In this document: in pieces, positions 1 to 64,000 of the stretch
How the letters are laid out: every line of letters begins with the position of its first letter
Position numbering within the stretch: the first letter of the stretch is position 1
Source: an uncultured Pseudomonadota bacterium
Lineage (GTDB): Bacteria > Pseudomonadota > Alphaproteobacteria > RF32 > CAG-239
Direction of reading: 5' to 3'
NCBI GenBank assembly: GCA_949295995.1
Contig: CASFNK010000063.1
Coordinates: forward strand, 73 to 64,072
DNA length: 64,000 nt
Made by a program: the position numbers and the translations under genes
The notes under the pieces: generated by a model
The model's database searches: none
What the model saw: only the letters and a program-made list of their open reading frames with translations
Told to the model about the DNA's origin: nothing

Positions 1-36
1 TCGCTGGCACAATTAGGGTTACACCCGTTAAAGAAG

Positions 37-69
37 AACCACCGGCTAGGCCGGTGGGTTTCTTTTTTT
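37..69. terminator. Intrinsic terminator hairpin usable from both strands, just beyond the trpS stop
   Basis: Stem AACCACCGGC/GCCGGTGGGTT with a short loop. It is followed by TCTTTTTTT on the + strand and a T-rich tract on the - strand. Confidence 0.6.
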
Positions 70-83
70 GAAAAGAAAGGCAA

Positions 84-1139
84 TTAGAGCAAAGAGCTCT
101 TACCAAAGTAGTCAATGCCCATAGCAGCTTTTACATCGTGCAATGTCTGAGATGCAACTTCACGCGCGCTTTCACTGCCTTTTTTGAGTTGAGCAAAAAT
201 TTCGCCGATATCTTGAGCCAATTCTTCACGCCTTTCACGGATAGGTTTGAGCTCATTTTGCAAAATTTCGTTCAAGAACTTTTTAACCGTTCCATCTCCC
301 AAACCACCTCTTTGGTAATGTGCCTTGAGTTCATCCAAATTTTGATAAGCCGGTAAAAAGGCTTGGAAATGTTCATCTTTGCAAAAAGCATCTAGGTAGG
401 TAAATACCGGATTATTTTCTGTATGACCAGGGTCTTCCACATGTAAGTGCGTTGGGTCGGTAAACATACTTTGAACTTTTTTCTTAATATCATTAGCACT
501 GTCAGCCAAATAGATACAGTTTCCTAAAGATTTGCTCATTTTGGCGGCACCGTCCAATCCCGGTAAACGAGAACATAAGCTGTTTTCAGGCAAAACAGCG
601 GTGGGCTCGACCAAAACTTCTTTATACAAAGTGTTAAATGAGCGTACAATCTCTCTGGTTTGCTCAATCATAGGCAACTGGTCTTCCCCGACGGGAACGA
701 GATTTGCCCTAAAAGCAGTAATATCGGCGGCTTGACTAATAGGATAGGTGAAAAATCCGACCGGAATGCTTTGCTTAAATCCTCTGAGTTGAATTTCATT
801 TTTAACGGTAGGATTTCTTTGCAATCTGGAAACGGTTACCAAATTCATATAATAAAAAGACAATTCGCAAAGTTCGGGAATTTGCGATTGAATGAAGATG
901 GTTGTCTTCTTAGGGTCTAATCCGCAAGCCATATAATCCAAGGCAACTTCTGAGATGTTGTTGCGAACCTTGTTGATGTCGTCGGCATTATCGGTCAAAG
1001 CCTGAGCATCGGCAATCATCACAAAAATAGTTGGATATTTTCCGCTGTTTTGCATTTCCACGCGGCGTTTGAGTGAGCCGACATAATGCCCCAAGTGCAA
1101 TCTTCCGGTAGGTCTGTCTCCGGTCAAGATAACATCCAT
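84..1139 (-). CDS. trpS: Tryptophan--tRNA ligase
   Basis: 351-aa ORF with class I aaRS signatures HLGH ([11 protein letters not shown]) and KMSKS ([10 protein letters not shown]). Length and layout are typical of TrpS. Confidence 0.95.
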
Positions 1140-1260
1140 TTTCTTCTAATCCTTTCTATCAATAAAATTTTTTATAAAATTGCTTAGCAACAAAATATAT
1201 AAAAAAACGCAAGTTTGCAAATCAAATTTCGTAATTATTCTTTAGTCTGATAAAAAAATC

Positions 1261-1439
1261 TTTACAAATAAGAATAAATCGGTAATATCATAACAGTTTT
1301 CAAAACAGAGTAGTGGTAAATGACCAATTTAAATTTGACATCATTGCGTTTACGCAGACTTACATTGCGACGATGACTTATCCGTGAAGTACAGGTTAAG
1401 TTAGTCGCAAGGTTTGAGTTTTTCTCAAATCTTTTTTTT
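1261..1439 (+). promoter_or_regulatory. Candidate promoter plus ~145-nt leader (or small RNA) ending in an intrinsic terminator, upstream of the GNAT gene
   Basis: TTTACA (1261-1266), 16-nt spacer, TAATAT (1283-1288). A 10-bp stem AAGGTTTGAG/CTCAAATCTT (1409-1433) is followed by T6. An 18-codon Leu/Arg-rich mini-ORF (1320-1376, MTNLNLTSLRLRRLTLRR) lies inside. Confidence 0.35.
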
Positions 1440-1471
1440 ATGTTAAAGATAAGTCAAAGCAGAGGAATACA

Positions 1472-2245
1472 ATGAACAAAAAAACATTAACGGTCAAAAA
1501 ATTAGACATCAGCTACTTAGCAGATGTTATGCACTTGCAAGAAAAAATCATCCAAGGTCTTCACCCTGATGAACAGCACTTTATCTTGCACAGAACAGCC
1601 GAAGATTATATGAAATATTTAGACGGCCAAAGTGACAATATGCTTGGTGTTTTTGATGAAGACAAGCTGATTGCGCAAACAGTTTTCAAACTTCCGCAAA
1701 ATGACGAAAAACGGGATATGCCGGAATTCAAATCCGAAAAAGAAAATAAAGATTTGGTGATATATGAAGCCATCTTGGTTGACCCGGCTTATCGGGGTGC
1801 GAGCTTGATGAAAAGAATGTTGGAATATATTGAAGCTCACGCCATTGACCAAGGCAGAACTCATGCCATCATTCAAATTGCGGTTGATAATCCGGCAAGT
1901 TGGATTAATGCTCTGCACTATGGTATGTCCATCACTAAAGTTGACCTCGATCCGGAAGATAACGCTAAAGTGATTTATCTGGAAAAAGCCATTAGCCACA
2001 AACCAAATTCAGCCATTCGGCCGGCAAATAACAATGCCGATGTTTACAGTATGTATTTAGGGGACAATATCCATACCAAGATTCCGACATTGTTCAGCAA
2101 AATGCAATATCTGATTCAAAGTGGTTATAAAGGCACATCTCTAAACAAAGAGACCAAGAGCCTGATATGGGAAAAGCCCTCTGCTCACCGGACAAAATCG
2201 CTTGATTTCGCTTGGTTTGCTAACAAAAAGGTCAGCTCCTTATAA
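1472..2245 (+). CDS. GNAT-family N-acetyltransferase with a C-terminal extension
   Basis: 257-aa ORF. The segment VIYEAILVDPAYRGASLMKRMLEYIE resembles the acetyl-CoA-binding motif A region of GNAT enzymes. RBS AGAGGA precedes the ATG. Confidence 0.65.
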   Translation: MNKKTLTVKKLDISYLADVMHLQEKIIQGLHPDEQHFILHRTAEDYMKYLDGQSDNMLGVFDEDKLIAQTVFKLPQNDEKRDMPEFKSEKENKDLVIYEAILVDPAYRGASLMKRMLEYIEAHAIDQGRTHAIIQIAVDNPASWINALHYGMSITKVDLDPEDNAKVIYLEKAISHKPNSAIRPANNNADVYSMYLGDNIHTKIPTLFSKMQYLIQSGYKGTSLNKETKSLIWEKPSAHRTKSLDFAWFANKKVSSL

Positions 2246-2333
2246 AAAATATCCTTGCATCTTTGGAAAAGCAATATAATATAAGGCCAATTTTATATTA
2301 TATATTTTATTATTAACTAAAAACCAATGCTGT

Positions 2334-2810
2334 ATGAACACGGAAAAATTAAAAAGAACTCGTGCAGCTCTTGAGCGTGCAATGAGTAGAATTGATGAGG
2401 AAATCAAATGGAGCAAACAATTTAAGCATATGGATGACATTCCGATAGTGCTTATCTTGGTAGGTTTTGTACTTTCACTTTTTGATTTATATCCGAGGCT
2501 AATAGCAATACTTTGTATTATCGCTGGCCTTATTGTAATTCCGGTAAAAGTCTATATGCTGAAAAAGGCCTTACAGGTGAGTGAACCATGCTTAAAAAAA
2601 CGTTTGGTGGTAAGTTCTATTAAAGATTTATTTTGGGGAGCTGCAATCGTGCTTCCTTTCGCTATTGTTCTTATTGCCGCTATTGCATTTCCTAACCTGA
2701 AAACATTACCTGAGCCTCTTTGTATGGCATGTATTTTAATAGCTGTGGCATTTCTGGCCGCAACCTTCATTACAATCGGGTATGAGGTTGTCTTGCTATT
2801 TAAAAAGTAA
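2334..2810 (+). CDS. Hypothetical integral membrane protein
   Basis: 158-aa ORF with about four long hydrophobic segments after a charged N-terminus. It is followed by a terminator. Confidence 0.55.
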   Translation: MNTEKLKRTRAALERAMSRIDEEIKWSKQFKHMDDIPIVLILVGFVLSLFDLYPRLIAILCIIAGLIVIPVKVYMLKKALQVSEPCLKKRLVVSSIKDLFWGAAIVLPFAIVLIAAIAFPNLKTLPEPLCMACILIAVAFLAATFITIGYEVVLLFKK

Positions 2811-2813
2811 ATT

Positions 2814-2855
2814 AAAAAAGCCTGAAGACATTGCTGTCCTCAGGCTTTTGTTTTT
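2814..2855. terminator. Bidirectional intrinsic terminator between convergent genes
   Basis: A-run, stem GCCTGA...TCAGGC (2820-2845), then TTTTGTTTTT. Confidence 0.7.
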
Positions 2856-3696
2856 ACTCTCCCAGATAATACCACTCAGTATTGATTGGAGCATTTAAGT
2901 TAGGCAGCAAAATAAAGCCATCTTCCGGCGCTACTAAAATCTCACCATCATCATAAATTGCGATGTGTTCACCTTTCTTGATTGGGTCGAGATGCTTATA
3001 ATTTTTGCAAAGTTTTCCTTCCTTTGTCTTTAAGACATAACTTTTGAGCTTAATGTGCGTTTTCTTCTTTGCCTCAGGGTGAGGGACATCAATCATGTCA
3101 AATGCCGCTAAGGTAGAAAGGATTGCTTGGTAAGCAATTTCAATCGCTTTGGGCTCTTTGTGGTAGCCACATTCCAAAGTAGTTGCTGTATTTGAGCAAA
3201 CATGAGCATATTGCTCGGTAGAGCAATCTTGAATGGTTGTATCTTGGCTGTAAATTTCGGGCCAACCTTCTAACACAAAATCGACATCTAAGGCAGAGAT
3301 AAGTTTTTGATTATATTCATCAGGATAATCGCAAAAAGCAAACGGCACATCTCCGATACAGTGCGTTGAGTGCAAATCCAAAGTCAAGCGATGAGATTGT
3401 ATAAGTTCGCAAATCTCATTGGCGAGACCTTGTTCGTATGTTTGAGGGGTAGGGTGGGGCACAATCACCCGATTTAAGTTTTCCTCAATACAACGCACAT
3501 CTTTTTTATAGGCCTTAGGGTTGCAAATCGGCACTAAGGTTAAAGAACCTTGCGTTAGCTTGAGTTGACCAGATTGAAATTCTTGAATAACGCGGCGGCA
3601 AGCATTCACCCCTGCGGTTTCATTTCCGTGAACGGCAGCCAAAACCAAAAGACCAAGTCCGTCTTTTTTTCCTTTAAATTCAAATTTATCAAGCAT
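2854..3696 (-). CDS. Succinylglutamate desuccinylase/aspartoacylase-family zinc hydrolase
   Basis: 280-aa ORF. The N-terminal AAVHGNETAG (H-x-x-E zinc site) and later LDLHSTH are typical of the AstE/AspA carboxypeptidase-like family. Confidence 0.75.
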   Translation of the reverse strand: MLDKFEFKGKKDGLGLLVLAAVHGNETAGVNACRRVIQEFQSGQLKLTQGSLTLVPICNPKAYKKDVRCIEENLNRVIVPHPTPQTYEQGLANEICELIQSHRLTLDLHSTHCIGDVPFAFCDYPDEYNQKLISALDVDFVLEGWPEIYSQDTTIQDCSTEQYAHVCSNTATTLECGYHKEPKAIEIAYQAILSTLAAFDMIDVPHPEAKKKTHIKLKSYVLKTKEGKLCKNYKHLDPIKKGEHIAIYDDGEILVAPEDGFILLPNLNAPINTEWYYLGE

Positions 3697-3723
3697 AAAC
3701 TTTCCTTGAATAAAATATCAGGT

Positions 3724-3888
3724 TTAGAAATTAGCTTCTTTTACGGCTTTATCCGTTGCAAAGTCGGAAGTTCTTTGCACGGTATTGTTAAATGAGGTCA
3801 TAACACTGTCAAAATAATGGTTATCGTAAAGCCATTTTCCGCCATAAGCCAAAGCCGCCAAAATCACGAGAATCACAAAACCTTTCAT
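3724..3888 (-). CDS. Small membrane/secreted protein (54 aa), below the ORF-track length cut-off
   Basis: Hand translation: MKGFVILVILAALAYGGKWLYDNHYFDSVMTSFNNTVQRTSDFATDKAVKEANF. Strong RBS (AAGGAGG, 7 nt upstream) and a hydrophobic N-terminus. Confidence 0.55.
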   Translation of the reverse strand: MKGFVILVILAALAYGGKWLYDNHYFDSVMTSFNNTVQRTSDFATDKAVKEANF

Positions 3889-4006
3889 AATAAACCTCCT
3901 TATTTTTACTCAATCATAATACAGAAGAATAAAAAAGGCGAGATAAAAAAATATTTTGAAAAATAAAAAAGAAAAAGACAAAATTTTTTTGTTTTGAAAA
4001 TAAATA

Positions 4007-4035
4007 TTGACAAGATAGTATGAATCTGGTATTCT
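4007..4035 (+). promoter_or_regulatory. Candidate sigma70-type promoter upstream of the FHA mini-protein gene
   Basis: TTGACA (4007-4012), 17-nt spacer, TATTCT (4030-4035), in a very AT-rich intergenic region. Confidence 0.4.
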
Positions 4036-4179
4036 AAAATCAGTATTTTAGGATTATGTTTTTATTATTCTGTGTTTTTTGTAATTTTGAATTAAGAGAA
4101 ATCTTTATTTAAAATCTTGCACGAATAATTAACATATTTTGAAAAGAAAAAATAATGTTTCACTATAAAATTCAAAATT

Positions 4180-4500
4180 ATGACAACTCAAGAATTATTA
4201 AACAAGGTAAAGAACAATGGACGTAGTTTACAACTGATTTATGTAGGTACAGGCTTACCAATCATCGGTCTGTCTCCAAAGTGTGATATTGGTGAATTGA
4301 TGAGCATAAACTTACAGGCTTTTTCTTATCGTTTATATTCGCTAAAAGATGGTGAAGCCTTTGTCATTGGACGAGATGAAAGTTGTGATTTCGTCTTATC
4401 GGAAGATATACGGTTCTCAAGGTTTCATTGTATGATAACCCTTGTAGGCAAGAATTATTATATTTATGACTGTTCTTTATGCGGAACAATCATAAAATAA
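4180..4500 (+). CDS. Stand-alone FHA-domain protein
   Basis: 106-aa ORF. AFVIGRDESCDFVLSEDIRFSRFHCMI...YYIYDCSLCGT fits the FHA core pattern (G-R ... S-R-x-H ... D-x-S-x-N-G-T-like). Confidence 0.65.
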   Translation: MTTQELLNKVKNNGRSLQLIYVGTGLPIIGLSPKCDIGELMSINLQAFSYRLYSLKDGEAFVIGRDESCDFVLSEDIRFSRFHCMITLVGKNYYIYDCSLCGTIIK

Positions 4501-4521
4501 AATTCCGATATCCTAAAAGAA

Positions 4522-4555
4522 AGAGCTCAATCTCATCAGAGATTGAGCTCTTTTT
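4522..4555 (+). terminator. Intrinsic terminator after the FHA gene
   Basis: 13-bp stem AGAGCTCAATCTC/GAGATTGAGCTCT, 4-nt loop, T5. Confidence 0.8.
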
Positions 4556-4641
4556 GAGTAAGTTTTTTATTTACAAAAACAAAATTTTATGCCAAATTAG
4601 CGTTCATAACAAATATTATTAACCTCAAAAATATACTAAGT

Positions 4642-5631
4642 ATGAATATTTTTATGGAAAAAAAGAGCTGTTTGGTTAAAAAGATTAAGCAAACAGACAA
4701 TGGTTGGAATTTATATCCTATTGATGAGGAAGAAAAGCCTATCTTCATCAGTCGCGAAAATTATTCAGGTGATATGCCGCCGTTTTTCAAATGGCCGTGG
4801 CAAAAGGTCAGGTTGGAAGTTATCCAAATAGACGATTTCCAAGTCTCAGCCTCAATAGATGGTATTAAGCTGTTTGAAATTCAGGAGAAAGATTTTCCCG
4901 AAGAAATCAAAAAAAGACTGAGCTATGGAGAACAACTGCAAAAAGACTATGAAGAAAAACAGAACAAGGCCAATGAAGCTATCCTCAAAGCATTGAACGA
5001 ATATTTGCAAACATGGCCACAAAACCCGCATTTGGAAAGTCAAATTTCCGAGCTTAAAATCTGTTTTCGCCCTTATCTTCAACTTCATCTTTTTAAGGGA
5101 CCAAACGCGCCGGAGTATGTCCAAAAAGTGAATCTAATGGCAAAACTTTGTGAAATGGCGCAAAGAATTTATTATCGCCATTTTGATGAAAAAAGCCTAC
5201 TTGGTACAGCGTCCGCATATTGGAAATATGGCATGCCGGTATTTGGAGAGCCATTCCCTCATTATACTTTACGGGCAGAAGAAATAGAACAAGCCGTAAA
5301 TGATCAGAGCAAAACAGATATAACTTTGGAGGAGTATTATGAAGCCGATAGGCTTCTAACAGAAGTTCTTCCACCGATAGAAGATGAGTTGTTGAAACGC
5401 TACCTCAATTATACGGTGAGGGACGTTTTGCGGTATTATGCCAAAGACTTGAACGAATTGAGCTCTCATTATTTAACTGATGCTTGGGATAAGCGAATTT
5501 GCACGGATGAACGCGAATATCAACGCCAATTTGAAAGAATGAAGTTATTGAAATATCATTCGCTGATTTTACCCGAACAATTTTCCGACCAAACAATCAA
5601 AAACTTTATTGGCAGTTATACGCTAAAGTAA
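4642..5631 (+). CDS. Hypothetical protein (329 aa), no family recognised
   Basis: Long uninterrupted ORF with a terminator downstream. Possible start at the second ATG (MEKKS). Confidence 0.55.
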   Translation: MNIFMEKKSCLVKKIKQTDNGWNLYPIDEEEKPIFISRENYSGDMPPFFKWPWQKVRLEVIQIDDFQVSASIDGIKLFEIQEKDFPEEIKKRLSYGEQLQKDYEEKQNKANEAILKALNEYLQTWPQNPHLESQISELKICFRPYLQLHLFKGPNAPEYVQKVNLMAKLCEMAQRIYYRHFDEKSLLGTASAYWKYGMPVFGEPFPHYTLRAEEIEQAVNDQSKTDITLEEYYEADRLLTEVLPPIEDELLKRYLNYTVRDVLRYYAKDLNELSSHYLTDAWDKRICTDEREYQRQFERMKLLKYHSLILPEQFSDQTIKNFIGSYTLK

Positions 5632-5641
5632 TTGTCATTAC

Positions 5642-5676
5642 CAAAACCCCAAATCTTGTATGGATTTGGGGTTTTG
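5642..5676 (+). terminator. Hairpin terminator after ORF 4642..5631
   Basis: 14-bp stem CAAAACCCCAAATC/GATTTGGGGTTTTG. Confidence 0.65.
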
Positions 5677-5703
5677 CTTATCTTGTATGATTAAATGTAA
5701 AAA

Positions 5704-5746
5704 GGTGCGAAGGGGTGGATTCGAACCACCCTTGGTTCCTCCAGGG
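5704..5746 (-). pseudogene. Isolated tRNA 3'-half (T-arm plus acceptor 3' strand, tRNA-Leu-like); no intact 5' half
   Basis: The minus strand reads GGTGG-TTCGAAT-CCACC-CCTTCGC-A-CC. That is a T stem-loop, a 7-nt acceptor strand, discriminator A and a partial CCA. Upstream sequence cannot be folded into D and anticodon arms. Confidence 0.5.
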
Positions 5747-6015
5747 ATATTAAAATACCATTTCACTCTATTTGCCTACAGCCTAACATCATTTACACCA
5801 TGTCTTCGCAGGAACCACGATGTTAAGATTGCATAAAATTCAGCTTCCATATATATTCCTCCAAAAATAAAAATATTTTCAAAGTTAATAAATAATGTTA
5901 AGCTGAAAGCAAACTCGATATGAAAAGATATAAAAATATTTAGCCCCAAACGCTCTATTCCAATAGCATGTATTACTATTTTTGAAAAATTCAATACTTG
6001 TAAAAAAATTTAGAA

Positions 6016-6056
6016 GGAAACAAAAGAAAAAGCAGCCATTTTCATGGCTGCCTTGT
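6016..6056 (-). repeat. Hairpin-terminator repeat, copy a (downstream of the methyltransferase gene)
   Basis: GGAAACAAAAGAAAAA + GCAGCCAT-TTTC-ATGGCTGC. It shares its flank with copy b and its stem-loop with copy d. Confidence 0.6.
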
Positions 6057-6110
6057 AAATGAGTAATACCGACCTCATGGTTTATGAGCAAATATTCTTT
6101 TCTCCTACGT

Positions 6111-6983
6111 TTATTTTTTCTTACAAATATAGAGTAGGTGAGCACTATATCCCTGTTGGTCAGCTCTTTCGCAAGTCAAAAAATGCCATTTTAAGAACGT
6201 TTGATACCCTTCTTCGGATAATTGCGCAAGCTGTTCTTTCATAGCATAAGCTATTCCATCTGTTGCAACATTGGTAATATACTCCGTATTTAAATTGTTA
6301 AATAATTTTTTAAAATCTTCGATATTAAAACAATTAAATATCTCTTCGGGAACATCCTTAAATCGACCAGCGTCATCCATTAGTTCTTTTAAGTTTTCAG
6401 CCTTCAGATGACACAGTCCATAACCTAACATAATTGCCGCACAAGGAATATATGCAAACATACATATTCCTCCTTTTTTTGCAACACGAATTGTTTCCTT
6501 AACAGCTTTTTCCTTATCTTCTTGATGAAAAAGATGATACATTGGTCCCAAATTGAGAACCAAATCAAAGGATGCATCTTCAAACATACTTAAATCCAGA
6601 GCATCAGCAACCATACATCTAAAGTTACTCATTCCCTGAGATTTAGATTTCATAATCTCAACATGCTTAGGAGTCAAATCAACAGCCGTAACGTCATATC
6701 CCATTTTTGCTAAAGCAATAGAATAGCGACCAGTTGCAGCCCCAATTTCCAAAATTTTAGCTCCTGGTTTTAAGAATTTTTGAATATATCGCATGGTGGT
6801 TAAATACTCAACATTATGCCCTCTATCACTTACTAAGCGAGCATCTTCATCATATTCTGTGTATTTATTTATGATGATGTCTTTATGCTTATTTACCCCC
6901 ATGTTTTGTGTTCCTTTCAAAACTTCTTTTTGAATAATTAGATTGTTTTGCTTCATAAAATAATAATTTAAAAGGTTAGACAA
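6111..6983 (-). CDS. Class I SAM-dependent methyltransferase
   Basis: 290-aa ORF with motif I ILEIGAATGRYS and an acidic post-I residue (VTAVDL). The ATG at 6956 (MKQNN) is a plausible alternative start. Confidence 0.8.
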   Translation of the reverse strand: MSNLLNYYFMKQNNLIIQKEVLKGTQNMGVNKHKDIIINKYTEYDEDARLVSDRGHNVEYLTTMRYIQKFLKPGAKILEIGAATGRYSIALAKMGYDVTAVDLTPKHVEIMKSKSQGMSNFRCMVADALDLSMFEDASFDLVLNLGPMYHLFHQEDKEKAVKETIRVAKKGGICMFAYIPCAAIMLGYGLCHLKAENLKELMDDAGRFKDVPEEIFNCFNIEDFKKLFNNLNTEYITNVATDGIAYAMKEQLAQLSEEGYQTFLKWHFLTCERADQQGYSAHLLYICKKK

Positions 6984-7122
6984 TAATTAAATTTCCTCGT
7001 TATTATAAGGAAATAATTGCAAAAGTAAAGAAAAAGAAATGAATCATTTTTTATTTACTTTTCAAAATGAAGACTTATAATACGAGCGAAATAAATATAA
7101 TTGTATCACCTAATAAATTTTT

Positions 7123-7476
7123 ATGCGTATGAAAAATGTAAAAAAATTATTGTTCGTTTTGATGGCACCTCTATTTGTACTTGTGGTGTCAGGTGCATTG
7201 TCAATAACACATGAGTTAAATTGGCGGAGTATCATTTTCTTTATATGTGTAAGTAGCATCTTAGGAATACTTTTGGCTTATAGAAACCCTAAGAAGCTAA
7301 TAGATGCGGGGTTAGGCTGGATTTTTTCCGGTGTACTTTTTGCACTTATAGCAACAAAAGGACTGCTGGGGGGTTATACTAAATTGTTTGAAACCGTGGC
7401 ATTGGCAATATTTGCCTTTACCATGTTTTTCATTTGTATGCCCAGCATTACAAAATCACAAAAACAGAAGCCTTAA
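7123..7476 (+). CDS. Small integral membrane protein (117 aa)
   Basis: Four hydrophobic segments, with its own terminator at 7464-7492. It is the only + strand gene in the islet. Confidence 0.55.
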   Translation: MRMKNVKKLLFVLMAPLFVLVVSGALSITHELNWRSIIFFICVSSILGILLAYRNPKKLIDAGLGWIFSGVLFALIATKGLLGGYTKLFETVALAIFAFTMFFICMPSITKSQKQKP

Positions 7477-7520
7477 AAAGCTTCTGTTTTTTAGAATATA
7501 AAAGCGAATATAAGGAAAGA

Positions 7521-7560
7521 GAAACAAAAGAAAAGGCAGCTATAATATTAGCTGCCCTTT
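7521..7560 (-). repeat. Hairpin-terminator repeat, copy b
   Basis: GAAACAAAAGAAAA + GGCAGCTA-TAAT-ATTAGCTGCC. The flank is nearly identical to copy a. Confidence 0.55.
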
Positions 7561-7577
7561 ACATTAAGATATGTATA

Positions 7578-7853
7578 TTAATTTTTTGAAAATTGATTTT
7601 TCATCTGTAATTGTTTTAAATTAATTTTTTCCAGTCCTTTCTTTCCCATAGATAATCCATGCTTTTGCAAATCAAGAACATGTTGCTTCATAAAAGCTTG
7701 TTCTGAATCACCCAATTTTTCATTATTGTGTTTTTTTGTTAACAAATCCTGATAGACCATATTTTCAATAACAACTTGTCTGAGAGCAGATCTTTCTCCT
7801 CGAATTACGCGAGCACGATCAATACCGGTGTGCGCCACACCTGTAAGTTCCAT
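7578..7853 (-). CDS. Hypothetical ORF overlapping the SDR 3' end in another frame; possibly a remnant of a disrupted SDR gene
   Basis: 91-aa ORF that overlaps 7819..8493 by 35 nt in a different frame. No motif recognised. Confidence 0.3.
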   Translation of the reverse strand: MELTGVAHTGIDRARVIRGERSALRQVVIENMVYQDLLTKKHNNEKLGDSEQAFMKQHVLDLQKHGLSMGKKGLEKINLKQLQMKNQFSKN

Positions 7854-8493
7854 CTCCTTGCTGAACGAGTGGAGGGAGGATATCTTTTAAGTCAACTATA
7901 CCATTATATTGAGTATTTAATTTACCGTTTTTATCAAAAGAATAGTTAAGAGTTTGCCCTTGTGTTCCTGAATTGGTATCATTTTCAACGGTATTAACAG
8001 TTGCTAAATCATTTTGCACACATTCTCTAAAAGTTGTAATGGCATGTTTGCTGGCACAATAGACTGGACAAAATTCTTCTATAACAACAGCTGACTGCGA
8101 TGTAACGTTTATAATTTGTCCAAACTTCTGCTTTTTCATTGTTGGAACAATCAATTGAGTACAAGCAATTGTTCCAAATGTATTAACATCCAAAACATTT
8201 TTAATCTGCTCTAACGTGTTTTCCTCAATATTTCCTTGCAACCACACACCAGCACAATTTATCAAACAATCAATTGTTTCAAAATCTTTACCAATCTTTT
8301 CAAATGCATTTTTTAAGCTCTCAATATTAGTCAAATCACAATGGTAATATTGGCAACCAAATTCTTTAGCAACTTTTTCAGATTTGCAATCATCTTTTGC
8401 CAATATAATTACATTATGATTACTAGAAAACTGCTTTACTAACTCTCTTCCTAATCCGTCATTTCCACCAGTTATGATTAATGTCTTTTTCAT
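7819..8493 (-). CDS. Short-chain dehydrogenase/reductase (SDR) with a non-canonical C-terminus
   Basis: TGGNDGLG (TGxxxGxG), NCAG and YCASK (YxxxK) are present. After about residue 165 the sequence no longer resembles an SDR. Confidence 0.7.
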   Translation of the reverse strand: MKKTLIITGGNDGLGRELVKQFSSNHNVIILAKDDCKSEKVAKEFGCQYYHCDLTNIESLKNAFEKIGKDFETIDCLINCAGVWLQGNIEENTLEQIKNVLDVNTFGTIACTQLIVPTMKKQKFGQIINVTSQSAVVIEEFCPVYCASKHAITTFRECVQNDLATVNTVENDTNSGTQGQTLNYSFDKNGKLNTQYNGIVDLKDILPPLVQQGDGTYRCGAHRY

Positions 8494-8542
8494 AAAATCC
8501 TCAACTAAACGAACTTAACATTCTAGATTTTAAAAGGAAACG

Positions 8543-8617
8543 ACAAAAAATCAATAAAAAAGTTCGGACAAACCTAAAAAATGATGATTTTTGAAAAAGA
8601 AACATCCGAACACAAGA
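8543..8617 (-). repeat. 75-bp promoter-like module, copy A (upstream of the SDR gene)
   Basis: 69 of 75 nt identical to 10755-10829. It contains the inverted repeat GTTCGGA...TCCGAAC. On the - strand, TTGATT is followed by a possible -10 (TAAAAT). Confidence 0.7.
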
Positions 8618-8638
8618 AAATTCTTAATAATAAAAACA

Positions 8639-8685
8639 ACGACAGTCCTTTTCAAGACTGCCGTTTGAATTGGTGATACTAACGC
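8639..8685 (-). repeat. Hairpin-terminator repeat, copy c, with ATCACCAAT flank
   Basis: The minus strand reads GTATCACCAATTCAAAC-GGCAGTC-TTGAAAAG-GACTGTCG-TTGTTTTT. It is homologous to copy d. Confidence 0.6.
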
Positions 8686-8818
8686 AATGAATTTCGAACT
8701 TTTACTTTCTCCTGAGTATTATCTAGCAACAATGAGTTTGTATGAAGAAATTAAAAGAAATAATATTAAGCCTCTGAATTTATTACAAACATTGATAATG
8801 ACATTTCATTAAATGAGG

Positions 8819-9139
8819 CTATATATTATAAAAATTAGTAAAATAGATATATCTCGCTAAATAAACAAGAGTCGGTATGGATAGAATTATATAGGCTTTT
8901 TTGAGATTTGTTTTACGCTTTTCCCAAGCATAAACTGTAGGTGCAATTATTATCAATAAATCTATTATTGTAAAAATGGTATAGTTAAATTTATTTTCAT
9001 ATGCCCAACCTAATGCCTCTGCTTTCCATGGCATTTGGTTGCTGCTCATTTCTTTTGGATATGTTATGGCATATATAAAAACGAAAAATCCATTTAAGGC
9101 TAATAATAGATAAAAAGGTATTAGTTTGATTTTTTTCAT
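8819..9139 (-). CDS. Small polytopic membrane protein; candidate immunity partner of the upstream toxin-like gene
   Basis: The ORF track gives 8819..9181. The ATG at 9139 (MKKIKLIPF) has RBS GAAGGTG. There are three to four hydrophobic helices. It lies immediately downstream of 9203..9922. Confidence 0.5.
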   Translation of the reverse strand: MKKIKLIPFYLLLALNGFFVFIYAITYPKEMSSNQMPWKAEALGWAYENKFNYTIFTIIDLLIIIAPTVYAWEKRKTNLKKAYIILSIPTLVYLARYIYFTNFYNI

Positions 9140-9202
9140 AATTGCACCTTCGGTTAAATTTGTGCAAAGTATATTCAGCATTTACCTTAAATACAATAAA
9201 AA

Positions 9203-9922
9203 TCACCAACAATCTTTATCATATTTTACATTAAGAATCATATCGTACCCATATTTCTTAAATTTATCTGTAAATTCATCCATCTTATCTGTTAAATCAA
9301 TACACCCTCCAGAGCCATAATCTTTACCGCCATGAATAGAAATCCTTGTTCTGTTTTTATTATCTGTTCCTTGAGCAGGTTCCAACCAAATGCGGTTATT
9401 TCCCCAGGAATCTTTTCCTCCGGGCCATTCTCCTCCCCCAAGATTATTTTTTAATTTATCCCATATTGTTTGAGTTTGGTCATAATTCTGATGTTGAGAT
9501 TGTCTCACCAACCATTTTCCCTCCGGTAATGGCCCTTTATCTTTTACGCTGACATATTCTTTACATTGATAATCTGGCTTACCGGACATTCCTTTCCATG
9601 AGTTTGTCTTTTTATCATCTTCAAACCAAGAAAGTTCTCTTCCGTTAAATTCTAAACGCGAAGGTTTATTTTGGGATATTTCTTGATTTAATGAATTAAT
9701 GGTTTCACCATCTTTTTTCATTATTCCATCAATGGTTAAATTATTTTTTCTTTGATATGTTTTTATCCCTTCAAATAACTCATTATCTGGATATTCCGTC
9801 ATTCCATATGATGGCACATCATATGCACCAAATTTTTTTAGATAGTTTTTTAGCGGAAGCATATCTTCCATAGCTACTGCTGAAGATGATGCTACATCTT
9901 TGTTTAATTTAAATTGTGACAT
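9203..9922 (-). CDS. Peptidoglycan-binding domain fused to a Tlde1/DUF2778-like L,D-transpeptidase-fold domain (toxin-like)
   Basis: The N-terminal half FEGIKTYQRKNNLTIDGIMKKDGET is PG_binding_1-like. The C-terminal half has GPLPEGKW...IWLEP...RISIHGGKDYGSGGCIDL, matching the YkuD/Tlde1 H...G-C catalytic signature. No signal peptide was seen. Confidence 0.65.
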   Translation of the reverse strand: MSQFKLNKDVASSSAVAMEDMLPLKNYLKKFGAYDVPSYGMTEYPDNELFEGIKTYQRKNNLTIDGIMKKDGETINSLNQEISQNKPSRLEFNGRELSWFEDDKKTNSWKGMSGKPDYQCKEYVSVKDKGPLPEGKWLVRQSQHQNYDQTQTIWDKLKNNLGGGEWPGGKDSWGNNRIWLEPAQGTDNKNRTRISIHGGKDYGSGGCIDLTDKMDEFTDKFKKYGYDMILNVKYDKDCW

Positions 9923-9954
9923 ATTTTTTCCTTATTCTTTGTTAATTTTAGATA

Positions 9955-9988
9955 CAAAAAAAACGTTGATTTTCATCAACGGTTTTTA
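9955..9988. terminator. Bidirectional hairpin terminator about 35 nt upstream of the toxin-like gene
   Basis: A-run, stem CGTTGAT/ATCAACG, T-run (T8 on the - strand). Confidence 0.65.
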
Positions 9989-10205
9989 AACGCACTTTTC
10001 CCAAGTGGCATTTTATATTTTACAATATTTTCTATTTAAAGTAAAGGAAAAAATTCCTATATTGTGGGTAATTATGATTAGTTAGATTATTTCTTCTCAA
10101 CAGAGTTTCGGCAACAAGATTGACTAGTTCTTTGCTTTGCTCCTCACATACGCCAACTTTTACTTTGTTCAGCTCGAACTCTACTCACTCAAATCTCGGG
10201 GATAA

Positions 10206-10258
10206 CACCAATACAAAAACACTCCCGAAAATCGAGGGTGTTGCGATTGGTGATACTT
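10206..10258 (-). repeat. Hairpin repeat, copy e, flanked by inverted CACCAAT/ATTGGTG
   Basis: The minus strand reads GTATCACCAAT-CGCA-[ACACCCTCG-ATTTT-CGGGAGTGT]-TTTTGT-ATTGGTG. It lies directly after the NUDIX stop. Confidence 0.55.
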
Positions 10259-10280
10259 AACTCACGCTTTACGAGCTAAT

Positions 10281-10715
10281 TTATGAATTAAATTCAGAAA
10301 AAGTTACACCATTTATAAAATTTTCAATAGCACAACGAGCATACGGAGTTATATTTTCGGGCAAATTATCTAAAGGTAACCATTCTAATCTTTCACAAAC
10401 ATAAGGCTCATTATTAACAGGCTCTCCTTGAAGATTTTTAACCGTAACAACATATTCAATAGAATTCCAACCATCAGGACAAACACGATGTATAGAACTT
10501 ACAACATCAATATCGGCTTTTGCTGCATCAAGACCAATCTCTTCTTTTATTTCTCTAACAATGGCCATGGATACTGTTTCATTTTCTTCCATTCTTCCGC
10601 CGACTAAATTAAAATTACTGGCATCGGGCTTATTTTTTCTTAAAATCGTAAGTATTTTGTTATCCCTGATAATAAGAGCCAATACACAGCCCCAAAGTTT
10701 AAAACGTTCATTCAT
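10281..10715 (-). CDS. NUDIX hydrolase
   Basis: Nudix box GGRMEENETVSMAIVREIKEEIGL (GX5EX7REUXEEXGU). The track start is 10730, but the ATG at 10715 is preceded by GGAGG. Confidence 0.85.
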   Translation of the reverse strand: MNERFKLWGCVLALIIRDNKILTILRKNKPDASNFNLVGGRMEENETVSMAIVREIKEEIGLDAAKADIDVVSSIHRVCPDGWNSIEYVVTVKNLQGEPVNNEPYVCERLEWLPLDNLPENITPYARCAIENFINGVTFSEFNS

Positions 10716-10754
10716 ATTTTGTACCTCCATAACAACAATTTTGTATTACTAACT

Positions 10755-10829
10755 ACAAAAAATCAATAAAAAACTTCGGACAAATTGAAAAAATGATGAT
10801 TTTTGAAAAAGGAACATCCGAACTCAAGA
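10755..10829 (-). repeat. 75-bp promoter-like module, copy B (upstream of the NUDIX gene)
   Basis: 69 of 75 nt identical to 8543-8617. Confidence 0.7.
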
Positions 10830-10937
10830 TAAGCCTTGGAAATAAAAGAACCTTCTCTTAGCTTTGCTAGGCTTTAGCCTAAGCCAAAGGTTAATTGGTC
10901 GCGCAAGTAGGAAACTTGTTTCCGTAGCGGCGCAAAC

Positions 10938-10972
10938 AGCAGCCATTTTCATGACTGCTGTTTGAATTGGTG
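10938..10972 (-). repeat. Hairpin repeat, copy d
   Basis: The minus strand reads CACCAATTCAAAC-AGCAGTCATGAAAATGGCTGCTG-TTTG. The stem-loop is nearly identical to copy a and the flank to copy c. Confidence 0.6.
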
Positions 10973-11085
10973 TCTTGCTTCGTAAGGTTTGCCTTATAAG
11001 GCAAACCAACTTCGCTTCGGGCACTTGACTTGTAACATCGCATTCGGAAAGCTGTCGCGTTCCTCAGCGTTTAACAAGTCGGCAC

Positions 11086-11132
11086 ATCACCACTAAAAAA
11101 AGCGCCTTAATGGCGCTTTTTTTAGTGGTGAT
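11086..11132. terminator. Perfect 21-bp inverted repeat (bidirectional terminator) that includes the last 7 nt of tRNA-Glu
   Basis: ATCACCACTAAAAAAAGCGCC-TTAAT-GGCGCTTTTTTTAGTGGTGAT. Confidence 0.75.
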
Positions 11133-11201
11133 CCCAACGAGATTCGAACTCGTGTTACCGCCGTGAAAGGGCGATGTCCTAGGCCTCTAGACGATGGGAC
11201 C
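11126..11201 (-). tRNA. tRNA-Glu (anticodon TTC)
   Basis: The reverse complement GGTCCCATCGTCTAGAGGCCTAGGACATCGCCCTTTCACGGCGGTAACACGAGTTCGAATCTCGTTGGGATCACCA folds as a cloverleaf. The anticodon loop is CTTTCAC and CCA is encoded. It is very close to known bacterial tRNA-Glu. Confidence 0.93.
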
Positions 11202-11219
11202 ATCAAAAGTACGAAAGCA

Positions 11220-11248
11220 TATATACTTGTAATTTTTTATAAGGTCAA
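11220..11248 (-). promoter_or_regulatory. Candidate promoter of tRNA-Glu
   Basis: On the - strand: TTGACC, 17-nt spacer, TATATA, about 18 nt upstream of the mature 5' end. Confidence 0.45.
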
Positions 11249-11346
11249 GTAAAAAAACACCAAAATAATGATTTTTTTTACAAATTTACAAAAAACAAAG
11301 AAAATCAATACATTAAAAACATAAATTTCCTTCATTAAATGTTTTC

Positions 11347-12000
11347 TCAGGCAGCAAGAGCGTTATTTTCCTTATTATAATTAATATCATCAAAAATAAC
11401 GGGAATTTCGGCTTTTAATTTAGCTAAGAGCATATCCATAACTTCTTGTACTGTTGGATGAGCTGCCGGAGCGCAACGAAGTTTGAAAATATGGCGCCAT
11501 TCTCTTAAATTAGCTGTCATAATAACATCGGCCTTTGTGGAATGAGGCAAAAGCATTCTAAGTTGGTCGGGGCGACAACCCAAAGCAGCCATTTCGTTAT
11601 AATTTTTTTCGATTAATTGCATGGTTTTAAGCCATAAATCATATTCAGGTGTATTTTCTTTAATATGGCAAGGCTTAATAACGGAAAGTTCGTTACCGAA
11701 TTTTCCTTTTGAGTAGTTGCAATAACGAGTGCTCTCGATGGCAAAGGATACATGGCGGTGTCTGGTCAAATCTTTATAAACCCCAATATCGCAAGTGAGT
11801 TTGACGGTAAGATTATAATGTTCAATCATAGCCTCATGTCCGAGTTCAAGCAATTTTTTAACCATAGTGCGAGCTGAAACGGGTGTAATTTTATCTTCAC
11901 TTTTGTAACAGTTGCGAGCGCAAAGTTCCAGATGTTTTAAGATAGCTTCTCCATCCAAGGGGGTAATAATCTCAACATGAGGTTCAACAATTTTAACCAT
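11347..12000 (-). CDS. thyX: FAD-dependent thymidylate synthase
   Basis: ThyX signature RHRHVSFAIESTRY (RHRxxSxxxxSxRY); 217 aa. Confidence 0.93.
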   Translation of the reverse strand: MVKIVEPHVEIITPLDGEAILKHLELCARNCYKSEDKITPVSARTMVKKLLELGHEAMIEHYNLTVKLTCDIGVYKDLTRHRHVSFAIESTRYCNYSKGKFGNELSVIKPCHIKENTPEYDLWLKTMQLIEKNYNEMAALGCRPDQLRMLLPHSTKADVIMTANLREWRHIFKLRCAPAAHPTVQEVMDMLLAKLKAEIPVIFDDINYNKENNALAA

Positions 12001-12078
12001 TTTTAGATATCCTTTTCATAAAACTGAAAACAGTTTATATATATTACAAGCAAACGTCTAGTTTTAAAGGAAAGTTAT

Positions 12079-12118
12079 ACAACAAAAGGCGAAGAATTGC
12101 GTCTTCGCCTTTTGTTGT
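12079..12118. terminator. Bidirectional terminator
   Basis: Long stem ACAACAAAAGGCGAAGA/TCTTCGCCTTTTGTTGT. Confidence 0.75.
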
Positions 12119-12122
12119 AAAA

Positions 12123-12383
12123 TTATAAATACTCATCTAATTTTTTTGAGAGTTTTACAAATAGAGCAATTGTTCCGATTAAAATAATGATAGAAAGGGG
12201 AGGCCAATCAATAATTTTTGAAACAATTGTCATCAACCATCCACCAAACAGACATAGCCCCACCAGCAAAACAGCTTGAATAAAGAGCCATATCACAAAT
12301 TTTAAAAGAGCTTTAATCCACTTCATAATATAAAAATTATAGGTTATTAAGCACTCTATAATCTTTTTTTTATGATTTTGCAA
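12123..12383 (-). CDS. Small membrane protein
   Basis: 86-aa ORF (likely start MKWIKALL) with two long hydrophobic helices. Confidence 0.45.
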   Translation of the reverse strand: MQNHKKKIIECLITYNFYIMKWIKALLKFVIWLFIQAVLLVGLCLFGGWLMTIVSKIIDWPPLSIIILIGTIALFVKLSKKLDEYL

Positions 12384-12414
12384 TCATTATTCATTATTTA
12401 AATTACAAAAAACA

Positions 12415-12437
12415 AACCCCCACGCAAAGTGGGGGTT
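12415..12437 (-). terminator. Intrinsic terminator after the lipoprotein gene
   Basis: On the - strand: AACCCCCAC-TTTGC-GTGGGGGTT followed by TGTTTTTTG. Confidence 0.75.
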
Positions 12438-12455
12438 AAAGATAATGATAGAAAC

Positions 12456-12911
12456 CTAGTCAGGAATGACTCTGGCTCTATCCCCAAAGATAATCTGACA
12501 ACGTTGTCCGGGGTTGAGTAAGACATCTCCGCCTTGAGTGGTTGAAACGGTGCTTCCGTTATCCAAGCGAACCACATATTCATAACCATATTGGGATGTC
12601 ATTTCCTTTTGAGCAAAGTCTCCGGCAATTCCGCCTAAGATTGCGCCACCGACAGCCCCCAACAGGTGAGCAGTATTTCCGCCGCCGATTTGAGAACCGG
12701 CCAAACCGCCGGCAATACCACCGACTGCGGTACCGACGCCGTTTTGCGTAGCCACTTGAATCGGTCTGACGGAAACAACCGTGCAACCTTGAGCTTGAGC
12801 CACTTGTCCGACGGAACTCGTGCTGTAATAGTTAGAGTTAATATCGCTTGCGCAACCGCTCAAAGAAGCCAGAGCGAAAGGCAAAGCCATTAAAAGAGTC
12901 GATTTGTTCAT
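12456..12911 (-). CDS. Glycine-zipper outer-membrane lipoprotein (17-kDa surface antigen/SlyB-like)
   Basis: Lipobox LASLSGC and the Gly-zipper tract GTAVGGIAGGLAGSQIGGG...GAVGGAILGGIAG. Confidence 0.85.
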   Translation of the reverse strand: MNKSTLLMALPFALASLSGCASDINSNYYSTSSVGQVAQAQGCTVVSVRPIQVATQNGVGTAVGGIAGGLAGSQIGGGNTAHLLGAVGGAILGGIAGDFAQKEMTSQYGYEYVVRLDNGSTVSTTQGGDVLLNPGQRCQIIFGDRARVIPD

Positions 12912-13082
12912 AACAGTCTCCTTGCAAAAATGAGAGTAGGTATATATTTATCCATGGATTAACATTTGTCAATGCTGGACAATTAAAGATAAGTGATATA
13001 TATTAGCCTCCGCGATGGTAAAATTATCGTAAAAAGAATAAATCTCATACAAGAATAAAGGTAATAATTGAGGAAATTTAAG

Positions 13083-14471
13083 ATGTTAAAAAGGACAAAG
13101 ATTGTCAGCCTGATTAATGCTGACCAAACGATTGACCAAGTTTTGGTAAAGGGTTGGGTAAGAACCCGCCGTGATTCTAAAGATTTTTCGTTTATTGAAA
13201 TAAATGATGGTTCCTGCCTTAAAAATATCCAAGTTATTGCCAATAATAATTTAGCCAACTATGAGGAAGTCAAAAAATTAACCACCGGCTCTTCGGTTGC
13301 CATTACCGGAGCTTTGGTTGCATCTAAAGGTGGTAACCAAAAATATGAAATTGTTGCTCAAGAGATAGAAATTTACTCTCTGGCCCCTGATGATTATCCT
13401 CTGCAAAAGAAAAAGCATACTGACGAATATTTGCGTACGATTGCGCATTTAAGACCGCGCACCAACAAATACGGAGCAGCTTTCCGCGTTCGTTCCGAAT
13501 TGTCTTTTGCCATTCATAAATTTTTCAATGATCGTGGTTTCCGTTATGTTCACACACCGATTATCACCGGTTCGGATTGCGAGGGTGCCGGCGAAATGTT
13601 TCAGGTAACCACTCTGGATTTAAACAATATTCCCAAACTGCCCAATGGTGAAGTTGACTACAGTCAAGACTTTTTCGGTAAAGCCGCGCACTTAACCGTA
13701 TCCGGACAGCTCAACGGTGAAATGTATGCTTTGGGCTTAGGCGATATTTATACTTTTGGCCCGACATTCAGAGCCGAAAACTCCAACACCACGCGTCATG
13801 CCGCTGAGTTCTGGATGATTGAGCCGGAGATGGCCTTTGCCGATATTTATGATGATATGGATTTGGCGGAAGATATGGTTCGTTTTTGCGTCAAACATGT
13901 TATGGACAAATGCGCAGATGACTTAGCTTTGTTTGATAAGTTTGTTGAGCCGGGTTTGATTGCCAAATTGCAAAATATTGTAGATAATGGATTCGCTCGT
14001 ATTACTTATGCTGAAGCTATTGAAATTATGCAAAAATCGGGACATAATTTTGAATATAAGCCCGAATTTGGTATTGATATGCAAACCGAGCATGAACGTT
14101 ATTTGGCAGAAACCCACTTCAAACGTCCGGTTATTGTCAGAGATTATCCCAAAGAAATCAAAGCCTTTTATATGCGCCTGAATGAGGACGGTCGCACGGT
14201 TGCGGCAATGGATGTCTTAGTTCCGGGCATTGGTGAAATGATTGGTGGTTCTCAACGTGAAGAACGCTATGATGTTTTGGTTCAAAAAATCAAAGAAATG
14301 GGCATGAAGGAAGAGGACTATTCTTGGTATTTGGATTCGCGTAAATACGGTTCGGTTCCGCATGCCGGATTTGGTTTGGGATTTGAACGGATGATGATGT
14401 TGGTAACAGGTATTGCTAATATCAGGGACGTAATTCCTTTCCCGAGAACACCGAACAGCATTAATTTTTAA
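13083..14471 (+). CDS. asnS: Asparagine--tRNA ligase
   Basis: Class II aaRS with the AsnRS-typical [21 protein letters not shown] and C-terminal GFGLGFERM. The track start is 13068 (TTG). The ATG at 13083 has RBS GAGGAA. Confidence 0.94.
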
Positions 14472-14480
14472 TTCAAGGAG

Positions 14481-15095
14481 ATGAATATGCGCAATTTGTT
14501 TTTTTTAGCTTGTATCTTGTCAATTTTGAGCTTTTCAGGCTATTGTGCGGCACAAGAAAGCGAGCTTAAAGAGCAAGTTGCGCAAATTCAAACAGAAGAA
14601 GAAAAAGCGGTTGCCGAAGACGGACTTGAGGAAGACAACGTGGTCGAAGAGTTGGATTTATCCCAAACACCTGAAACAGGAACTTACGTTGAGAAAATTC
14701 CAACTGTTAAATTGCCGGATTGCAATAATGATGTATTGATAGCCTTGGTTTCGGCCAAAGTAGCAGAGTACTATATGAGCCATCCGGCGGAAAATATTTT
14801 AGAAAAACGTCGTCAGGCACTATTGCTTAAAAATTTGCGAGCATTTGATGAAGTTGCGCCTGCGGGTTTTACCTCCAAACAAAACTATAATGTAGCCAAC
14901 CATTTATTGATGACCAAAATCAATCTGGGACTTGATGATAACGAAGTCAAATTGTGCAAGAATGCCGGTTACGGCAATGCTTCAGATATTTACCTTCTGA
15001 TATATCCCCAGAATTTTCAAGCCAAGGTCAGCATTCTGAATCTTACCCAGAACCAGCAAGAGGACTTTTCTGTAATTTATCCGAATATTTTCTGA
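14481..15095 (+). CDS. Hypothetical secreted protein
   Basis: 204-aa ORF with an N-terminal signal-like segment (LFFLACILSILSFSGYCAAQE) and an acidic N-terminal region. Confidence 0.6.
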   Translation: MNMRNLFFLACILSILSFSGYCAAQESELKEQVAQIQTEEEKAVAEDGLEEDNVVEELDLSQTPETGTYVEKIPTVKLPDCNNDVLIALVSAKVAEYYMSHPAENILEKRRQALLLKNLRAFDEVAPAGFTSKQNYNVANHLLMTKINLGLDDNEVKLCKNAGYGNASDIYLLIYPQNFQAKVSILNLTQNQQEDFSVIYPNIF

Positions 15096-15202
15096 TAACG
15101 CCTATTGCAAAATTTCAAAAAAAGGGCTACTATTCAAAACTGCGCTAAAGAGAAATATTCTCTTTAGAGCAAGATTTTGTAAAGAAAGAAGGTTGAATAT
15201 AT

Positions 15203-16102
15203 ATGTCTGAGAATACAAATGTAATGGTTGTGAATAACAACGCGAAATTACCTCTTGTTATTGAAGAAAACAGTTTATTTGCCTATTTTGAAAGCATAAA
15301 AAAATTCCCTGTATTAAGTGAGACGGAAGAGCAAAATCTGATTGTTGATTTTAAGCAAAACGGCAATTTAAAAGCCGCCGAAAAATTGGTTACCTCACAT
15401 TTGCGCTTAGCTGCCAAAATCGCACTGACATATCGTCGCTATGGACTTCCGTTGGCTGACATTGTATCTGAAGCAAACATTGGCTTGATGCAGGCTGTTA
15501 AAAAATTCGACCTTGATAAAAAGGTTCGCCTTTCGACCTATGCAATCTGGTGGATTAAGGCTGCGATTAATGATTATATTTTGCGTTCTTGGTCTTTGGT
15601 AAAGATAGGGACGGTTGCAGCGCAAAAGAAGCTGTTCTATAATTTGAGCCGCATTAAGGCACGTTTAGGCTTGTATGAAAATAAAGCTCTTGAGCCAGAA
15701 GTTGTCAAAACCATAGCAAAAGAATTGGTTGTTGATGAGCAAGATGTCGTGGAGATGAATCAACGTCTCGGCGGAGACAAATCTTTGAACGTTGCCGCCG
15801 GCGATGACGGAACGAGTGAACAGATAGACTTTTTGGTTGATAACCGCCAAAACATTGAGGCTAAAATCGCCAATAAAGAAGAAGCCAAATTCAAACAAAA
15901 GATTTTGCAAGATTGTTTAAGCAAATTAAATGAGCGTGAGCGTTACATTATCACCAATCGTATGTTGGTTGATGAGCCGGTTACGCTAGAGGAATTGGGA
16001 GCTAAATTTGGGGTTAGCCGCGAGCGTGTTCGTCAGGTGGAAAAGAAGGCTTTTGAGCACTTGTCAGAGCTTGTAAAACTTGCATTAGCGGAAAAATTGT
16101 GA
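15203..16102 (+). CDS. rpoH: RNA polymerase sigma-32 (heat-shock) factor
   Basis: Sigma70-family regions 2-4 plus the RpoH box (AQKKLFYNLSRIK); 299 aa. Confidence 0.9.
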   Translation: MSENTNVMVVNNNAKLPLVIEENSLFAYFESIKKFPVLSETEEQNLIVDFKQNGNLKAAEKLVTSHLRLAAKIALTYRRYGLPLADIVSEANIGLMQAVKKFDLDKKVRLSTYAIWWIKAAINDYILRSWSLVKIGTVAAQKKLFYNLSRIKARLGLYENKALEPEVVKTIAKELVVDEQDVVEMNQRLGGDKSLNVAAGDDGTSEQIDFLVDNRQNIEAKIANKEEAKFKQKILQDCLSKLNERERYIITNRMLVDEPVTLEELGAKFGVSRERVRQVEKKAFEHLSELVKLALAEKL

Positions 16103-16140
16103 TATAATAAGGCTCCACAAAAAAATAAGGGAACTCAAAG

Positions 16141-16338
16141 ATGAATATTCAAACGGCAGATGGAGAAAAACAAGGTCTTATGTATCAGGGAAGATTCTCT
16201 GAAAACCTTGATTTTCAAACTTTGCATGATAAAATAAATCAGCATTTGAGTTTTATTCGCGCCCAAAAGAGTGAAGAAGAAAACGCTAATGAAACTGTCG
16301 AGCATGAAAAGCCAGCAGTATCTCATGAACGTAATTAA
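16141..16338 (+). CDS. Possible small hypothetical protein (65 aa)
   Basis: An ORF fills the rpoH-prmC gap. The RBS is weak and no motif is seen. It competes with an antisense ORF. Confidence 0.25.
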   Translation: MNIQTADGEKQGLMYQGRFSENLDFQTLHDKINQHLSFIRAQKSEEENANETVEHEKPAVSHERN

Positions 16339-16380
16339 TTTCCACTTTGAGGCGTGCGAGTACTTGTGTGAATATTTCCG

Positions 16381-17226
16381 ATGAATCAACTCTTAAATAA
16401 AATTTCCTCGACTTTGAGCCAAGGTAATATAGATTTGCCAAGGCTTGAGGCAAGGAGAATTTTGAGCTTTGTCTGCAGTAAGAGCGAGGACGAAGTTGCC
16501 TTGCTGGATAGGGAGCTGAGCGCGGAAGAAACGCAAAAATTAGAGGAGATTATCCGCCAAAGATTAGAGCACAAACCGCTTGATAAAATTTTAGGAACCA
16601 AGGGTTTTTATAAATATGACTTTATCGTGAGTGAAGATGTGCTGTCGCCGCGTCCGGATACGGAAATTTTGGTAGAAGAGGCGATTCGACTTTTGTTATC
16701 CGATAAAGCCCAAAAGATAATAGACTTCGGTACCGGTTCGGGATGCATTTTGCTTTCGCTTTTGGCGGAGAGTAAGAATTGGCAAGGTCAAGGCGTGGAT
16801 GTCTCCGCTAAAGCATTAAGTATAGCTAAGCAAAATGCCGCGCTTTTAGGAGTTGAAACACAAGTCAGGTGGATAAATAAGGGCTGGTTTGATGCCGATT
16901 TAGCGCAAGTTCTGGATACTCCGGTGGATATGATTGTCTCAAATCCGCCGTATATTCCCAGCCAAGATATTAAGTCTTTGGACGATGAGGTAAAAAATTA
17001 TGATCCCTTGTTAGCCTTAGACGGTGGAGAAGATGGTTTGCACCACTATCGGCAAATTGCTAAAGTTTCAGCTCCTTTGCTCAAAGATGGCGGCTGTATT
17101 TTGCTGGAAGTTGGAATTAATCAAGCCCAAGAAGTGGCGGAAATCTTTTGCCAAGCGGGTTTGCGCTTAGTTAAAATTGTTTCTGACTTAGGTCAAATAG
17201 CAAGATGTGTAATTTTGAAAAAATAA
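16381..17226 (+). CDS. prmC: Release-factor glutamine N5-methyltransferase
   Basis: SAM motif DFGTGSGCI and the catalytic NPPY (IVSNPPYIPS); 281 aa. Confidence 0.9.
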   Translation: MNQLLNKISSTLSQGNIDLPRLEARRILSFVCSKSEDEVALLDRELSAEETQKLEEIIRQRLEHKPLDKILGTKGFYKYDFIVSEDVLSPRPDTEILVEEAIRLLLSDKAQKIIDFGTGSGCILLSLLAESKNWQGQGVDVSAKALSIAKQNAALLGVETQVRWINKGWFDADLAQVLDTPVDMIVSNPPYIPSQDIKSLDDEVKNYDPLLALDGGEDGLHHYRQIAKVSAPLLKDGGCILLEVGINQAQEVAEIFCQAGLRLVKIVSDLGQIARCVILKK

Positions 17227-17378
17227 GTTGCAATTATAACTTTTTTAAGTATTATGAGCACATAATAGCTCAAGAAAGTTAGAAGAGCTTTTTACTTTTT
17301 CCAAAAACGCAAGTTTTTAATTTTTTTTGATGGTGAAAATCAAATAGGATTTTCATGTAACAGTTATGGTATAAACTT

Positions 17379-17975
17379 ATGAAAAGAACAAACAACAAAT
17401 TTCGTAATAATAATTACAACAACCAGATTTATTCATTAAACTATAAGTTTGACAGCAACTCGATTGCCGGCAAAATCAGCGGTACCGCGTTAGACTTAAT
17501 CAAACGCTACAATGAGTTGGCCAAAGAGGCACATACCAATAATGACTATGTGAGTGCCGAAGTGTTCCGTCAATATGCCGAACACTATCGTAAAATTGTA
17601 ACCGAAATCAATGAGAAGAAGAACCAAGCTCAGAATGTTAAAAATACCGCACAACTGACTTTGGTTGAAAACAAGACAGATGAAGAAAAAGCAGATTCGC
17701 AAGAGCAAGTTCAAGATTCTGCAACAAACGATTCTCAAGCAATTCGTGAAGATGAGGATATTGAGCCTCACTTAGCCTCTGTTACGTCATTGGAAACTTT
17801 TTTAGCTGAAGCAGAGGTCGAAACGCAAGCTCAAGTTCAGGATGAAAAATCAGCACCAAGTGAGAAAAAATCTTTTACCGTGATAGAAATACCCACTTCA
17901 GAAGCAAAAGTTTTGAGTTCTGAAGAAAACAAGCCTAAAAGACAATATCGTCGCAAATTAGCCGCATCGGAGTAG
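17379..17975 (+). CDS. DUF4167-like protein
   Basis: An N/R-rich N-terminus is followed by ISGTALDLIKRYNELAKEA...AEVFRQYAEHYRKIV. This matches my recollection of the DUF4167 core, common next to prmC in alphaproteobacteria. Confidence 0.7.
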   Translation: MKRTNNKFRNNNYNNQIYSLNYKFDSNSIAGKISGTALDLIKRYNELAKEAHTNNDYVSAEVFRQYAEHYRKIVTEINEKKNQAQNVKNTAQLTLVENKTDEEKADSQEQVQDSATNDSQAIREDEDIEPHLASVTSLETFLAEAEVETQAQVQDEKSAPSEKKSFTVIEIPTSEAKVLSSEENKPKRQYRRKLAASE

Positions 17976-18000
17976 GTTGCGGTCTCCAAAAGGAGAAATA

Positions 18001-19155
18001 ATGTTTATGATAGGAGCCTTGATAGTAGCCATTGCGGCAACCGCCATCACCATCAAGACTTTGGTGGGCTATGTTGATTTACGTTTATCCATAAAAATTA
18101 TTGTCTCTCTGGCGATTATATTTTCTTGGTTTGCGCCGGTAATCGTCGGCGGTTTAAGGGCGACCTCTTGGGGAAACGGTGTTGCATTCCCATATTTTTC
18201 CAATATTGCCTATTTTTTGTTTGGGGCGGCATTTATATTATTGGTTTTGCTCCTTTTCAGAGATTTTATTTGGTTTGGGGTTTATGAACTTGCCAAATTA
18301 CTGAAATTAGCCAATGCCTCAGCCTTTAATCCCTCTGATTATCACAAATTAAACCTAGCCAATGTCTATACTTTGGGATTGACTTTTGTCTTGAGTTTTT
18401 ATGCTTGCTATGAGGCTTTGAAGGTGCCAAATATTAAGGAAGTTACCATTTCCAGCCCCAAAATAACCCAAGCCTATACTATTGTTCAGTTAAGCGATAT
18501 TCACGTTAATCGCACAATGCCTGTGTCGCACTTAAAAAAACTGGTTGAAGAAGTCAATGCTTTGAATCCGGATTTGATTTTATTGACGGGAGATATCGGA
18601 GATGATAAGGTTTCCCAAGTTGAAGCACAAATGGCAGTTTTGAAAGGCTTAAAGAGCAAATACGGTGAATATATTGTTTATGGTAATCATGAGCTTTATA
18701 ATGGTTTACCGGCTTGGCAGTTTAAATATTCCAAACAAGGCTGGACGGCACTTTTTAATTCCGGAGTAAGGATAAAGGATACAAATTTGTATATTGGCGG
18801 AATTCCCGACATCAGCTTTACCCGGGGGGCACGCTTTTTCAAACTGGATATGAATAAAACTTTTGAAAATGCCAAATCGGATGACTATAAAATTTTACTG
18901 TCGCACTCACCCAAATTTTATAAAGAAGATGAATTCAAGCCCTGTTATGATTTACAACTTTCAGGTCATACCCATGGCGGACAAATTTTCCCGTTCCACT
19001 ATTTGGTATGGCAAGCCAACAAGTATTTAGCAGGACTTTATGATTTGGATGGTGCAAAACTTTATGTTTCTCGAGGGGCAGGCTATTGGGGAGCACCGTT
19101 ACGTTTGTTTGCGCCATCAGAAATCACGCTGATAAAGTTAGTACCGCAAAAATAA
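18001..19155 (+). CDS. Membrane-anchored metallophosphoesterase
   Basis: N-terminal TM helices and calcineurin-like motifs SDIHV, GDIGDD, GNHE and GHTHGGQ. The ATG at 18001 is preceded by AGGAG (track start 17977). Confidence 0.8.
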   Translation: MFMIGALIVAIAATAITIKTLVGYVDLRLSIKIIVSLAIIFSWFAPVIVGGLRATSWGNGVAFPYFSNIAYFLFGAAFILLVLLLFRDFIWFGVYELAKLLKLANASAFNPSDYHKLNLANVYTLGLTFVLSFYACYEALKVPNIKEVTISSPKITQAYTIVQLSDIHVNRTMPVSHLKKLVEEVNALNPDLILLTGDIGDDKVSQVEAQMAVLKGLKSKYGEYIVYGNHELYNGLPAWQFKYSKQGWTALFNSGVRIKDTNLYIGGIPDISFTRGARFFKLDMNKTFENAKSDDYKILLSHSPKFYKEDEFKPCYDLQLSGHTHGGQIFPFHYLVWQANKYLAGLYDLDGAKLYVSRGAGYWGAPLRLFAPSEITLIKLVPQK

Positions 19156-19230
19156 TTTCACTAAAAAACTTGATTTACCCCTCCTTTCATAACTATATTC
19201 TAATAAGAAGCAGAAAGAAGGGATAAGACA

Positions 19231-21819
19231 ATGGATTTTGAAAAACTTACCAATAAGTCTAAAGAATTAGTTCAGGATGTTGTTAATCTGGCCTCGACCA
19301 AGAAGCACCAGTATATTGCACCCGAACATATATTAAAAGTTCTCCTTGATGATAAAGACACGCTGATAAAAGACCTCCTGCAAAAATCAGGCGGTAATGT
19401 GGAAACGATTACCAGCCAAACAGAAGATGCCATTCGTAAGATTCCGCAAGTATCAGGAGCGGCGGTACAGAGCCTGATGTCGCAAGAATTTACGAGAGTA
19501 ATGCAAGAGGCTGAAAATTTGGCCGAGAAAGCGGGGGACCAGTTTGTTACGACCGAGAGAATTTTGCAAGCCTTAGCCGCCACATCGGGCACCAAGGCTT
19601 ATGATATTTTGCGTAATGCCGGTGTGAATTATGGGCGTTTGGAACAAGCCATTAACGAGTATCGCAAAGGCCGAGTTGCGGATTCGGAAAGTGCGGAAGA
19701 AAATTTTGAAGCCTTAAAGAAATATGCCATTGATATCACAGCCAAAGCCAGAGAAGGCAAACTTGACCCGGTCGTCGGCAGAGAGCATGAGATTCGCCGA
19801 ACCATACAGGTTTTGTCTCGTCGAACCAAAAACAATCCGGTTTTGATTGGTGAACCGGGTGTTGGTAAAACCGCTATTGTTGAGGGCTTGGCAATGCGAA
19901 TTGTCAATAACGACGTTCCCGAAAGTTTGCATGATAAAAGATTGCTGGCTCTGGACATGGGGGCCCTAATAGCCGGTGCCAAGTTCAGAGGAGAGTTTGA
20001 GGAACGCTTAAAAGCCGTTTTGAAAGATGTTGAATCCTCGGATGGCAACATTATATTGTTTATAGATGAAATGCACACCATTGTCGGAGCGGGAGCAAGT
20101 GAAGGCTCAATGGATGCCTCTAACTTGCTGAAACCGGCATTAGCAAGAGGGGAACTTCATTGCCTCGGTGCTACTACATTGAATGAATATAAAAAATACG
20201 TTGAAAAAGATGCGGCTTTGGCAAGAAGATTCCAACCGGTGTTTGTTGATGAACCGAGCGTAGAGGAGACCATCTCGATTCTGCGAGGTATTAAGGATAA
20301 ATTTGAGCTCCACCACGGGGTCAAAATTTCCGATAATGCCTTGATAGCTGCGGCGACTTTGTCGAATAGATATATTAGTGATAGATTCTTGCCCGATAAA
20401 GCAATTGACTTGATGGATGAAGCCGCCAGTGCTTTGCGAATGTCGATTGATTCAAAACCCGAAGAGTTAGATGAACTTGACCGCCGCATTTTACAGCTCA
20501 AGATAGAGCGTGAAGCTCTCAAGAAAGAAACCGACGAGGCCTCCAAATCGCGTCTTGAACAAATCGGCTATGAAATTTCCGGACTTGAAGTTAAAGCCAA
20601 AGGCTTAAGCGAAAAGTGGAAAGCGGAAAAACAAGGTCTTGCCAATGTAACCGAATTAAAGGACAAATTGGATAAAGCTCGCATTGAGGCAGAAATTGCT
20701 CAACGTGAAGGTCGTTTTGAAAGAGCAGGGGAGTTGCAGTATAGTGTCATTCCGGAATTGCAAAACCGGCTAAAACAAATTGAAGAAAAGGCCTCTTCGG
20801 CAAATGCCCATATTCACGAAACCGTAACCGATGAGAATATAGCAGCGGTTGTTTCCAAATGGACGGGCATTCCGGTTGATAAGATGTTGCAAGGCGAACG
20901 TGAAAAGCTGGTTCACATGGAAGACTACCTTGGCAAACGAGTCATTGGTCAAAAAGAGGCAATTGCCGCGGTTTCGAATGCGGTCAGACGCTCTCGTGCC
21001 GGTATTAATGACGGTAGCCAACCCATTGGTTCATTCCTGTTCTTAGGACCGACCGGTGTCGGTAAAACCGAATTGAGTAAGGCTTTGGCGGAGTTTTTGT
21101 TCAATGATGAGCACGCACTGTTGCGAATAGATATGTCGGAATACATGGAAAAGCACGCAGTTGCTCGTTTAATCGGCTCACCTCCGGGCTATGTCGGCTA
21201 TGAAGAAGGCGGTGTTTTAACCGAAGCGGTACGTCGTCGTCCTTATCAGGTCATTTTGTTTGATGAAGTAGAAAAAGCGCATCCTGATATTTTCAATGTC
21301 TTGTTGCAAGTCTTGGATGACGGACGCCTGACCGATGGTAAGGGACGCACGGTTGACTTTAAGAATACCCTGATAATCATGACCTCAAATTTGGGCTCGG
21401 ATATCTTGGCGAATGCGACGGGAGCCGATGATCCCAAAAAGATAAAGGCAAGAGTAATGGAAATTGTCAAAGCCTCATTCCGTCCGGAATTTATCAACCG
21501 TATAGATGAAATAAGCTTGTTCCATCGCTTAGATAAGAGTAATATAAAAGAAATCGCCAAGATACAAATAGCAGGCATAGAAAAACGCTTAGCTGAGAGG
21601 AACATTAAGTTGCACGTCAACGATATGGCGGAAGCGTGGATTGTCAACAACGGTTATGACCCGATTTACGGTGCAAGACCGCTAAAACGCTTGCTAAAAA
21701 ATCAAATAGAGAATAAATTGGCGTTAAAGATTCTGGATGGTGAAATCGCCGAAAATGATACGGCGGACATCATCGTCAGCAACGGACAATTAGAGATAGT
21801 AAAGAGTAAGAAAAAGTAA
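19231..21819 (+). CDS. clpB: ATP-dependent disaggregase ClpB
   Basis: 862 aa with two AAA+ modules ([16 protein letters not shown]), a long middle coiled-coil and a Clp N-domain. Confidence 0.97.
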
Positions 21820-22247
21820 TGAACAAATTATTTCAGCAAGCATTGGAGGTGGCGCGCACCTACAGCGTATCCACCCCCGAAAACAGCATTGTGCTTTATA
21901 GCATAAGTTTTCAGCCAACCAAAGAAAATCGGGATAAGGCTTTTGACTATGCCAGCAAACACAGTGATAAAATGGTGATTGAACATACCGATTGTGGTGC
22001 CAAATTGGTTGAAATGGGGCTACTCAGCCACGATTCGGGACTAAGTCAGGAGCAAGTTGCCGAGATTTGGAGTATTGCCTCGAAAAGATTTATCGGTGAG
22101 GCTAAAGGTGAGGTAACGGCATTTGTAAATAATGCCGACCCCAGAAGTGTTTTCTGCAAAATGGAATTGCCGAATATCCTGACCAATCCAAACTTGACTA
22201 AGATTAACGGTATGGATAAACACGAGTTTGCTCGTCAGTTTAAATAA
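21819..22247 (+). CDS. Hypothetical protein translationally coupled to clpB
   Basis: The ATG overlaps the clpB TAA (TAATG). 142 aa, no family recognised. Confidence 0.55.
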   Translation: MNKLFQQALEVARTYSVSTPENSIVLYSISFQPTKENRDKAFDYASKHSDKMVIEHTDCGAKLVEMGLLSHDSGLSQEQVAEIWSIASKRFIGEAKGEVTAFVNNADPRSVFCKMELPNILTNPNLTKINGMDKHEFARQFK

Positions 22248-22331
22248 GCCTTTACAAAATAAGGATTCAAGCATAAATAAAGACTCAAAGAATTAATTAT
22301 TGGGTCTTTATTTATTTTAAATTAAAAAGTT

Positions 22332-22910
22332 ATGGAAGCAAATCCTGAAATTGTAAAAGTACTGCAAGGTATTGTGCTACCGGCTGTAAAGCTGTTAAAT
22401 ACTCTCTCTTCAGCCGAAAAAGAGTTTTATGCCCCTTATCTGATAGGCGGCAAAGATGCCATTATGAAAGTTCAAGTTCTGTTGTTTCAGAATTTGTACA
22501 CGCCGGCAGTGATTACGGAACTCATCAAACGCGATGCCTGTTTGTGCAAACCCTATTTGGCAATGTCGCAAAACAAACTCTTGCAACGCAATGCGAATTT
22601 ACCTGAGTTTAAGCGGCAAATGATTGCCTCAGGTAATGAAAAGCTATTGCGAGACTTTTTAGAGGTTTATTCTCTGGGTGCCGAGGATGAAAAACAGCTT
22701 TTAGACTATCGCCTAGAACATGGCAAAATCTCGACAGAAAAGGCAGATGAGTTTATGAGGGGGTATTTTCAAACTAAAGGTCTCAAAAATGCAACCTTGT
22801 CATTGCTGAACAGTAAAGAGTATCAACTCTATTGGAATTTGTATTGCGATTCTGTCCCCGTTTCCACAGGACAGAAGTTAAAACACAAACTTTTGTCTTG
22901 GTTTCATTAA
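22332..22910 (+). CDS. Hypothetical protein (192 aa)
   Basis: Intact ORF followed by a bidirectional terminator. No motif recognised. Confidence 0.55.
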   Translation: MEANPEIVKVLQGIVLPAVKLLNTLSSAEKEFYAPYLIGGKDAIMKVQVLLFQNLYTPAVITELIKRDACLCKPYLAMSQNKLLQRNANLPEFKRQMIASGNEKLLRDFLEVYSLGAEDEKQLLDYRLEHGKISTEKADEFMRGYFQTKGLKNATLSLLNSKEYQLYWNLYCDSVPVSTGQKLKHKLLSWFH

Positions 22911-22915
22911 AACTA

Positions 22916-22948
22916 AAAACCCTCGAACTTTAAAGGTTCGAGGGTTTT
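22916..22948. terminator. Bidirectional terminator between convergent genes
   Basis: Stem AAAACCCTCGAAC/GTTCGAGGGTTTT. Confidence 0.8.
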
Positions 22949-22950
22949 GC

Positions 22951-24006
22951 TTAAATTTTGAGCCGTCGGGCTGAAAGAATGGCACTATCCAAACAGCAGG
23001 GATAATTTTTCATTGTCCAGTCGCCGCAGATTTGCAAGTTTGCCCATTTTGTTTGGGCTGAAGAGGGGCGTAAGGCATTATTTAGTTTATCTTGTTTTAT
23101 GGTGGCACGCTTGTGTCGCAAAACTTTATATTCGGGTATAAAGGCGGCAGCTCTTCCTCTCAAAACGCAAATCTCTGTCCAAATAAGTCTCGCCAATTCC
23201 TCATCACTTAAAGTACAAGTATTGGCATTACTGATAGTTACAGCCAAAATATTCGGAAAAGAGAACACCCATTGCGCCCCGTAACCTTTGAGACCGATAA
23301 AATGTAATCCCTTTGGCAAGGTTACCGCCATGCTGGTGTGAAAATAAATATTGATGATTGCGTTATACTCAAAATTTGTCGGCTCAAATATTTTTCCGTA
23401 ATTATAGCTGTCCAGAGCCGAAATGACTTGCTCTCCTTCTTTAATTTCAATGGTACGTTTATTGAAGAAGAGTTTGGTGATGAGCTCTCCTTGTTTCTCT
23501 ATACTTAAGAGCTTATAACCGTAATTAATTTGAATATCAGGAAGTTGCAAAATTTGCATAAGGTCTTGAGTTAAATTTCCTTGAGAAAACGAAGCGTCAA
23601 ATTGGTGCGGAAAAAATGGAAAAAGTTGCTTTCCGATATTGAGCCATTGTTGCAGGCCAATCTCTTCAAAAGAGGTGTTAAAAACTGCCTCGGCAATTTC
23701 ATCACGAAATTTCCACTTAGCAGTTTGGAGGGAATTTTGCCCCTTTTCCTGAAAATAAATTTTTTGCCACTTATTAAAAGAGAGGAAGTTTTTACAAGCA
23801 TTTCTGTTGGCTCTAAGCAAAACGTGCGTGGCGTTATCAAGGCTTAATTGCCAATCTTTATCAAAAAAGGAATAAGCTCTCCCGCCTATGTGATGAGCCG
23901 CTTCATAAAGATAAATTGTTGCTCGAGGAAATTTTTGTTTGATAAACTTTGCGGCACTCAAACCAGCTACCCCTGCGCCGATAATATGATATGCCTTTTG
24001 TGCCAT
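22951..24006 (-). CDS. hpnE: FAD-dependent hydroxysqualene dehydroxylase-like oxidoreductase
   Basis: N-terminal dinucleotide fold IIGAGVAGLSAA...YEAAHHIGGR. It is the third gene after hpnC and hpnD. It is shorter (351 aa) than I would expect for HpnE. Confidence 0.65.
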   Translation of the reverse strand: MAQKAYHIIGAGVAGLSAAKFIKQKFPRATIYLYEAAHHIGGRAYSFFDKDWQLSLDNATHVLLRANRNACKNFLSFNKWQKIYFQEKGQNSLQTAKWKFRDEIAEAVFNTSFEEIGLQQWLNIGKQLFPFFPHQFDASFSQGNLTQDLMQILQLPDIQINYGYKLLSIEKQGELITKLFFNKRTIEIKEGEQVISALDSYNYGKIFEPTNFEYNAIINIYFHTSMAVTLPKGLHFIGLKGYGAQWVFSFPNILAVTISNANTCTLSDEELARLIWTEICVLRGRAAAFIPEYKVLRHKRATIKQDKLNNALRPSSAQTKWANLQICGDWTMKNYPCCLDSAILSARRLKI

Positions 24007-24009
24007 GGT

Positions 24010-24843
24010 TTATTTTCCGAAATAGGCTCGCAAAGCAAGTGTGAGCTTTTTCATCTTGCTGAGTTGAGGTTTGGGCGAGATAATTTCCCACCCTCTGTTT
24101 TTCATAATTTTAAAATACTTACGATAAATAGCGGCAATCATCTTAACCGGACGCGCGGTTTGTTTATCGAGTTTTTGAATCAAAAATTCAGATTTTTTGA
24201 AATATTCGTCAGCTAACTGTGCTAACTCTTCTCTGGCTTTAGCCAAATTTTTATCAACCACAACGGTCTTTGGGTCATTTGAAGCAATATCAGCCTTGAG
24301 CAAAAATTCTTTCGGAATATAAAGACGATTACTCATGGCATCTTCTTTAACGTCTCGCAATATATTTGTAATTTGCAGGGCATTTCCGAGATTTGTTGCT
24401 AATTCATTGATAATTTTTTCATCTTTGCACCCAAAAATGCGCAAAGACAAATTCCCCGGAACACCGGCCACCCCGCGGCAATATTCTAAAAATTTATCCA
24501 AAGACGGAGCTTGTAGAGGATTAGGAATATCCATTGAGATACTATCAATTAACTTCAAAAATTCTTCTTTAGGAAGCTTAAAGCGCATACAATTTTTATA
24601 GATACGACGTCCTATTTCGGTAACGGGAACTTTTTTATCATAAATATTATCCATTTCTTCCCGCCACGCCTTGAGGAGTTCTTGTTTTTCGGTTATATCG
24701 GCATCTCCGTCAACAATATCGTCAATATGCCGACAAAAGGCATAAATTGTGTACATTGCTTCACGCTTGGCTTTAGGGAGCATACGCATACTCCAGAAAA
24801 AAGAAGTACCGGATTTTTTTACAATTTGTTTAATGTCGTTCAT
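24010..24843 (-). CDS. hpnD: Presqualene diphosphate synthase
   Basis: Squalene/phytoene synthase fold: SGTSFFWSMRMLPKAKREAMYTIYAFCRHIDDIVDG and a second Asp-rich region (ILRDVKEDA). Confidence 0.8.
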   Translation of the reverse strand: MNDIKQIVKKSGTSFFWSMRMLPKAKREAMYTIYAFCRHIDDIVDGDADITEKQELLKAWREEMDNIYDKKVPVTEIGRRIYKNCMRFKLPKEEFLKLIDSISMDIPNPLQAPSLDKFLEYCRGVAGVPGNLSLRIFGCKDEKIINELATNLGNALQITNILRDVKEDAMSNRLYIPKEFLLKADIASNDPKTVVVDKNLAKAREELAQLADEYFKKSEFLIQKLDKQTARPVKMIAAIYRKYFKIMKNRGWEIISPKPQLSKMKKLTLALRAYFGK

Positions 24844-25701
24844 TTACAAACCTTTATTAGTCAAAGTTTTCCGGCGAATAAACAATCCCTTGCCAATTCC
24901 GAGAAGAACAGCTCTCGCCCAATCAAATTTATTTAATTTAATTTGTGAGGCTAACACATCTCCTCTTTCTATTTTATATATCATAATATTGGTTAAGGAA
25001 AAGATAACGCAGAGCACCAATCTTAATCTTAAGTTCTTGACAATGCAAGGCAAAATTTCAGCATCTTTAAGCAACCCTTTAACTCTTTTAAGTATTTCGC
25101 CAATGAGTTTTTGAAAAGTCTCAGGACTTTTGTCTTGCTTTAAGACCTCTTTTGACAAGTTAAATTCTTTCCAAAGCTCATCAGGAATATAAACTCTTTT
25201 GAGAACTTGAAAATCATATTTTACGTCTTGAATATGGTTAACAATTTGCAAAACAGCACAAAGCGCATCAGCAGGTAAATAGGTTGAAGGGTTTTCGTTA
25301 TTAATGGCGAGCATAAAACGTCCCACGGGAGCGGCAGAATTTTTGCAGTAATCAATAAGCTGTCCCCAAGTCTGATAAAAAAATCTCTCAGAATCTTGGC
25401 GAAAGGCTTTGAGCAAATCAGCAGCTAAAGAAAAACTCAAATTTTCTTTTAAGAAAACTTTACGCAAATGAGCGGCTTGTTTATTTTTCTTTGCATCTTT
25501 TTCATTAAAGAGAGCCTTTTCGGCAGCCGCCAAACGTTCCAACTTTTGTTTAGGTGTAAGAGCAGGGTTGTCAGCCACATCATCGCAATATCTGGCAAAA
25601 TCGTAATAAGTGGTTACGATTTTTTGCGTGTCTTTTGAAAATAAAAAAGAGGCAACCGGAAAATTTTCATCTTTTTGTTGTTTATGGCGCATAGTGGGCA
25701 T
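24844..25701 (-). CDS. hpnC: Hydroxysqualene synthase
   Basis: ENFPVAS N-terminal motif, CDDVAD Asp-rich motif, squalene-synthase-family length. It is the first gene of the hpnCDE order. Confidence 0.8.
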   Translation of the reverse strand: MPTMRHKQQKDENFPVASFLFSKDTQKIVTTYYDFARYCDDVADNPALTPKQKLERLAAAEKALFNEKDAKKNKQAAHLRKVFLKENLSFSLAADLLKAFRQDSERFFYQTWGQLIDYCKNSAAPVGRFMLAINNENPSTYLPADALCAVLQIVNHIQDVKYDFQVLKRVYIPDELWKEFNLSKEVLKQDKSPETFQKLIGEILKRVKGLLKDAEILPCIVKNLRLRLVLCVIFSLTNIMIYKIERGDVLASQIKLNKFDWARAVLLGIGKGLFIRRKTLTNKGL

Positions 25702-27044
25702 TACCTATTCTCCAGCCAAGTATTGATATTATCAAGCGCCCGGCGGCAATAGGCTTCTTTACGCTCCATTCCTTTAAGCTTTTTGAATTTTCCGTTAATG
25801 GTAGTTTCGCCTTTAATTGTCGGAAAAATCCCAAAATTAATATTCATCGGCTGAAAATTATCAATATCGGTATCATCAATCAAGTGGTTAAGCATGGCGC
25901 CCAAAGCGGTTGTTGGAGGTGGAAGAAGAGTTTCTTTGCCCAGCGCACGACAAGAGGCAAAATATCCCGCCAACAGTCCGATGGCTGTACTTTCCACATA
26001 CCCCTCACAACCGGTAATCTGCCCCGCAAAGCTGATATAGGGTTTGGACTTGAGACGTAATGTGGAATCAAGTAAAATCGGGCTTTTGATAAAGGTGTTT
26101 TTGTGAATACCGCCAAAACGGGCAAATTCGGCATTTTCCAAGCCCGGAATCATCTGGAAGATTCTCTTTTGCTCGCCATATTTCATTTTGGTTTGAAAAC
26201 CGACAATATTGCGCAAAGTGTCTTCATGATTGTCTTGGCGGAGTTGTACGACCGCATAAGGTTTTTCCGAGCTATGAGGATTAGTTAAGCCAACCGGTTT
26301 CATCGGACCGAAAACAAGGGTTTCAATCCCTCGCTCGGCCATCACTTCAATAGGTAGGCAGCCATCAAAATAATTGACCTTTTCCCAATCGTGAAATTCG
26401 GCTTTTTCTGCTTTTAAGAGCTCCTCAACAAAATGGTAATATTCCTCTTTGGAGAGAGGGCAGTTGATGTAGTCAAATTTATCGCCTTTATCATAACGGG
26501 ATTGATACCAAGCCTTATCAAAGTTAATACTGTCTTTGTAAACGACCGGCGCGATTGCATCGTAAAAAGAAAGGGATTGGGCATTGACCTCATCTAAAAT
26601 AGCGTGAGCCAAAGATTCGCTGGTCAATGGACCTGTGGCAATAATCACATCACCCCAAGATTCATCGGGCAAAGTTGTGATTTCTTCATTTTTGAATTGG
26701 ATAAGGGGGTGAGAGGAGAGTTTTTGCGTAACAAGGCGGGCAAAACCGTCTCTATCTACGGCCAAAGCTCCACCGGCAGGAACTTTCGTTTCATCGGCAC
26801 AAGCCATAATGAGCGAACCCGCGCGGCGTAATTCTTCATGCAGTAAACCGACGGCATTATGCTCATAATCATCGGAACGAAGAGAGTTTGAACAAACCAA
26901 TTCGGCACAATCGGGATTTTTGTGTGCCGGAGAAAATTGTTTCGGCTTCATCTCGTGAATAATAACGTTAATTCCGGCTTGAGCAAGTTGCCAAGCGGCT
27001 TCAGAGCCTGCCAGACCGGCACCGATAATATGAACAGTTTTCAT
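25701..27044 (-). CDS. trmFO: Methylenetetrahydrofolate--tRNA-(uracil-5-)-methyltransferase
   Basis: 447 aa. GidA-like FAD fold [18 protein letters not shown], with TrmFO-typical length and conserved blocks ([12 protein letters not shown]). Confidence 0.92.
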
Positions 27045-27201
27045 TGCTTTCCCTAAAAGAATTCAGTTGAGTTTCTTTATAACAATATTCACAAAAAAGT
27101 AAACCCCCGAAAACAGGCGGATAACTTTGCTTAAAATTTGAAATATCCGAAAAACAGGTTATACTAAAAAAAATTTTTAAGAAAAAATCAGTACTGAAAA
27201 A

Positions 27202-28368
27202 ATGAAATTAAGGATTTTACTTTGTGCCGCCACGGCGATTCTCGTGCCGTCAGTTTGTTGGAGTAGTGAGGAATATGACCCGCTGCTCTATCCGGATATG
27301 GCGCAAGAAGAGGCTGTTCCGCTTTCAGAGCCTATACCTTATAATGAGAGCCAAACCTTAGCTTTGCCCAAAGTAATGTCAGATGAAGATTTAAATTTTG
27401 AGAATATGGATTTTGATTCTTTGGATGCAGAAACATCGGAAGAAGTAAAGGAAGAAGTTCCGCAAACACCTCTTCCTCAAACCTCTGAGGCAGAATCTCA
27501 ACCCACTCAAGTCCCAGCAGCCACGCCGCCCAAGGTTGATAAAAATAAAACTCTAACCGATAATTTGGAGGCAAAACCGAGCTCCGTAGAGGGAGATATT
27601 GTTTCTGTTCCTAAAGTTGACGGAACATGGTTATCTAAAATTAAAGAACCGCTTTTAAGCGATAATAGCGCATCGAGCGAACCCCAAACAATGCCGAGTA
27701 ATAAAGAGCAAGGAAAGGTTAATTTAAGCAGCCTTATGGAAAAATCCAGAAAGACGGTCAAGCGTTCCAATGCCTCAGTTTTTGATATTTCGGGCGCAAT
27801 GTTGCGAATGTCATTTGCTCAAATAGATGAAACCTTAACCCGTAGGGGATTTCGCCGCACGATGCAAAAGATGGATATTCCGAATTTCATTCGTTGGCGC
27901 AATGAAGACAAATGCCGCGCCTCGGGAGTCGTAGGCTATGAGCGATTGGAAAACTGTGTAATCCAAATGGCCAAAAAGGACGGCTATCAGTTTGTTGAGC
28001 GCGCATCATATTCAAAATTTAAAACCCGCGAGGAAATAGAGGTTCGTTTTACCAGTACGTTTACGAATAATAAAGCCTATAGAATTTCTTATAAAAGCGA
28101 GGCTGCGACTAACATTAGCGGTAATAGTCAGAAACAAATTTACTTGAGGAATATAAAAGTTTACGATTTTTGGAAAAAAATTAACCAAAAGTATGGTACC
28201 CCCGATAACAAAGACGATGTAATTTGGGGATTAGGCGGAAATAAGCCGTATCTTCAAGCAGGTACGGGACGTTTAGTCCTAGAAGATCCAATGCTTCGAG
28301 AATTGGACTATACGAGAATGTCGCGCGAAGACCAAAAGTTTATGAATACGGATTTATATAGTTTTTAA
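27202..28368 (+). CDS. Hypothetical secreted protein (388 aa)
   Basis: Signal-like N-terminus (LLCAATAILVPSVCWS) and an acidic/Pro-rich linker followed by a globular C-terminal half. Confidence 0.6.
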   Translation: MKLRILLCAATAILVPSVCWSSEEYDPLLYPDMAQEEAVPLSEPIPYNESQTLALPKVMSDEDLNFENMDFDSLDAETSEEVKEEVPQTPLPQTSEAESQPTQVPAATPPKVDKNKTLTDNLEAKPSSVEGDIVSVPKVDGTWLSKIKEPLLSDNSASSEPQTMPSNKEQGKVNLSSLMEKSRKTVKRSNASVFDISGAMLRMSFAQIDETLTRRGFRRTMQKMDIPNFIRWRNEDKCRASGVVGYERLENCVIQMAKKDGYQFVERASYSKFKTREEIEVRFTSTFTNNKAYRISYKSEAATNISGNSQKQIYLRNIKVYDFWKKINQKYGTPDNKDDVIWGLGGNKPYLQAGTGRLVLEDPMLRELDYTRMSREDQKFMNTDLYSF

Positions 28369-28377
28369 GAGGAAGAA

Positions 28378-28995
28378 ATGAGCGAACCATTAACACAAAC
28401 AGAGCTAACTGAATTAATCTGTACGCGCATTAGTCATGATGTTATCGGCAATGTCGGAGCGGTTTCCAACGCGGTTGAATTATTGGAAGAAGGAGATATG
28501 GATTTTCTTGATGATATTCGCTCGATTCTCAAAAACAGTTCAACGGTTTTATCGGCACGCCTAAAATTCTTTCGTATGGCGTTCGGCTTGAATAATGCCA
28601 ATTTGGAAGATTTTATGACCATTCGAGCTACGACCGAAAACTACCTCAAAACGCTTGGCTCGCAAAATTACCCGATATCTTTGGCCTTGGAATTACATAC
28701 GCCTCGTTTTGCGCGAGCCTCAATGGTTGCAATAATGATTTTGGCGGATACTTTGATAAAAGGAGGACAAATAGAGGCCAGAGAAGTAGGGGACAAACTG
28801 GCTGTAATTATTAGTGCATCTTCATCTCTGTCTGCCGAAAAAATAAAAAACATCAAATTAGTGTTGTCAGGTAATAAACCGGAAAACAATATTGCGCAAT
28901 ATGCGCCGGTTTTTTATCTGCAAACTTTGTTAGCCAAACAAAAGAGAAATGTTACATTTATAGAAGAACCAACGCTTGGTTTAATAATGGAGTAA
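28378..28995 (+). CDS. chpT: Histidine phosphotransferase ChpT
   Basis: 205 aa. The N-terminal LICTRISHDVIGNVGAVSNAVELL matches the ChpT phospho-His helix pattern (R-x-x-H-D-x-x-x-P/N-x-G-A). Confidence 0.7.
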   Translation: MSEPLTQTELTELICTRISHDVIGNVGAVSNAVELLEEGDMDFLDDIRSILKNSSTVLSARLKFFRMAFGLNNANLEDFMTIRATTENYLKTLGSQNYPISLALELHTPRFARASMVAIMILADTLIKGGQIEAREVGDKLAVIISASSSLSAEKIKNIKLVLSGNKPENNIAQYAPVFYLQTLLAKQKRNVTFIEEPTLGLIME

Positions 28996-29002
28996 TATAG
29001 AG

Positions 29003-29368
29003 ATGTCCAAATGTTTAGTCGCAGACGATTCGAAAATAATCCGAATGTTGTTCGATAAAATAATGGGCAATTTAGGTTTTGATGTGATAGAGGCGGAAGA
29101 TGGCGAGGAAGTAGTTGAACTCTGCCAGTTAAATGAGCCGGATGTTATCATCATGGACTACCGCTTACCTGTTTTGGATGGGATAGATGCCATGTATAAA
29201 ATTCGGAGCTCTAAAATTTCCAAACAGCCAAAAATAATCTTTTGTTCATCATTAAATGATATAGATATCATTAAAGATGCTCTTGAGAGCGGAGCAGATG
29301 ACTATGTCTTAAAGCCTTTTGATGAAGAAATAATCACCTCAAAGTTAGCAATTCTGGGATTGGTCTAG
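29003..29368 (+). CDS. Single-domain CheY-like response regulator
   Basis: 121 aa with the acidic pocket ADDS, phospho-acceptor D in VIIMDYRLP, and a conserved K in VLKPF. Confidence 0.85.
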   Translation: MSKCLVADDSKIIRMLFDKIMGNLGFDVIEAEDGEEVVELCQLNEPDVIIMDYRLPVLDGIDAMYKIRSSKISKQPKIIFCSSLNDIDIIKDALESGADDYVLKPFDEEIITSKLAILGLV

Positions 29369-29376
29369 GAGAATAA

Positions 29377-30342
29377 ATGAAGAAAAGTGATTTTGAATAT
29401 GTATTAAGCCTTCTCAGACAATATGCCGGTTGGGATTTATCTAACGACAAGTATTTCATTATTGATAAAAAACTATACAATTTTATCTGTGAGAAAGGGT
29501 ATCCCTCAATTGAGGAATTAATAACCGAACTGAAACTTGGGCAAAAAGCTTTATTATGGCAAGTTGTGGAAGCGCTCACACTTTCGGATACATATTTTTA
29601 CCGTGATTATCCTGTATTTAAGGGTTTTGAAACTTATATGTTGCCGCAACTTCGCGAAATAAACCGTAGTTCAAAAAAATTGCGTATATGGAGTTTAGGC
29701 TGTTCCACCGGACAAGAAACTTATTCCATAGCCATAGCCTTAAAGCACTATCTCAAAGGAATAGGAGATTGGAAAATAGATATCATCGGCACGGATATAT
29801 CAAGCTATGCGATTTCGCGTGCCCAGAAGGGAAGTTATAGTCAGTTTGATGTGCAACGAGGTCTTAATATGCGTCAAATATTAGAGAACTTTCATCAAGA
29901 AAACGGACAGTGGGTTATCAACGATGATATTTCCTCAATGGTTGAGTTTCGTCGCTATAATTTGTTGGATGAGTTAACCCACAGCGACTTATATGATGTA
30001 ATTTTCTGTCGTTATGTTTTGAGATATTTTGCACCGGACATTCAACAAAAGTTAATTGCGAAAATATATAGCCGACAAGTTTCGGGGGGATTCTTATATT
30101 TAGGCAGAGGAGCCAAAGTAGAGAGTTTAGATAAATTTTATGAGCCTGTCAGCGGTATGGAATGTCTGTTTCAAGCGAAACCCGATGTAGAAATTCCGAA
30201 TTTGGAAATTGAAAAGGTAACAACCCCGAAAGACACATTGGAGCGAGACGAAGATGATATTCCGAGCTTTGTTCGCCCAAGTAATTTATCCTATCGCACC
30301 CCCACAACCGAAATCTTGAACGAGCTCAAAAAAAGAGATTAA
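29377..30342 (+). CDS. CheR-type protein-glutamate O-methyltransferase-like protein
   Basis: TYFYRD N-domain motif and the SAM site LRIWSLGCSTGQETYSIA. Confidence 0.8.
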   Translation: MKKSDFEYVLSLLRQYAGWDLSNDKYFIIDKKLYNFICEKGYPSIEELITELKLGQKALLWQVVEALTLSDTYFYRDYPVFKGFETYMLPQLREINRSSKKLRIWSLGCSTGQETYSIAIALKHYLKGIGDWKIDIIGTDISSYAISRAQKGSYSQFDVQRGLNMRQILENFHQENGQWVINDDISSMVEFRRYNLLDELTHSDLYDVIFCRYVLRYFAPDIQQKLIAKIYSRQVSGGFLYLGRGAKVESLDKFYEPVSGMECLFQAKPDVEIPNLEIEKVTTPKDTLERDEDDIPSFVRPSNLSYRTPTTEILNELKKRD

Positions 30343-30347
30343 GATTT

Positions 30348-31748
30348 TTACTTGAATTTTTTCTCATCAATCTTAGGGTAAAGGTTTTTAATTCGCTGCT
30401 TTAAGTCTTCAAGTTTGAGTGTAAGACCTGTATTAGGATTTTGGCGTTTTGCGTTTTGAATTTGCCGCAAAGCCACTTCCGGCTCTCCCATACGCAAAGA
30501 ATACTCAGCCGCGGCATAATCGGCATAGGCCGGTTGCCCTGCCTGATAATAGGCTTGAGAGAGTAAGAGCCAACCTTGTGAGGTTGAACGACGAATGAGG
30601 GCTTGATTAAGAGCCTTAATGACAGCTTGAATTTCTTGAGAAGTTGGGGTTCCTGCTAAAACCACTTGCGCCCAGTCGAGTTGAAACAGAGCTGAGTTGG
30701 GGCGAAGTCTAAGGATAATCTCATATTCATTTTTTGCCTGTTGCAGTTTTCCTTGCTCCAAATAAATTTGCGCTTTAACTTCATGAAAATAAGGATTATT
30801 GGGTTCTGCATTTATCAAAGCATCGATAATATTATGGGCGTTCTTAAAATCCAATTTCTTCATAAAAGCAATTGTCTGAGCGTAGCGAGCAGGGATTGAG
30901 GCGTCGGTTAAAGGATAGCGTAAAAAGGTTTGCTTAGGCTCATATAAAAAAGCACTGAGCTTAGCCTTGACCCGCAAATAAGCCTCATCGGAATTGGTTG
31001 CCGGTCTGTAAGGGGAGGATTTAGCTGCTTGTTGTAAAAAGATGATTCTCTCTGAAGTCAAAGGGTGTGTCCTGAAATATAAACTTTCTTCCACGCCGTT
31101 AAGGGTGTTTTGCTTTTGCAATTTTTTCATAAAGTCTAAAAGCCCTTGCGGAGATGTATTGTCTTTTTTTAAGAAAGTGATGGCAGCTTCATCGGCACTT
31201 CTTTCTTCCTCCACGCGGTAAGCCAAATAGTTGGAAAGAAGCGAGCTTTGAGAACCCATCATCACCGCCATTGCCACATCACCGCGCCCACTGGCAGCAC
31301 CTAGAGCACCGGCTAATACCATTGAAGCCAGAGAGGCTTCTTGAATATCTTGTATTTTTAATTTTTGTCGTAAAATATGCCCGCCGGTAATATGTCCGAC
31401 TTCATGAGCCAAAACGCCTTTGAGCTGTTCGGCATTATCGGCTTTAATGAGTGTTCCCGTGTGTACAAACAAATTATTTCCGTCAGCTACAAAAGCATTA
31501 AGGCTATCATCATTTACAATGTATATTTTGTTTCGATTAAACGGCAGACCTGCAGACTTAAAAATCGGTTGAATAAGTTTGCTCAAGTAAAGTTCGGTTT
31601 CTTCATCGGAAATAATACTGATTTGAGCGCAAGCCGGCGTACTTAAAGCCCAAAAGGCTAATAACGGTAAAATACCGATAATCAGCCTTTTAGATTTCTG
31701 CTCCAAACGAGTAAGCAAATTTAACTTTTGATGAGTTTTCGCCACCAA
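30348..31748 (-). CDS. M48-family periplasmic metalloprotease with TPR repeats (BepA-like)
   Basis: HEVGHITGGH zinc motif, a signal/TM N-terminus and a TPR-like C-terminal half. Confidence 0.85.
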   Translation of the reverse strand: MVAKTHQKLNLLTRLEQKSKRLIIGILPLLAFWALSTPACAQISIISDEETELYLSKLIQPIFKSAGLPFNRNKIYIVNDDSLNAFVADGNNLFVHTGTLIKADNAEQLKGVLAHEVGHITGGHILRQKLKIQDIQEASLASMVLAGALGAASGRGDVAMAVMMGSQSSLLSNYLAYRVEEERSADEAAITFLKKDNTSPQGLLDFMKKLQKQNTLNGVEESLYFRTHPLTSERIIFLQQAAKSSPYRPATNSDEAYLRVKAKLSAFLYEPKQTFLRYPLTDASIPARYAQTIAFMKKLDFKNAHNIIDALINAEPNNPYFHEVKAQIYLEQGKLQQAKNEYEIILRLRPNSALFQLDWAQVVLAGTPTSQEIQAVIKALNQALIRRSTSQGWLLLSQAYYQAGQPAYADYAAAEYSLRMGEPEVALRQIQNAKRQNPNTGLTLKLEDLKQRIKNLYPKIDEKKFK

Positions 31749-34429
31749 GTTGCCTTTTCTTTAGGTTCGTTTCCTTCTTTTACCTCGGCTTGAGGTTGAG
31801 GAGCAATATCTTCATGACTGTTATACAAGATAAAGGCTTCACTTTTTTCTTTTTTATGGTCAGAGAAATTTGCTTGCTCATTATCGTTATCACGATTTCT
31901 GCGTCCTCTGTTTCTACCTCTTCTGTCAAAACGATTTCTTCTGTCTCTGCGCCGATTGTTAAAATGCCGTCCTTTATCTTGATAGCCGTTTTCAGCAAAA
32001 TCATTAGCTTCTTTTTCTAAAACCTCATCTTCTGTAGGAGTCTCTTCCTCAGAATTTTCTTGTAACGGCTCATTTACGTCATTAGGTAAAGATTTTTCGG
32101 CTTCAACCGGAGTTTCGTCTTTTCTGCGGCGCCCGCGTTTAGATTTTTTCTCAGGTTTTGAATTTTGCAAAATATTGGCATCTTCACTATTGCTTTCAGC
32201 CACACTCTCAGATTTAGCATTTTCCGTGAGTTGTTTAACAGCCTTCACTCTTTCAATACGATAATCGGCAATATTTTTAATTGCATCATCGGCACAAATA
32301 ATAACTTCCATATTATACTTATCTTCTAAAGCCGAAAGATTCTTGCGCTTTTGGTTTAAGAGATAAACCGCAAATTCGCTTGGTAGGTACAGATTAATTC
32401 TCGAAGATTTATTTTTAATACCTTCTTCTTCAATACAGCGCAAAATATACATTGCACCGGATTCAATCGTTCTGACAATACCTTTACCATGGCAATGCGG
32501 ACAAACTTGATAGTTGCTTTCAAAGAAAGAAGAATGCATTCTCTGCCTTGAAATTTCAAGCAATCCGAAACAACTCATTTTAGCAATTTGAATTCTGGCT
32601 CTATCTTTTTTCATCGCCTCTTTCATACGTTTTTCAACGGCTTGATTGTTTTTTGGGTCTTCCATATCAATAAAGTCAACCACAACCAAACCGGCCAAAT
32701 TGCGCATTCTGAGTTGCTTTGCAATTTCATCAGCCGCTTCCAAATTGGTTTTCAGAGCAGTTTCTTCCAAATCTTTTTCTTTGGTAGCACGTCCGGAGTT
32801 CACATCAATTGAAACCAACGCTTCTGTCGGATTTATGACAAGATATCCGCCCGATTCGAGTTGAACATTTGTATCATGCAATTTATCCAATTGCGATTCG
32901 ACCTGAAATCTTTGGAATAGAGGTAGCTCATTCTTTTTATTTTCTTTTATTTTTTTCAGATTATTGGGTGATAAGATTTTGATAAACTCTCTGGCTGATT
33001 TATAAGCCTGTTCACCATCAACAATAATTTCGGATACATCTTTAGTGTACATATCACGCAAAGCACGTCTGATAAGGTTTCCTTCTTCGTGAATAAGAGT
33101 AGGGGCTTTTGCCTTTAAGGCATCAAGACGAATTTGGTTCCAACTTCTGATGAGGTAATTATAGTCGCGGACAATATCTGCTTTGGTTTTTTCCTCACCG
33201 GCGGTGCGAACAATCATAGACATTTCATCATTCAACGGCAGTTCTTTAACAATACCTTTTAAGCGTTTTCTGTCGGCAACATTGGTAATTTTGCGAGACA
33301 CGCCGCCGCTTTTAATGCGGTTAGGCATGAGCACGCAGTAACGTCCGGCTAAAGACAAATAGGTTGTAAGGGCGGCACCTTTATTTCCTCTTTCTTCTTT
33401 CACCACTTGTACCAATAAAGTTTGCCCTTCTTTAATAACATCTTGAATTTTACTGCGGTGGAACATTTTACGGATTCTGAGCAATTTGCGTTGAATTTCA
33501 AAATTGGTTTCAACATCGTCATCATCGTCATCATCATCGCTTTCTTCAGCCACATCTTCTTCGGCCAAATGCTGAGATGTGGTTGAAATTTTAGATTCGT
33601 TTTCCACTTCTTCGGAAATAACATCATCAGAATTTTCAATTTCGGCTGACATGACTACTAATTTTTCTTTATCCTCGTCAGTTGCCTCACTTTTGTTTTC
33701 TTCGGCAGCAGGAATATTTTCGGCATCTGATATTGTAACTTCTTCTTTTTGAGCGGCTTCCAATGCTTTGCGAGCGCGTTTTTTTAGGATTCTCTTTTTG
33801 CGAGGATGTTTGCGGTCATTAACGGGTTCTTCGGAAGTTTCAACTTTAACAGCTTCATTTTCGCTATGAGCAGCTTCCGATGAAGAAGTATCATCTGTTG
33901 AATTTTGATTGGAGTTTGCATCTTCTGCAACAAGTTGTAGAGGTTCACTTGTTTTTATCTCTGAATTTTCTTGAGCTTCTTGAGTTTGTGCATCTTGTTC
34001 AGCTTTTAGAGCCTCGGCTTCGAGTCTTGCAATTTCTTCGGCTTCTCTTGCGCGGCGTTCTTCTTCACGAGCCGCTTTTTCGGCACGATATCTTTCTCTT
34101 TCTAATTCGCGCTCTTTTAGGGCTTGTTTTTTAGCTTCAATAATATCATCAACTTCTTTATCAATTTCAGCTAATTCTTCTTTGCTGAGATTATAATAAT
34201 CGGGGTGAATTTCGCCAAAGGCCAAAAAACCGTGCCTGTTTCCGCCATAATCAACAAATGCGGCCTGCAGGGAAGGTTCAACCCTCATAACTTTAGCAAG
34301 ATAAATATTTCCTTTAATTTGTTTGCGAGTTGTCGATTCGAATTCGACGTCCTCAACTTTATTACCATTAACGATAACGACACGAGTTTCTTCGGCACAA
34401 GTGTCATCAATCAGCATTCTTTTAGTCAT
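31721..34429 (-). CDS. rne: Ribonuclease E
   Basis: S1 domain, the DVNSGR catalytic block, the CPHCHGKG Zn-link, then long acidic and Arg-rich low-complexity regions. The ATG at 34429 has RBS AGGGAG (track start 34450). Confidence 0.92.
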   Translation of the reverse strand: MTKRMLIDDTCAEETRVVIVNGNKVEDVEFESTTRKQIKGNIYLAKVMRVEPSLQAAFVDYGGNRHGFLAFGEIHPDYYNLSKEELAEIDKEVDDIIEAKKQALKERELERERYRAEKAAREEERRAREAEEIARLEAEALKAEQDAQTQEAQENSEIKTSEPLQLVAEDANSNQNSTDDTSSSEAAHSENEAVKVETSEEPVNDRKHPRKKRILKKRARKALEAAQKEEVTISDAENIPAAEENKSEATDEDKEKLVVMSAEIENSDDVISEEVENESKISTTSQHLAEEDVAEESDDDDDDDDVETNFEIQRKLLRIRKMFHRSKIQDVIKEGQTLLVQVVKEERGNKGAALTTYLSLAGRYCVLMPNRIKSGGVSRKITNVADRKRLKGIVKELPLNDEMSMIVRTAGEEKTKADIVRDYNYLIRSWNQIRLDALKAKAPTLIHEEGNLIRRALRDMYTKDVSEIIVDGEQAYKSAREFIKILSPNNLKKIKENKKNELPLFQRFQVESQLDKLHDTNVQLESGGYLVINPTEALVSIDVNSGRATKEKDLEETALKTNLEAADEIAKQLRMRNLAGLVVVDFIDMEDPKNNQAVEKRMKEAMKKDRARIQIAKMSCFGLLEISRQRMHSSFFESNYQVCPHCHGKGIVRTIESGAMYILRCIEEEGIKNKSSRINLYLPSEFAVYLLNQKRKNLSALEDKYNMEVIICADDAIKNIADYRIERVKAVKQLTENAKSESVAESNSEDANILQNSKPEKKSKRGRRRKDETPVEAEKSLPNDVNEPLQENSEEETPTEDEVLEKEANDFAENGYQDKGRHFNNRRRDRRNRFDRRGRNRGRRNRDNDNEQANFSDHKKEKSEAFILYNSHEDIAPQPQAEVKEGNEPKEKATWWRKLIKS

Positions 34430-34945
34430 AAATAATTCTCCCTTTATCACAAATTTTCATTTGTGAAATGATTGCCACAATCCGGAGAGGTTGAACGAAA
34501 GTATATGTTTCTCGGCACGCAAACAAAAGTCCCCAAACGACCAAACGCACCCATCATAAATCTCATCTTGGGGTAAAATCCCCAATGTATATATTCTCTT
34601 TCTTAATCATCCGACAAACCGCTTATTGTTTGCTTTATTATTTGTGGGTTTGTAGGCAAAAACCTTCCGGTATAAATCTTTCACTTATATGGCGTCAGTA
34701 CAACTGACCGCACCTGTCAACGTGGTTCAGAGAGAAAACTCTCAAATGAACAAAATTCCGATGCATAGCGCATATAATTAAAAGTCAGCATATACATTTT
34801 TGCATAAAACACAATAAGTTTTTTCAAACGCATTGCAAAAATCTGCTTGCCAGTTTTGGGGAAGAAATGTAAAGTGCAAAAGAATTAAAAACTTTTAACC
34901 GATTGGTAAGAAGTAATCGATTATACTATTCCCATAATGGACTAA

Positions 34946-36211
34946 GTGGAATTTATTGCAATGAAGGGACTTTTGCCTCATATCGTCAGCTTTTTGAAAA
35001 AGATGACTTTGCTAACGGCTAAGCTGATGCTTTTAGCTGTTTTGGGGCAATTATATATTAATTCGGCACAGGCTGCGGGTATCAGTTCAATGCGTATCGG
35101 GCAAGGCGTTGGCAATGTTCGTATAGTTTTTGACGCAGACCGTAAATTTGATTACAAGGTATTTTTGTTAAGCGAGCCTAAAAGGCTTGTGGTTGATACG
35201 TTTAATGTTCCCGTAAGTTCAAAAATAGAAAAACAGCAAGATAAAAACAATTTGCTTTCTGCGCCGAGGTTGGGGACCGTTGGCGTGGACGGAACCAGAA
35301 TTGTGTTTGATTTGAAGAAGCCGGTAATCGTTAAAAAGGCATTTATGCTGGCGCCGCAAAGCAATTTTGGCTGGCGTTTTGTGGTTGACGTTGCAATAGC
35401 ATCCGAAAGAGAGTTTGCTTCTAAAGTTGGCAGTAAATATGCTTTGAGTACGGAGAATTCTTTTGCCGGAAGCTACTCTTCATCAAAATCAAATAAAGAA
35501 AAAGCGCGAGTGGTCAACAAAAAGAAAGTTGTTGTGCTTGACCCCGGACATGGCGGAAAAGACCCCGGAGCAATCGGCTACTCGGGAGTCTATGAAAAAA
35601 ACATTACGTTAGCGATGGCTAAAGAGCTTAAAACGATTCTCGAAAAAGAAGGCTATAAAGTTTATCTAACCCGCAGTACGGACATATTTATTCCTCTGCG
35701 GGATAGGGTCAAAATCGCACGTAAACATAATGCCGATTTATTTATGTCGATTCACGCAGATAGTGCTGTCAATCGCAGTGCCAAAGGGCTGTCGGTTTAT
35801 ACCTTGTCAGAAACGGCATCAGACAAAGAAGCCGAGGCTTTGGCAGAACGCGAAAACAAAGTCGATGTTGTTGCCGGACTAAATTTGTTGGAGCATTCTA
35901 AAGAAGTTTCCGACATTTTAATCAACCTGGCACAAAGAGAAACCATGAACCGTTCTTCAGAGTTTGCTACCTTTATGGTTCAAGAAATGCGCAAGTCCGT
36001 ACAGTTAAAAGACAATACCCACCGTTTTGCCGGTTTTGCGGTACTAAAGGCTCCGGATGTTCCGTCAGTTTTGCTGGAGATGGGCTATCTATCCAATCGT
36101 ACCGAAGAAAAGCTCTTAAAGCAAAAGAGCTATCGCCAAAAGTTGGCGGTATCGACCAGCAAAGCGGTTGAAAAATATTTTGATAATATGCAACACGCCT
36201 CCGTATTCTGA
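34946..36211 (+). CDS. N-acetylmuramoyl-L-alanine amidase with an N-terminal AMIN domain (AmiC-like)
   Basis: AMIN-like N-terminal region (RIVFD...LVVD) and an Amidase_3 core VVLDPGHGGKDPGA...SIHADS. Confidence 0.85.
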   Translation: MEFIAMKGLLPHIVSFLKKMTLLTAKLMLLAVLGQLYINSAQAAGISSMRIGQGVGNVRIVFDADRKFDYKVFLLSEPKRLVVDTFNVPVSSKIEKQQDKNNLLSAPRLGTVGVDGTRIVFDLKKPVIVKKAFMLAPQSNFGWRFVVDVAIASEREFASKVGSKYALSTENSFAGSYSSSKSNKEKARVVNKKKVVVLDPGHGGKDPGAIGYSGVYEKNITLAMAKELKTILEKEGYKVYLTRSTDIFIPLRDRVKIARKHNADLFMSIHADSAVNRSAKGLSVYTLSETASDKEAEALAERENKVDVVAGLNLLEHSKEVSDILINLAQRETMNRSSEFATFMVQEMRKSVQLKDNTHRFAGFAVLKAPDVPSVLLEMGYLSNRTEEKLLKQKSYRQKLAVSTSKAVEKYFDNMQHASVF

Positions 36212-36330
36212 GGATAATTAACATAAATTCAAGTTTTGCCTGTGAAAAGCAAATTTCTTTTTGCTTTTTTTATAAATTGTAATAGATTAAAGCTAATTTT
36301 GTGAAGCTAAAAGTAAAAGTGGAATAATTC

Positions 36331-38793
36331 ATGTTTAAGACGTTATCTTCTCTGCTCAGCACGTTTTTCTTTTTTGCGGTAATAGCCGTAGTCTTGATTA
36401 TCACAACCTTATGGGAATATTCCGAACAACTACCGGACTATCATCAATTGGCAAAATACGAACCGGCCGTAACCACCCGTCTTTATGCCGGTGATGGTCA
36501 ATTATTGATGGAATATGCCGCCGAAAAGAGAATTTTTGTGCCCGTAGATAAGATACCCGATCAAGTCAAAAACGCGTTTATTGCCGCTGAGGATAAAAAA
36601 TTTTACTCACACTCTGGTATCGACTATGTCGGCATTATTCGTGCCATACTTGGAAATATCAAAAACATTGGCACGGGACGTCGTCCGGCGGGAGCCTCAA
36701 CCATCACTCAACAAGTAGCCAAAAACTTTTTGCTGAGCTCTGAATTATCTTATATTCGTAAACTCAAAGAAGCCATTTTAGCAACCCGTATGGAGCAAGC
36801 CTTCACCAAAGACCATATTTTGGAATTATACTTAAACGAAATCTATCTTGGTAATCGTTCTTATGGTGTCGCCGCCGCCGCATTGAATTATTTCGGCAAA
36901 TCATTGAATGAACTCACCATTGAAGAAATGGCATATTTGGCGGCTTTGCCTAAGGGACCGAATAACTATAATCCCAAAACCAAATACGATGCGGCTGTTG
37001 CACGTCGTAACTGGGTAATAGACCGTATGGTTGAAGATGAATATATCACCCCGGATGAAGGTGCTACAGCCAAGCAAAAGCCGCTTGTTACTATCACTCA
37101 AAATGCTGAATTTGTAAAAAGCGCGCAATATTTCAGTGAAGAAGTCAGAAGAGAAATCAGTGATAAATTTGGCTCTGATGCCCTGTATGAAGGAGGATTA
37201 ATTGTCCGAACCACCATTAATCCGAAATTACAGGAACTTGCCACTAAAGTCTTCCAGCAACAAATCAAAAATTATGATTTAAGACACGGTTGGCGTGGAC
37301 CTCTTACCAATATTGCCTTAAACGAAGACTATCAAAATGCGTTGAAAGAATTTAAAGCACCTGCCGGTGCGGATAAAACCTGGCAAAAGGCGATTGTTTT
37401 GAAAGTTGAAGCCAATCAAGCCGCGATAGAAACGGTTGATGGTCAACAAGGCATAATCCCGTTGCAACTTCTTTCTTGGGCGAGAAAAAATTTAGCCAAA
37501 CAAGGTATTGGCTATGCGCCCAAGTCCGTAACGGAAGTGTTAAAAGAAGGAGATGTTATCTTTGTTGAGCCTGCATCGGAAAAAGTCAAAACAAGCAAAA
37601 ATTTAGCAGCAAACAGCTACGAATTACGCCAAATTCCGGATGTTGAAGGTGCCTTGATTGTTATGGACCCGCATACCGGTAAAGTTTTGGCGGTAGTCGG
37701 AGGTTATTCTTTTGCCAAATCACAGTTTAACCGAGCCACACAGGCTTATCGTCAAACCGGTTCGTCTTTCAAGCCCTTTGTATATTTAACGGCGCTTGAA
37801 AACGGATACTCTCCGACGGATTTGATTTTGGACGCCCCGTTTGTACTTGACCAAGGAGCTGGGCAAAAACGTTGGAAACCGGAAAACTATACCAAGAAAT
37901 TTTATGGTCTGATGACCTTGCGCGAAGGAATAGAAAAATCGCGTAACCTGATGACGGTACGTCTGGCGCAAGATGTCGGTATGGATAAAGTATCTGAAAT
38001 GTCAAGACGCATTGGTGTTAACAAGAATTTGCCTGAATTGTTGTCAATGTCTTTGGGCGCGGGCGATACACGCTTAATAGATATGGCAAGTGCTTATTCG
38101 GTTTTGGTCAACGGCGGCAAAAAGGTTGAACCTTACTTTATTGAACGAATTCAAGACCGTAATGGTAAAACCATTTACAAGCACGACCAAAGAGAATGCA
38201 AAGGTTGCACGGCAGACAAATGGGATAATCAACCTATTCCAGAAATTGCCGACAACAGAGAACAAATCGTTGACCCGATGTCAGCATATCAAATGACTTC
38301 GATATTGGAAGGTGTTGCCGTTCGCGGTACCGGTGCACGCTTACGTCAGTTAAAACGCCACCTTGCAGGAAAAACCGGAACCACTAATGACAATAAGGAT
38401 GGTTGGTTTATGGGATTTTCTCCTGACTTGGTTGTCGGAACTTATGTTGGATTTGATAATCCACGCTCACTTGGACGTAGAGAAACCGGAGCCTCGGTTG
38501 CTTTACCGATATTCTATGACTATATGGCAGAAGCTCTCCAAGGACAACCGGACATTCCATTCCGTATTCCGCAAGGTATCAAATTGGTTCGTATCAACAG
38601 TAAAACCGGTAAACCGGCAACTCCAAACGATACCTCAGTAATTTTTGAAGCCTTAAAACCTGATTTTGATTTCAACAAAAACAAGCAACGGATTATCGGC
38701 GAAAGTGAGAAACCTGCACATTCTTTGGAAGATACAGCTAAAGTCTTTGGTGTGGATGAGAGTGATGATTTTCAAATGGGAACAGAGTATTAG
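36331..38793 (+). CDS. mrcA: Penicillin-binding protein 1A (bifunctional transglycosylase/transpeptidase)
   Basis: GT51 motifs EDKKFYSHSGID and RKLKE. Transpeptidase motifs SSFKP and KTGTT. 820 aa. Confidence 0.93.
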   Translation: MFKTLSSLLSTFFFFAVIAVVLIITTLWEYSEQLPDYHQLAKYEPAVTTRLYAGDGQLLMEYAAEKRIFVPVDKIPDQVKNAFIAAEDKKFYSHSGIDYVGIIRAILGNIKNIGTGRRPAGASTITQQVAKNFLLSSELSYIRKLKEAILATRMEQAFTKDHILELYLNEIYLGNRSYGVAAAALNYFGKSLNELTIEEMAYLAALPKGPNNYNPKTKYDAAVARRNWVIDRMVEDEYITPDEGATAKQKPLVTITQNAEFVKSAQYFSEEVRREISDKFGSDALYEGGLIVRTTINPKLQELATKVFQQQIKNYDLRHGWRGPLTNIALNEDYQNALKEFKAPAGADKTWQKAIVLKVEANQAAIETVDGQQGIIPLQLLSWARKNLAKQGIGYAPKSVTEVLKEGDVIFVEPASEKVKTSKNLAANSYELRQIPDVEGALIVMDPHTGKVLAVVGGYSFAKSQFNRATQAYRQTGSSFKPFVYLTALENGYSPTDLILDAPFVLDQGAGQKRWKPENYTKKFYGLMTLREGIEKSRNLMTVRLAQDVGMDKVSEMSRRIGVNKNLPELLSMSLGAGDTRLIDMASAYSVLVNGGKKVEPYFIERIQDRNGKTIYKHDQRECKGCTADKWDNQPIPEIADNREQIVDPMSAYQMTSILEGVAVRGTGARLRQLKRHLAGKTGTTNDNKDGWFMGFSPDLVVGTYVGFDNPRSLGRRETGASVALPIFYDYMAEALQGQPDIPFRIPQGIKLVRINSKTGKPATPNDTSVIFEALKPDFDFNKNKQRIIGESEKPAHSLEDTAKVFGVDESDDFQMGTEY

Positions 38794-38802
38794 GAAAGAC
38801 AA

Positions 38803-39904
38803 ATGCGTGCAGAATTAGTAGAGATAATTGGAGAGATAAAGCAGTCATTGGAGCTGCTGAGGAGGTCTCTTTGACTATGATAACGCTCTTATTCGGTTAG
38901 ATGAATTAACCTCTCTTAGTTCAGATTCAAATTTGTGGAATAATGCCGCCAAAGCTCAAAAGCTGATGAGTGAAAAAAACACCTTAGAAGAAAATTTAAG
39001 CAACTTCCAAGAGATGGAACATAACCTACAGGATTTATCTGATTTGGCGGAAATGGCCGAAGCCGAGAATGATGAAGCCACCGTTCAAGAATGTTTACAG
39101 CAACTCAGCCACCTCAAAGAGCAAACCAAAAGAGGAGAGCTGGAAGCACTCCTTTGCGGAGAGGTCGATGCCAATGACGCTTTCCTGGAGGTACATTCCG
39201 GCAGTGGAGGAACTGAGGCGCAAGACTGGGCGGAGATGTTGCTGAGAATGTACACCCGCTGGGCGGAAGACCATCATTATAAAGTAGAATATGTCGAAGA
39301 AACCGAAGGCGATGTTGCCGGTCTGAAATCTGCTACTATCAAAATTTGCGGACACAATGCTTACGGTTGGCTCAAATCCGAAAGCGGGGTACATCGTTTG
39401 GTTCGCATTTCACCGTTTGACAGCAACGCACGCCGCCATACCAGCTTTGCCTCTGTAGGGGTTTATCCTGTGATTGATGATGAAATTCACATTGAAATCA
39501 ATGAGGCGGATTGCCGTATAGACACCTATCGTTCATCTGGTGCCGGAGGACAACATATTAACAAAACCGATTCTGCTGTTCGAATTACGCATATTCCGAC
39601 CGGCATAGTAGTCTCTTGTCAAACGCAGCGTTCACAATTTCAAAACCGCGATGCCGCATGGAAAATGTTGAAAGCGCGCCTTTATGAAATTGAGCTGAAA
39701 AAACGCGAAGCCGAAGCTCAAGGCATACGGGATGCGCAGGGTGATAACGGCTGGGGCAACCAAATCCGTTCTTATGTCTTGCAACCCTATAAAATGGTGA
39801 AAGACTTGCGTACCGAAGCAGAGACATCAGATACCAAAGCGGTTTTGGATGGAGATATAGATTTATTTTTGTCGGCGGCATTAGCAGCCAAAGTGGGGAA
39901 ATAA
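38803..39904 (+). CDS. prfB: Peptide chain release factor 2, expressed through a programmed +1 frameshift
   Basis: Frame 0 is 38803-38871 (MRAELVEIIGEIKQSLELLRRSL), ending at an in-frame TGA. Frame +1 from 38873 joins the track ORF 38933..39904. SPF (ISPFDS) and GGQ (GAGGQH) motifs are present. Confidence 0.93.
38860..38875 (+). promoter_or_regulatory. RF2 autoregulatory frameshift site
   Basis: AGGAGG-TCT-CTT-TGA-C. This is an internal SD-like element 3 nt before the slippery CTT plus the weak stop TGA-C, with the same spacing as the classical E. coli site. Confidence 0.9.
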
Positions 39905-40782
39905 TGGAATTATTAAAAAAAATCGGTTGTTGGCTTTTAGGACTTTTTGCCAGTGCTTATCTTTTGACTTGCGGATTGGTATTGGTTGTTCCGCAACTTT
40001 TCTTTTACAATCCCTCGTCCACACCATCAGACATTACGCACGCTCACAAATATGGCTATCCGGCGCGTGAAGTAACCTATAATTCCACAGATGGCACACC
40101 TTTGTTTGCATGGTACACCAAGCCTCATTCCTCTCAAAATAAGGTGGTGATTTTTATGCATGGAAATTCTTATAACATTGAAGAATTCTACCATAAATTA
40201 AAAACCTTTGAAGAAGCAGGATACGGTACATTTTTGCCTGAATATCGAGGTTTTGGAGGTCTTCCCGGCACCATCACGCAAACCAATTTGGAAAACGATG
40301 CCATTGCGGCAGTTCAATACCTTCATTCGCAAGGTTATGAAAATGAAGATATCTATGTTTACGGAATGTCATTGGGTTCGCACATGGCTGTCAACAGTGT
40401 CTATAAATTGCAAAAAAAGAAACATCCTTTTGCGGGGCTGATTTTGGAAGTACCGTTTGATAGCCTGCTTAATGTTGCACAATTGGTTGTACCTATTCCA
40501 ATGCCATTTGAGGCTATCATGCGTGATAAATATGATAATTTATCAATGATTGGCGACATCGACGCCCCGATTCTGATTATGGGCGGAAGTATTGATACCA
40601 CTGTTCCCGTCGCTCTGGCGCAAAATTTGTATAATTATGCCTCCGAGCCCAAACAGATAATTATTTATGAAAACGGCAAACACAGTAATTTATTTAATTT
40701 CCGTAATGATTTGGATATATTGAGTTGGATGAAAGCCAATGAAAAAGGGTGGTTAAAGGTCAATGAAGAAAGTATCGACTAA
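39904..40782 (+). CDS. Membrane-anchored alpha/beta hydrolase
   Basis: N-terminal TM segment, oxyanion HGNS, nucleophile elbow GMSLGS. Confidence 0.75.
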   Translation: MELLKKIGCWLLGLFASAYLLTCGLVLVVPQLFFYNPSSTPSDITHAHKYGYPAREVTYNSTDGTPLFAWYTKPHSSQNKVVIFMHGNSYNIEEFYHKLKTFEEAGYGTFLPEYRGFGGLPGTITQTNLENDAIAAVQYLHSQGYENEDIYVYGMSLGSHMAVNSVYKLQKKKHPFAGLILEVPFDSLLNVAQLVVPIPMPFEAIMRDKYDNLSMIGDIDAPILIMGGSIDTTVPVALAQNLYNYASEPKQIIIYENGKHSNLFNFRNDLDILSWMKANEKGWLKVNEESID

Positions 40783-43700
40783 ATTATACATCACCCAAAA
40801 AATCATTGACTATATTGGGGTGGTATTTTTAAGTCTGCTGTTGCTTTTTATTTGGCAGCTTTATCGCGGACCGATAGAATTACCGTTTTTAAAACCTTAT
40901 ATGATTCGCGCGCTTAATCATGATGATTCACAATATAAGGTAAGTGTTGAAAGTGTGAATATTGAGTTGGTTCGTTCAATTCAGCCGATAAAGATTATCG
41001 CTAACAATGTTGTATATAAAAAATCAGACGAAAGTTTAATAATAAACGCACCAAAAACCTCTGTATCTTTTAGTATCCGAGCCTTATTAAGAGGTGTAAT
41101 TGCACCGAGTTCCATGGTGGTTAATAATCCGAGTGTTTATATCTTTAACACTTACGGAGTAGATAAGACTAAAACCGAAGAAGTGAACCAGAAGAAAATT
41201 GCTTATTATTTTGACGCCTTTGAGGATTTTATTGAACGTTTTAATTCCCACGATAATCTGTATCCCGAAAGCTATATAAATGAAATATCAATCCGTAATG
41301 CGGCGGTTGAACTGCACGAAGTTGATTTGGGACGCAAATGGGTGTTTACGGATGTGAATTATCATTTAGAGAGAAATCTCACCAATATTACGACAGAAGT
41401 AAACGCTCTGATAAAATTACGCAATCAAATAGCCTCGGTTGGACTTGAGGGTGAATATCGTACCTTAAACAACAAGTTGGCCTTAGATTTTTATTTTTCC
41501 GACTTGGTACCTGATGCATTGGCCGAAACATTTTTGGAACCACAAACCGCTAAAGAATTATATAAAATTAATTTACCCGTCAACGGGCGCATTTCAACAC
41601 TGATAAATTTCAATGAGGTGATAAAGCACAAAGATGATATAATGACCAGTGTGGATACCGCTTTTGAAAAAATTGCTTTTCAGTTTGAAGGCGGACAAGG
41701 CAACATTATCTTTAATGAGAATTCAGAATATAATTACGATGTTTCGGCCTTTTTACTGGAAGGGGATATTAATGGCGGGCTTAATAATATTCACATAAAT
41801 AATGCGAGTTTTGATTTAGGTGAACAAAAAGCCAAAATAGATGTAGCAATAACAGGTTTTAAGCAATATCTTCTAGCGGGAGCGCAAAAGGATTTAACAG
41901 TAAAAGTTTCCACTTTCATCAAAGAAATAAAGTTTGATGACCTCTATAAATACTGGCCGAAATATATTTCGGAGGATGCTTGGAGTTGGTGTGAAGATAG
42001 CCTATATGGTGGGAAAATCGCAGATGCAAAATTTACTTTTAGCTTTGGTTGGGATGAAAAAGCCAAAGCCTTTAGTTTAACCGATTTGGACGGTCAGGGC
42101 AATATTATTGATACGAATTTGAATTATCTGCGCGGTATGCCCGATATTGCCAATTTATACGGTCAAGCCCACTTTAGTAAAGATACGATAAAAATAAATG
42201 TCGATAAAGGAGCCTCAAAGGGAGTTATTTTAACAGGCGGTTATGTTCGTCTCTATGATTTGGATAAATATAATAATTACGCCGATATTGATTTGGAGCT
42301 TAATTCCAGCGTGAGTGATGCTTTACGTTTAATTGATAATCCGCCTTTAGGCTATACTTCGGAAATGGGGTTGAAACCAGACGCTATCATAGGGGAAGCC
42401 GACACCAAATTAAAATTAAATTTTGAATTAAAAAATGACCTCGACACCGATGAAGTAAAAGTACAAGTTTTGTCTGATTTGAAAAATGTGCGTTTTCCGA
42501 AAGTATTTCAAGACAAAACATTAACAGCAGATTCATTAGTCTTGAAGGTCAACAATCAAGGTCTTTCTTTGACAGGAGATGCCAAGCTGGAAAATATCCC
42601 CTTACAATTGGTATGGAATGAAAATTTCTCAGCGAAAAAATATCAAAGCCGGTATAAATTAGCCTTTAAATTTAACAATGCCGCCAAACAAACCTTAGGG
42701 GTAGATACCTCAATTTTGAACCCTCCTTATGTGGATGGCTACGCGATGATAGATTCGGAAATTACGGTTTATGATGATTCCAAGACATCAATAAGCCTTA
42801 ATGCGCAACTGGATAAAATGGCGGTTGATTTTTCGTTTTTAGGTTTTAAGAAGAATTTGGATGTTCCCGGCAATTTAACCATGAATTTAGATTTATATAA
42901 CAATAAACTGGTATCGATACCGCAATTTTCTTTGTTTAAGAACGATTTTAAGCTATCAGGTAAAGTAGAATTAGATTCTCAGGGAAACATGAAGACGGTT
43001 GACATTAGTGAGATAAAGGGTCCGAAAACATCAGCTAAAGCGAGAATAGATTTTAGTTATACGCCTAAGAAAATGGTCAAGATTAATGTTTCTGGAGCAA
43101 GCTACGATTTGACGCCGTTTTTTGAAAGAAATGAGAATAAAATAAAGATAGATAAAAATACGGTAGTCGCGAGTACGGAAGAAGACGATGAGTTAGAAAA
43201 AGTTACCGATACGGATGTATTTATTGCCGTAAATAGCTTATGGACCAATCCTCAAATGCCGATAACCAATTTTGCAGGCTCCGCCCAGCTCAGAAACGGG
43301 ATAGGGGTTAATGAAATTCACTTGATAGGGAACTTCAGTAACAATCAACAAAAACGTATTAAGTTTGATTATGTTCCGCGTCCGAATAATGAATTTTTGC
43401 TCTCAGTAGATAGTAATGACGCCGGTTCGACGTTAAAGGCTTTAAGGGTATATGACAATATGCAGAATGGTATTATTCAGATTGAAGCCCGTCGCGCCAA
43501 AGACAAAACCTTTATCGGGCATGCCAAGATACGCAACTTTAGTATTTATAATACTCCGGTTATAGCCAAATTACTGACTGTTGCCTCATTCAGCGGTATG
43601 GTAGATTTATTAAAAGGAGAGGGGTTAAAATTCTCACATCTGGACGCACCGTTTGAGTATCAAAACAAACAACTTCGCCTCAAAGACGCCAAAGCCTTTG

Positions 43701-43987
43701 GTGATGTTGTAGGAATTACGGCGACCGGAACTTACGACCGCCGGTTTGACGAGGTGAATGTCAATGGGGTTATTGCGCCGGCATATAGTCTGAATACGAT
43801 GTTGGGTAAAATACCTTTAGTAGGGAGCCTATTGGTCGGAAAGGACGGCACGGTTTTTGCGGCAAATTATACGGTAACCGGCAATTTAGAAGATGCTGAT
43901 ATTGATATTAACCCATTATCGGCATTAAGTCCGAGCTCACTGAAAGATAAATTAAACGAACTGTTTGGAAATGATAATGACAACTGA
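40763..43987 (+). CDS. AsmA/YhdP-like giant envelope protein (DUF3971-type)
   Basis: 1074 aa with a single N-terminal TM helix, a long beta-rich body and a conserved-looking C-terminal block (VNVNGVIAPAYSLN...GKDGTVFAANYTVTG). Confidence 0.65.
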   Translation: MKKVSTKLYITQKIIDYIGVVFLSLLLLFIWQLYRGPIELPFLKPYMIRALNHDDSQYKVSVESVNIELVRSIQPIKIIANNVVYKKSDESLIINAPKTSVSFSIRALLRGVIAPSSMVVNNPSVYIFNTYGVDKTKTEEVNQKKIAYYFDAFEDFIERFNSHDNLYPESYINEISIRNAAVELHEVDLGRKWVFTDVNYHLERNLTNITTEVNALIKLRNQIASVGLEGEYRTLNNKLALDFYFSDLVPDALAETFLEPQTAKELYKINLPVNGRISTLINFNEVIKHKDDIMTSVDTAFEKIAFQFEGGQGNIIFNENSEYNYDVSAFLLEGDINGGLNNIHINNASFDLGEQKAKIDVAITGFKQYLLAGAQKDLTVKVSTFIKEIKFDDLYKYWPKYISEDAWSWCEDSLYGGKIADAKFTFSFGWDEKAKAFSLTDLDGQGNIIDTNLNYLRGMPDIANLYGQAHFSKDTIKINVDKGASKGVILTGGYVRLYDLDKYNNYADIDLELNSSVSDALRLIDNPPLGYTSEMGLKPDAIIGEADTKLKLNFELKNDLDTDEVKVQVLSDLKNVRFPKVFQDKTLTADSLVLKVNNQGLSLTGDAKLENIPLQLVWNENFSAKKYQSRYKLAFKFNNAAKQTLGVDTSILNPPYVDGYAMIDSEITVYDDSKTSISLNAQLDKMAVDFSFLGFKKNLDVPGNLTMNLDLYNNKLVSIPQFSLFKNDFKLSGKVELDSQGNMKTVDISEIKGPKTSAKARIDFSYTPKKMVKINVSGASYDLTPFFERNENKIKIDKNTVVASTEEDDELEKVTDTDVFIAVNSLWTNPQMPITNFAGSAQLRNGIGVNEIHLIGNFSNNQQKRIKFDYVPRPNNEFLLSVDSNDAGSTLKALRVYDNMQNGIIQIEARRAKDKTFIGHAKIRNFSIYNTPVIAKLLTVASFSGMVDLLKGEGLKFSHLDAPFEYQNKQLRLKDAKAFGDVVGITATGTYDRRFDEVNVNGVIAPAYSLNTMLGKIPLVGSLLVGKDGTVFAANYTVTGNLEDADIDINPLSALSPSSLKDKLNELFGNDNDN

Positions 43988-44465
43988 GCGTTTTTTGAAA
44001 ATAGGATTAGATTTTCATGGTGTGATTAATCGCCACCCCTCTTATTTTAAAGATTTTACGGAAATGGCCACTTCCAGAGGGCATAAAATATATATTATAA
44101 CCGGAGGACCTGCCGAAAAAATAGCCTGCTTTTTGAAAGGTTGGGGAATACGTTATAATGAGCTTTTTGCCATAATGGATTACTATGCGGCAAAAGGAGA
44201 AATTAAATTTTTTCCCGATGGAAGTTTCCACGTCGATGATAAGTTGTGGAACACGGCCAAGGCCAAATTTTGCAAAAAATACCAGATAGATATTCATATT
44301 GACGATTCGGATGTTTACGGACAAAGTTTTTCCACGCCTTACTGTCAGTATGATGAGAAGAGCGGTATCTGCATGATTGATAACAAATACAAGCTCAATT
44401 TGTCATTACCGCCAGAAGAGGCTGTTATTCAATTGGAAAGAATATTATCTAAACTTGAGAATTAG
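43965..44465 (+). CDS. Hypothetical HAD-like small protein
   Basis: 166 aa. GLDFHGVI resembles a degenerate HAD motif I, and a later DDS resembles motif IV. It overlaps the preceding gene by 23 nt. Confidence 0.4.
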   Translation: MEMIMTTERFLKIGLDFHGVINRHPSYFKDFTEMATSRGHKIYIITGGPAEKIACFLKGWGIRYNELFAIMDYYAAKGEIKFFPDGSFHVDDKLWNTAKAKFCKKYQIDIHIDDSDVYGQSFSTPYCQYDEKSGICMIDNKYKLNLSLPPEEAVIQLERILSKLEN

Positions 44466-45108
44466 CCTTCTTTTTAGCTTGATAAATGTCAAATTTTTCT
44501 TCTGCCCAAGTAACATCAGACTTAACCAATCGAGCGGGATTCCCTGCATAAATCGAGTGGCTTTCGGTCAAATCTTTAGTAACAATACTTCCCGCCGCAA
44601 CAATCACATCATCGGCAATTGTATTATTTTTGAGAACCATCACTCTTTCTCCAATCCACACATGATTACCGATAGAAATTTCTTTTCCTTGGTTAATGGC
44701 ATTCATTGTGTTGATATCAATAATACTGTGAAAATCTGACACATATAGTCTGGTATCTTTAGCCGCCATAAATTCATCTCCCAGAGTAAGGGAGCTTCCT
44801 TTTTCCCATAAGCCGCATTCTGTACCTCTGAAAATACAATTTTTTCCGATTTTGATTTGAGTATTATCGGTATCAATAATAATTTTTAGGGAGCCCCAAC
44901 ACCCTTCATCAATAGAAATGGAGTTATTGGAACCGTTAATAATGAGTTCTAATTTATAGAATTGGTTATTAGAATGAATATTCAGGACATTATTGTTGCC
45001 GATAATTTTTACGGGACTACGATCATAAAAACCATTGCCCTTTATTTTGGGCGATAGAATTTGATTGTTTACACCTTTAATTTTGATGAGTTTTTTAAAG
45101 AGTTTCAT
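44449..45108 (-). CDS. Left-handed beta-helix (hexapeptide-repeat) acyl/acetyltransferase, paralog 2
   Basis: IGNHVWIGERVMVLKNNTIADDVIVAAGSIVTKD hexapeptide repeats. It is a paralog of the upstream gene. Confidence 0.75.
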   Translation of the reverse strand: MKLFKKLIKIKGVNNQILSPKIKGNGFYDRSPVKIIGNNNVLNIHSNNQFYKLELIINGSNNSISIDEGCWGSLKIIIDTDNTQIKIGKNCIFRGTECGLWEKGSSLTLGDEFMAAKDTRLYVSDFHSIIDINTMNAINQGKEISIGNHVWIGERVMVLKNNTIADDVIVAAGSIVTKDLTESHSIYAGNPARLVKSDVTWAEEKFDIYQAKKKANSQV

Positions 45109-45763
45109 GTTTTGTATCTTTCCAGTTAATCAAGGCTTGGTCATAAGCCTCTTCCACCCAGTCAATATTTGTTTTCTTGCAGCTTGCAGGGTTTCCCGCA
45201 AACATAGCATGCTCAGTAGTCAAATCTTTGGTAACAATAGCCCCGATAGCAATAATAACATTATCGCATATATGACAGTTTTTCAAAATTTTGACGGCTT
45301 CTCCGAGCCACACATGATTTCCGATAATAATTTCTTTCCCTTGGTTAAGAGGCATTTTTGATAAGGGGTCAATCACCGCGTGAAAATCGGAGCAATAAAG
45401 CCTTGTTTCTTTGGCAAACATACAGCCTTCGCCAATAATAACCTGACTGTTATTTTCTTGCAAAACAATATCGGTTCCCATAAAGCCGGTTCTAAGCCCG
45501 ACTTTGACTAAAGTATTTGATGCTCTGATATCCAAATGCAGTTTTCCGTAACAACCCGCCGGCAAAATGACGACGTTGTTATTACCCGTAATATTAATGT
45601 CTGTAAATTTCAGATAGTTAGGACCTCCGATGTCAACTTTATTATTGTTGCCATCAATTTTAAGGGAACCGTATTTCAAAAGTTCGTTGCGGCAATCTTT
45701 GGGAGTAATAAAGGAGTTATTTTCGCCCTTGATAATGAATCTCTTTTTTCGAAAGAACCTCAT
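45095..45763 (-). CDS. Left-handed beta-helix (hexapeptide-repeat) acyl/acetyltransferase, paralog 1
   Basis: IGNHVWLGEAVKILKNCHICDNVIIAIGAIVTKD. It overlaps paralog 2 by 14 nt. Confidence 0.75.
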   Translation of the reverse strand: MRFFRKKRFIIKGENNSFITPKDCRNELLKYGSLKIDGNNNKVDIGGPNYLKFTDINITGNNNVVILPAGCYGKLHLDIRASNTLVKVGLRTGFMGTDIVLQENNSQVIIGEGCMFAKETRLYCSDFHAVIDPLSKMPLNQGKEIIIGNHVWLGEAVKILKNCHICDNVIIAIGAIVTKDLTTEHAMFAGNPASCKKTNIDWVEEAYDQALINWKDTKHETL

Positions 45764-46002
45764 AAGATTTTATCTCCCAAGCATTTACAAGCATAGTCGC
45801 GATAGAGCCGCAAATGATTCTGTAAGACATTGCAATGAGACAAATTTGTTCTCTGCTTTGCAATTTCCTTAGTGTACTTATAGCAAATTCTATCCAAGGA
45901 GGGCAAGCAAGAAATATCACTTTTGATAGGGAATATGTCAAATTTTAATTCTTTCGCCCAAAGAGCTTTAAGACTTAAATAAAAATAACCTTTATCAGTC
46001 AT
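45760..46002 (-). CDS. Hypothetical Cys-rich 80-aa protein
   Basis: Its start overlaps the repressor stop (TAATG) and its stop overlaps the next start (ATGA). No motif recognised. Confidence 0.4.
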   Translation of the reverse strand: MTDKGYFYLSLKALWAKELKFDIFPIKSDISCLPSLDRICYKYTKEIAKQRTNLSHCNVLQNHLRLYRDYACKCLGDKIL

Positions 46003-46622
46003 TATTGTTCAGCCCAAACGATTCGATTAATGAGTCTGATATCATTTATTTTGACCTGTGTTTCCTGGCTTGGATTTAATATATCGCCAAAAACGATTGT
46101 GGAAGTAGTACGGTGTTTAAATTCTTTAATTAAAGGATTTTTATTATGAAGCAACACAATGACGCGGTCCCCTTTTCTGACTTCGAGATCTTTAGTTGCC
46201 ACCAAAGTACTTCCTTTACGGTAAAGAGGTTCAAAATCGGCCGTGTCCAAATTAATTGCATAGAGGTTTACGCTACTGTCCGGAAATTGAACCTTATCCC
46301 ACTTTTCCGTAAGCAGTTTAGATGTTTTGATTGAGGCATGAGTAGATAAATCTGAATAAGTAACAAAAGGAATACCATTAGGTTTAGGAGTTAAATCTTC
46401 ATCAATGAGTTGATAGAATTGCTCAAAAGAAATATTGCAAGCCTCCAAAATTTTATTAATGCTGTCAAGGGAAGGCCAGCGTTTTTTTCCATCATGACGC
46501 ATACGTTTGCTTTTGTTGAAAGTTGTAGCATCCAGACCGGCTTTTTTAGCCAAGCCCGAAGGGGATAGACCATGTAATTTTGCCAACTTATCAACAGCAT
46601 CCCAAACTTGTTCGTATTCCAT
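46002..46622 (-). CDS. CI/LexA-like repressor: HTH plus an S24-peptidase-like C-terminal domain
   Basis: N-terminal HTH (LSPSGLAKKAGLDATTFNKSKR). The C-terminal beta domain aligns by eye to the LexA/CI cleavage domain (RKGDRVIVLL...LIKEF). Confidence 0.8.
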   Translation of the reverse strand: MEYEQVWDAVDKLAKLHGLSPSGLAKKAGLDATTFNKSKRMRHDGKKRWPSLDSINKILEACNISFEQFYQLIDEDLTPKPNGIPFVTYSDLSTHASIKTSKLLTEKWDKVQFPDSSVNLYAINLDTADFEPLYRKGSTLVATKDLEVRKGDRVIVLLHNKNPLIKEFKHRTTSTIVFGDILNPSQETQVKINDIRLINRIVWAEQ

Positions 46623-46741
46623 AATTCCTCCTTATTTTCTCAGGGTTAGAGATAATATGTGATAACTATACAACAAAAAATATTAGGAATCAATTCTTTT
46701 TTATGTTGAAATTCCTACAACCTAATATATAACAATAACAA

Positions 46742-46756
46742 TTAACGATTAGTTAA
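46742..46756. promoter_or_regulatory. CtrA-type box TTAA-N7-TTAA
   Basis: TTAACGATTAGTTAA(G), 30 nt upstream of the ATG at 46786. Confidence 0.4.
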
Positions 46757-46785
46757 GATAGAATAATGAAACTGGGGGTTACTAA

Positions 46786-47121
46786 ATGCGAGAGGATTAT
46801 GAGCCTTTTGAAAACGCTGAAGAGGTTTGGTTTTGGTTTTGCGGCTGTGTTATGGCAAGAGATGGCGGATTGCGTTCCTGCAATGATTTCAAAGGAAAAA
46901 TCAGAAATTGTGAAGTGGCGGATATTTATCGCATCATAAAGAAGATGAAGCTAAACCATCAAATCACCAATCGCCACCTTAGGGTAATGGTTAAATGGGG
47001 ACAGCTTGAGTGCTCGCCCTATTACCACTATCGCGCCAAAAGAAGCGAAATCAGACTCTGGGATGAAGGCTTGCACGCACTGGAAGGCTGGCTTTTGTCT
47101 AAGGGAATAATTAGCCTATGA
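46786..47121 (+). CDS. Hypothetical small protein, first gene of the phage-like cluster (regulator candidate)
   Basis: 111 aa. It is Trp/Cys-rich at the N-terminus and basic in the middle. It overlaps the next ORF by 4 nt. Confidence 0.5.
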   Translation: MREDYEPFENAEEVWFWFCGCVMARDGGLRSCNDFKGKIRNCEVADIYRIIKKMKLNHQITNRHLRVMVKWGQLECSPYYHYRAKRSEIRLWDEGLHALEGWLLSKGIISL

Positions 47122-47531
47122 GGTTGGATGTATTTGCCCCCAAGGATTGCGAGCAATGTTACGTTGTTTTTGCCGATAACACGACTTTATGGTGGTTAAG
47201 ACTCCTCAAGCCCGGATTCAGGCATTGCTATATTTTGTTAAAGCTCCGAGGAAGCGGGCTCTGGGTGGAGCTTAATCCTTTATCTAATCAAACATCTGTT
47301 TTTGTTTATGAATATCCTGCTACATTTGATTTTGCCGATTATGTTCGTCGGAGTCGGAAAGTTATTTTATGCCCGATAGAGATAGTCCAAGCCCCGCTAA
47401 AATGTGCGCCGTTATCTTTCTTTACCTGTGTTGAATTTGTAAAGCGTGTCATAGGGTTACACGATTGTTTCACCCATACACCATGGCAGCTTTATAAAAA
47501 AATATTAAAAATTGTAGGAAAAAGTTCTTGA
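47118..47531 (+). CDS. Hypothetical protein (137 aa), second gene of the cluster
   Basis: Translationally coupled (ATGA) to the preceding ORF. No motif recognised. Confidence 0.5.
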   Translation: MRLDVFAPKDCEQCYVVFADNTTLWWLRLLKPGFRHCYILLKLRGSGLWVELNPLSNQTSVFVYEYPATFDFADYVRRSRKVILCPIEIVQAPLKCAPLSFFTCVEFVKRVIGLHDCFTHTPWQLYKKILKIVGKSS

Positions 47532-47598
47532 CAAACGAAAAAAAATTTGCTACATACAAAATTGCCACTTGCTATTAGTGTGCCCAAAACAAAGTCAG

Positions 47599-47632
47599 AT
47601 TCGCAAGACGTTAAGTCTTAGCGAATTTTTTT
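47599..47632 (+). terminator. Strong intrinsic terminator between the two small ORFs and the packaging genes
   Basis: Stem ATTCGCAAGAC/GTCTT(A)GCGAAT (11 bp, one bulge), 5-nt loop, T6. It lies about 70 nt downstream of a TTGACA hexamer at 47528. Confidence 0.7.
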
Positions 47633-47666
47633 ATATCCCAAAACCTGTAAGAAGAAAGGAGTTAAA

Positions 47667-47984
47667 ATGCACTTCAAAAAGTCCAAGACATTGAAGTCCT
47701 TAAAGAAAAATTTGCAAAAGACTCTTCCCGAGAAGGTTTCACAGGTGTTAGAGAGTTATGAAACATTTTCGGAAAGACCGATTCCCGAAGATGCCAAAGG
47801 TTTTAGTGCACACCACAGCGCCTGTAAATCGGCAGTTACCCATGCTGAAACTTTGTTAAAGCTGGCCAAGTGGACGGAAGACGGAACATCAGAAAATACA
47901 ACTTCGTCGGGCACGGAAGATATTCTAAAATTGCTTGCGGAAGCGAGAGCTGAATTGGACGGTGCGGAAGATGAACCAGATTAG
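47667..47984 (+). CDS. Hypothetical protein in the small-terminase position
   Basis: 105 aa, RBS AAAGGAG, with a 3' end overlapping the terminase start. Assigned by position only. Confidence 0.35.
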   Translation: MHFKKSKTLKSLKKNLQKTLPEKVSQVLESYETFSERPIPEDAKGFSAHHSACKSAVTHAETLLKLAKWTEDGTSENTTSSGTEDILKLLAEARAELDGAEDEPD

Positions 47985-49458
47985 TTTTTACGAATTTATT
48001 TTTATCTGGTTCAAACTGCAAAATCTGAAAGTCCCTAAACACCAACGCAAAATAGCCAAGTGGCTGAGTATGATGTGGAAAAGCGAGCAAGACCGACAAG
48101 GATTACTGATGGCATTTCGCAACTCAGGCAAATCCACCATTGTCGGCCTTTTTTGTGCCTGGGTATTGTACACCAAACCCTCAACCAGAATTTTGGTAAT
48201 GGCGGCAGACCACGCTTTAGCCAAGAAAATGGTGCGCAATGTTAAACGCATCATTGAGCAACATCCGCTAACCCTATCGCTCAAGCCCGAAAAGTTGGAG
48301 CAGTGGGCGTCCGACCAATTTACCATTAGGCGGGATATGGAGTTACGCGACCCATCAATGTTGGCCAAAGGAATAGGTGCCAATATCACGGGTCTTCGTG
48401 CTGACTTGATTATTTGTGATGACGTCGAGGTTCCCAAAAATTGTGATACGCCGCTCAAACGGATTGAGCTAAGGGAAAAACTCGAGGAGTTGGACTATAT
48501 TCTAACACCTGAAGGCATGCAGTTATACATCGGAACACCGCATACGTTTTACACCATTTACCAGGTTGACTATGATAAATCACGTCCGGAGATTGAGCCA
48601 TTTTTGCTTAATTTCAAAAAATTGGAAATACCGATTTTGGACAAGAAAAATCAAAGCAGTTGGCCTGAGCGATTTTCGGTAGAAAAAATAGCCTCTTTAA
48701 GGCAACGCTCTGGAGAAAATAAGTTTCTATCGCAAATGATGTTGCAGCCGGTTAATTTCCGAGATTGCATACTCAATCCAGAAAGATTGTGTGTTTACAA
48801 TTTGGAGCTGACCCAAACTTATGCCAATGGTCGAGAGGTGTTGCACTTGGGCGATAAAAAATTGCTTTCGGCATCTTGCTGGTGGGATCCGTCTTTTGCC
48901 TCCTCCTCGGGAGATAACAGCGTCATAGCCTGTGTATTTACCGATGAGGAGGGAAAGTTTTGGCTCCATGATGTGGAATACATTAAACTGGTAGCTCAGT
49001 CGCAAGACAATCAAGCCTCGCTTCAGTGTGAAAAGGTTGCTGATTTTATTGAACGAAATCATCTGCCGTCCATTCGGGTTGAAGCAAACGGCATTGGCAA
49101 GTTTTTACCCGGTATCTTAAAGCAGACCCTGCAAAGGCGTAAGATTCGTACGGCGGTTTTAGAAATGTATTCGTCAACCAATAAAGCCGCCCGTATTTTG
49201 GAGGCGTTTGAAGTTTTGCTGGCCGACAGAGCACTGAATGCCCACCGCCGAATATGGAACACGCCGTTTATTGAAGAAATGCGGGAGTGGAACACGGAAG
49301 GCAGCGTTCATGATGATGGTTTAGACGCCGTCGCCGGTTGTTTGTCATCTGAGCCGATACGATTCACGCAAAATTATTCGGACGGAGGGGACTATAAACG
49401 CTTCTCTTGGCAAGGAAGCTCCGGTCAGTTTAAGGCACAAACCAATTTTAACATATAA
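47971..49458 (+). CDS. Terminase large subunit
   Basis: Walker A FRNSGKST, Walker B-like ILVMAAD and LIICDDVE, and nuclease-domain acidic motifs WWDPSFA and HDDGLDA. The track start 47935 is probably too early. Confidence 0.8.
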   Translation: MNQISFYEFIFIWFKLQNLKVPKHQRKIAKWLSMMWKSEQDRQGLLMAFRNSGKSTIVGLFCAWVLYTKPSTRILVMAADHALAKKMVRNVKRIIEQHPLTLSLKPEKLEQWASDQFTIRRDMELRDPSMLAKGIGANITGLRADLIICDDVEVPKNCDTPLKRIELREKLEELDYILTPEGMQLYIGTPHTFYTIYQVDYDKSRPEIEPFLLNFKKLEIPILDKKNQSSWPERFSVEKIASLRQRSGENKFLSQMMLQPVNFRDCILNPERLCVYNLELTQTYANGREVLHLGDKKLLSASCWWDPSFASSSGDNSVIACVFTDEEGKFWLHDVEYIKLVAQSQDNQASLQCEKVADFIERNHLPSIRVEANGIGKFLPGILKQTLQRRKIRTAVLEMYSSTNKAARILEAFEVLLADRALNAHRRIWNTPFIEEMREWNTEGSVHDDGLDAVAGCLSSEPIRFTQNYSDGGDYKRFSWQGSSGQFKAQTNFNI

Positions 49459-49463
49459 GGGAG

Positions 49464-49757
49464 TTGAAGATGTTTAATGAATTGATAAACTGGATAGCAA
49501 TGATTGAGTTGCCTCTTTTTGTAGCAGTTTTTCGGATGTTGGTCAAACAAAGAAAAGAAATGGAGGAACAACTCCTAGCCACTCAAAATCATACGGAGGG
49601 CAGGGTGGATATTTGTAAAGAATCATTAGCCGATTTCAAATTACATGTCGCCAGAAACTATGTTTCCACGGGCTATCTGAAAGATGTTGAAAATCGTTTA
49701 ACCAACCACTTGTTAAGGATTGAGAAAAAACTCGATGATGTCGGGAGGTCAAGATGA
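49464..49757 (+). CDS. N-terminal TM plus coiled-coil small protein (lysis accessory candidate)
   Basis: 97 aa with one hydrophobic helix (WIAMIELPLFVAVFRML) followed by a heptad-like region. It overlaps the lysin start by 4 nt. Confidence 0.45.
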   Translation: MKMFNELINWIAMIELPLFVAVFRMLVKQRKEMEEQLLATQNHTEGRVDICKESLADFKLHVARNYVSTGYLKDVENRLTNHLLRIEKKLDDVGRSR

Positions 49758-50170
49758 GTGAAGACTTAGACACATTAGCCCGTACGATTTACGGGGAGGC
49801 ACGAGGCGAGAGCATATCCGGAATGGAAGCTGTCGCCTCAGTTGTATTAAACCGTTTGGCTTTTAGCCGAAGGAAAGGACGTTATTGGTGGGGCAATACG
49901 ATAAAAGGAATATGTCGTTGTCCCTACCAATTTTCGTGTTGGAACAAGTCTGATTCCAACTATGCTCTGATACAAAGGGTTACAGATACGGATATTATCT
50001 TTTGTATTTGCAAACGCATTGCAGGCAGAGCAATTTCGGGACTTTTGGAAGATAACACGTCGCATGCCACGCATTATCACACCAAAAGCACCAATCCTTC
50101 TTGGGCAAGGGGAAAAATACCCTGCGCCGAGATAGGGCATCATCTCTTTTACAATGATGTAGAGACATAA
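49754..50170 (+). CDS. SleB-type cell-wall hydrolase (endolysin)
   Basis: LARTIYGEARGESISGMEAVASVVLNR...PYQFSCWN is the Hydrolase_2/SleB signature. Confidence 0.8.
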   Translation: MSEDLDTLARTIYGEARGESISGMEAVASVVLNRLAFSRRKGRYWWGNTIKGICRCPYQFSCWNKSDSNYALIQRVTDTDIIFCICKRIAGRAISGLLEDNTSHATHYHTKSTNPSWARGKIPCAEIGHHLFYNDVET

Positions 50171-50530
50171 ATGATTTTTAAAACAAAAGCACCGATGACG
50201 CTGATGAAAATCATGCGTCATTTTTTTTGTGGCAGCGCGCTTTTAAGACGAAAGAGGCATGGTTCGTCTTGGGAGCGCAATTGGCGTCCGCTTTTTGGGT
50301 ATTCGGTATGTCTGACATGGGTTCTGCAAATGAGCACGATATGTTGGGTTGTCTGGATAAATCACCCACGAGCGGAAAAAATTATTATGGCATTTGTTGA
50401 AACAACATCGCTTTGGAGTATGGCTTTGGGCGTTATGGGAATTTCAGTGGTTAAAAGTTCCAACTTCACCGAGAAAAAAACTCAAACCTCAAAGTCAGCT
50501 CCAAAGTCCAATCAAACCAATATCAAATGA
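50171..50530 (+). CDS. Holin-like membrane protein
   Basis: 119 aa with two to three hydrophobic helices. The W-x-R-N-W-R-P motif before TM1 is reminiscent of the alphaproteobacterial 3-TM holin family. It sits next to the lysin. Confidence 0.45.
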   Translation: MIFKTKAPMTLMKIMRHFFCGSALLRRKRHGSSWERNWRPLFGYSVCLTWVLQMSTICWVVWINHPRAEKIIMAFVETTSLWSMALGVMGISVVKSSNFTEKKTQTSKSAPKSNQTNIK

Positions 50531-50766
50531 AAGGAAAAACAATGGGAGGAGTATTTAATAAAATATTCAGCACACCAAAAATACAACAGCCGGTAATTCC
50601 GGTTGTTGATACTCAAGTAGAAGCCCAAAACAATACGGAACAAGAAAAACAAGAAAACATAGCACGTCAACGTCGAGGACAAGAAGGAACAATTCGCACT
50701 TCTTATAATGGTATTTTGGGAGAAAAGGAAGACAATCTCAAACGTAAAAATCTCTTGGGAGAATAA
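50527..50766 (+). CDS. Small phage-type protein (79 aa; possibly starts at 50542)
   Basis: QRRGQEGTIRTSYNGILG...KRKNLLGE resembles a small conserved protein I recall seeing upstream of podovirus portal genes. Confidence 0.45.
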   Translation: MKGKTMGGVFNKIFSTPKIQQPVIPVVDTQVEAQNNTEQEKQENIARQRRGQEGTIRTSYNGILGEKEDNLKRKNLLGE

Positions 50767-50768
50767 AG

Positions 50769-52295
50769 ATGGAGCTGCAACTTGAAAAATTGGTAAGCCG
50801 TTATAAAAAGGCTGCTGAAAGAAAACAAAATTGGGAGGAGCATTGGCGAGAATGCTATGAATATGCGTTCCCGCTAAGAGAAAATGTCAGCTCTTTTGGC
50901 TACGAAGCACCGCAAGGCTCCAAGAAAAATTTGTGTTTGTTTGATGGCACGGCACCTGATGCGGTGGATCAGTTAGCCTCATCGTTACTTTCAGAATTAA
51001 CACCTCCTTGGGCTAAATGGTTTGGATTAAGACCAGGTAATGAGCTTAGTCCCATTGAACAAGAACAAGTTGCGCCGATTTTGGATAAATCCTCAGAAAT
51101 TATGCTGCAAAATTTTGAACATTCCAATTTTGCGGTAGAGGTTCACCAATGTTATTTAGATTTGGTAACAGTCGGTACGGCTTGCTTAATGTTTGAGGAG
51201 GCAGCGATTGGAGAGGCGACGGCGTTTCATTTTTATGCGGTTCCTTTGAGAGAAATTGCCATTGAAGAAAGTTCGGATGGCAAGATTGATACCACGTTTC
51301 GTTGTTCAAAACTCAATTTGGAAGGCATACGCACCCGTTTTCCCGAGGCCGAAATTCCGCCTTTCTTGCAGGAGCGATTGGAGCAAGACAGAGAGTATCA
51401 GCTCAGTGTTATAGAGGCGGTGATGCCGAGAAATTACAATGCCGGTGCTTGTGGGTATGATTATATTGCATTTGCTTGGGATGAAAACAGTGGTTATGAA
51501 GATAGTTGTATCTTAAAAGAAGGTATATTTGAAACATCACCGTTTATTAACTTTAGGTGGTTAAAAGCTCCGGGAGAAATTTATGGTCGTTCACCAGTCA
51601 TGAAAGCTCTGCCGGATATTAAAACTGCGAATAAGGTAGTGGAGTTGATTTTGAAAAATGCCTCCATTTCTGTAACTGGTATTTGGCAAGCAGATGACGA
51701 TGGCATATTAAATCCGGACAACATCAAACTCGTTCCGGGGGCAATTATCCCCAAAGCGGTAGGCTCCAAAGGTTTAACGCCGTTGAGTGCCCCCGGTAAT
51801 TTTGATGTTTCGCAACTCATACTTTCTGATTTGCGGCAAAGAATAAATCATTCATTACTGGCTGACAGATTAGCCCAAATTGCCACTCCGAATATGACCG
51901 CCACGGAAGTTTTGGAACGCTCTGCAGAAGTTGCACGCATTTTAGGAGCGACTTTTGGGCGTCTGCAATCGGAATTACTGACGCCGCTTTTAAAACGAGC
52001 CTTCCAAATTTTACGTCGTCGTGGGGATATTCCGAATTTTGACTTAGATGGGAAGATTGTTGATTTGCAGTATAAATCGCCTCTGGCTTTGGCGCAAACC
52101 CGCAAGGATATTACCAATGTCAGCGAGTGGGTGTCAATGCTTGCCACCTTTGGGACAGATGCCTTAGCGGCGGTCAATGTGGAAGAAGCCTCCAGATGGT
52201 TGGGCAAAACCCTTTGCGTCCCATCGCAGTTGATAAGGGAAACACCGCTCACCTCTGAGCCTGAAGTAGCGGAGCCAGAGAATGCAGCCGTATGA
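50769..52295 (+). CDS. Portal (head-to-tail connector) protein candidate
   Basis: 508 aa. Assigned from position after the terminase and lysis genes and from size and acidic C-terminus, which are consistent with T7/BPP-1-type connectors. No HMM was run. Confidence 0.6.
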   Translation: MELQLEKLVSRYKKAAERKQNWEEHWRECYEYAFPLRENVSSFGYEAPQGSKKNLCLFDGTAPDAVDQLASSLLSELTPPWAKWFGLRPGNELSPIEQEQVAPILDKSSEIMLQNFEHSNFAVEVHQCYLDLVTVGTACLMFEEAAIGEATAFHFYAVPLREIAIEESSDGKIDTTFRCSKLNLEGIRTRFPEAEIPPFLQERLEQDREYQLSVIEAVMPRNYNAGACGYDYIAFAWDENSGYEDSCILKEGIFETSPFINFRWLKAPGEIYGRSPVMKALPDIKTANKVVELILKNASISVTGIWQADDDGILNPDNIKLVPGAIIPKAVGSKGLTPLSAPGNFDVSQLILSDLRQRINHSLLADRLAQIATPNMTATEVLERSAEVARILGATFGRLQSELLTPLLKRAFQILRRRGDIPNFDLDGKIVDLQYKSPLALAQTRKDITNVSEWVSMLATFGTDALAAVNVEEASRWLGKTLCVPSQLIRETPLTSEPEVAEPENAAV

Positions 52296-52503
52296 TACCC
52301 GACAAATGTCGGAAGCACAGATTCGTGAAGCATTTATAAAATGCTTTTCGAGCAGGGAAGGGAGAATAGTCCTCTCTTACCTAAAACGTCTGACACAGGA
52401 GCGATGTTTGGGACCGGAAAGTTCTTCGGATGCGTTACGTCATCTGGAAGGACAAAGACATCTGGTTTCAATAATTCAAAACAAGATATCAGACGAAAAT
52501 TAA
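52282..52503 (+). CDS. Small conserved-position phage protein (73 aa)
   Basis: It overlaps the portal 3' end by 14 nt. The position matches small post-portal proteins of BPP-1-like podoviruses, as I recall them. Confidence 0.4.
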   Translation: MQPYDTRQMSEAQIREAFIKCFSSREGRIVLSYLKRLTQERCLGPESSSDALRHLEGQRHLVSIIQNKISDEN

Positions 52504-52521
52504 CCAAAGAAAGGAAAAGAC

Positions 52522-53244
52522 ATGAAAGAAAGACCAGTTGAAAACCTCAACGAAATGAATCTTGCAGCCCAGCAGAGTTCAGGTCCTTCAGCCTCGGCAC
52601 AAGGGAAACCGGCGAATTTGCCGCCCAAATTCTGGGATGAAGCCACTCAAAGTGTAAAACTGCAAGAATTGATAGATGACTATAACTCTATGGCCATGAG
52701 AGATGAAAATCTGATAGAAACGCACAACCGCAATATGCCGGAAAGCTATGATAAATATCAGATAAAAATCCCAAACGAATTGTTGGATCATGATGAAGAA
52801 TTGTTCAAACAGTTTTATGAACATGGCTTTACCAATGACCAAGCACAATTTGTCTATGACCTGGCCAATGAACGAGTCATACCGGTTTTAGACCAGTTGA
52901 CCGTAAACTTTGAGGCTCAAAAACAACTTGCCAAGCTGACCAATTATTTTGGTGGACGAGAGAGATTTGATGAAGTATCGCGTCAAATTTCGGCTTGGGC
53001 AAAACAAAATTTGAGCGGGGACGTCTATGACGCTTTAGGCTCGACGGCTGAAGGCGTAATAGCCTTGTATAAGATGATGTCGTCTAACGAACCGATGCTT
53101 AGCAAAGATAAGGGCTATGAAGGGGAGTTAAATGAACAAACCTTACGCAAGATGATGGAAGATCCGCGTTACTGGCGAGACAAAGACAGTGCTTATATCA
53201 ATAAGATTACGCGCGGATTTGAAAAACTCTACCCTGAAAAATAA
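52522..53244 (+). CDS. Scaffolding protein candidate
   Basis: 240 aa, acidic and helical, located between the portal and capsid genes. Confidence 0.45.
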   Translation: MKERPVENLNEMNLAAQQSSGPSASAQGKPANLPPKFWDEATQSVKLQELIDDYNSMAMRDENLIETHNRNMPESYDKYQIKIPNELLDHDEELFKQFYEHGFTNDQAQFVYDLANERVIPVLDQLTVNFEAQKQLAKLTNYFGGRERFDEVSRQISAWAKQNLSGDVYDALGSTAEGVIALYKMMSSNEPMLSKDKGYEGELNEQTLRKMMEDPRYWRDKDSAYINKITRGFEKLYPEK

Positions 53245-53264
53245 ACCTTTTCAGGGTTTTTTTT
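53231..53264 (+). terminator. Hairpin terminator overlapping the end of the scaffold-like gene
   Basis: Stem ACCCTGAAAA/TTTTCAGGGT followed by T8. Confidence 0.65.
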
Positions 53265-53294
53265 ATATAGGTTAATCACAAATAGGAGGAAAAT

Positions 53295-54134
53295 ATGTCA
53301 ACACAAATAACCGAATCCTTTATCAAACAATTTGAAGCCGATGTTCACTTGGCTTACCAACAAAACGGCTCAAAATTGAGAAATGCGGTTCGTACCAAAA
53401 ACAATGTCAAAGGCTCATCCACCGTCTTCCAAAAAGTCGGCAAAGGCATTGCTTCACAAAAAGCGCGCCATGGCTTGGTACCGGTAATGTCTTTGGATCA
53501 CACCCCGATTGAGTGTGAACTCCAAGACTACTACGCCGGCGATTGGGTAGATGCTTTGGATGAATTAAAGGTCAGCATTGATGAACGTCGCGTTATTGCC
53601 AATTCGGGAGCTTATGCTTTGGGACGCAAAACCGACGAATTGATTATTGATGCCTTGAGCAAAGCCCCCGAAGACAACGATGTCGGCGATTATAGTTTGG
53701 CCATGAGCAAAAAAGATATTTTGGATGCTTTTGCCAAATTGAACTCTAACGATGTTCCTGATGACGGACAACGTTTTGGTTTGGTAGGACCTTACCAATG
53801 GAATGCTTTGCTCAACATTGCCGAGTTCTCAAATTCTGATTATGCCGGCGATAATCTGCCATTTTTAAAAGGAACCGAGAGCCGTAAATGGTTAGGGATT
53901 AACTGGATTATGCATACTGGTTTGCCTTTAAGTGGCACAGAGCGTCAGTGCTTTATCTTCCACAAAACGGCAGTCGGACACGCTTGCGGACAAGATGTTC
54001 AAAGCGACATCACCTGGCATGGCGACCATGCAGCTCACTTCGTCAATAATATGATGAGCCAAGGAGCTTGCTTGATTGATCCGACCGGAGTTGTTCGGAT
54101 TAAGTGCAAAGAAGAATCTTCAATCAGCGAATAA
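53295..54134 (+). CDS. Major capsid protein candidate
   Basis: 279 aa with a strong RBS (AGGAGG), bracketed by terminators. Position and size fit. The N-terminal block resembles capsid proteins I recall from BPP-1-like podoviruses. Confidence 0.55.
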   Translation: MSTQITESFIKQFEADVHLAYQQNGSKLRNAVRTKNNVKGSSTVFQKVGKGIASQKARHGLVPVMSLDHTPIECELQDYYAGDWVDALDELKVSIDERRVIANSGAYALGRKTDELIIDALSKAPEDNDVGDYSLAMSKKDILDAFAKLNSNDVPDDGQRFGLVGPYQWNALLNIAEFSNSDYAGDNLPFLKGTESRKWLGINWIMHTGLPLSGTERQCFIFHKTAVGHACGQDVQSDITWHGDHAAHFVNNMMSQGACLIDPTGVVRIKCKEESSISE

Positions 54135-54145
54135 GGAGAAAGAAC

Positions 54146-54415
54146 ATGTCGTTTATGTCAAAAGATTTTAGTGTTATAGCCTATGCCAATGGTTTTACGC
54201 TTTGGAACTACACCACGAAAGATACATTGGATACCGTAAAAGGAGCAAATTACTTTAATGATATTGCACCTTTTGCACGTATAGGCGATATGATTTTGAC
54301 CGTAGCTAATAATCAAAGTACGATTGCACCGGCAATTTTGGCAGTAACAGCAATTGCAGACGGTGTTGTTTCCGTATCAGATTTTACGAGTAGCGCAGGC
54401 TCAGCCGCGGCATAA
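54146..54415 (+). CDS. Small head-associated protein candidate (89 aa)
   Basis: The ATG at 54146 has RBS AGGAG (track ORF 54104..54415). LWNYTTKDTLDTVKGANYFND...IGDMI resembles a small ORF commonly found after capsid genes in alphaproteobacterial phage and GTA clusters, as I recall them. Confidence 0.45.
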   Translation: MSFMSKDFSVIAYANGFTLWNYTTKDTLDTVKGANYFNDIAPFARIGDMILTVANNQSTIAPAILAVTAIADGVVSVSDFTSSAGSAAA

Positions 54416-54443
54416 AATCATAAACACATTAATAGCAAAGGCA

Positions 54444-54481
54444 GGAGAAACCTTTTAACGAAAAAGGTTTCTCCTTTTTTA
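54444..54481 (+). terminator. Strong intrinsic terminator after the capsid-region genes
   Basis: 13-bp stem AGGAGAAACCTTT/AAAGGTTTCTCCT followed by T6. Confidence 0.75.
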
Positions 54482-54496
54482 TCAACGGAGAAAATC

Positions 54497-55066
54497 ATGA
54501 GTTATACCAACATAGGAATCTGTTCCAATGCATTACTAAAAATTGGTGCGGAAGGCATCACCTCGTTTGAAGACGGCACGGCGGAAGCAGAGATAGCCTA
54601 CAGCTTGTATCCTCTGATACGCGATAGCTTGCTGTCCTCATATCCATGGAGTTTTGCCAAAGCGCAAAAAACTTTACCGAGATTAAATGATATTCCTGTT
54701 GCCGATTATCAGTATGCCTATTTATTGCCAAATGATTTTTTAAGAGTAATTTCAGCCGGCAATGGGCGTAGAGGACGCGGCATAGAATATCGTATTTATG
54801 AAAACCGACTTCATACCAATTCTGAAAATGTCAGCCTGAGTTATATCTTTCGCCCGCAAGAAAGCACTTTTCCGGCATTTTTTTGCGAAGCCTTGACAGC
54901 GAAATTGGCAGCAGAATTTTGCCTTCCGTTAACAGAAAGCACGACAAGGGCAGAGCTTTTGGAAAAATTAGCGGAAGAAACCATCAATAAAGCACGTTTG
55001 GTAGATGCGCAACAAGGCACACCGAGAACCTTAGAAGATTTTTCACTAATGGAGGCAAGATTATGA
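54497..55066 (+). CDS. Head-tail adaptor / tail tubular protein A-like candidate
   Basis: 189 aa. The N-terminal CSNALLKIGAEGITSFEDGTAEAE...YPWSFA pattern resembles podoviral adaptor proteins I recall. It overlaps the next gene by 4 nt. Confidence 0.45.
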   Translation: MSYTNIGICSNALLKIGAEGITSFEDGTAEAEIAYSLYPLIRDSLLSSYPWSFAKAQKTLPRLNDIPVADYQYAYLLPNDFLRVISAGNGRRGRGIEYRIYENRLHTNSENVSLSYIFRPQESTFPAFFCEALTAKLAAEFCLPLTESTTRAELLEKLAEETINKARLVDAQQGTPRTLEDFSLMEARL

Positions 55067-56964
55067 GTAACTTAGGTTCGGTAAAAACGAATTTTACGGC
55101 AGGACAAGTCTCTATGGATTTGCTTGGTCGCGGGGATTTACGAGTTTATGCCAATGGAGCGAGACATCTGGAAAATGTTATTATCCACCCCACCGGAGGA
55201 GTATCTCGCCGAAGAGGACTGAAGTTCATCAGTAAGGTTGAAAAGCCAACACGATTACTTCCCTTTGAATTTAATACTGAACAAATATATTTGCTGTGTT
55301 TGACGGATAATAAACTACAAGTTCTAAAAGATGATAATGTCATAGCCGAACTTGAAACTCCTTGGGTTGGAGAACAATTATGGCAGTTAAACTATACACA
55401 AAGTGCAGATACGTTTTTGATAGTTCACCCCGATGTTCCGCCCAAACAAATTACACGAAACAACAATGAGGTTTGGCAAATAGAGGATTGGGAATATTAT
55501 AGCAAGGATAATATGATATATATGCCTTATTATAATTTTTACCAAAAAAAGCCGAAGTTAAAATCAAGTGCTATTAGTGGAAACGTAACCTTAACGGCAG
55601 ATGCAGACGTATGGTTGCCCACACATGTAGGATCTTATATTTCATACCAAAAAGGGCTAGCACAAATTACAGAAATTACCGATACAAAAGTAGCAAAGGC
55701 AAAAGTAGTTAAAAATTTTAGTACATATGCTGCGACTAATGATTGGTCGGAATCTGCGTTTTCGGAAGCCAGAGGTTGGCCAGTATCGGTAACCTTTCAT
55801 CAAAATCGAATGGTTATCGGAGGATCCAGAGATTTACCCAATAGATTATGGCTATCACAATCATCAGATTTATTTAATTTTGATTTGGGTGAAGCTTTGG
55901 ATGACGAGGCAATTGAATTTGGCATTTTATCTGATCAGGTAAATGCAATAAAGGCGGTAGTCTCATCAAGACACTTATTAGTATTTACGACCGGAGCAGA
56001 ATGGATGGTAACGGGCGAGCCGTTGACACCGGAGAAGATACAGCTTAAACGTCAAACCAATGTTGGTATTTATTCGGATAAAATTTTGGCACCTCAACAA
56101 ATTGATGGAGCCACGGTATTTGTTTCCAGAAGCGGCAAACAATTACGAGAATTTCTCTATACAGATGTTGAGCAAGCCTATCAAGCCAAGGATTTAACGA
56201 TTCTGTCCAACGATATTATTCAATCTCCGCAAGATATAGGTTTTGACCAAGACGAGTGTGTCTTATACATAGTTTTGGAAGATGGTAGTATTTCATGTTT
56301 AACGACTTATCGTACCGAAGAAGTAACCGCTTGGAGTAAACTGACGACAGCAGGAAAATTTTTATCCGTAGCGGTAATCGGAAATGACATCTATTTTTGT
56401 GTTCAACGTTCCAACGGGTATTTTTTAGAAAAGTTAGCAGATGATTATTATTCAGACTGCGCCATACGTTTAACATCGGAGATTGCACAAAGGGACTGGG
56501 GTGGACTTGACAATCTGGAAGGAGAAAAGGTTGTTGTGTTGGCTAATGGTTTTAGTTTAGGGGAATTTCAAGTTGAAGAGGGAGAGATCCATCTTTTAGA
56601 TGAAGCCACCGAAATTATGGTTGGAATACCTTATGAACACTGGATAGAACCGCTGCCTTATATGGTAGAAAGCGAGCGACCATATTCTCCAAAGGCATTG
56701 AGGGTAATACATGCTCGGTTTCGTATTATCAACAGTAAATCATTATGTATTGATATTGGCGGTGGATATTTTCAATATCCGCTAAAAAGAATACATAAGG
56801 ACCAAATTTTTGATGCGCCGCCGATGACCTATTCCGGAGACGTACAAGTAAGATCACTGGGTTGGATAAGAGACATGAATAAACCAATGTGGAGCATAAG
56901 AAGCAATGAGCCGTTGGCTTTTACGCTTTTATCCGCAGTAGTAGAAATAAAACTTAAAGAATAA
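55063..56964 (+). CDS. Tail tubular protein B / nozzle-like candidate
   Basis: 633 aa. FTAGQVSMDLLGRGDLRVYANGARHLENVIIHPTGGVSRRRG resembles the N-terminus of podoviral nozzle proteins I recall. Confidence 0.45.
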   Translation: MSNLGSVKTNFTAGQVSMDLLGRGDLRVYANGARHLENVIIHPTGGVSRRRGLKFISKVEKPTRLLPFEFNTEQIYLLCLTDNKLQVLKDDNVIAELETPWVGEQLWQLNYTQSADTFLIVHPDVPPKQITRNNNEVWQIEDWEYYSKDNMIYMPYYNFYQKKPKLKSSAISGNVTLTADADVWLPTHVGSYISYQKGLAQITEITDTKVAKAKVVKNFSTYAATNDWSESAFSEARGWPVSVTFHQNRMVIGGSRDLPNRLWLSQSSDLFNFDLGEALDDEAIEFGILSDQVNAIKAVVSSRHLLVFTTGAEWMVTGEPLTPEKIQLKRQTNVGIYSDKILAPQQIDGATVFVSRSGKQLREFLYTDVEQAYQAKDLTILSNDIIQSPQDIGFDQDECVLYIVLEDGSISCLTTYRTEEVTAWSKLTTAGKFLSVAVIGNDIYFCVQRSNGYFLEKLADDYYSDCAIRLTSEIAQRDWGGLDNLEGEKVVVLANGFSLGEFQVEEGEIHLLDEATEIMVGIPYEHWIEPLPYMVESERPYSPKALRVIHARFRIINSKSLCIDIGGGYFQYPLKRIHKDQIFDAPPMTYSGDVQVRSLGWIRDMNKPMWSIRSNEPLAFTLLSAVVEIKLKE

Positions 56965-56975
56965 AAGGAGGAACC

Positions 56976-57374
56976 ATGGGAGAATTAATGACTGCTCAAA
57001 ATGCAAGCAAGAGTACAAATATTATTCAAGAGGCGTATAATGTGGTAGAGGATAATAAAAATCTTCGAGATAATTATGAGTTGTCTCAAAATAAACTTTC
57101 GCATGATCAGTTGGCCAATCGCGAGAAGAAAAAAAATATATTAGAAGAAAACTTGGCAAAACGCAGAGCCAGAGTTGCCGCAATGGGAATGAGCGGAGAC
57201 GGTTCAGCATTGGCCGAGCAACAAAGAGAGGCTTATGAAGGATATAAGGATATAGCTGAAGATGACTATAATTATTACCACCAATATAAGACAAACAGAG
57301 TAAATACCAAATATAAAATTCGCAGTAATGCGGTCAATGGTATTTTTAACGCAACACAAAGTTTGTTAAAATAA
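56976..57374 (+). CDS. Hypothetical coiled-coil protein, last gene of the cluster
   Basis: 132 aa with RBS AAGGAGG, followed by a terminator. Confidence 0.5.
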   Translation: MGELMTAQNASKSTNIIQEAYNVVEDNKNLRDNYELSQNKLSHDQLANREKKKNILEENLAKRRARVAAMGMSGDGSALAEQQREAYEGYKDIAEDDYNYYHQYKTNRVNTKYKIRSNAVNGIFNATQSLLK

Positions 57375-57379
57375 GCGAA

Positions 57380-57418
57380 AACTCCGCCGGTTTAAACGGC
57401 GGAGTTAGCTATTTTTTT
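57380..57418 (+). terminator. Terminator closing the phage-like cluster
   Basis: Stem AACTCCGCCG/CGGCGGAGTT, then a T7 run 5 nt downstream. Confidence 0.7.
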
Positions 57419-57485
57419 ACACACAATTAAGAGAATTTTAAAAAAATAGGGGTAACTTCAAAAAAAATCAAAAAAAAGGCTTATA

Positions 57486-58184
57486 ATGAAAGGTGATATT
57501 ACGGAAGAAATAGTTCACGTTCGAGGTGTTCCGCAAAAGGTGATAGTTTTTTTGCATGGCTATATTGATAACTGTGAATGTCTGAATCATCGCATTGAAA
57601 CCTTTGCCGATAGCTTTGACAACACGGCATTTCATATTCCGGAAGCCCCGCTTTTGTGCGAAATCCATGAAGGAAAACGTCAATGGTTTTCTATGCACCG
57701 CTTTGATCCCAATGATGATCGTAAAACAGTTCCAAGCCTTGAAGAATGTCTGGACTTTTACGAAAGAATGACCCCGGGGTTTGAAGAAAGCAGTACAATT
57801 GTTCAACGTTATATTGATAATTGCCTAAATCTTTATGGTTTGGAATATAAAGATTTGTGTCTGTGTGGCTTTTCCCAAGGTGCAATGTTGGCAATATATA
57901 CGGCATTACGTATGCAAGAAAAAATTGCCGGTTGTGTTAGCTTTAGCGGCTTGCTGACAGCATCAAAATTTTTTGCCAAGCACAAACCGAATACGCCACC
58001 GTTTTTATTAATTCACGGTGCGGCAGATAATTTGGTACGCTACTCCGTAATGGAATATTCAAAAGAAAAGTTGGAAAGTTATGGAAGTGCTGTTCAAACC
58101 TATACTGTAACAGATGGTCAACACCGTATTACTGAAGATGGTTTACAAGTCGCTGCAAAATTTATAAAAGGCTGTTTTAAATAA
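57486..58184 (+). CDS. Phospholipase/carboxylesterase-family alpha/beta hydrolase
   Basis: 232 aa. FLHGY oxyanion region, nucleophile elbow GFSQGA, late HG..D. Confidence 0.8.
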   Translation: MKGDITEEIVHVRGVPQKVIVFLHGYIDNCECLNHRIETFADSFDNTAFHIPEAPLLCEIHEGKRQWFSMHRFDPNDDRKTVPSLEECLDFYERMTPGFEESSTIVQRYIDNCLNLYGLEYKDLCLCGFSQGAMLAIYTALRMQEKIAGCVSFSGLLTASKFFAKHKPNTPPFLLIHGAADNLVRYSVMEYSKEKLESYGSAVQTYTVTDGQHRITEDGLQVAAKFIKGCFK

Positions 58185-59214
58185 AAGGTTCGGCAATAAT
58201 TAAGCCACCGTTTCCAATAAGGTTATTTCCTCTGCGTTCAATTTTTAAGTCCGAACCGGAGCCAAAATTCCTCTCATAAATTTCCCCGTAATTGCCTATA
58301 TCACTCATGGAGTTTCGAAGCCAGTTTGGAGAAAGCCCGAATTTATTCCAAAGGCTGGGGTTATCTCCTAAGAGGTTTTGTAAAGATAAGTCTTTTGAGC
58401 CAATAAAAATATTTATATTTTTGGATGAGATATTATGCTCTTCAGAGAGTTTCAAAGCATTAAAAATCCATTTTGTAATAATTCGTAAGCTGTTATTGTC
58501 TTTTGCAACTAAAGCATAAATCGGCTTAATGGCAATTGGTTCAGGCAAAAGAATAACATCATCTTTTGTATTAAATCGCTTTTCTTTCATAGCTTGTAAA
58601 ACAAGAGCATTACCGGTTAGAAGTTGGCAACGGTTAAGTAAGAAGGCTTCTTCGGCACGTTTTTTTGTTTTAAAAGACAAAGGCTTAAAATCAAGTTTGT
58701 AAGTATCACTGTAATTTAACAGATTATGATAATCAATTGTGTCGCTAACCACGCAAACTTTTGCACCATGATAGGCTTCCATAGATTTTGCATCAGGAAT
58801 TTTTTTTGCTAAAAAAGTTTGTTGTTCATAATAGAGAATATCTACCGGCATAAATTTTGATGAGATTTCATCTTTAGCGGAGTAATTGCTGCCACTGAGC
58901 ATAATGTCAATTTTATTGGTAGCAAGAGCTTGCGCTACATTTTCAGGAGCAACATTGACCATCTGAAAGCGATCACCTCGGTTAAATATCCCGTAAGAAA
59001 TAGCTTTGCAAATATCCACATCAAAACCGTGCCAAAAGCCGTCTTCATCTTTGTTAGCAAAGGCTTTTGTTTGGATATCTGTCCCGCAACGCACGGTTCC
59101 TCTGGTTTGAATATAGCGCAAACCGGCGTCTTCAGCGGCAAAGACCACGTTAAAGGAGCTCACCAAAACACTTAAACAGACAAACAAGTGGCATAGTTTC
59201 ATTTTATTAACCAA
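58177..59214 (-). CDS. Periplasmic amino-acid ABC-transporter substrate-binding protein (AapJ-like)
   Basis: Signal peptide (MKLCHLFVCLSVLVSSFNVVFA) and a type-II SBP pattern RGTVRCGT...GFDVDICKAI. Confidence 0.78.
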   Translation of the reverse strand: MVNKMKLCHLFVCLSVLVSSFNVVFAAEDAGLRYIQTRGTVRCGTDIQTKAFANKDEDGFWHGFDVDICKAISYGIFNRGDRFQMVNVAPENVAQALATNKIDIMLSGSNYSAKDEISSKFMPVDILYYEQQTFLAKKIPDAKSMEAYHGAKVCVVSDTIDYHNLLNYSDTYKLDFKPLSFKTKKRAEEAFLLNRCQLLTGNALVLQAMKEKRFNTKDDVILLPEPIAIKPIYALVAKDNNSLRIITKWIFNALKLSEEHNISSKNINIFIGSKDLSLQNLLGDNPSLWNKFGLSPNWLRNSMSDIGNYGEIYERNFGSGSDLKIERRGNNLIGNGGLIIAEPFI

Positions 59215-59261
59215 TTTTTGTTAAACTACCAATAATTCAAAAATAATATAAGGCAATTTTT

Positions 59262-59939
59262 ATGAAAAGTAAGATTTTTTTGCGACTTATCACATTGAGT
59301 TTATGTTTAGGCTTAAGTCTGAAAGCCTATGCTGCAACCATTACTTCCAATGAAGCTAAGGTATGGACTGAGAGTAAAGGTAAAGAACTGTTGGATACAT
59401 TTGGACAAACAGATTTGGAGAAACGCTACCTCGCATTAGATAAAATGTTTTTGGAAGATATTGATTTGGATTATATTTCTAAATTTGTGGTCGGTAAATA
59501 TTGGCGCCAAATGAGTGCAGAGCAACAACAACGCTATCAGCAAATTTTTCAACGCTATGCTTTGAGTGTTTATAAGAGCTTTCCTCTGGATTTTGATACC
59601 TCAAAGATTAGTTTTGATATTTTATCGGTGAGGATAGAGCCTAATTATGCCAATGTTCGCGCCAATATTCATCTTAACCAACCATCTCAGACTTCTCAAA
59701 CACAAGAATTGCAAAATATCATTGTTGAGTTTCGCCTCAACAAGACCAATGGTAAATTAAGAATAGTTGATTTAAAATTAGGTGAAAGTAGCTTGATTCT
59801 CTCTTATCGTAGTCGTTTTTATGAAATGATAGCTCAAAGTGATAATGATATGGATTGGTTTTTGGAAGATTTAGAAACAATTACCCAATCAACCGAAACT
59901 CAAAACCATCAAAAATTAGAAGAACAACAATATTTGTAA
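59262..59939 (+). CDS. MlaC/Ttg2D-family phospholipid-binding periplasmic protein
   Basis: Signal peptide. YISKFVVGKYWRQMSAEQQQRYQQIF...YKSF and IVDLKLGESSLILSYRSRF match the MlaC family pattern. Confidence 0.72.
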   Translation: MKSKIFLRLITLSLCLGLSLKAYAATITSNEAKVWTESKGKELLDTFGQTDLEKRYLALDKMFLEDIDLDYISKFVVGKYWRQMSAEQQQRYQQIFQRYALSVYKSFPLDFDTSKISFDILSVRIEPNYANVRANIHLNQPSQTSQTQELQNIIVEFRLNKTNGKLRIVDLKLGESSLILSYRSRFYEMIAQSDNDMDWFLEDLETITQSTETQNHQKLEEQQYL

Positions 59940-59987
59940 AAAAAATACTCCTCAGAGAACTGAGGAGTATTTTTTTAAGTAACTTAT

Positions 59988-61478
59988 TTATTTTTTAGCA
60001 ACTTTAGCAGAAGAGTTTTGGGCAAACATAGTGGAATATGTTTTCTTAATTTCTGCAACTTGGGTCTTAAATTTCTTTAAGTTATTGCCTTTTAAGTTTT
60101 CGCCGGCGGCAGCTTTAATTTTAAGAGGGTTAACGCGTCTGCCGTTTTGAACAACTTCATAGTGCAAGTGAGGGCCGGTTGAGCGTCCCGTACTGCCGAC
60201 ATAGCCGATAACTTGTCCCTGTTTAACACGAACTCCCGGACGAATTCCTTTGGCAAATTTTTGCATGTGCCCATAGGCTGTAGAATATTCCGAGTTGTGG
60301 CGAATTTTAATGTAGTTTCCGTAGCCACCGTTATATTTAGCCACTTGAACCACACCATCACCACCGGCATAAATGGCAGTACCTTTAGGAGCGGCATAAT
60401 CTACACCCCAGTGAATAATGACTCTCTTTAAGATAGGATGTCGTCTTTTACCGAAAGGAGAGGAGATACGAGCATTTTGAAAAGCTAAAGGTTTACGGTG
60501 CAGTGTACGCTTCATCGCCAAACCTTTTTCGTTATAATAATCCACATTTCCTTTAGAGTCGGTAAAGCGATAGAGTTCCAATTTGTCTTTTCTTAAGATT
60601 AAGCCGGCATAAATGATATTTCCTGTTTTAACAACTTCACCGCTTGGAGTAATATGATTTTCATAAATCACCTCAAATTTATCACCATTTCTGACATCAC
60701 GTCTGAAATCAACGGCGGCACCGAACAAATTGCTGAACTTAGCAACAATTTTTCCGGGAACGCCTTGCTTGCGCATTGAAACGGAGAGAGAGCCTGAGAT
60801 TGTACCGGTTGCACTGTTAACTTCTTCAAGGAGTTCATCTTTTTCTGATTTTGCAATGTATTGATTTTGGTCATTTTTTTCCAAAATATAGCGATGACCG
60901 ACTTTAGGCTCAATCATCAAATAATCAAGCGAAATTAAGGCATTGGTTTGGGTATCTTGAGTGAGAGAGACATGAAGTTTTTGACCGATTCGTAAACTTT
61001 CTGGATTATAAATTTTTTTCAAAGTAGTATAGATTGAGTGAGCATCATTGTAAGACATTCCCAAATCGGTCAACAGAGAAATAAAAGTATCGCCTTTTTG
61101 AACAACGAGTTCTTTTTCCAAATGTTGTTCTTTTTCTTCAACTTCGACCATATCTTGAAGAGAGCGAATATTTTCAATTGATTTTGCAGGGTAGAGAGAA
61201 GGGGAAGTTTCTTGAAGCAAACTATCATCTAAAGCGTTTTCAAGAATGATGTAATTAATCGAATCGGTAGGAGCAATGGATGCGTTAACATTTGAGTTGT
61301 TTGTCAAAGACAAAATAAAAGCGACAGCAATAGCGCCGGCATAACCCAAAGCAATAACTTTGTGCTTATTACGGCGTTTTACAACCAAGCGAACATAGCG
61401 TAACTGAGAAAAACGATTTTTCAGAGACGTAACGATTCCTTTGACATCAATATTTTTATAGTTTTGAAACCAATTCAT
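59988..61478 (-). CDS. M23 (LytM-type) peptidoglycan endopeptidase with a LysM/OapA-like domain
   Basis: HWGVDYAAPKGTAIYAGGDG...GYGNYIKIRH...GHM...GSTGRSTGPHLH zinc-site motifs and an N-terminal TM helix. Confidence 0.85.
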   Translation of the reverse strand: MNWFQNYKNIDVKGIVTSLKNRFSQLRYVRLVVKRRNKHKVIALGYAGAIAVAFILSLTNNSNVNASIAPTDSINYIILENALDDSLLQETSPSLYPAKSIENIRSLQDMVEVEEKEQHLEKELVVQKGDTFISLLTDLGMSYNDAHSIYTTLKKIYNPESLRIGQKLHVSLTQDTQTNALISLDYLMIEPKVGHRYILEKNDQNQYIAKSEKDELLEEVNSATGTISGSLSVSMRKQGVPGKIVAKFSNLFGAAVDFRRDVRNGDKFEVIYENHITPSGEVVKTGNIIYAGLILRKDKLELYRFTDSKGNVDYYNEKGLAMKRTLHRKPLAFQNARISSPFGKRRHPILKRVIIHWGVDYAAPKGTAIYAGGDGVVQVAKYNGGYGNYIKIRHNSEYSTAYGHMQKFAKGIRPGVRVKQGQVIGYVGSTGRSTGPHLHYEVVQNGRRVNPLKIKAAAGENLKGNNLKKFKTQVAEIKKTYSTMFAQNSSAKVAKK

Positions 61479-61707
61479 AATATAATACCATTTAAGTTAA
61501 ACACAGTTATTGCGCCTAAAAAAACACCGCAACAATGAAACGAATATATTTGATTATATCAAAAACGCCAATATTTTTCTAGTCATAATGTGCATAAGTA
61601 CGTATATAAAACAGTAACTTAGGAAGTATTAAGAAAAAATTAAGAAAAAATATAAAAAAAGTACTTGCTTTTATTTTAAGAGTTGTTTATAAGATAAAAC
61701 GTCCCAT

Positions 61708-61784
61708 GGGGGTGTAGCTCAGTTGGTTAGAGCGCCTGCCTGTCACGCAGGAGGTCGCGAGTTCGAGCCTCGTCACTCCCGCCA
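61708..61784 (+). tRNA. tRNA-Asp (anticodon GTC)
   Basis: GGGGGTGTAGCTCAGTTGGTTAGAGCGCCTGCCTGTCACGCAGGAGGTCGCGAGTTCGAGCCTCGTCACTCCCGCCA. Cloverleaf with a 7-bp acceptor stem, anticodon loop CTGTCAC, and CCA encoded. Confidence 0.93.
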
Positions 61785-61787
61785 CTA

Positions 61788-61811
61788 AAAAGCCGTCGCA
61801 AGACGGCTTTT
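61788..61811 (+). terminator. Terminator after tRNA-Asp
   Basis: Stem AAAGCCGTC-GCAA-GACGGCTTT followed by T-rich sequence. Confidence 0.75.
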
Positions 61812-61856
61812 AGTTTTTTTGGGAAAAGAGGCGAGAAGGAGCGACCTCTTAAAACG

Positions 61857-61888
61857 AAAAAGGCGGAGAAATTTCTCCGCCTTTTTCT
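61857..61888. terminator. Bidirectional terminator after ORF 61890..62501
   Basis: A5, GGCGGAGAA/TTCTCCGCC, T5. Confidence 0.75.
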
Positions 61889-61889
61889 T

Positions 61890-62501
61890 TTAGAGTTCGT
61901 GAACCGCCTGATTAATTGGTTCAATCTTTCTCGATTTATTTTCAAAAGTTTGAAGAATATCAACTTCTCCCCAATAAAACCAATTCCCGACCTTAAGTGA
62001 AATTTCATCACCCTTTTGCGCGCCGAGAAGAGCCGGCATGAAATTGTGGCTGATATAAAAACAAACATACTCACCATTAGCCTGCGAGAGAATACAATAA
62101 TATACCCGCTGAGGGTACAAAGAACGCTCTTCCGGAAAAGCCAGAAAGAATATTTCCTCAAAGCAAACTTCCGCCTCGAAATAACTGCATTTATTATGCT
62201 GCATTTCTTGACGTCCGACATCTACCCATTGATGCGTAAGATTTTTGCATTCAATAACGCCCATCACTTGAGATTTTTCAAAAACGACCTCTAACTTGAG
62301 TGCAAGAATATCATTTTCTTTAGCCAAAGCAAATTGAGCAATATCATCAAAGCTCACCGCACAGCGGAAAAACTTATCATCTTGGGTTGCAATATCGCAA
62401 GCAAAAGGGTAGGAGGAATTTCCGACATGTTCAATCACAATTTTGCGAACACAAAGTTTCACTTCATATTCGTTACCTGACTTACAATAAGAAGTTTCCA
62501 T
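61890..62501 (-). CDS. Hypothetical Cys-rich protein (203 aa)
   Basis: Intact ORF with a terminator. No family recognised and no obvious RBS. Confidence 0.5.
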   Translation of the reverse strand: METSYCKSGNEYEVKLCVRKIVIEHVGNSSYPFACDIATQDDKFFRCAVSFDDIAQFALAKENDILALKLEVVFEKSQVMGVIECKNLTHQWVDVGRQEMQHNKCSYFEAEVCFEEIFFLAFPEERSLYPQRVYYCILSQANGEYVCFYISHNFMPALLGAQKGDEISLKVGNWFYWGEVDILQTFENKSRKIEPINQAVHEL

Positions 62502-62587
62502 AAATTAAAAAAATTTAAGTCCGACAATAATTTAATAAATATAGATTATTGCCTGTAAGCTATTGCAAAAAACACCGAACGTCAAGT

Positions 62588-62989
62588 CTATTCAAAAAAA
62601 GAGCTTTTGACCTCATTGATTGTGGGCCAAATATCTCCTTCTTTAGCACACTTAACGCCTAAGAAAATTTTTGTTTTGGCGGTAATACGGAATAAGTTTT
62701 TCAAATCCTGAAAATATTTGCGAACATAAAAATAATTTTCGGGCTTGAGTTCCCAAGATTCATTTTCTTTGATATCGTCTGATTGATAAACCACTAGTTT
62801 GTTATCTAAAAAATAACCACGCGGATAATTTTGCAAAACATGCGTGATTTGCTCTTTATCCAAACCCAGATTAGTTAAAATATCTCTGTGAGAAAAAGGT
62901 TGTCCGCTTTCGCCTAAGATAAGTCCCACCTCAGGGATAATGATAAAAGCACGGCGTTTCTCGTGATAAGCCTTAACGGATGGATTCAT
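62588..62989 (-). CDS. Hypothetical protein (about 133 aa)
   Basis: The ATG at 62989 is preceded by AGGAGAG (track start 63007). No family recognised. Confidence 0.55.
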   Translation of the reverse strand: MNPSVKAYHEKRRAFIIIPEVGLILGESGQPFSHRDILTNLGLDKEQITHVLQNYPRGYFLDNKLVVYQSDDIKENESWELKPENYFYVRKYFQDLKNLFRITAKTKIFLGVKCAKEGDIWPTINEVKSSFFE

Positions 62990-63096
62990 TTTTCTCTCCT
63001 TTAACATTCAAAATACAAGCCTCATTATAGCTAGAAGGTATTTAAACATTATTAACTTTCCCTATATAAAATAAGACCAACAGAAAGGAGAGGAAA

Positions 63097-63495
63097 ATGC
63101 CCTCAACAAATTTTGGAATAATAAAAAAACTCAAAAGCATCGTTCGCAAAACCGGAAATGTGTTTTTTCGAAACGGCAAAGACAAGGGAATAACGGAAGA
63201 AATCGCCCGTAAGATTCAAAGAACGGCTTACGAAGTTTCACAAACGCATCACAAAGAAACCTTTACTCCGCCTTATAAAGAAATAGCCACACAGTTACAG
63301 GTTCAAGATGAGGCAATCTATCGCGCGGCTATTTATCGTTTGGCAGACGTTGCTGTCAATGAAGACCGAATGGCACTTGATATTTTGGATATTTTAGAGC
63401 AAGAAATCAAAAAATCATCTAAAAGCAAGGAAGTTAAGGAATATATTCAACAAAAAATAGATTTTATTAAGCAGGTAAGAAAAGTAAAGCCATGA
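63097..63495 (+). CDS. Hypothetical basic/helical protein (132 aa)
   Basis: RBS AAAGGAGAGG. It overlaps the next ORF by 4 nt. Confidence 0.5.
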   Translation: MPSTNFGIIKKLKSIVRKTGNVFFRNGKDKGITEEIARKIQRTAYEVSQTHHKETFTPPYKEIATQLQVQDEAIYRAAIYRLADVAVNEDRMALDILDILEQEIKKSSKSKEVKEYIQQKIDFIKQVRKVKP

Positions 63496-63941
63496 GTGAA
63501 GATAGACCCAATGTTCCAGATGAATTAAAACCGGCACGTCCGAGCTGGTATAAAAGAATAATAATGACGGCGTTACGTTCACCACTGAGCACCATAATCA
63601 TTCTATTATTTTTATATTGCGGTGCACAAGCCTTTTTGCTGAACATTAATCCGACCGGCAATAAGTTATATATGCTTTGCTTAGTGTTTATCTGGATATT
63701 TTGGTATGTGGCTCGCACTTTATTTCAATTAATATTACTTGCTATTATTATTGCTTATGGTGTTTCTTTATATCACGATTATTCTACTCGCGAGATTTCG
63801 CAATGTGAAGCCTCAGGCGGGGAGTGGAATGAGCAAACCGAGCAATGCGAAGAAAAAACCGGTTTTTGGGCTGGCGTATTTAAGAGGTTTCATGATTTGG
63901 CGACTTATGCCGAAGAAGATGAGAAAAAAGCTCCCGAGTGA
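63492..63941 (+). CDS. Hypothetical membrane protein (149 aa)
   Basis: Three hydrophobic helices followed by an acidic, Cys-containing tail. It is coupled to the upstream ORF. Confidence 0.55.
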   Translation: MSEDRPNVPDELKPARPSWYKRIIMTALRSPLSTIIILLFLYCGAQAFLLNINPTGNKLYMLCLVFIWIFWYVARTLFQLILLAIIIAYGVSLYHDYSTREISQCEASGGEWNEQTEQCEEKTGFWAGVFKRFHDLATYAEEDEKKAPE

Positions 63942-64000
63942 TCTGTACCCCATAAATTGGACAAATAAAAAAAGTCCCGAGGAGGATTAAGTCAAGAGGG

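Follow-up and report, generated by a model that had tools for sequence, protein, structure and literature searches.

A strain-variable stack of small accessory-gene units lies next to tRNA-Glu in an uncultured gut alphaproteobacterium. The variable stretch runs from this tRNA to a conserved 329-aa gene within the 64,000 nucleotides analysed (hereafter the window), and its flanks are conserved across the 12 related loci compared, about one dozen being all that were available and most assemblies breaking at the locus. An earlier sequence-only reading had suggested that serial insertion beside a tRNA gave rise to a cassette array, a proposal supported by both the comparison of loci and the anatomy of the junctions. 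As to the origin of the array, we consider it probable that the 3' end of tRNA-Glu accreted non-autonomous cassettes in tandem through site-specific recombination, and that homologous recombination shuffled them later. The features of the locus are as follows (positions in the window, then strand; a caret marks a junction).

11126-11201, minus: intact tRNA-Glu(TTC), anchor of the array (ARAGORN; Rfam tRNA, 57 bits; junction table)
10968-11125, minus: GC-rich (about 46%) structured piece of 158 nt directly 3' of tRNA-Glu, ending GACACCA
10933-10964, minus: hairpin hp1, CAAACAGCAGTCAT-GAAA-ATGGCTGCTGTTTG, -23 kcal/mol, preceded by ...ACACCA^ATT
10848-10932, minus: insert of 85 nt containing two palindromes, flanked by hp1 and module copy 1
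10755-10847, minus: module copy 1, upstream of NUDIX (T-run, TTTTATTTCCAAGG, dyad GTTCGGA..TCCGAA)
10281-10730, minus: NUDIX hydrolase (Pfam PF00293, 1.3e-15)
10248-10276, minus: pseudo tRNA-Glu 3' end GCTCGTAAAGCGTGAGTTAAGTATCACCA, closing the NUDIX unit
10102-10242, minus: leader of the Tlde1/immunity unit, with a diverged hairpin (10218-10242) and a diverged dyad module (10102-10182)
8819-9922, minus: two-gene cargo, Tlde1-like toxin and putative immunity protein (domain search)
9203-9922, minus: PG_binding_1 plus Tlde1-like L,D-transpeptidase-type toxin
8819-9181, minus: 120-aa multi-pass membrane protein, putative immunity, without family match
8671-8699, minus: pseudo tRNA 3' end GTTCGAAATTCATTGCGTTAGTATCACCA, closing the Tlde1/immunity unit
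8543-8666, minus: leader of the SDR unit, hairpin hp2 (8638-8666) and module copy 2 (8543-8635)
7819-8493, minus: truncated SDR gene; homology to the intact L214 gene stops near 8000
7565-8000, minus: unrelated fragment that has taken the place of the 3' part of the SDR gene and of the end of its unit
7532-7560, minus: hairpin hp3, whose counterpart is the tRNA-Glu terminator in the minimal locus L010
7123-7476, plus: 117-aa membrane protein, the only plus-strand gene, separating two variable slots
6111-6983, minus: SAM-dependent methyltransferase, cargo gene (domain search; copy in L229)
5970-6054, minus: hairpin hp4 (6030-6054) and degenerate module-like stretch (5970-6030)
5704-5746, minus: tRNA 3' fragment (variable arm, T-arm, acceptor end) at the distal edge of the variable region, by inspection

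Variation of the locus and its cargo

The minimal locus, L010, holds tRNA-Glu, one hairpin and the 117-aa membrane gene only. Compared with this state, L008 has an extra unit with a 125-aa gene, L009 an extra MarR and nitroreductase unit, and the window the NUDIX, Tlde1/immunity and SDR genes. The sister species L008, L009, L010 and L229 all differ at the locus, with thyX, tRNA-Glu and the distal core genes constant. The conspecific strains L001, L002 and L214 also differ from the window there, between flanks that are 99.8-99.9% identical, and in L002 tRNA-Glu is immediately followed by a different insert, over 5 kb long. The strain comparison suggested by the sequence-only reading thus finds a variable locus beside a fixed thyX and tRNA-Glu, and not a region identical in relatives. 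The arrangement in the window is not an assembly artefact, being reproduced in independent assemblies from other samples (L214, L215, L216, L217 and L218 match 5626-11233 at 98-99.9% identity). The region had rightly been called AT-rich: its GC content is 32.5% (5685-11125) against 39.5% in the remainder of the window, and stretches of 5.4 kb average 39.1% (sd 2.7).

The six gene calls of that reading are confirmed, as is its remark that all genes but one lie on the tRNA strand; its view of them as an array of single-gene cassettes needs amending in three respects. The Tlde1-like gene shares a single unit with its immunity-like partner. Conservation in the genus (81-93% DNA identity in L008, L009, L010 and L229) shows that the 117-aa membrane gene is not recent cargo. 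The methyltransferase lies beyond the 117-aa gene, in a second variable slot. The NUDIX start is placed by gene callers at 10715 (144 aa), and the exact product is present on 7 other contigs. The toxin matches PG_binding_1 with 27 bits (cut-off 23) and Tlde1 with 27.9 bits, under the Pfam cut-off of 30.1, and its 120-aa neighbour is a putative immunity protein by position only.

The aberrant 3' end reported for the SDR is a genuine truncation. The intact gene in L214 encodes 235 aa, which the window follows to about residue 164 before continuing into unrelated DNA; this fragment holds a 91-aa ORF (7578-7853) with no family match, and the arrangement recurs in the independent contig L218. In L214, an 82-aa gene stands in place of the 117-aa membrane gene. 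The methyltransferase is 95.7% identical between the window and L229, whereas the core flanks reach only 81-91%, which indicates that cargo moves independently of the core; in L229 it sits on the opposite side of the membrane gene.

Anatomy of the junctions

Read in tRNA orientation, a boundary consists of a degenerate copy of the tRNA-Glu 3' end finishing in ATCACCA, followed by AT, a GC-rich hairpin, a T-run and a dyad module. Ten unit ends in seven loci read [..TTCG(T/A)AA..TTAAG(Y)]ATCACCA^AT-NCNAAC-hairpin-T-run. The tail resembles the last 26-29 nt of tRNA-Glu and its final letters are always ATCACCA, the last 7 nt of the tRNA (11126-11132). The exact repeat at the junctions is only 7-9 nt, which counts against the accretion reading. 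Each unit had been thought to end in a hairpin. The hairpin family is real, but hairpin and module open the units in the direction of transcription, copying the native 3' neighbour of tRNA-Glu, and what closes them is the pseudo tRNA-Glu 3' end, which had been missed.

Four related hairpins form the main family (6017-6060, 7521-7564, 8627-8670 and 10924-10967), all terminator-like of the intrinsic type when scored on the minus strand, and two diverged ones hold the equivalent place relative to unit ends, after NUDIX (10218-10242) and after the tRNA (11092-11125). A 20-nt core of the hairpin is present at two places in the 64 kb, where shuffled sequence predicts 0.00. A stable hairpin directly follows the core in 19 of 21 junctions, and at least 8 different stems occur among those that fold, so the structure is conserved and the sequence is not; the leader dyad arms likewise covary across copies. 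Hairpin hp3 corresponds to the ancestral tRNA-Glu terminator that adjoins the membrane gene in L010. The tRNA-Asp of the same genome also ends in a hairpin.

The near-identical 75-bp module noted at two units does occur twice (8539-8635 and 10751-10847), but at a length of 97 nt and 87% identity; its 22-nt core is confined in the window to these copies (0.01 expected). The dyad of the Tlde1/immunity leader, AGAGTTCG...CGAAACTCT, was found by inspection, as was the module resemblance of 5970-6030, which rests on TTTTTCTTTTGTTTCC and TTTTTCAAAAAT in common. Hairpin and module are specific to the locus and are not generic repeats: they have no further copy in the window and none in viral contigs, and a metagenome collection gave only 3 true matches, all directly after tRNA-Glu or inside such an array.

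The motif at the end of the NUDIX unit also closes unrelated units in L009, L211, L012 and L229. The tail TCGTAAANCGTGAGTTAAGYATCACCA departs from the tRNA sequence upstream of ATCACCA, yet is common to unrelated cargos (NUDIX in the window and L229, nitroreductase in L009, a 268-aa protein in L211 and a 188-aa protein in L012), so the tail belongs to the mobile units, like an attP arm. The 82-aa gene and the methyltransferase make up a unit whose neighbour is the SDR end in L214 but the NUDIX end in L229; in both it is joined on at exactly ATCACCA^ATTCAAACGGCAGTCGGTAAA. The leader after the NUDIX end differs between the window and L229. In L229, the 117-aa membrane gene also has a unit of its own, with the boundary ...GCAATCACCA^ATTCAAAC. 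Other boundaries lie off the core, so that further events must be assumed: the insert of 85 nt that follows hp1 (shared with L009 and L229, partly tandem-duplicated in L001 and missing in L002), a half module in L001, the SDR truncation, and the left edge of the 82-aa/methyltransferase unit, where the hairpin is broken in its loop.

At the anchor, the 158-nt piece opens with the hairpin at 11092-11125, whose 21-bp perfect inverted repeat (11086-11132) takes in the tRNA's own ATCACCA and shows a compensatory change in L229 (ATCACCATT...AATGGTGAT versus ATCACCACT...AGTGGTGAT). Since its counterpart in L008 is the 3' tail of the 125-aa gene unit, this piece is probably a unit remnant in the window. 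At the distal edge, the tRNA-Leu-like fragment described earlier is present, with a variable-arm stem, a T-arm (GGTGG-TTCGAAT-CCACC) and an acceptor end (CCTTCGC-A-CC) seen by inspection, although neither ARAGORN nor Rfam calls it; these features presumably fit a class II, Leu-type tRNA. It has only the T-loop in common with tRNA-Glu, is identical in L214 and absent from L008, L009 and L010, and homology to relatives picks up again at about 5681, just past it.

Probable accretion at the tRNA end and alternative mechanisms

The region would represent an insertion hotspot at the tRNA-Glu 3' end, holding a tandem stack of small non-autonomous units. Each unit comprises a leader (terminator hairpin, T-run with CTTTTATTTYCAAG and dyad module of about 54 bp), accessory cargo of one or two genes under a promoter of its own, and a tail mimicking the tRNA-Glu 3' end. 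In a circular or donor copy, tail and leader would form a single attachment site; crossover with the tRNA end in or beside ATCACCA^AT would land the unit between the tRNA and its former neighbour, and the incoming hairpin would become the new tRNA terminator. The displaced junction would shift outward, so that newer units would lie closest to the tRNA. The repeated 130-nt junctions would then serve as portable homology through which homologous recombination deletes, swaps and re-orders units, as may have happened with the truncated SDR, the membrane gene exchanged for the 82-aa gene, and the methyltransferase found on either side of the membrane gene.

The integrating enzyme would act in trans. 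Candidates are an integrase of the tyrosine or large serine type with its gene elsewhere, and the HUH Rep of larger elements that have the leader and the target in common with the units. As the sequence-only reading had stated, no integrase accompanies the array: no recombinase was found among the 30 largest ORFs of the window, nor in the arrays of L008-L012, L210, L211 and L229, nor within the Rep elements that share the leader. No circular form and no precise pair of empty and filled sites was recovered for any single small unit.

Insertion directed at the hairpins by a HUH rolling-circle Rep instead of an integrase is rather unlikely. On this reading the small units would derive from a family of 'leader ... 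cargo ... Rep-tail' elements and have lost autonomy; the Rep would cut the hairpin or dyad of the leader in single-stranded form and ligate the DNA beside the 3' end of a tRNA. Another option is that the leader would be a replication or transfer origin on which the units hitch-hike. Such an element exists in the conspecific L002, where the larger insert at the tRNA-Glu site shares its leader with the cassettes (up to 100% identical over 80 nt to those of L001 and L211) and encodes a HUH Rep and no integrase. This protein has invariant FLTL, HYH and YxxK motifs, scores 26.2 bits against PF23343, just below the threshold of 27.8, and finds its best fold matches in the HUH nucleases SIRV1 ORF119, AAV Rep and circovirus Rep (E 2e-3 to 2e-2), from a weak model (mean pLDDT 50; only residues 183-335 usable). 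Rep elements adjoin the 3' ends of four different tRNAs (Glu-TTC in L002 and L210, Glu-CTC in L209, Trp in L236 and L237, and a fourth in L235, with a pseudo-copy in L231). Their leader architecture is the same throughout, with the dyad 57-59 nt past the tRNA end and 5 of 9 pairs in its arms changing on both sides (equalled by 8 of 500 shuffles), and no integrase lies between leader and Rep-tail in L235, L210, L231 or L236. However, the window itself holds no Rep, no nick site was identified, and the right ends of the Rep elements lack the ATCACCA mimic of the small units. Moreover, the usual task of a Rep in integrated elements is replication or mobilisation, integration being left to a separate integrase; actinomycete elements that integrate at tRNAs combine a rolling-circle Rep with an integrase (PMC2440964).

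It is unlikely that the array arose with no dedicated recombinase, through strain-to-strain exchange by transformation, phage or gene-transfer agent followed by homologous recombination, like the Neisseria 'minimal mobile elements', a documented concept (PMC3082526). Junction repeats 80-100% identical over 80-130 nt, together with conserved flanks, provide usable homology, several rearrangements break away from the core, the window's methyltransferase block is bounded by about 50 nt in common with the region upstream of the membrane gene, and no recombinase was found. This reading leaves unexplained, however, the tRNA 3'-end mimic closing each unit, the tail of about 29 nt that is unlike the tRNA and conserved among unrelated cargos, the breakpoints exactly at ATCACCA^AT, and the one leader architecture after four tRNAs in different organisms. 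Homologous exchange probably acts at the locus as a secondary process and not as the origin of the array.

Very little speaks for an integron-type array (CALIN), in which the hairpins would be attC sites and an IntI from elsewhere would recombine them in folded, single-stranded form, and we rejected it, with no intI and no attC found, as the sequence-only reading had maintained. The ORFs are small and mostly co-oriented with imperfect hairpins between them, an adjacent integrase is missing, as in CALIN (PMC4889954), and the GTTAAGY of the end motif fits GTTRRRY, a GTTAAGT match that the claim of no such cores had overlooked. However, complementary RYYYAAC ... GTTRRRY pairs at attC spacing number 0 on both strands of 5601-11300 (0.11 in shuffles), the hairpins, with their short perfect stems and a T-run behind each, are terminators, units have their own promoters (TTGACA-17-TATAAT in L009), and the anchor is a tRNA end and not attI. 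Ordinary chromosomal genes that reuse similar terminators and a duplicated promoter region would account for good intrinsic terminators like that of tRNA-Asp, but this non-mobile reading has next to no credibility, being already contradicted by gene content that varies among conspecific strains and sister species, low GC, unit ends mimicking the tRNA end, and common cargo with different neighbours.

Comparison with known systems

The proposed accretion of cassettes at tRNA-Glu most closely resembles CIME-type accretion, the Dehalococcoides ssrA islands and the tycheposon islands. The distal tRNA fragment of the window, being of Leu and not Glu type, counts against the accretion reading. In systems of this kind, older elements are displaced outward as one integration follows another at a single tRNA or tmRNA site, leaving partial-tRNA repeats and integrase-less remnants. 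Such a history is documented for tycheposon islands (10.1101/2020.12.28.424599), for CIME accretion (PMC5704250) and for the Dehalococcoides ssrA islands, where a conserved motif unlike the gene additionally lies upstream of the repeat (PMC3146451).

The tRNA-Glu array and its variation between fixed flanks

The pattern found next to tRNA-Glu(TTC) is that of serial site-specific integration at a tRNA gene's 3' end. The array lies immediately 3' of the tRNA, which is kept intact, and the region is bordered as follows:

11126-11201, minus strand: tRNA-Glu(TTC), just downstream of thyX
4642-5631, plus strand: conserved 329-aa gene, the distal border of the region

The closest thyX loci to that of the host are those of MAGs labelled 'uncultured Alphaproteobacteria' (ThyX identity 88-95%), and by the same comparison the lineage reaches to 'Proteobacteria bacterium CAG:495'. 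Between the two borders the GC content is 32.5%, against 39.5% in the remaining window. The cargo on the tRNA strand consists of genes for a NUDIX protein, a PG_binding_1/Tlde1-like protein followed by a small membrane protein, an SDR, and a SAM methyltransferase, with only the 117-aa membrane protein gene (7123-7476, plus strand) on the opposite strand. The region also holds two copies of a 97-nt module and four related hairpins, which are near-perfect stems of 8-14 bp with a T-run behind and look like intrinsic terminators when read on the minus strand. Both types of repeat are far more frequent than chance and have no copy in the rest of the 64-kb window. The AT-richness, the strand bias, and the hairpin family with its duplicated module had all been noted in a sequence-only reading of this DNA, and all of them are borne out by these figures.

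That reading had also considered that the repeats might be generic and dispersed, which fails in the scans of the window (module and hairpins) and of the metagenome collection (module). No dispersed copies of the REP, BIME, or MITE type were found within the 64 kb beyond the array, and the three true matches among the six given by the module pattern in the metagenome collection all lie at a tRNA-Glu or inside an array. In viral contigs, the module and the end motif had no match, and the 15-nt junction had chance matches only. Independent contigs from other samples show the same arrangement with 98-99.9% identity, so the array is not an assembly artefact. Exact-protein look-up finds records for the 144-aa NUDIX product, and none for the NUDIX with the 149-aa start or for the Tlde1 protein. 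An FHA-domain ORF (4180-4500) and the 329-aa gene, within 4001-5631, are likewise AT-rich (31-38% GC); as conservation of the 329-aa gene extends to all sister species, the edge of the island is not marked by low GC alone.

In the comparison across related strains that the sequence-only reading had suggested, the content of the locus varies while its flanks, including thyX and tRNA-Glu, stay fixed. It draws on a single window and about a dozen related loci that were informative, most assemblies being fragmented at the locus. The minimal state is represented by a sister-species locus (L010) with tRNA-Glu, a single hairpin, and the convergent 117-aa membrane gene, to which two other sister-species loci add one unit each, encoding a 125-aa membrane protein (L008) or MarR plus a nitroreductase (L009). 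Within the species of the window, where the flanks are 99.8-99.9% identical, there is presence/absence polymorphism between conserved flanks: L002 carries, immediately behind tRNA-Glu, an insert that differs from the window's and exceeds 5 kb, L001 has one additional unit without an ORF, and L214 has an intact SDR (235 aa) and an 82-aa gene where the window has the membrane gene. A second variable slot lies between the membrane gene and the 329-aa gene, occupied by the methyltransferase in the window and by GNAT, cyclophilin-like, ABM, or other genes in relatives, whose cargo includes MarR plus nitroreductase, GNATs, hydrolases, restriction-modification, and other defence genes. Most contigs with an identical ThyX stop directly behind tRNA-Glu, which points to strain heterogeneity at this point. 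In L001, 59 nt are missing at 10750-10760 (window 11184-11242), including the first 18 nt of tRNA-Glu and the region upstream of it; this loss would inactivate the tRNA, and it is either a scaffolding artefact or a true deletion variant.

Anatomy of the junctions and reshaping of the stack

With all boundaries lined up in the orientation of the tRNA, the unit ends close with ATCACCA, the last seven bases of tRNA-Glu including the CCA (exact at 10 ends). This exact repeat is short, 7-9 nt, and is set in a degenerate T-loop-to-CCA mimic of 26-29 nt, where the stretch upstream of ATCACCA resembles the tRNA from the T-loop onwards. Resemblance to the 3' half of the tRNA, in these tails as in the left arm of the module, was assessed by eye:

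tRNA-Glu 3' end, for comparison: GTTCGAATCTCGTTGGGATCACCA
End of the Tlde1/immunity unit: GTTCGAAATTCATTGCGTTAGTATCACCA
End of the NUDIX unit: GCTCGTAAAGCGTGAGTTAAGTATCACCA

The tail TCGTAAANCGTGAGTTAAGYATCACCA is common to units with unrelated cargo in four species and differs from the tRNA's own sequence upstream of ATCACCA, and it therefore belongs to the units, in the manner of an attP arm. Behind the core follow, in this order, AT, a short NCNAAC box, a GC-rich hairpin with its T-run, and usually the module. When each sequence was folded separately, 19 of 21 junctions formed a stable hairpin and their stems represented at least eight distinct sequences, so that the structure of the junction hairpin is conserved and its sequence is not. 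The module dyad (AAGTTCGGA, 36 nt, TCCGAACTT) keeps a constant spacing of 57-59 nt to the core, and its arms vary in sequence between lineages yet remain complementary. RNAalifold on ten leaders gave no consensus structure, the hairpins being out of register in the alignment, and was replaced by per-sequence folds and a hand-specified dyad.

Two non-coding pieces inside the AT-rich array, at 10968-11125 (158 nt) and 10848-10932 (85 nt), are GC-rich (about 46%) and highly palindromic. The first has a 21-bp perfect inverted repeat, one arm of which is tRNA-Glu's own 3' end, and which shows a compensatory change in L229, a sister-species locus; in L008 this piece is the 3' tail of a unit. In the second, the first palindrome is tandemly duplicated in L001. 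An Rfam search (E up to 1) of window 3000-13000, L002, and the related locus L209 returned tRNA only, with no family for the hairpins, the module, or either of these pieces.

The block formed by the 82-aa gene and the methyltransferase is found behind the SDR tail in L214 and behind the NUDIX tail in L229, and in both it is joined at the point where ATCACCA meets ATTCAAACGGCAGTCGGTAAA; L229 and the window have different leaders behind the NUDIX tail. Their copies of the methyltransferase block agree at 95.7% identity, whereas their core flanks are 81-91% identical, and the membrane gene has the block on one side in the window and on the other in L229. The MarR plus nitroreductase unit of L009 is also present in L211, the contig with the longest array, with 76% identity, a different leader variant, and direct repeats of hairpin plus module on both flanks. 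Read as the reverse complement, L211 shifts from about 35% to more than 50% GC over about 5600-9227, with tandem repeats of about 20 nt at 7640-7800; this reflects either the cassette system in a quite different genome or a chimeric contig.

Some boundaries lie off the core: the 85-nt palindromic insert behind the hairpin at 10933-10964, the half module of L001, the loop-broken hairpin at the left edge of the 82-aa/methyltransferase block, and the truncated SDR with its 435 nt of foreign DNA. Secondary events therefore reshaped the stack, most likely through homologous recombination between junction repeats of 80-130 nt. The foreign fragment fused to the truncated SDR (7565-8000), likewise present, in this arrangement, in the independent contig L218, contains a 91-aa ORF (7578-7853) with no Pfam or PHROG match and may be the remnant of another cargo gene. 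The sister species lack the Leu-type tRNA fragment (5704-5746), which accompanies the methyltransferase block and resembles the remnant of an att site brought in together with it. Between this fragment and a module-like stretch lies a 24-codon ORF (5776-5850, minus strand; MEAEFYAILTSWFLRRHGVNDVRL) with a strong GGAGG ribosome-binding site, identical in L214.

Candidate recombinases and a proposed mechanism

Under serial integration, each incoming site would replace the extreme 3' end of tRNA-Glu and bring a new terminator, pushing the older junction outward every time. The position of the L002 insert directly on tRNA-Glu agrees with an order in which the youngest units lie closest to the tRNA. 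One sample (ERZ16268147) yielded both L002 and L214, the latter with the array running from NUDIX to the methyltransferase, and variants also coexist in ERZ16268266 and ERZ16268169.

The absence of an integrase or intI, already remarked on in the sequence-only reading, stands after a search of 30 window ORFs: neither Phage_integrase nor any other recombinase domain was found in those of 2854-12000 or in 20 further large ORFs of the window. No recombinase was found in the arrays of relatives either, including the ORFs of L210, L211, L012, L231, and L235. Neither an integrase nor a circular junction was seen in the 64-kb window and the fragments of relatives, and the available loci show neither a circular intermediate nor a precise empty/filled pair for a small unit.

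The larger element of L002 opens with a hairpin and module 100% identical over 80 nt to the cassette leaders of L001 and L211. Its products are a 341-aa Rep-like protein of a widespread family and two proteins resembling DNA methyltransferases, and no recombinase was found in it. In this family the FLTL, HYH, and YxxK motifs are invariant, the match to the G2P/ORF2 replication-protein family (PF23343) is near threshold, and the best structural matches of the C-terminal domain are HUH nucleases (with weak E-values and a weak overall model); a PDB sequence search gave no match. No transposase was found, and the HUH Rep is present only in the larger relatives. In different organisms, elements built of a leader, cargo, and a Rep with its conserved tail lie directly against the 3' ends of tRNA-Glu(TTC), tRNA-Glu(CTC), tRNA-Trp, and one further tRNA, with no integrase between leader and tail.

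The Rep-like family of about 340 aa is widespread (L002 5671-6489; proteins P0012-P0059; related contigs L210, L231, L235, L236, L237, and L240). The islands that it marks start at tRNA 3' ends with a conserved hairpin/dyad leader and have a conserved tail (about 150 nt) behind the Rep gene. Their cargo comprises DNA methyltransferases, restriction-modification systems, McrBC, a reverse transcriptase, and a recurring DUF3768 three-gene operon, and most have no integrase.

As to the enzyme, the conservative reading is an unlinked integrase acting in trans, and the more novel one is the Rep itself. Suggestively, the 54-bp dyad may match a serine-integrase att site in its geometry, with the T-arm-to-CCA segment of the tRNA as a candidate shorter half-site. 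A more far-reaching reading, which we regard as rather unlikely, is that the array belongs to a distinct, previously undescribed, integrase-independent tRNA-end cassette system. Its members would share a left-end leader made of the tRNA-terminator hairpin, CTTTTATTTYCAAG, and the covarying dyad of about 54 bp, and their target would be the exact CCA end of the genes for tRNA-Glu, tRNA-Trp, and other tRNAs. Tyrosine and serine integrases would play no part, catalysis falling to the HUH Rep of the autonomous members or to an unrecognised host enzyme, and the cassettes would be miniatures of leader, gene, and tRNA-end mimic mobilised in trans. If true, this would be a functional analogue of the integron using the tRNA end as attI.

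Large serine recombinases were found in two islands, L237 and L240, and both were rejected as the array enzyme: the first belongs to a separate 2.4-kb insertion inside a gene, the second sits at tRNA-Thr, and neither is linked to the junctions. The insertion in L237 (13385-15808, against L236 14470-14473) is a mini-element consisting essentially of the one recombinase gene and sits inside a 262-aa ORF, the two contigs being otherwise 99.97% identical. A XerCD/dif-like site was dismissed, as the junction matches the XerD arm of an E. coli-type dif at only about 5 of 11 positions (by eye).

Elsewhere in the window, a podovirus-like prophage or remnant occupies 46002-57000 (plus strand), up to a tRNA-Asp at 61708-61784, with no integrase among the tested ORFs:

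46002-46622, minus strand: Cro/C1 + S24 repressor
47935-49458: terminase large subunit
50769-52295: portal (Head-tail_con, 2e-137)
52522-53244: T7-type scaffold
53295-54134: capsid (Phage_capsid_2, 1e-75)
55063-56964: nozzle protein

What the locus offers is strain-level diversification of an uncultured gut alphaproteobacterial lineage through a compact, rule-bound cassette site, whose cargo in the window comprises a putative T6SS-type toxin/immunity pair, a NUDIX protein, a methyltransferase, and an SDR. As most assemblies are interrupted at this very point, MAGs systematically lack this variation, and sites of this kind may be under-reported. If the units are mobilised as we infer, they would represent a tractable example of integrase-less, att-bounded mini-elements, provide a defined junction motif for mining further arrays, and allow a concrete test between the HUH Rep and an unlinked integrase targeting tRNA 3' ends.

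Comparison with known systems

Judged by analogy, the array appears to work like the accretion of CIMEs of the ICESt1 type (PMC5704250), the Dehalococcoides ssrA islands (PMC3146451), and the tycheposon islands of Prochlorococcus (10.1101/2020.12.28.424599). In CIME accretion, units without integration genes and with att-like ends are likewise stacked by a target gene, and the repeats are copies of its 3' end (PMC5704250); the features of that type found here are the position 3' of an intact tRNA, the direct repeats of the tRNA end, and the polymorphism among strains. However, the units of the present array, at 0.6-1.3 kb and with one or two genes, are much smaller, which makes them unlike decayed ICEs or IMEs, share a dedicated leader and tail as a designed cassette would, and have no known helper integrase.

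The Dehalococcoides islands are also arranged in tandem downstream of a small RNA gene, with short direct repeats of its 3' end and a conserved motif just upstream of the repeat that does not match the gene (PMC3146451). About half of them have no integration module and have been suggested to be CIMEs; their size is about 10 kb upwards, and in 16 of the 31 a large serine recombinase module stands by attL (PMC3146451), whereas no unit of the present array has a recombinase module.

The tycheposon islands are equally tRNA-anchored and hypervariable, with successive integrations displacing older elements, partial tRNAs and degenerate remnants dispersed among them, and niche-adaptive cargo (10.1101/2020.12.28.424599). 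The defining features of tycheposons are a recombinase of their own (tyrosine or other) and replication genes (10.1101/2020.12.28.424599). Contrary to tycheposons, the units here have neither a recombinase nor replication genes, and the repeat is the extreme 3' end plus a terminator rather than a longer partial tRNA.

With HUH elements (IS200/IS605, IS91/ISCR, rolling-circle replicons, and the oriT-only islands or iOriT; 10.64898/2026.01.13.699239) the array shares a leader hairpin and dyad by a sequence-specific target, autonomous relatives encoding an HUH Rep, and non-autonomous derivatives outnumbering the autonomous ones. However, the Rep here is of the G2P/ORF2 replication-protein family, not of a known transposase or relaxase family, and peel-and-paste or rolling-circle transposition leaves no direct-repeat-like tail such as the small units have.

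Integrons and CALINs resemble the array in their short, mostly co-oriented, unrelated accessory genes with hairpin-forming sites between them and in growth at the proximal end, and in a CALIN the integrase can be missing from the locus (PMC4889954). Here, in contrast, there is no intI, attI, or attC, and the recombination core is a tRNA 3' end. The lack of attC-type sites, also noted earlier from the sequence, is confirmed by the absence of complementary R'' (RYYYAAC) and R' (GTTRRRY) pairs 57-141 nt apart on either strand of 5601-11300. The hairpins are of the terminator type, a terminator preceding each unit. On these grounds an integron or CALIN was rejected. Units of relatives also contain consensus promoters, as in L009 (TTGACA-17-TATAAT), and the units may be expressed from promoters of their own. 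What sets the array apart is the combination of miniature integron-like units, a dedicated leader and tail, and no linked integrase even in the autonomous-looking relatives.

Follow-up and report, generated by a model that had tools for sequence, protein, structure and literature searches.

The 64,000-nucleotide stretch of DNA analysed here, referred to as the window, carries a 10.6 kb gene cluster of a gut alphaproteobacterium. From its sequence the cluster appears to be a chromosomally fixed, host-controlled remnant of a T7-like virion, and we consider it rather probable that it makes DNA-filled, short-tailed gene transfer agent (GTA) particles. A preliminary description of the window had preferred a domesticated particle locus over a truncated prophage, and those of its proposed checks that were run favour domestication.

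Gene content of the cluster

The cluster consists of 16 intact ORFs at 46786–57374, all on the forward strand and abutting or overlapping, which matches the layout first described. The intrinsic terminator reported at its end (57380–57418, forward strand) is real, with a 10-bp G+C-rich stem (57380–57406) followed by a T-run. Pfam annotation also bore out the housekeeping genes on both borders, with YhdP/AsmA-like, PBP1A, prfB and ClpB genes on one side and esterase, SBP_bac_3, MlaC and M23 peptidase genes on the other. The proteins were searched against Pfam, PHROGs and NCBIfam, which gave no named function to the ORFs of 111, 137, 105, 97, 79, 89 and 132 aa.

The first gene, g01 (46786–47121, 111 aa), encodes a four-helix protein that is kept across the whole family, Azospirillum included, with dN/dS of 0.02–0.04. 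Its AF2 model (pLDDT 84) has no fold match in the PDB and its sequence has no Pfam, PHROG or NCBIfam match; it is a candidate regulator. g02 (47118–47531, 137 aa) is a phage-derived alpha/beta protein with invariant R-H-C ... C-V-E motifs and 268 homologues. Its AF2 model (pLDDT 85) has no PDB match; in BFVD it resembles phage proteins that are uncharacterised (E 2e-7, TM 0.76).

g03 (47667–47984, 105 aa) matches phrog_31793 (2e-41), a PHROG without assigned function. It lies directly upstream of the large terminase (TerL) gene and overlaps it in all architectures, a position that suggests a small terminase (TerS). TerL (47935–49458; 495 aa from the start at 47971 used by gene callers) is of T7 type, as indicated by the NCBIfam equivalog termin_lrg_T7 (5e-122) and a Terminase_6C match. 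It is ∼29% identical to TerL of T7-like phages and has a dN/dS of 0.04.

The lysis genes follow. g05 (49464–49757, 97 aa) has a predicted coiled coil and an N-terminal hydrophobic stretch, whose transmembrane character was judged by eye. It belongs to phrog_29007 (2e-32, without assigned function) and co-occurs with SleB beside TerL in all branches, making it a candidate lysis accessory or holin-type protein. The SleB-type cell-wall hydrolase, an endolysin (49754–50170; Pfam Hydrolase_2, 2e-20), is 45% identical to its homologue in pelagiphage Hodr. The next gene, g07 (50171–50530), encodes a holin-like membrane protein with weak matches to GTA_holin_3TM (6e-4, below the cut-off) and the holin family phrog_3427 (3e-4); its dN/dS of 0.17–0.41 is the highest in the cluster.

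Head, neck and tail assignments had been left for HMM searches, which confirmed the portal, capsid, adaptor and nozzle. g08 (50527–50766, 79 aa) has a conserved position 5′ of the portal gene and matches phrog_831 (6e-6), which has no assigned function. The portal (50769–52295) is of the T7 head-to-tail connector type (PF12236, 2e-137), with PDB sequence matches to the LME-1 portal (9efk, 4e-32) and to Carin-1 (8ck0, 1e-27). It is followed by a Bbp19-like small phage protein (52282–52503; PF25181, 3e-13), a scaffold of the T7 capsid assembly protein family (52522–53244; PF05396, 5e-19) and the major capsid protein (53295–54134; PF19821, 1e-75). The capsid protein has 4718 homologues at 60–99% identity and a dN/dS of 0.01, and among solved structures the LME-1 capsid (9eg4, 1e-32) is nearest to it. 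g13 (54146–54415, 89 aa), found in 82 loci, matches phrog_18004 (9e-19), again without assigned function. LME-1 has a decoration protein gene directly 3′ of its capsid gene (PMC12407071), and by position g13 may likewise be a head decoration protein. Terminator-like hairpins with T-runs were found on the forward strand at the scaffold/capsid gene junction (53231–53257) and, with a 14-bp stem, 3′ of the capsid–g13 pair (54443–54475).

The adaptor (54497–55066), of T7 gp11 or tail tubular A type, matches the tail protein family phrog_394 (5e-51) and, weakly, Pfam Tube. The nozzle (55063–56964), of T7 gp12 type, matches phrog_376 (2e-146), PF25675 (4e-10) and, in the PDB, the Carin-1 tail nozzle (8ck1, 6e-53) and LME-1 (9efk_M, 3e-30). 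The last gene, g16 (56976–57374, 132 aa), encodes a predicted coiled-coil protein, possibly a small virion protein, whose family occurs in 76 loci; no family match was obtained in Pfam, PHROGs or NCBIfam.

Functions missing from the window

Integrase, replication, ejection and fibre genes and a tRNA attachment site had been reported missing, and scans of the 64 kb agree. No integrase or replication genes were seen in the Pfam annotations (∼11–61 kb of the window) or in 20 further ORFs, no internal-core (ejection) genes were found in 64 kb, and no att-like direct repeats flank the cluster. The window's only tRNA genes lie at 11.1 kb and 61.7 kb, neither adjoining the cluster. In IMG/VR, where 142 representative non-cluster ORFs from 80 contigs were considered, the 25 of 55 families that were listed included no integrase or phage replication family.

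The whole 64 kb also contains no homologue of the fibre or tailspike genes of relatives. All other branches of the family have a fibre or tailspike of T7 gp17 type, which is locally absent from the present clade, so that adsorption could be accounted for only by a gene at some other place in the genome. The earlier statement that everything needed seems present was too generous in this respect. In phage Hodr the nozzle gene is followed by genes for 159, 783, 1247 and 349 aa, recorded as hypothetical, which we read from size and position as internal-core and fibre genes; they have no counterpart in the present cluster.

The local lack of fibre and ejection proteins would suit a domesticated module with a role that does not involve delivery into another cell. 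Cells might, for example, undergo programmed altruistic lysis and set their DNA free; the module might act as a decoy or defence against phages, packaging or degrading DNA upon infection; or it might form a killing particle. In every architecture TerL is closely accompanied by the lysis genes, and all evidence for host ownership suits any host-beneficial role equally. However, the full set of genes for packaging and retaining DNA (TerL, portal, adaptor, nozzle) is under very strong constraint (dN/dS 0.02–0.04), which is hard to explain unless the product is a closed head filled with DNA and fitted with a nozzle for delivery, and other branches retain receptor-binding fibres or tailspikes. We regard a role other than gene transfer as a credible minority explanation.

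Vertical inheritance and selection

Conserved synteny had been proposed as a check for domestication. At least 14 species-representative genomes have the whole cluster, with its gene order unchanged, at one and the same site (yhdP ... esterase-SBP-mlaC), and the proteins flanking it are just 46–91% identical between them. The divergence of the cluster tracks that of its flanks (r = 0.98), the cluster proteins being the more conserved of the two. dN/dS, another proposed check, is well below 1 for every gene, at 0.01–0.2 (holin-like gene up to 0.41) with dS of 0.2–2. Cluster ORFs are intact in 64–79 of 80 genome loci. Nor is the element restricted to one strain: besides the other species mentioned, each of six independent metagenome assemblies of this species carries an intact copy. 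Complete prophages had been suggested as possible carriers of orthologues; the annotated contexts of two loci from the present clade contain no integrase.

At least 586 species-representative genomes carry a relative of the cluster (Ca. Scatocola, Ca. Enterousia, Azospirillum, Rhodovibrio), with Azospirillum, Rhodovibrio and Caenispirillum as cultured carriers, and a human faecal virome record contains a related fragment. Interleaving with host genes is frequent among the relatives, with dnaB and lipB in Enterousia-type loci and a GGDEF-EAL gene in Azospirillum loci. Even there, purifying selection acts on the cluster genes, and their divergence co-varies with that of DnaB. No integrase was observed in the relatives. 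Two A. brasilense strains have an IS-disrupted portal gene, so the element can be lost.

Gene content alone would be compatible with a recently truncated, decaying prophage, and the portal IS insertions point the same way. That explanation is already contradicted by synteny, dN/dS and co-divergence, with 16 intact genes under selection at dS up to ∼2, the same locus in species whose flanking proteins are only ∼50% identical, and the breadth of relatives; we consider it very improbable.

Missing fibre and internal-core genes could also indicate a helper-dependent element, mobilised like a capsid-forming satellite by a co-resident phage that supplies fibre, ejection proteins and perhaps replication. 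Regions of this kind are flagged as viral by IMG/VR pipelines. Against this stand the lack of any integrase, replication gene or att site in the scans above, the unchanging chromosomal site, where the cluster has diverged much as its host has over deep time, and the intermingling of cluster genes and essential host genes in sister clades. In the phage collection, no helper-type phage of the lineage comes closer than ∼43% capsid identity. A helper-dependent element is therefore unlikely.

Upstream regulatory region

A divergent CI/LexA-like regulator is encoded on the reverse strand (46002–46622). It has a Cro/C1 HTH (Pfam HTH_26, 8e-5) and a degenerate S24-like domain (Peptidase_S24, 1e-4), a pseudo-peptidase in whose orthologues the catalytic positions corresponding to LexA Ser119 and Lys156 are not conserved. 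The gene adjoins the cluster in every architecture that retains g01/g02. Downstream in the same operon, an 80-aa ORF (45760–46002, reverse strand) without a family match keeps its position in 16 relatives at 33–53% identity.

A sigma-70-like promoter candidate (46706–46733, forward strand; TTGAAA, 16-nt spacer, TATAAC) is kept across relatives and may drive the cluster. Its -35 element is overlapped by a candidate palindromic operator, TAGGAAT-N20-ATTCCTA (46684–46717), which occurs once in the window (chance expectation 0.05). The palindrome is nearly invariant across at least 14 species whose proteins are ∼50% diverged, and high-GC Azospirillum-type loci also retain TAGGAA...TTCC. Just 3′ of the -10 element is a TTAA-N7-TTAA box (46742–46756), a single occurrence of which is by itself not significant. 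The box is kept in 14/14 aligned species and in loci L022, L024, L025 and L093, with a varying spacer. The equivalent position holds GTTC-N7-GTTC in L092, L094, L150 and L158 and GAAC-N4-GTTC in Azospirillum-type loci. A host global regulator may bind here, the box being either of CtrA type or a variant SOS box.

Comparison with known systems

The nearest viruses are Hodr (Pelagibacter) and LME-1 (Legionella), which together with Carin-1 (Cobetia) are T7-like podophages with related virion modules. Their genes and those of the present cluster follow one another in the sequence portal, Bbp19-like, scaffold, capsid, small protein, adaptor, nozzle. Similarity to them is significant, with 43% identity between the present capsid and that of Hodr and with PDB sequence matches of cluster proteins to LME-1 and Carin-1. 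The phages are complete viruses that also encode replication proteins, tail fibres and large internal-core proteins, and pCB2047-C and LME-1 also integrate, whereas in the present locus only virion shell, packaging and lysis genes are left at a fixed host position.

RcGTA (Rhodogtaviriformidae; Rhodobacter, Caulobacter) resembles the present locus in several ways. Both consist of head, packaging and lysis genes on the chromosome, both lack integrase and replication genes, and both have candidate host-regulator sites and have been passed on vertically in Alphaproteobacteria while purifying selection acted on them. Neither has its own DNA-translocation machinery, suggesting reliance on recipient uptake. 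However, the two structural lineages are unrelated. RcGTA is of the HK97 siphovirus type and has a long tail, a tape measure, a prohead protease and a small oblate T=3 head, while the present locus is a T7-type podovirus module whose nearest solved capsid is T=7 (LME-1; PMC12407071) and whose gene transfer function is putative. BaGTA (Bartogtaviriformidae, Bartonella) is also alphaproteobacterial and host-associated, with an operon-like capsid/terminase/lysis cluster co-diverging with its host, and short-tailed or tail-less particles are reported for some Bartonella (PMC9662315). Its proteins differ in size (portal 620 aa, TerL 447 aa, capsid 372 aa), and no similarity (E>1) was found to Sulfitobacter phage pCB2047-C, used as a proxy because its TerL nests within the BaGTA clade. 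The window also lacks a run-off-replication module and neighbouring secretion-system genes, and BaGTA, in contrast to the present family, is confined to Bartonella. Membership of either known family is suggested by the host class and the weak GTA_holin_3TM match, but the T7-type portal, scaffold, adaptor, nozzle and TerL and the BaGTA differences make it the least probable explanation of all.

A podovirus-derived GTA had been expected to be new. This is weakened by FpGTA of Faecalibacterium, a podovirus-like GTA published in 2026, with a ∼10.5 kb operon, conserved across the genus, of TerS, TerL, portal, scaffold and capsid genes of short-tailed-phage type, a separate locus for fibre and lysis genes, and experimentally observed particles with ∼9-kb packaged DNA (PMC12946183). 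Compared by description only, the two share a gut host and the short-tailed-phage type of operon. FpGTA differs in its Firmicute host, its observed particles and its separate lysis locus, the present lysis genes lying inside the cluster.

Proposed mechanism and significance

The conserved promoter in the interval between the CI-like gene and g01 would be kept off through the two candidate sites, with the CI-like protein, which is non-cleavable, probably occupying the palindrome and a host global regulator acting at the second box. In some cells the promoter would fire, and the operon would be transcribed through the internal hairpins 3′ of the scaffold and capsid genes. Procapsids would form from portal, scaffold and capsid protein, and T7-type TerL with its small partner g03 would pack cellular DNA into them, presumably non-specifically. 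Adaptor and nozzle would close the portal, and the SleB-type hydrolase with g05 and g07 would lyse the producer. As gp14-16-like internal-core machinery is missing, delivered DNA would get no further than a related cell's periplasm, and transfer would need the recipient's uptake and recombination, as in RcGTA. If the capsid is T=7 as in LME-1, we estimate a headful of ∼30–40 kb, which would exceed the cluster, unlike in classical GTAs. This estimate, the local fibre absence and the disrupted portals count against the GTA reading.

With FpGTA already described, the present locus is not a new category. Inherited with the chromosome across many species, the cluster looks host-owned rather than a dying prophage.

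A T7-type particle gene cluster bounded by housekeeping genes

The cluster comprises 16 ORFs in one orientation, abutting or overlapping, between 46786 and 57374 of the window, which has a G+C content of ∼39%. Profile searches assigned products to the following ORFs, all on the plus strand. The large terminase TerL (47935-49458) matched the NCBIfam equivalog termin_lrg_T7 (5e-122). The lysis genes encode a SleB-type cell wall hydrolase, the lysin (49754-50170; Hydrolase_2, 2e-20), and a holin-like protein (50171-50530) with weak matches, that to GTA_holin_3TM being sub-threshold. The head and neck genes encode a T7-type portal (50769-52295; PF12236, 2e-137), a Bbp19-like protein (52282-52503; PF25181, 3e-13), a T7 scaffold (52522-53244; PF05396, 5e-19), a capsid protein (53295-54134; PF19821, 1e-75), an adaptor (54497-55066; phrog_394, 5e-51) and a nozzle (55063-56964; phrog_376, 2e-146 and PF25675, 4e-10). 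Portal, scaffold, capsid, adaptor, nozzle and TerL thus all fall in T7/podovirus families, as the preliminary description had proposed.

The profile searches gave no named function for g01, g02, g03, g05, g08, g13 and g16, numbered by their order in the cluster. The first two of these are kept throughout the whole cluster family, including its distant branches. Their AF2 models (pLDDT ∼84-85) had no fold match in the PDB (best E 0.1 and 1.5), and the BFVD matches of the g02 model were uncharacterised phage proteins only. A strong intrinsic terminator (57380-57406) closes the cluster, and two internal hairpins with T-runs lie after the scaffold gene and after the capsid-g13 pair.

Housekeeping genes lie on both sides: those for AspRS, ClpB, RNase E, AmiC, PBP1A, RF-2 and YhdP upstream, and those for an esterase, a solute-binding protein (SBP), MlaC and an M23 peptidase downstream. 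The observation set out in the preliminary description thus holds in nearly every detail. Phage-type capsid, portal and terminase are encoded on the chromosome of the host, which is one of the properties that define a GTA.

Missing integration, replication, ejection and fibre genes

Annotation and scanning of the 64 kb, which covered part of the short ORFs, revealed no integrase, recombinase or replication gene. The search for att sites around the cluster yielded short, imperfect chance repeats and no flanking direct repeats, and neither of the two tRNAs in the window adjoins the cluster. Judged by gene content, a cluster that has no integration, excision or replication module cannot propagate itself, a second defining property of GTAs. 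A capsid-forming phage satellite (cf-PICI-like) was rejected because the genes annotated and scanned include no integrase or replication initiator, no att site was found and the locus is fixed.

Relatives gave a similar picture. The annotated contexts of four distant relatives contain no integrase, and their flanks are housekeeping genes. IMG/VR contigs bearing a capsid gene of the cluster family are nearly all fragments of 4-19 kb. Among the 25 of 55 families listed for 142 representative non-cluster ORFs on 80 such contigs there was no integrase or phage replication family; the families listed include host genes and fibre domains.

The cluster shares portal, scaffold, adaptor, nozzle and TerL with T7-like podoviruses. 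Unlike them, it has no replication/transcription genes, gp14-16-like internal-core proteins or gp17-like tail fibre, and none was found in the window as a whole. Relatives supplied five variants of the fibre or tailspike, and further proteins encoded after the nozzle, as tblastn queries against the window; no match was obtained (best E 0.07). Outside the branch of the window, all branches carry a protein whose N-terminal domain is of the T7 gp17 type and whose distal part varies. In Azospirillum the distal part is a pectate-lyase tailspike; a Rhodospirillaceae MAG has a collar-type fibre there, and the Enterousia forms are short. An unlinked fibre gene, if present, would complete the particle of the window's clade, which has none locally. 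The relatives that keep the fibre likewise do without large core proteins. The bona fide pelagiphage Hodr has two post-nozzle genes, encoding proteins of 783 and 1247 aa that we take to be internal-core proteins. No branch examined has post-nozzle genes as large as this pair; the largest encodes an uncharacterised protein of 669 aa (relative locus L091).

Several other regions of the window were noted. A low-GC stretch (6000-11000; 30-33%) beside tRNA-Glu is a possible island and has no phage genes. It encodes a methyltransferase, a short-chain dehydrogenase, several ORFs with no family match, and a protein that has a peptidoglycan-binding domain and a sub-threshold Tlde1-domain match (E 3.5e-6). 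An exact-sequence look-up of 4642-5631 returned no record. At 61708-64000, four or five small ORFs, none with a Pfam match, come after tRNA-Asp; two of these ORFs are kept in close relatives (clusters c61 and c62). On the minus strand at 44449-45763 are tandem hexapeptide-repeat acetyltransferase genes, ∼73% identical over 130 nt. Inserted between hyp166 and the regulator operon, the pair is variable and confined to the species of the window, with one copy at locus L008 and two at L009.

Tests of domestication

The preliminary description had put forward a domesticated, GTA-like locus and, as the alternative, a recently truncated prophage. The locus was compared in the 14 species-level genomes with enough flanking sequence on the contig. 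In 14/14, the whole cluster and its divergent regulator have yhdP-hyp166 on one side and esterase-SBP-mlaC on the other, with gene order unchanged, although the flanking proteins share just 46-91% identity with their window counterparts. Averaged over six core particle proteins, identity follows the mean of the flanks closely (Pearson r=0.98, n=14), and the particle proteins are always the more conserved.

dN/dS was computed against three relatives with measurable dS (0.2-2). Values for genes with finite dS were 0.01-0.2, similar to those of flanking genes; the holin-like gene gave 0.17-0.41. Of 80 genome loci, 64-79 have full-length copies of the main cluster genes.

In two blocks, lysin-holin (49754-50530) and Bbp19-scaffold-capsid-g13 (52282-54415), dS to the closest relatives is 0.16-0.48, which is 2-5 times below that of the flanks (about 1.0-1.5). 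The difference points to strong codon bias or to recent recombination across species.

Synteny, co-divergence, dN/dS and ORF integrity contradict a recently truncated prophage. Position, co-divergence, selection, integrity and the lack of an integrase in relatives all agree with domestication, and the locus passes every sequence-level test of it. Comparative data thus indicate vertical inheritance with the host under purifying selection, a third defining property of GTAs. The cluster is very probably a host-owned, functional particle module. That it acts as a GTA is a weaker claim, which we hold to be somewhat more probable than its opposite.

Distribution and hosts

The exact capsid protein of the window was found in gut metagenome assemblies only, on six independent contigs. 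Cluster genes not cut by a contig end are present on all six and are 97-100% identical. A capsid-profile scan covering one genome per species found relatives encoded in at least 586 species representatives. Among the matches listed, the nearest belong to uncultured gut Alphaproteobacteria near Ca. Scatocola, and the farther ones to Ca. Enterousia and many MAGs from rumen, caecum and termite gut. Cultured carriers in the Rhodospirillales, identified by exact-sequence look-ups, include many Azospirillum species, Rhodovibrio and Caenispirillum; the Azospirillum copies sit on chromosomes of ∼3 Mb.

The one hint as to whether particles package essentially random host DNA is a 5-kb ‘Bacteriophage sp.’ record from human faeces (L088, MT838907.1; capsid identity 80%), which holds a related cluster from portal to adaptor. 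Either particles package such DNA or the virome preparation held host DNA.

Three architectures and a split terminase

The family has three cluster architectures. The first, in locus L092 and Azospirillum, keeps the T7-like order: regulator, g01, g02, portal, Bbp19-like gene, scaffold, capsid, g13, adaptor and nozzle, then a small protein, fibre or tailspike, the TerS-position gene, TerL, g05 and lysin. In Azospirillum (L173, 6700-9580), host GGDEF-EAL and PRC-barrel genes lie between the scaffold and capsid genes. In two A. brasilense strains (L173 and L174), IS/transposase insertions have broken up or shortened the portal gene, so the element is dispensable in culture-collection lineages. 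In the second architecture, that of the window's clade, the TerS/TerL/lysis block has moved ahead of the portal and a fibre gene is lacking.

The third is found in an Enterousia-type clade of at least 50 species, in which cluster genes are interleaved with lipB; this gene precedes the lysin (e.g. 7259-7939 of locus L078). In these loci (L027-L086; e.g. L078 14235-19013), all outside the window, TerL is encoded by two genes. The split point is equivalent to residue 221/222 of the window TerL, and an ATPase of ∼200-240 aa and a nuclease of ∼280-350 aa are encoded ∼3.3 kb apart. The intervening stretch carries, on the other strand, dnaB, a double-HTH gene and a further gene of unknown function. 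Purifying selection acts on each half of TerL (omega 0.04-0.16), and the Enterousia-type particle proteins co-vary with DnaB (r 0.55-0.77, 44 species).

On a broader reading, the window locus belongs to an ancient GTA family, not described before, whose ancestor was a T7-like podovirus. Its carriers would include both gut lineages of the Scatocola and Enterousia types and free-living Rhodospirillales, among them Azospirillum. The family would have been host-owned long enough to interleave with essential genes, with one large clade using a split ATPase/nuclease terminase around dnaB. We give this reading an even chance.

Regulation

The divergent regulator gene (46002-46622, minus strand) encodes a Cro/C1 HTH and an S24-like domain. 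Its orthologues differ at the positions that hold the catalytic Ser and Lys in LexA, so an SOS-cleavable repressor was rejected. The 163-nt intergenic region has a core that is almost invariant in species with ∼50% diverged proteins. It contains a palindrome, TAGGAAT-N20-ATTCCTA (46684-46717), which is unique in the window, is a candidate operator and overlaps a candidate promoter, TTGAAA-16-TATAAC. After the promoter is a TTAA-N7-TTAA box (46742-46756), a sequence that corresponds to the CtrA box; a single match is not enriched in the window, and the weight given to it comes from cross-species conservation. The equivalent position holds GTTC-N7-GTTC in several distant relatives and GAAC-N4-GTTC in Azospirillum-type loci; both are LexA-box-like, and GTTC-N7-GTTC resembles the alphaproteobacterial SOS box. 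CtrA and LexA both control RcGTA. From the conserved palindrome, promoter and box, their likeness to CtrA and SOS boxes, and the non-cleavable repressor, we propose dual control by the element's own repressor and a host global regulator.

At 28378-30342 there is a weak, below cut-off match to ChpT-like histidine phosphotransferases (PF10090, 3e-4), after which come a single-domain response regulator and CheR. It may form part of a relay of the CckA-ChpT-CtrA type, a point that would matter should TTAA-N7-TTAA be a CtrA site.

Comparison with known GTAs

RcGTA-type elements (Rhodogtaviriformidae) have as their hallmark an HK97/siphovirus head-tail cluster with portal, prohead protease, capsid and tape measure. 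Membership was rejected, as all classifiable structural proteins of the window belong to T7/podovirus families and not to HK97/siphovirus ones; the sub-threshold holin match is the only link.

A Bartonella (BaGTA) affiliation, first suggested by the 39% GC, was rejected on host identity, gene sizes and a proxy comparison. The proxy was the Sulfitobacter phage pCB2047-C, whose TerL nests in the BaGTA TerL clade. Window proteins gave E>1 against it. Judged by this proxy, membership in the Bartogtaviriformidae was also rejected: gene sizes differ, and the window TerL is a T7 equivalog. BaGTA has a linked run-off replication origin, and no run-off-replication (ROR)-like genes were found in the window.

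FpGTA of Faecalibacterium was published in 2026 as the first GTA that resembles a podovirus, and as the first to come from the human gut (PMC12946183). According to its description, it resembles the window cluster in habitat and layout, a likeness that is architectural only (PMC12946183). GTA-like particles of 10 kb from Azospirillum were attributed to RcGTA-like genes (PMC3899980), and no link between them and the T7-type cluster family was found. Full-text literature searches found no prior description of this family. At the sequence level, the comparisons support an independently domesticated, T7-derived candidate GTA.

Proposed mechanism

Derepression in some cells would lead to expression of the cluster operon, and portal, scaffold and capsid protein would form procapsids. 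TerL, with g03, would package cellular DNA, after which adaptor and nozzle would seal the head, and the lysin and membrane proteins would free the particles. As there are no ejection proteins, DNA would stop in the recipient periplasm and, by analogy with RcGTA, depend on host uptake functions.

Among solved virions, that of the Legionella phage LME-1, a T=7 podophage, is the closest (PMC12407071). Its gene order is capsid, decoration protein, adaptor, nozzle, three intervening genes and fibre, which suggests that g13 may be a decoration protein. The likeness to LME-1 also suggests that head capacity may lie far above the 10.6 kb of the cluster.

Significance

Gene sets are known for only a few GTA lineages, and every one of these lineages has altered the view of bacterial gene exchange. 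The virus lineage behind the window locus differs from that of RcGTA and, by proxy, from that of BaGTA. The family also offers natural experiments in the survival of virion modules: ejection proteins have been lost, the fibre lost or relocated, the terminase divided into two genes and kept functional, and the phage repressor switch replaced by apparent host-regulator sites. The carriers include hundreds of animal-gut species that are not yet culturable. Because the family is also present in the tractable Azospirillum, particle production, packaging bias and transfer are directly testable. If active, the family would be a third independent GTA lineage in the Alphaproteobacteria, and, among gut members of the class, it might be the particle-mediated gene-exchange system with the widest distribution.

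Follow-up and report, generated by a model that had tools for sequence, protein, structure and literature searches.

Genes, promoters and leader of the control stretch

The window, that is the whole stretch of 64,000 nucleotides which was analysed, belongs to an uncultured chicken-gut alphaproteobacterium with a genome of 1.6 Mb. A control stretch in it, containing a repressor gene, two small orphan genes, two predicted promoters and a terminator, is most likely the switch which turns on a T7-like, chromosomally fixed cluster of head, packaging, lysis and short-tail genes, which extends from about 46.0 to 57.4 kb of the window; the cluster is interpreted as a set of domesticated podovirus (T7-like) particle genes. 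The following features were recognised (window coordinates):

46002..46622, minus strand: CI/LexA-like repressor with HTH and degenerate S24 domain (Pfam HTH_26 and Peptidase_S24, PHROG 4)
46684..46717, unstranded: operator-like inverted repeat TAGGAATCAATTC...GAAATTCCTA, overlapping the -35 box of the early promoter
46706..46733, plus strand: predicted early promoter of ORF111-ORF137, TTGAAA, 16-nt spacer, TATAAC (a reading of the sequence; conserved in a 20-locus alignment)
46742..46757, unstranded: TTAAC-N6-TTAAG box (CtrA-type TTAA-N7-TTAA) just 3' of the early -10 box, conserved in all gut-lineage loci
46786..47121, plus strand: ORF111, four-helix protein of an orphan family, the best antiterminator candidate
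47118..47531, plus strand: ORF137, alpha/beta protein of an orphan family, translationally coupled to ORF111, with invariant R35-H36-C37 and C104-V105-E106-K109
47515..47556, plus strand: predicted late promoter, with TAGGAAAAAGTTC box or A-tract, -35 box TTGACA (47528-47533), TG (47548-47549) and -10 box TACATA (47551-47556)
47564..47594, plus strand: initially transcribed element, hairpin GCCACU/UGCUAUU/AGUG-U-GC (47564-47583) followed by CCAAAACAAAG
47599..47632, plus strand: intrinsic terminator t1 (hairpin and T-tract), 11-bp bulged stem, 5-nt loop, T7
47667..47984, plus strand: first late gene, 105 aa, in the small-terminase position (PHROG 31793), overlapping the large terminase gene (47935-49458)
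53231..53265, plus strand: internal terminator after the scaffold-position gene and ahead of the capsid gene, conserved in nearer relatives, about 30 nt from the capsid ATG
54443..54481, plus strand: internal terminator after the capsid/103-aa genes and ahead of tail tubular gene A, about 15 nt from the next ATG
57380..57416, plus strand: strong cluster-closing terminator, -21 kcal/mol

The first-pass annotation had described two ORFs at 46786-47121 and 47118-47531 with an ATGA overlap (47118-47121), the stop codon of the second (TGA, 47529-47531) inside the TTGACA hexamer, an 11-bp hairpin with a T-run at 47599-47632 and, only after this hairpin, the small-terminase-position ORF and the large terminase gene. 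These coordinates were exact, and the T-run was found to be T7. The order which it had pointed out, with regulator-position genes, promoter, a leader of about 68 nt and a terminator right before the late genes, proved to be deeply conserved. The ORF starting at 47667 has a ribosome-binding site (AAGGAG) just upstream, and its ATG follows the T-tract of t1 after 34 nt; the distance between t1 and the first packaging gene amounts to only about 25-60 nt across the gut-lineage loci and the window.

The repressor gene is oriented divergently from ORF111 and adjoins ORF111/ORF137 in nearly every sufficiently long locus; its catalytic serine motif GDSM reads TAD-F in the window copy. The inverted repeat at 46684..46717 is almost invariant across gut-lineage loci, and distant lineages carry TAGGAA-type boxes at their corresponding promoters as well. 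The slot of the CtrA-type box is taken in other lineages by a LexA box (GAAC-N7-GAAC); the host carries a lexA gene with a canonical GAAC-N7-GAAC box.

In the late promoter, the -35 and -10 boxes are separated by a spacer of 17 nt. The invariant -35 box TCTTGAC(A) holds the ORF137 stop codon in the window and in 19/19 related gut loci, and in the gut-lineage loci it is followed by the 17-nt spacer and a TGnTAnnnn -10 region. In 18 aligned loci, GTAGGAAAAA..TCTTGAC and the T/TA of the -10 box were invariant, including third codon positions of ORF137, and these promoter and leader letters were maintained despite saturated synonymous sites. The 18-nt motif from TAGGAA to TTGAC had its sole exact match in the 1.6-Mb genome at the late promoter. 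The arrangement TTGAC-17-TAnnnn occurs at the ORF137 stop codon in distant lineages, too. The -10 box had originally been judged weak; the hexamer TACATA was confirmed, but an extended TG and a conserved TA are present in addition, and the promoter presumably fires as predicted.

All 6 base pairs of the leader hairpin were paired in 100% of 18 sequences; two of the pairs covary through G-U intermediates, a result which was matched by 1 of 500 shuffles. The sequence CACTTGCTnnnAGTGT was invariant, and its exact form was found only at the leader site, in the window as well as in gut-lineage loci. A TGYRYCC box is located at equal distance from the -35 box in distant lineages. The motif GCnAGnAnTGYRnC matched few loci as written, and a looser bipartite motif, CAACG/CACTTG ... 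TGYRYCC, gave a better fit. A leader peptide was rejected, as neither a ribosome-binding site nor an ATG is present within the leader.

The element contains the NANNNT hexamer TAGTGT (47576-47581) and TGTG. In sigma-dependent pausing, such a -10-like NANNNT is followed by TNYG about 10 nt downstream, as at lambda pR' (PMC9191641). Here NAGTGT (47576-47581) was invariant in 18 loci; the position 10 nt downstream is neither TNYG nor conserved, and a TGYG is situated inside the leader box, at roughly +16 to +19 if counted from the predicted start. As judged from sequence, the leader would agree with a sigma-dependent pause only in part.

Promoter of its own, conserved 5' part and terminator hairpin with U-tract are also the typical anatomy of a small-RNA gene. 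The RNA of about 68 nt might then act in trans, for example on the repressor or on lysis mRNAs, and expression of the late genes would rely on transcripts of the early promoter which occasionally read through. This explanation appears very improbable: the best match in Rfam (an Aggregatibacter small RNA) reached 22 bits, at chance level, compared with a threshold of 51.4 bits, and no complementary target was detected within the window; late-gene expression would be left unexplained, and the up to four tandem terminators which follow the leader elsewhere would suit a gate better.

The ORF111 and ORF137 families

The ORF111 family comprises 1,798 members; the ORF137 family, clustered at 50% identity, comprises 2,514 representatives. 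ORF137 was present, mostly as a single copy, in 56/301 genomes of the class, which is roughly a fifth of the alphaproteobacterial genomes sampled. Both ORFs are under strong purifying selection (dN/dS 0.02-0.04; for ORF111, 0.02 at dS 0.8). Where ORF111 is present, it is always located directly upstream of ORF137; the latter is universal in the element family and is retained where ORF111 is absent. The two-subunit idea of the first-pass annotation has to be adjusted accordingly, with ORF137 being universal and ORF111 an add-on which tracks the terminators.

It had been stated that the two ORFs match nothing recognisable, and the searches agreed with this. No match to Pfam or NCBIfam was obtained for the families of ORF111 and ORF137 even at E<=10 (46 and 67 family members, respectively), no match to PHROG at this limit either, and none to PDB sequences with sequence profiles. 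A tblastn search of about 50,700 deposited phage genomes found neither protein, and the region was without a DNA match there. AlphaFold2 models reached a pLDDT of 85 for ORF111, with four helices, and of 85 for ORF137, for which no significant fold match in the PDB was obtained; Foldseek returned no match at E<=0.001 in the PDB for either model or in BFVD for ORF111. The top TM-scores of ORF111 in the PDB were those with the Q21 complexes 6p18_P and 6jnx_P (TMq 0.45-0.47, E about 4-6.5, probability 0.13-0.15; not significant). No sigma factor or sigma-like chain was contained among the 46 PDB matches listed for ORF111, nor among the 50 listed for ORF137. Thus, a homology to Q or to sigma region 4, which had been considered earlier, did not emerge as a significant sequence or fold match for either protein: the sigma-region-4 reading of ORF111 is unsupported by the listed PDB fold matches, and membership of ORF111 or ORF137 in the Q family (Q-lambda, Q21, Q82) was not supported in view of the lacking sequence match and the non-significant similarity to the Q21 fold.

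In ORF137 the order of the motifs is papain-like, with H36 at the start of a strand and C104 at the start of a helix, and its invariant His, Cys and Glu residues would suit an enzyme or metal site no less than a regulator. It may be asked whether either protein is a transcription factor at all. The pair could consist, for example, of a small enzyme (permuted papain-like or metal-dependent) and an assembly, anti-defence or exclusion protein, and read-through would be brought about by host factors or by the leader RNA itself in the manner of the put RNA of HK022. The invariant His-Cys ... Cys-x-Glu with the cysteine at the N-terminus of a helix would be in keeping with this, as would the lack of a recognisable DNA- or RNA-binding domain in both proteins, the persistence of both genes in loci without a terminator after ORF137, and the covariation of the leader hairpin. 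However, Foldseek revealed no papain/NlpC-P60 or other enzyme fold for the pLDDT-85 model of ORF137; the pair is fixed between repressor and late promoter, a regulator slot, in more than 100 loci; the leader of about 35 nt before the terminator is far shorter than put RNAs; and the terminators track ORF111. We regard this explanation as distinctly unlikely.

A permuted papain-like enzyme (NlpC/P60, LRAT, YiiX) was not supported for ORF137, since no such fold was found with Foldseek and no Pfam match with 67 members; the 50 PDB matches listed contained one peptidase (M48, rank 6, TMq 0.23), and every TMq was <=0.30. Longer ORF137 homologues (P0312, P0339, P0298 and others) were inspected as possible Rosetta-stone fusions and look like neighbouring genes which were joined by a frameshift or read-through artefact.

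Terminators and read-through of the late genes

The hairpin of t1, ATTCGCAAGAC / GTTAA / GTCTTAGCGAAT (47599-47626), consists of 11 pairs with one bulge and leads into T7 (47626-47632); its RNAfold energy is about -11 kcal/mol. A consensus terminator scanner missed t1 solely because of the bulge. A hairpin with T7-T9 is present about 60-90 nt past the ORF137 stop codon in 19/19 related loci and in the window, the stems being unrelated; counted over the gut lineage, terminators at the t1 position were found in 20/20 loci, with at least 8 different stems of -7.5 to -17 kcal/mol. With a G+C-containing stem-loop and a U-tract, conserved in place and not in sequence, t1 is classified as an intrinsic (Rho-independent) terminator. 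A classical attenuator with mutually exclusive hairpins was rejected, since the invariant leader hairpin is clear of the terminator, whose stems vary freely.

The two further terminators inside the cluster which the first reading had listed, now placed at 53231 and 54443, are real. At the junction where tail tubular gene A follows the capsid/103-aa genes, a hairpin and T-run were present in 15/17 gut-lineage loci, again with differing stems. Altogether two or three further conserved terminators are located inside the cluster, with no space for promoters after them. Since t1 and the internal terminators leave no promoter space behind, read-through is required for the late block of about 10 kb. 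The terminator upstream of the capsid gene, which encodes the highest-copy product, argues against simple attenuation. The terminators presumably work in vivo.

Distant lineages possess, at the ORF137 stop codon, the late promoter, the TGYRYCC box and one to four terminators; triple terminators were seen in one group of isolates (L132). Micavibrio-type loci have kept both genes and show no promoter or terminator after ORF137, and thus the role of the proteins is not tied to t1 alone. An Azospirillum relative (L147) likewise lacks promoter and terminator after ORF137; as a side observation, the RNA runs for this relative contained only 9-15% of the sampled words. No RNA run was found to contain the locus of the window, and none that was usable turned up for the L132 isolates.

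A terminator followed ORF137 in 50/109 loci with ORF111, compared with 2/24 loci without ORF111, and the mean number of intergenic terminators inside the cluster was 1.84 with ORF111 and 0.27 without. In the lineages which lack ORF111, the terminators are almost never present. This association is confounded by G+C content, and a phylogenetically independent test had 3-6 contrasts, with a sign test that was not significant.

The same distribution may be read in another way. The late or the early promoter could respond to a classical activator or anti-repressor, namely ORF137 with or without ORF111, and the terminators would only set transcript ratios or be RNA-stability hairpins; no dedicated antiterminator would then exist. 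In phage T7 a partly efficient terminator follows the capsid gene. Hairpins bracket the capsid segment of the cluster. ORF137 is universal, loci without ORF111 have a late promoter without terminators, and a TAGGAA/A-tract box is positioned directly 5' of the -35 box. Three or four successive terminators with tracts of T7-T8 would, however, allow very little read-through for the tail genes, and a terminator precedes the gene of the most abundant product, the capsid. Moreover, the late promoter is already near consensus, and a conserved box in the transcribed region would be unneeded by an activator which binds upstream. For these reasons the activator explanation seems unlikely, though less so than the two treated above.

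On balance, it appears probable from the sequence evidence that the locus is a terminator read-through switch of the late cluster in the style of lambda Q. Such a switch could operate as follows. The CI/LexA-like repressor would keep the divergent early promoter off; upon its relief, coupled ORF111 and ORF137 would be made, and the transcript would stop at t1. The near-consensus, housekeeping-type late promoter over the ORF137 stop codon would by itself yield an RNA of about 68 nt, predicted to extend from about 47563 to about 47631 and to end at t1. ORF111, alone or together with ORF137, would then engage RNA polymerase at the initially transcribed element (hairpin / CACTTGCT...AGTGTRYCC), and the polymerase would become terminator-resistant and pass t1 and the terminators at 53.2 and 54.4 kb, up to the strong terminator at 57.4 kb. 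Both proteins would accordingly be read-through factors: ORF111, with or without ORF137, is likely the antiterminator, and ORF137 may be a co-factor or activator, possibly metal-binding. Of the antitermination-style late control which the first-pass annotation had put forward as a question, the layout and the need for read-through were borne out; the tie to a known factor family was not.

A more far-reaching proposal is tentative, and we would call it possible rather than probable. ORF111 could be the founder of a new and very large family of processive antiterminators (about 1,800 members, in Alphaproteobacteria), either distantly Q21/BrrG-like or of a wholly new fold, which would load at a promoter-proximal hairpin of the nascent RNA and not at a DNA site in the promoter spacer. 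It would act with the universal, possibly zinc-binding, new-fold protein ORF137 and, together with the repressor, constitute the dedicated switch of an undescribed podovirus-derived, GTA-like particle system. If the switch model itself holds, a testable function would be available for two large orphan families, one with about 1,800 sequence clusters and the other with more than 2,500. The cis element is compact (about 120 bp, with promoter, 20-nt box and terminator) and could be moved into reporter strains; it could also offer a way to switch on an otherwise silent T7-like particle cluster.

Comparison with known antitermination systems

Among the closest known systems are the lambdoid Q systems (Q-lambda, Q21, Q82; pR'/qut/tR'). 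There, too, the regulator gene is placed immediately 5' of a strong housekeeping-type late promoter, so that the two genes have the position of lambda Q; a short leader RNA ends at an intrinsic terminator just ahead of the genes for lysis, packaging and heads; additional terminators have to be bypassed, and a repressor controls the supply of the regulator. A conserved initially transcribed element with a NANNNT hexamer is likewise shared. ORF111 is smaller (111 aa compared with the 145- and 147-residue chains of Q21), it has no sequence similarity and a non-significant fold match, and it has a second, universal partner protein, ORF137. The element described here contains a covarying hairpin, which brings it nearer to nut boxB of the N system, and the pause consensus TNYG does not follow the -10-like hexamer at the spacing seen in lambda. 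Furthermore, host and late genes are alphaproteobacterial and T7-like, respectively.

With lambda N/nut (boxA-boxB), the locus has in common a short conserved RNA hairpin near the promoter, with a conserved single-stranded stretch behind it, and a small basic phage protein which is available as a candidate for hairpin binding. N is an arginine-rich peptide without a fold of its own, whereas ORF111 folds into four helices according to its model; a boxA-like sequence was not recognised in the leader, and the element is kept at a fixed distance from the promoter even in distant lineages, which is unneeded in N systems.

In the GTA of Caulobacter crescentus (CcGTA), GafZ is a processive antiterminator which is loaded at the promoter of the cluster; the polymerase passes a terminator close to the beginning of the cluster and, in reporters, a foreign terminator as well (PMC11150451). 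GafY and GafZ are two small proteins which control a phage-derived particle cluster of an alphaproteobacterium (about 14 kb in CcGTA), as is proposed here for ORF111 and ORF137. The GafZ site, in contrast to the leader element, is situated between -35 and -10, and the terminator consists of three 150-bp repeats after the first gene (PMC11150451). GafY/GafZ have a predicted sigma-like HTH, and no sigma-like fold was among the matches listed for ORF111. The structural genes are unrelated, being of the RcGTA type and siphovirus-like in CcGTA and T7-like in the window.

BrrG of the Bartonella GTA (BaGTA) is an orphan protein which was recognised only by its AlphaFold similarity to Q21; it acts on the capsid operon as a processive antiterminator and depends on a conserved NANNNT downstream of the promoter (bioRxiv 10.1101/2024.11.20.624540). 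BrrG is encoded in a separate ror locus and acts with a long leader, whereas the candidate gene ORF111 lies next to its target, with a leader of about 35 nt. If the proposed switch holds, the cluster would be the third independent phage-derived particle system of alphaproteobacteria to be gated by read-through, after the RcGTA/CcGTA type and BaGTA. This would support the proposal that antitermination serves as a general safety lock of gene transfer agents, which is founded on the fact that GTA expression kills the producer cell.

Setting and layout of the control module

The control module forms the left margin of ~11.4 kb of phage-derived DNA (window 46002-57416), a block with ordinary chromosomal genes on both sides. 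The host assembly comprises 1.6 Mb and is 97.5%-complete; DNA runs containing the locus carry mostly chicken-gut, gut or manure metagenome labels. A search of RNA runs gave none that contains it, and the relatives with RNA runs either have no such terminator layout or are hardly covered. Integrase, replication, RNA polymerase, internal-core and fibre genes were not seen in the block.

Features of the block and its surroundings
One flank: YhdP/AsmA-like gene and two hexapeptide-repeat genes
44449-45763, minus strand: the hexapeptide-repeat (LbH) genes of that flank, in tandem after the repressor and an 80-aa ORF
46002-46622, minus strand: CI/LexA-like repressor
46786-47121: ORF111 (candidate regulator, 111 aa)
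47118-47531: ORF137 (candidate regulator, 137 aa)
47528-47533: predicted late -35 hexamer TTGACA
47551-47556: predicted late -10 TACATA, after a 17-nt spacer, with TG at 47548-47549
47599-47632: t1, predicted intrinsic terminator
47667: ATG of the first late gene
Small-terminase position: 105-aa ORF
Large terminase, T7-type
Lysis cassette, including a SleB-type hydrolase and a holin-like protein
50527-50766, plus strand: 79-aa ORF before the portal gene; its family starts MGG(I/V)F...S.P and ends ...LLGE
Portal, T7-type (Head-tail_con)
Scaffold-position gene, then capsid gene (Phage_capsid_2)
Tail tubular proteins A and B
Other flank: esterase-like gene and solute-binding protein gene

The coordinates of ORFs, TTGACA hexamer and hairpin in the first-pass annotation were all correct, as were the ATGA overlap of ORF111 with ORF137, the position of the ORF137 stop inside TTGACA, and the hairpin with T-tract before the packaging genes, which is an 11-bp bulged stem followed by T7. 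A simple terminator scanner skipped this hairpin solely owing to the bulge. The late -10 had been taken as weak; a final T is not known to be needed in the housekeeping -10 of alphaproteobacteria (GCTANAWC in Caulobacter) and, if so, GCTACATA is near consensus instead.

Translation of the 79-aa ORF probably begins at an internal Met, codon 6. Members of its family stand directly after ORF137 in many lineages, and several database proteins, in which the two are joined, look like frameshift or read-through errors. A tblastn synteny scan recovered both LbH genes in loci L002 and L005, one copy in L004 and L006, and none in L001, L003 and L007-L020; this patchy distribution suggests variable cargo, not core components.

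Conservation of promoter, leader and terminators

The ORF137 search yielded 63 genome loci and 80 viral-catalogue loci, throughout which the order repressor (minus), ORF111 and ORF137 (plus), structural genes was kept. The 19 related gut-alphaproteobacterial loci (gut lineage) share the gene order of the window and, where the upstream flank was fetched, the chromosomal neighbour YhdP. All 19 possess a hairpin followed by T7-T9, 60-90 nt past the ORF137 stop, with unrelated stems, e.g., ATTCGCAAGAC, GGCCTCC, GTTCGTAAAAC, GCTCCG and GCCTGAAGAAC. Alignment of the control region showed an invariant GTAGGAAAAA..TCTTGAC, third codon positions of ORF137 included, then a variable A/T-rich 17-nt spacer, TGnTAnnnn, about 10 variable nt, the invariant leader box CACTTGCT-nnn-AGTGT, YCC, an A-rich stretch and the variable terminator. 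With dS = 0.8 to the nearest relative (dN/dS 0.02 for ORF111, 0.04 for ORF137), and synonymous sites at or past saturation among gut-lineage loci, the invariant non-coding letters must be under selection. The 18-nt TAGGAA-to-TTGAC motif has one exact match in the genome, at the late promoter; within the window and the gut-lineage loci, the exact leader box is confined to this one site.

Outside the gut lineage, TTGAC recurs at or close to the stop of ORF137 in many loci, followed by a good -10 17 nt later. A box CAACG(C/A).. ... TG(C/T)(G/A)(C/T)C(C) is present, with TGYRYC 49-52 nt from the TTGAC start in most distant loci (51 nt in the window), and 1-4 intrinsic terminators follow immediately. 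The design is thus old and independent of the identity of the next gene (small terminase, small MG... protein or portal). In L132, L138, L141 and L142, viral-catalogue loci from isolate genomes, 3-4 tandem terminators directly follow late promoter and leader box, ~40-130 nt past the ORF137 stop, a far heavier gate than the single terminator of the window.

The six base pairs of the leader (47564-69 with 47577-80 and 47582-83) can form in 108/108 cells (18 sequences), and the two outer ones covary via G-U intermediates (AU 9, GU 7, GC 2; UA 8, UG 4, CG 6). The covariation score was matched by 1/500 shuffles and slid controls collapsed, which gives modest support to a hairpin in the nascent RNA; the covariation tilts the reading towards recognition of RNA, in the manner of N/nut. 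No Rfam family matches.

Between t1 and the first late ATG there are 34 nt; the terminators at 53231 and 54443 leave ~30 and ~15 nt, and no conserved promoter follows any of the three. A hairpin with T-run, of differing stems, precedes tail tubular gene A in 15/17 gut-lineage loci. By this layout, expression of the late genes needs terminator read-through. Plain stoichiometric attenuation is unlikely, since one of the internal terminators stands before the gene for the capsid protein, the product required in most copies. A terminator-resistant polymerase would account for terminators with little room after them; given such a polymerase, the hairpins may double as RNA-stability elements. Two conserved hairpin terminators (53231-54481) enclose the capsid gene together with the 103-aa gene after it, and could then stabilise a processed capsid mRNA segment.

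Upstream control

Control elements
46684-46717: conserved inverted repeat TAGGAATCAATTC ... GAAATTCCTA, over the early -35 (predicted promoter before ORF111)
46742-46757: conserved CtrA-type box TTAAC-N6-TTAAG, downstream of the early -10
G000 contig 26 (fetched locus L150, about 830-880), minus strand: canonical box of host lexA, GAACTAAAGTAGAAC

Of the TAGGAA-N5-TC boxes, two face each other as inverted copies at the early promoter, and one stands at the late -35, which the related TAGGAAAAAGTTC adjoins (47515-47527). Probably the repressor binds these boxes; the late-promoter A-tract could equally be an UP element. A further copy at 54513-54525, past the 54443 terminator and just within tail tubular gene A, may be a chance match (4 matches in the window vs 2.2 expected).

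In the window repressor the catalytic serine of S24 is gone (TAD-F vs GDSM in Ferrovibrio/Azospirillum homologues and host LexA), but the lysine position is kept; a Geminicoccus homologue is without both residues. The place of the CtrA-type box is taken in Micavibrio-type relatives by a LexA box, GAAC-N7-GAAC. Thus, induction in the gut lineage is probably not by RecA-stimulated self-cleavage and, the host having kept lexA with a canonical box, the switch seems to have passed from SOS to cell-cycle input.

The two proteins and known antitermination systems

ORF111 and ORF137 belong to large orphan families (1,798 proteins for ORF111; for ORF137, 2,514 representatives at 50% identity). Of 301 evenly sampled class genomes, 56 contain ORF137, mostly in single copy, and 44 contain ORF111; among listed matches sharing a contig, ORF111 is directly upstream of ORF137. 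Neither was found in 50,697 deposited phage genomes, and no Pfam, NCBIfam or PHROG family matched any member scanned at E<=10.

The AlphaFold model of ORF111 (pLDDT 85, four helices) has no significant match in PDB or BFVD; its highest PDB TM-scores are with Q21 antitermination complexes (6p18_P 0.47, 6jnx_P 0.45; E 4-6.5, non-significant). The 46 PDB matches listed for it include no sigma factor and thus lend no support to a sigma-like fold. The ORF137 model (pLDDT 85, alpha/beta) gave no significant match in the fold search. Its invariant residues (F18, L27, R35, H36, C37, C104, V105, E106, K109, P122, L125), with H115 nearly invariant, suggest a metal or catalytic site and a basic surface. 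A permuted papain-like enzyme fits the His-before-Cys order, but was rejected, as the fold search gives no support.

In loci of the Ferrovibrio and Geminicoccus types ORF111 is missing, and the repressor gene diverges directly from ORF137. Among the 133 loci that could be scored, ORF137 is followed by a terminator in 50/109 with ORF111 vs 2/24 without, both latter doubtful; cluster-internal intergenic terminators average 1.84 (n=67) vs 0.27 (n=11). This co-occurrence points to ORF111 as read-through factor and ORF137 as universal partner (activator, loader or other), with serious caveats. The ORF137 tree has only six changes of ORF111 state and 3-6 independent contrasts, so a sign test is powerless, and loci without ORF111 are mostly G+C-rich, a confounder. 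Micavibrio-type loci keep both genes, ORF137 running straight into the next gene, with terminators further inside the clusters; a similar promoter precedes ORF111 (TAGGAA box, CTTGAC, LexA box, then TGYGTC).

A cultured relative (L147, Azospirillum brasilense GCA_007828645.1, VITF01000007.1 174345-186770) carries repressor, ORF111/ORF137 homologues and the small MG... gene, then portal, Bbp19-like gene and scaffold; the next called gene is GGDEF/EAL. No capsid or tail gene was called within the fetched stretch, hence the cluster is split or truncated there.

Antitermination-style late control, as first proposed, agrees with layout and conservation, but neither protein could be tied to a known factor family; we consider such control slightly better than an even bet. 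Literature searches found no published description of the T7-like element or its switch. Antitermination operates in the gene transfer agents of Caulobacter, by GafZ with GafY and IHF (PMC11150451), and Bartonella, by BrrG, an orphan recognised solely by AlphaFold similarity to Q21, which requires a NANNNT element (bioRxiv 10.1101/2024.11.20.624540). The lambda pause has the consensus TNYG ~10 nt downstream of a -10-like element (PMC9191641). In the leader, where a comparable pause may occur, NAGTGT is invariant; TNYG was not found at lambda spacing, and TGYG lies inside the leader box, about +16 to +19 of the predicted start. The best explanation would appear to be a module working like Q, GafZ or BrrG, with factors unrelated or undetectably related to these and a different cis element; its logic is the same as that of lambda Q, pR' and tR'.
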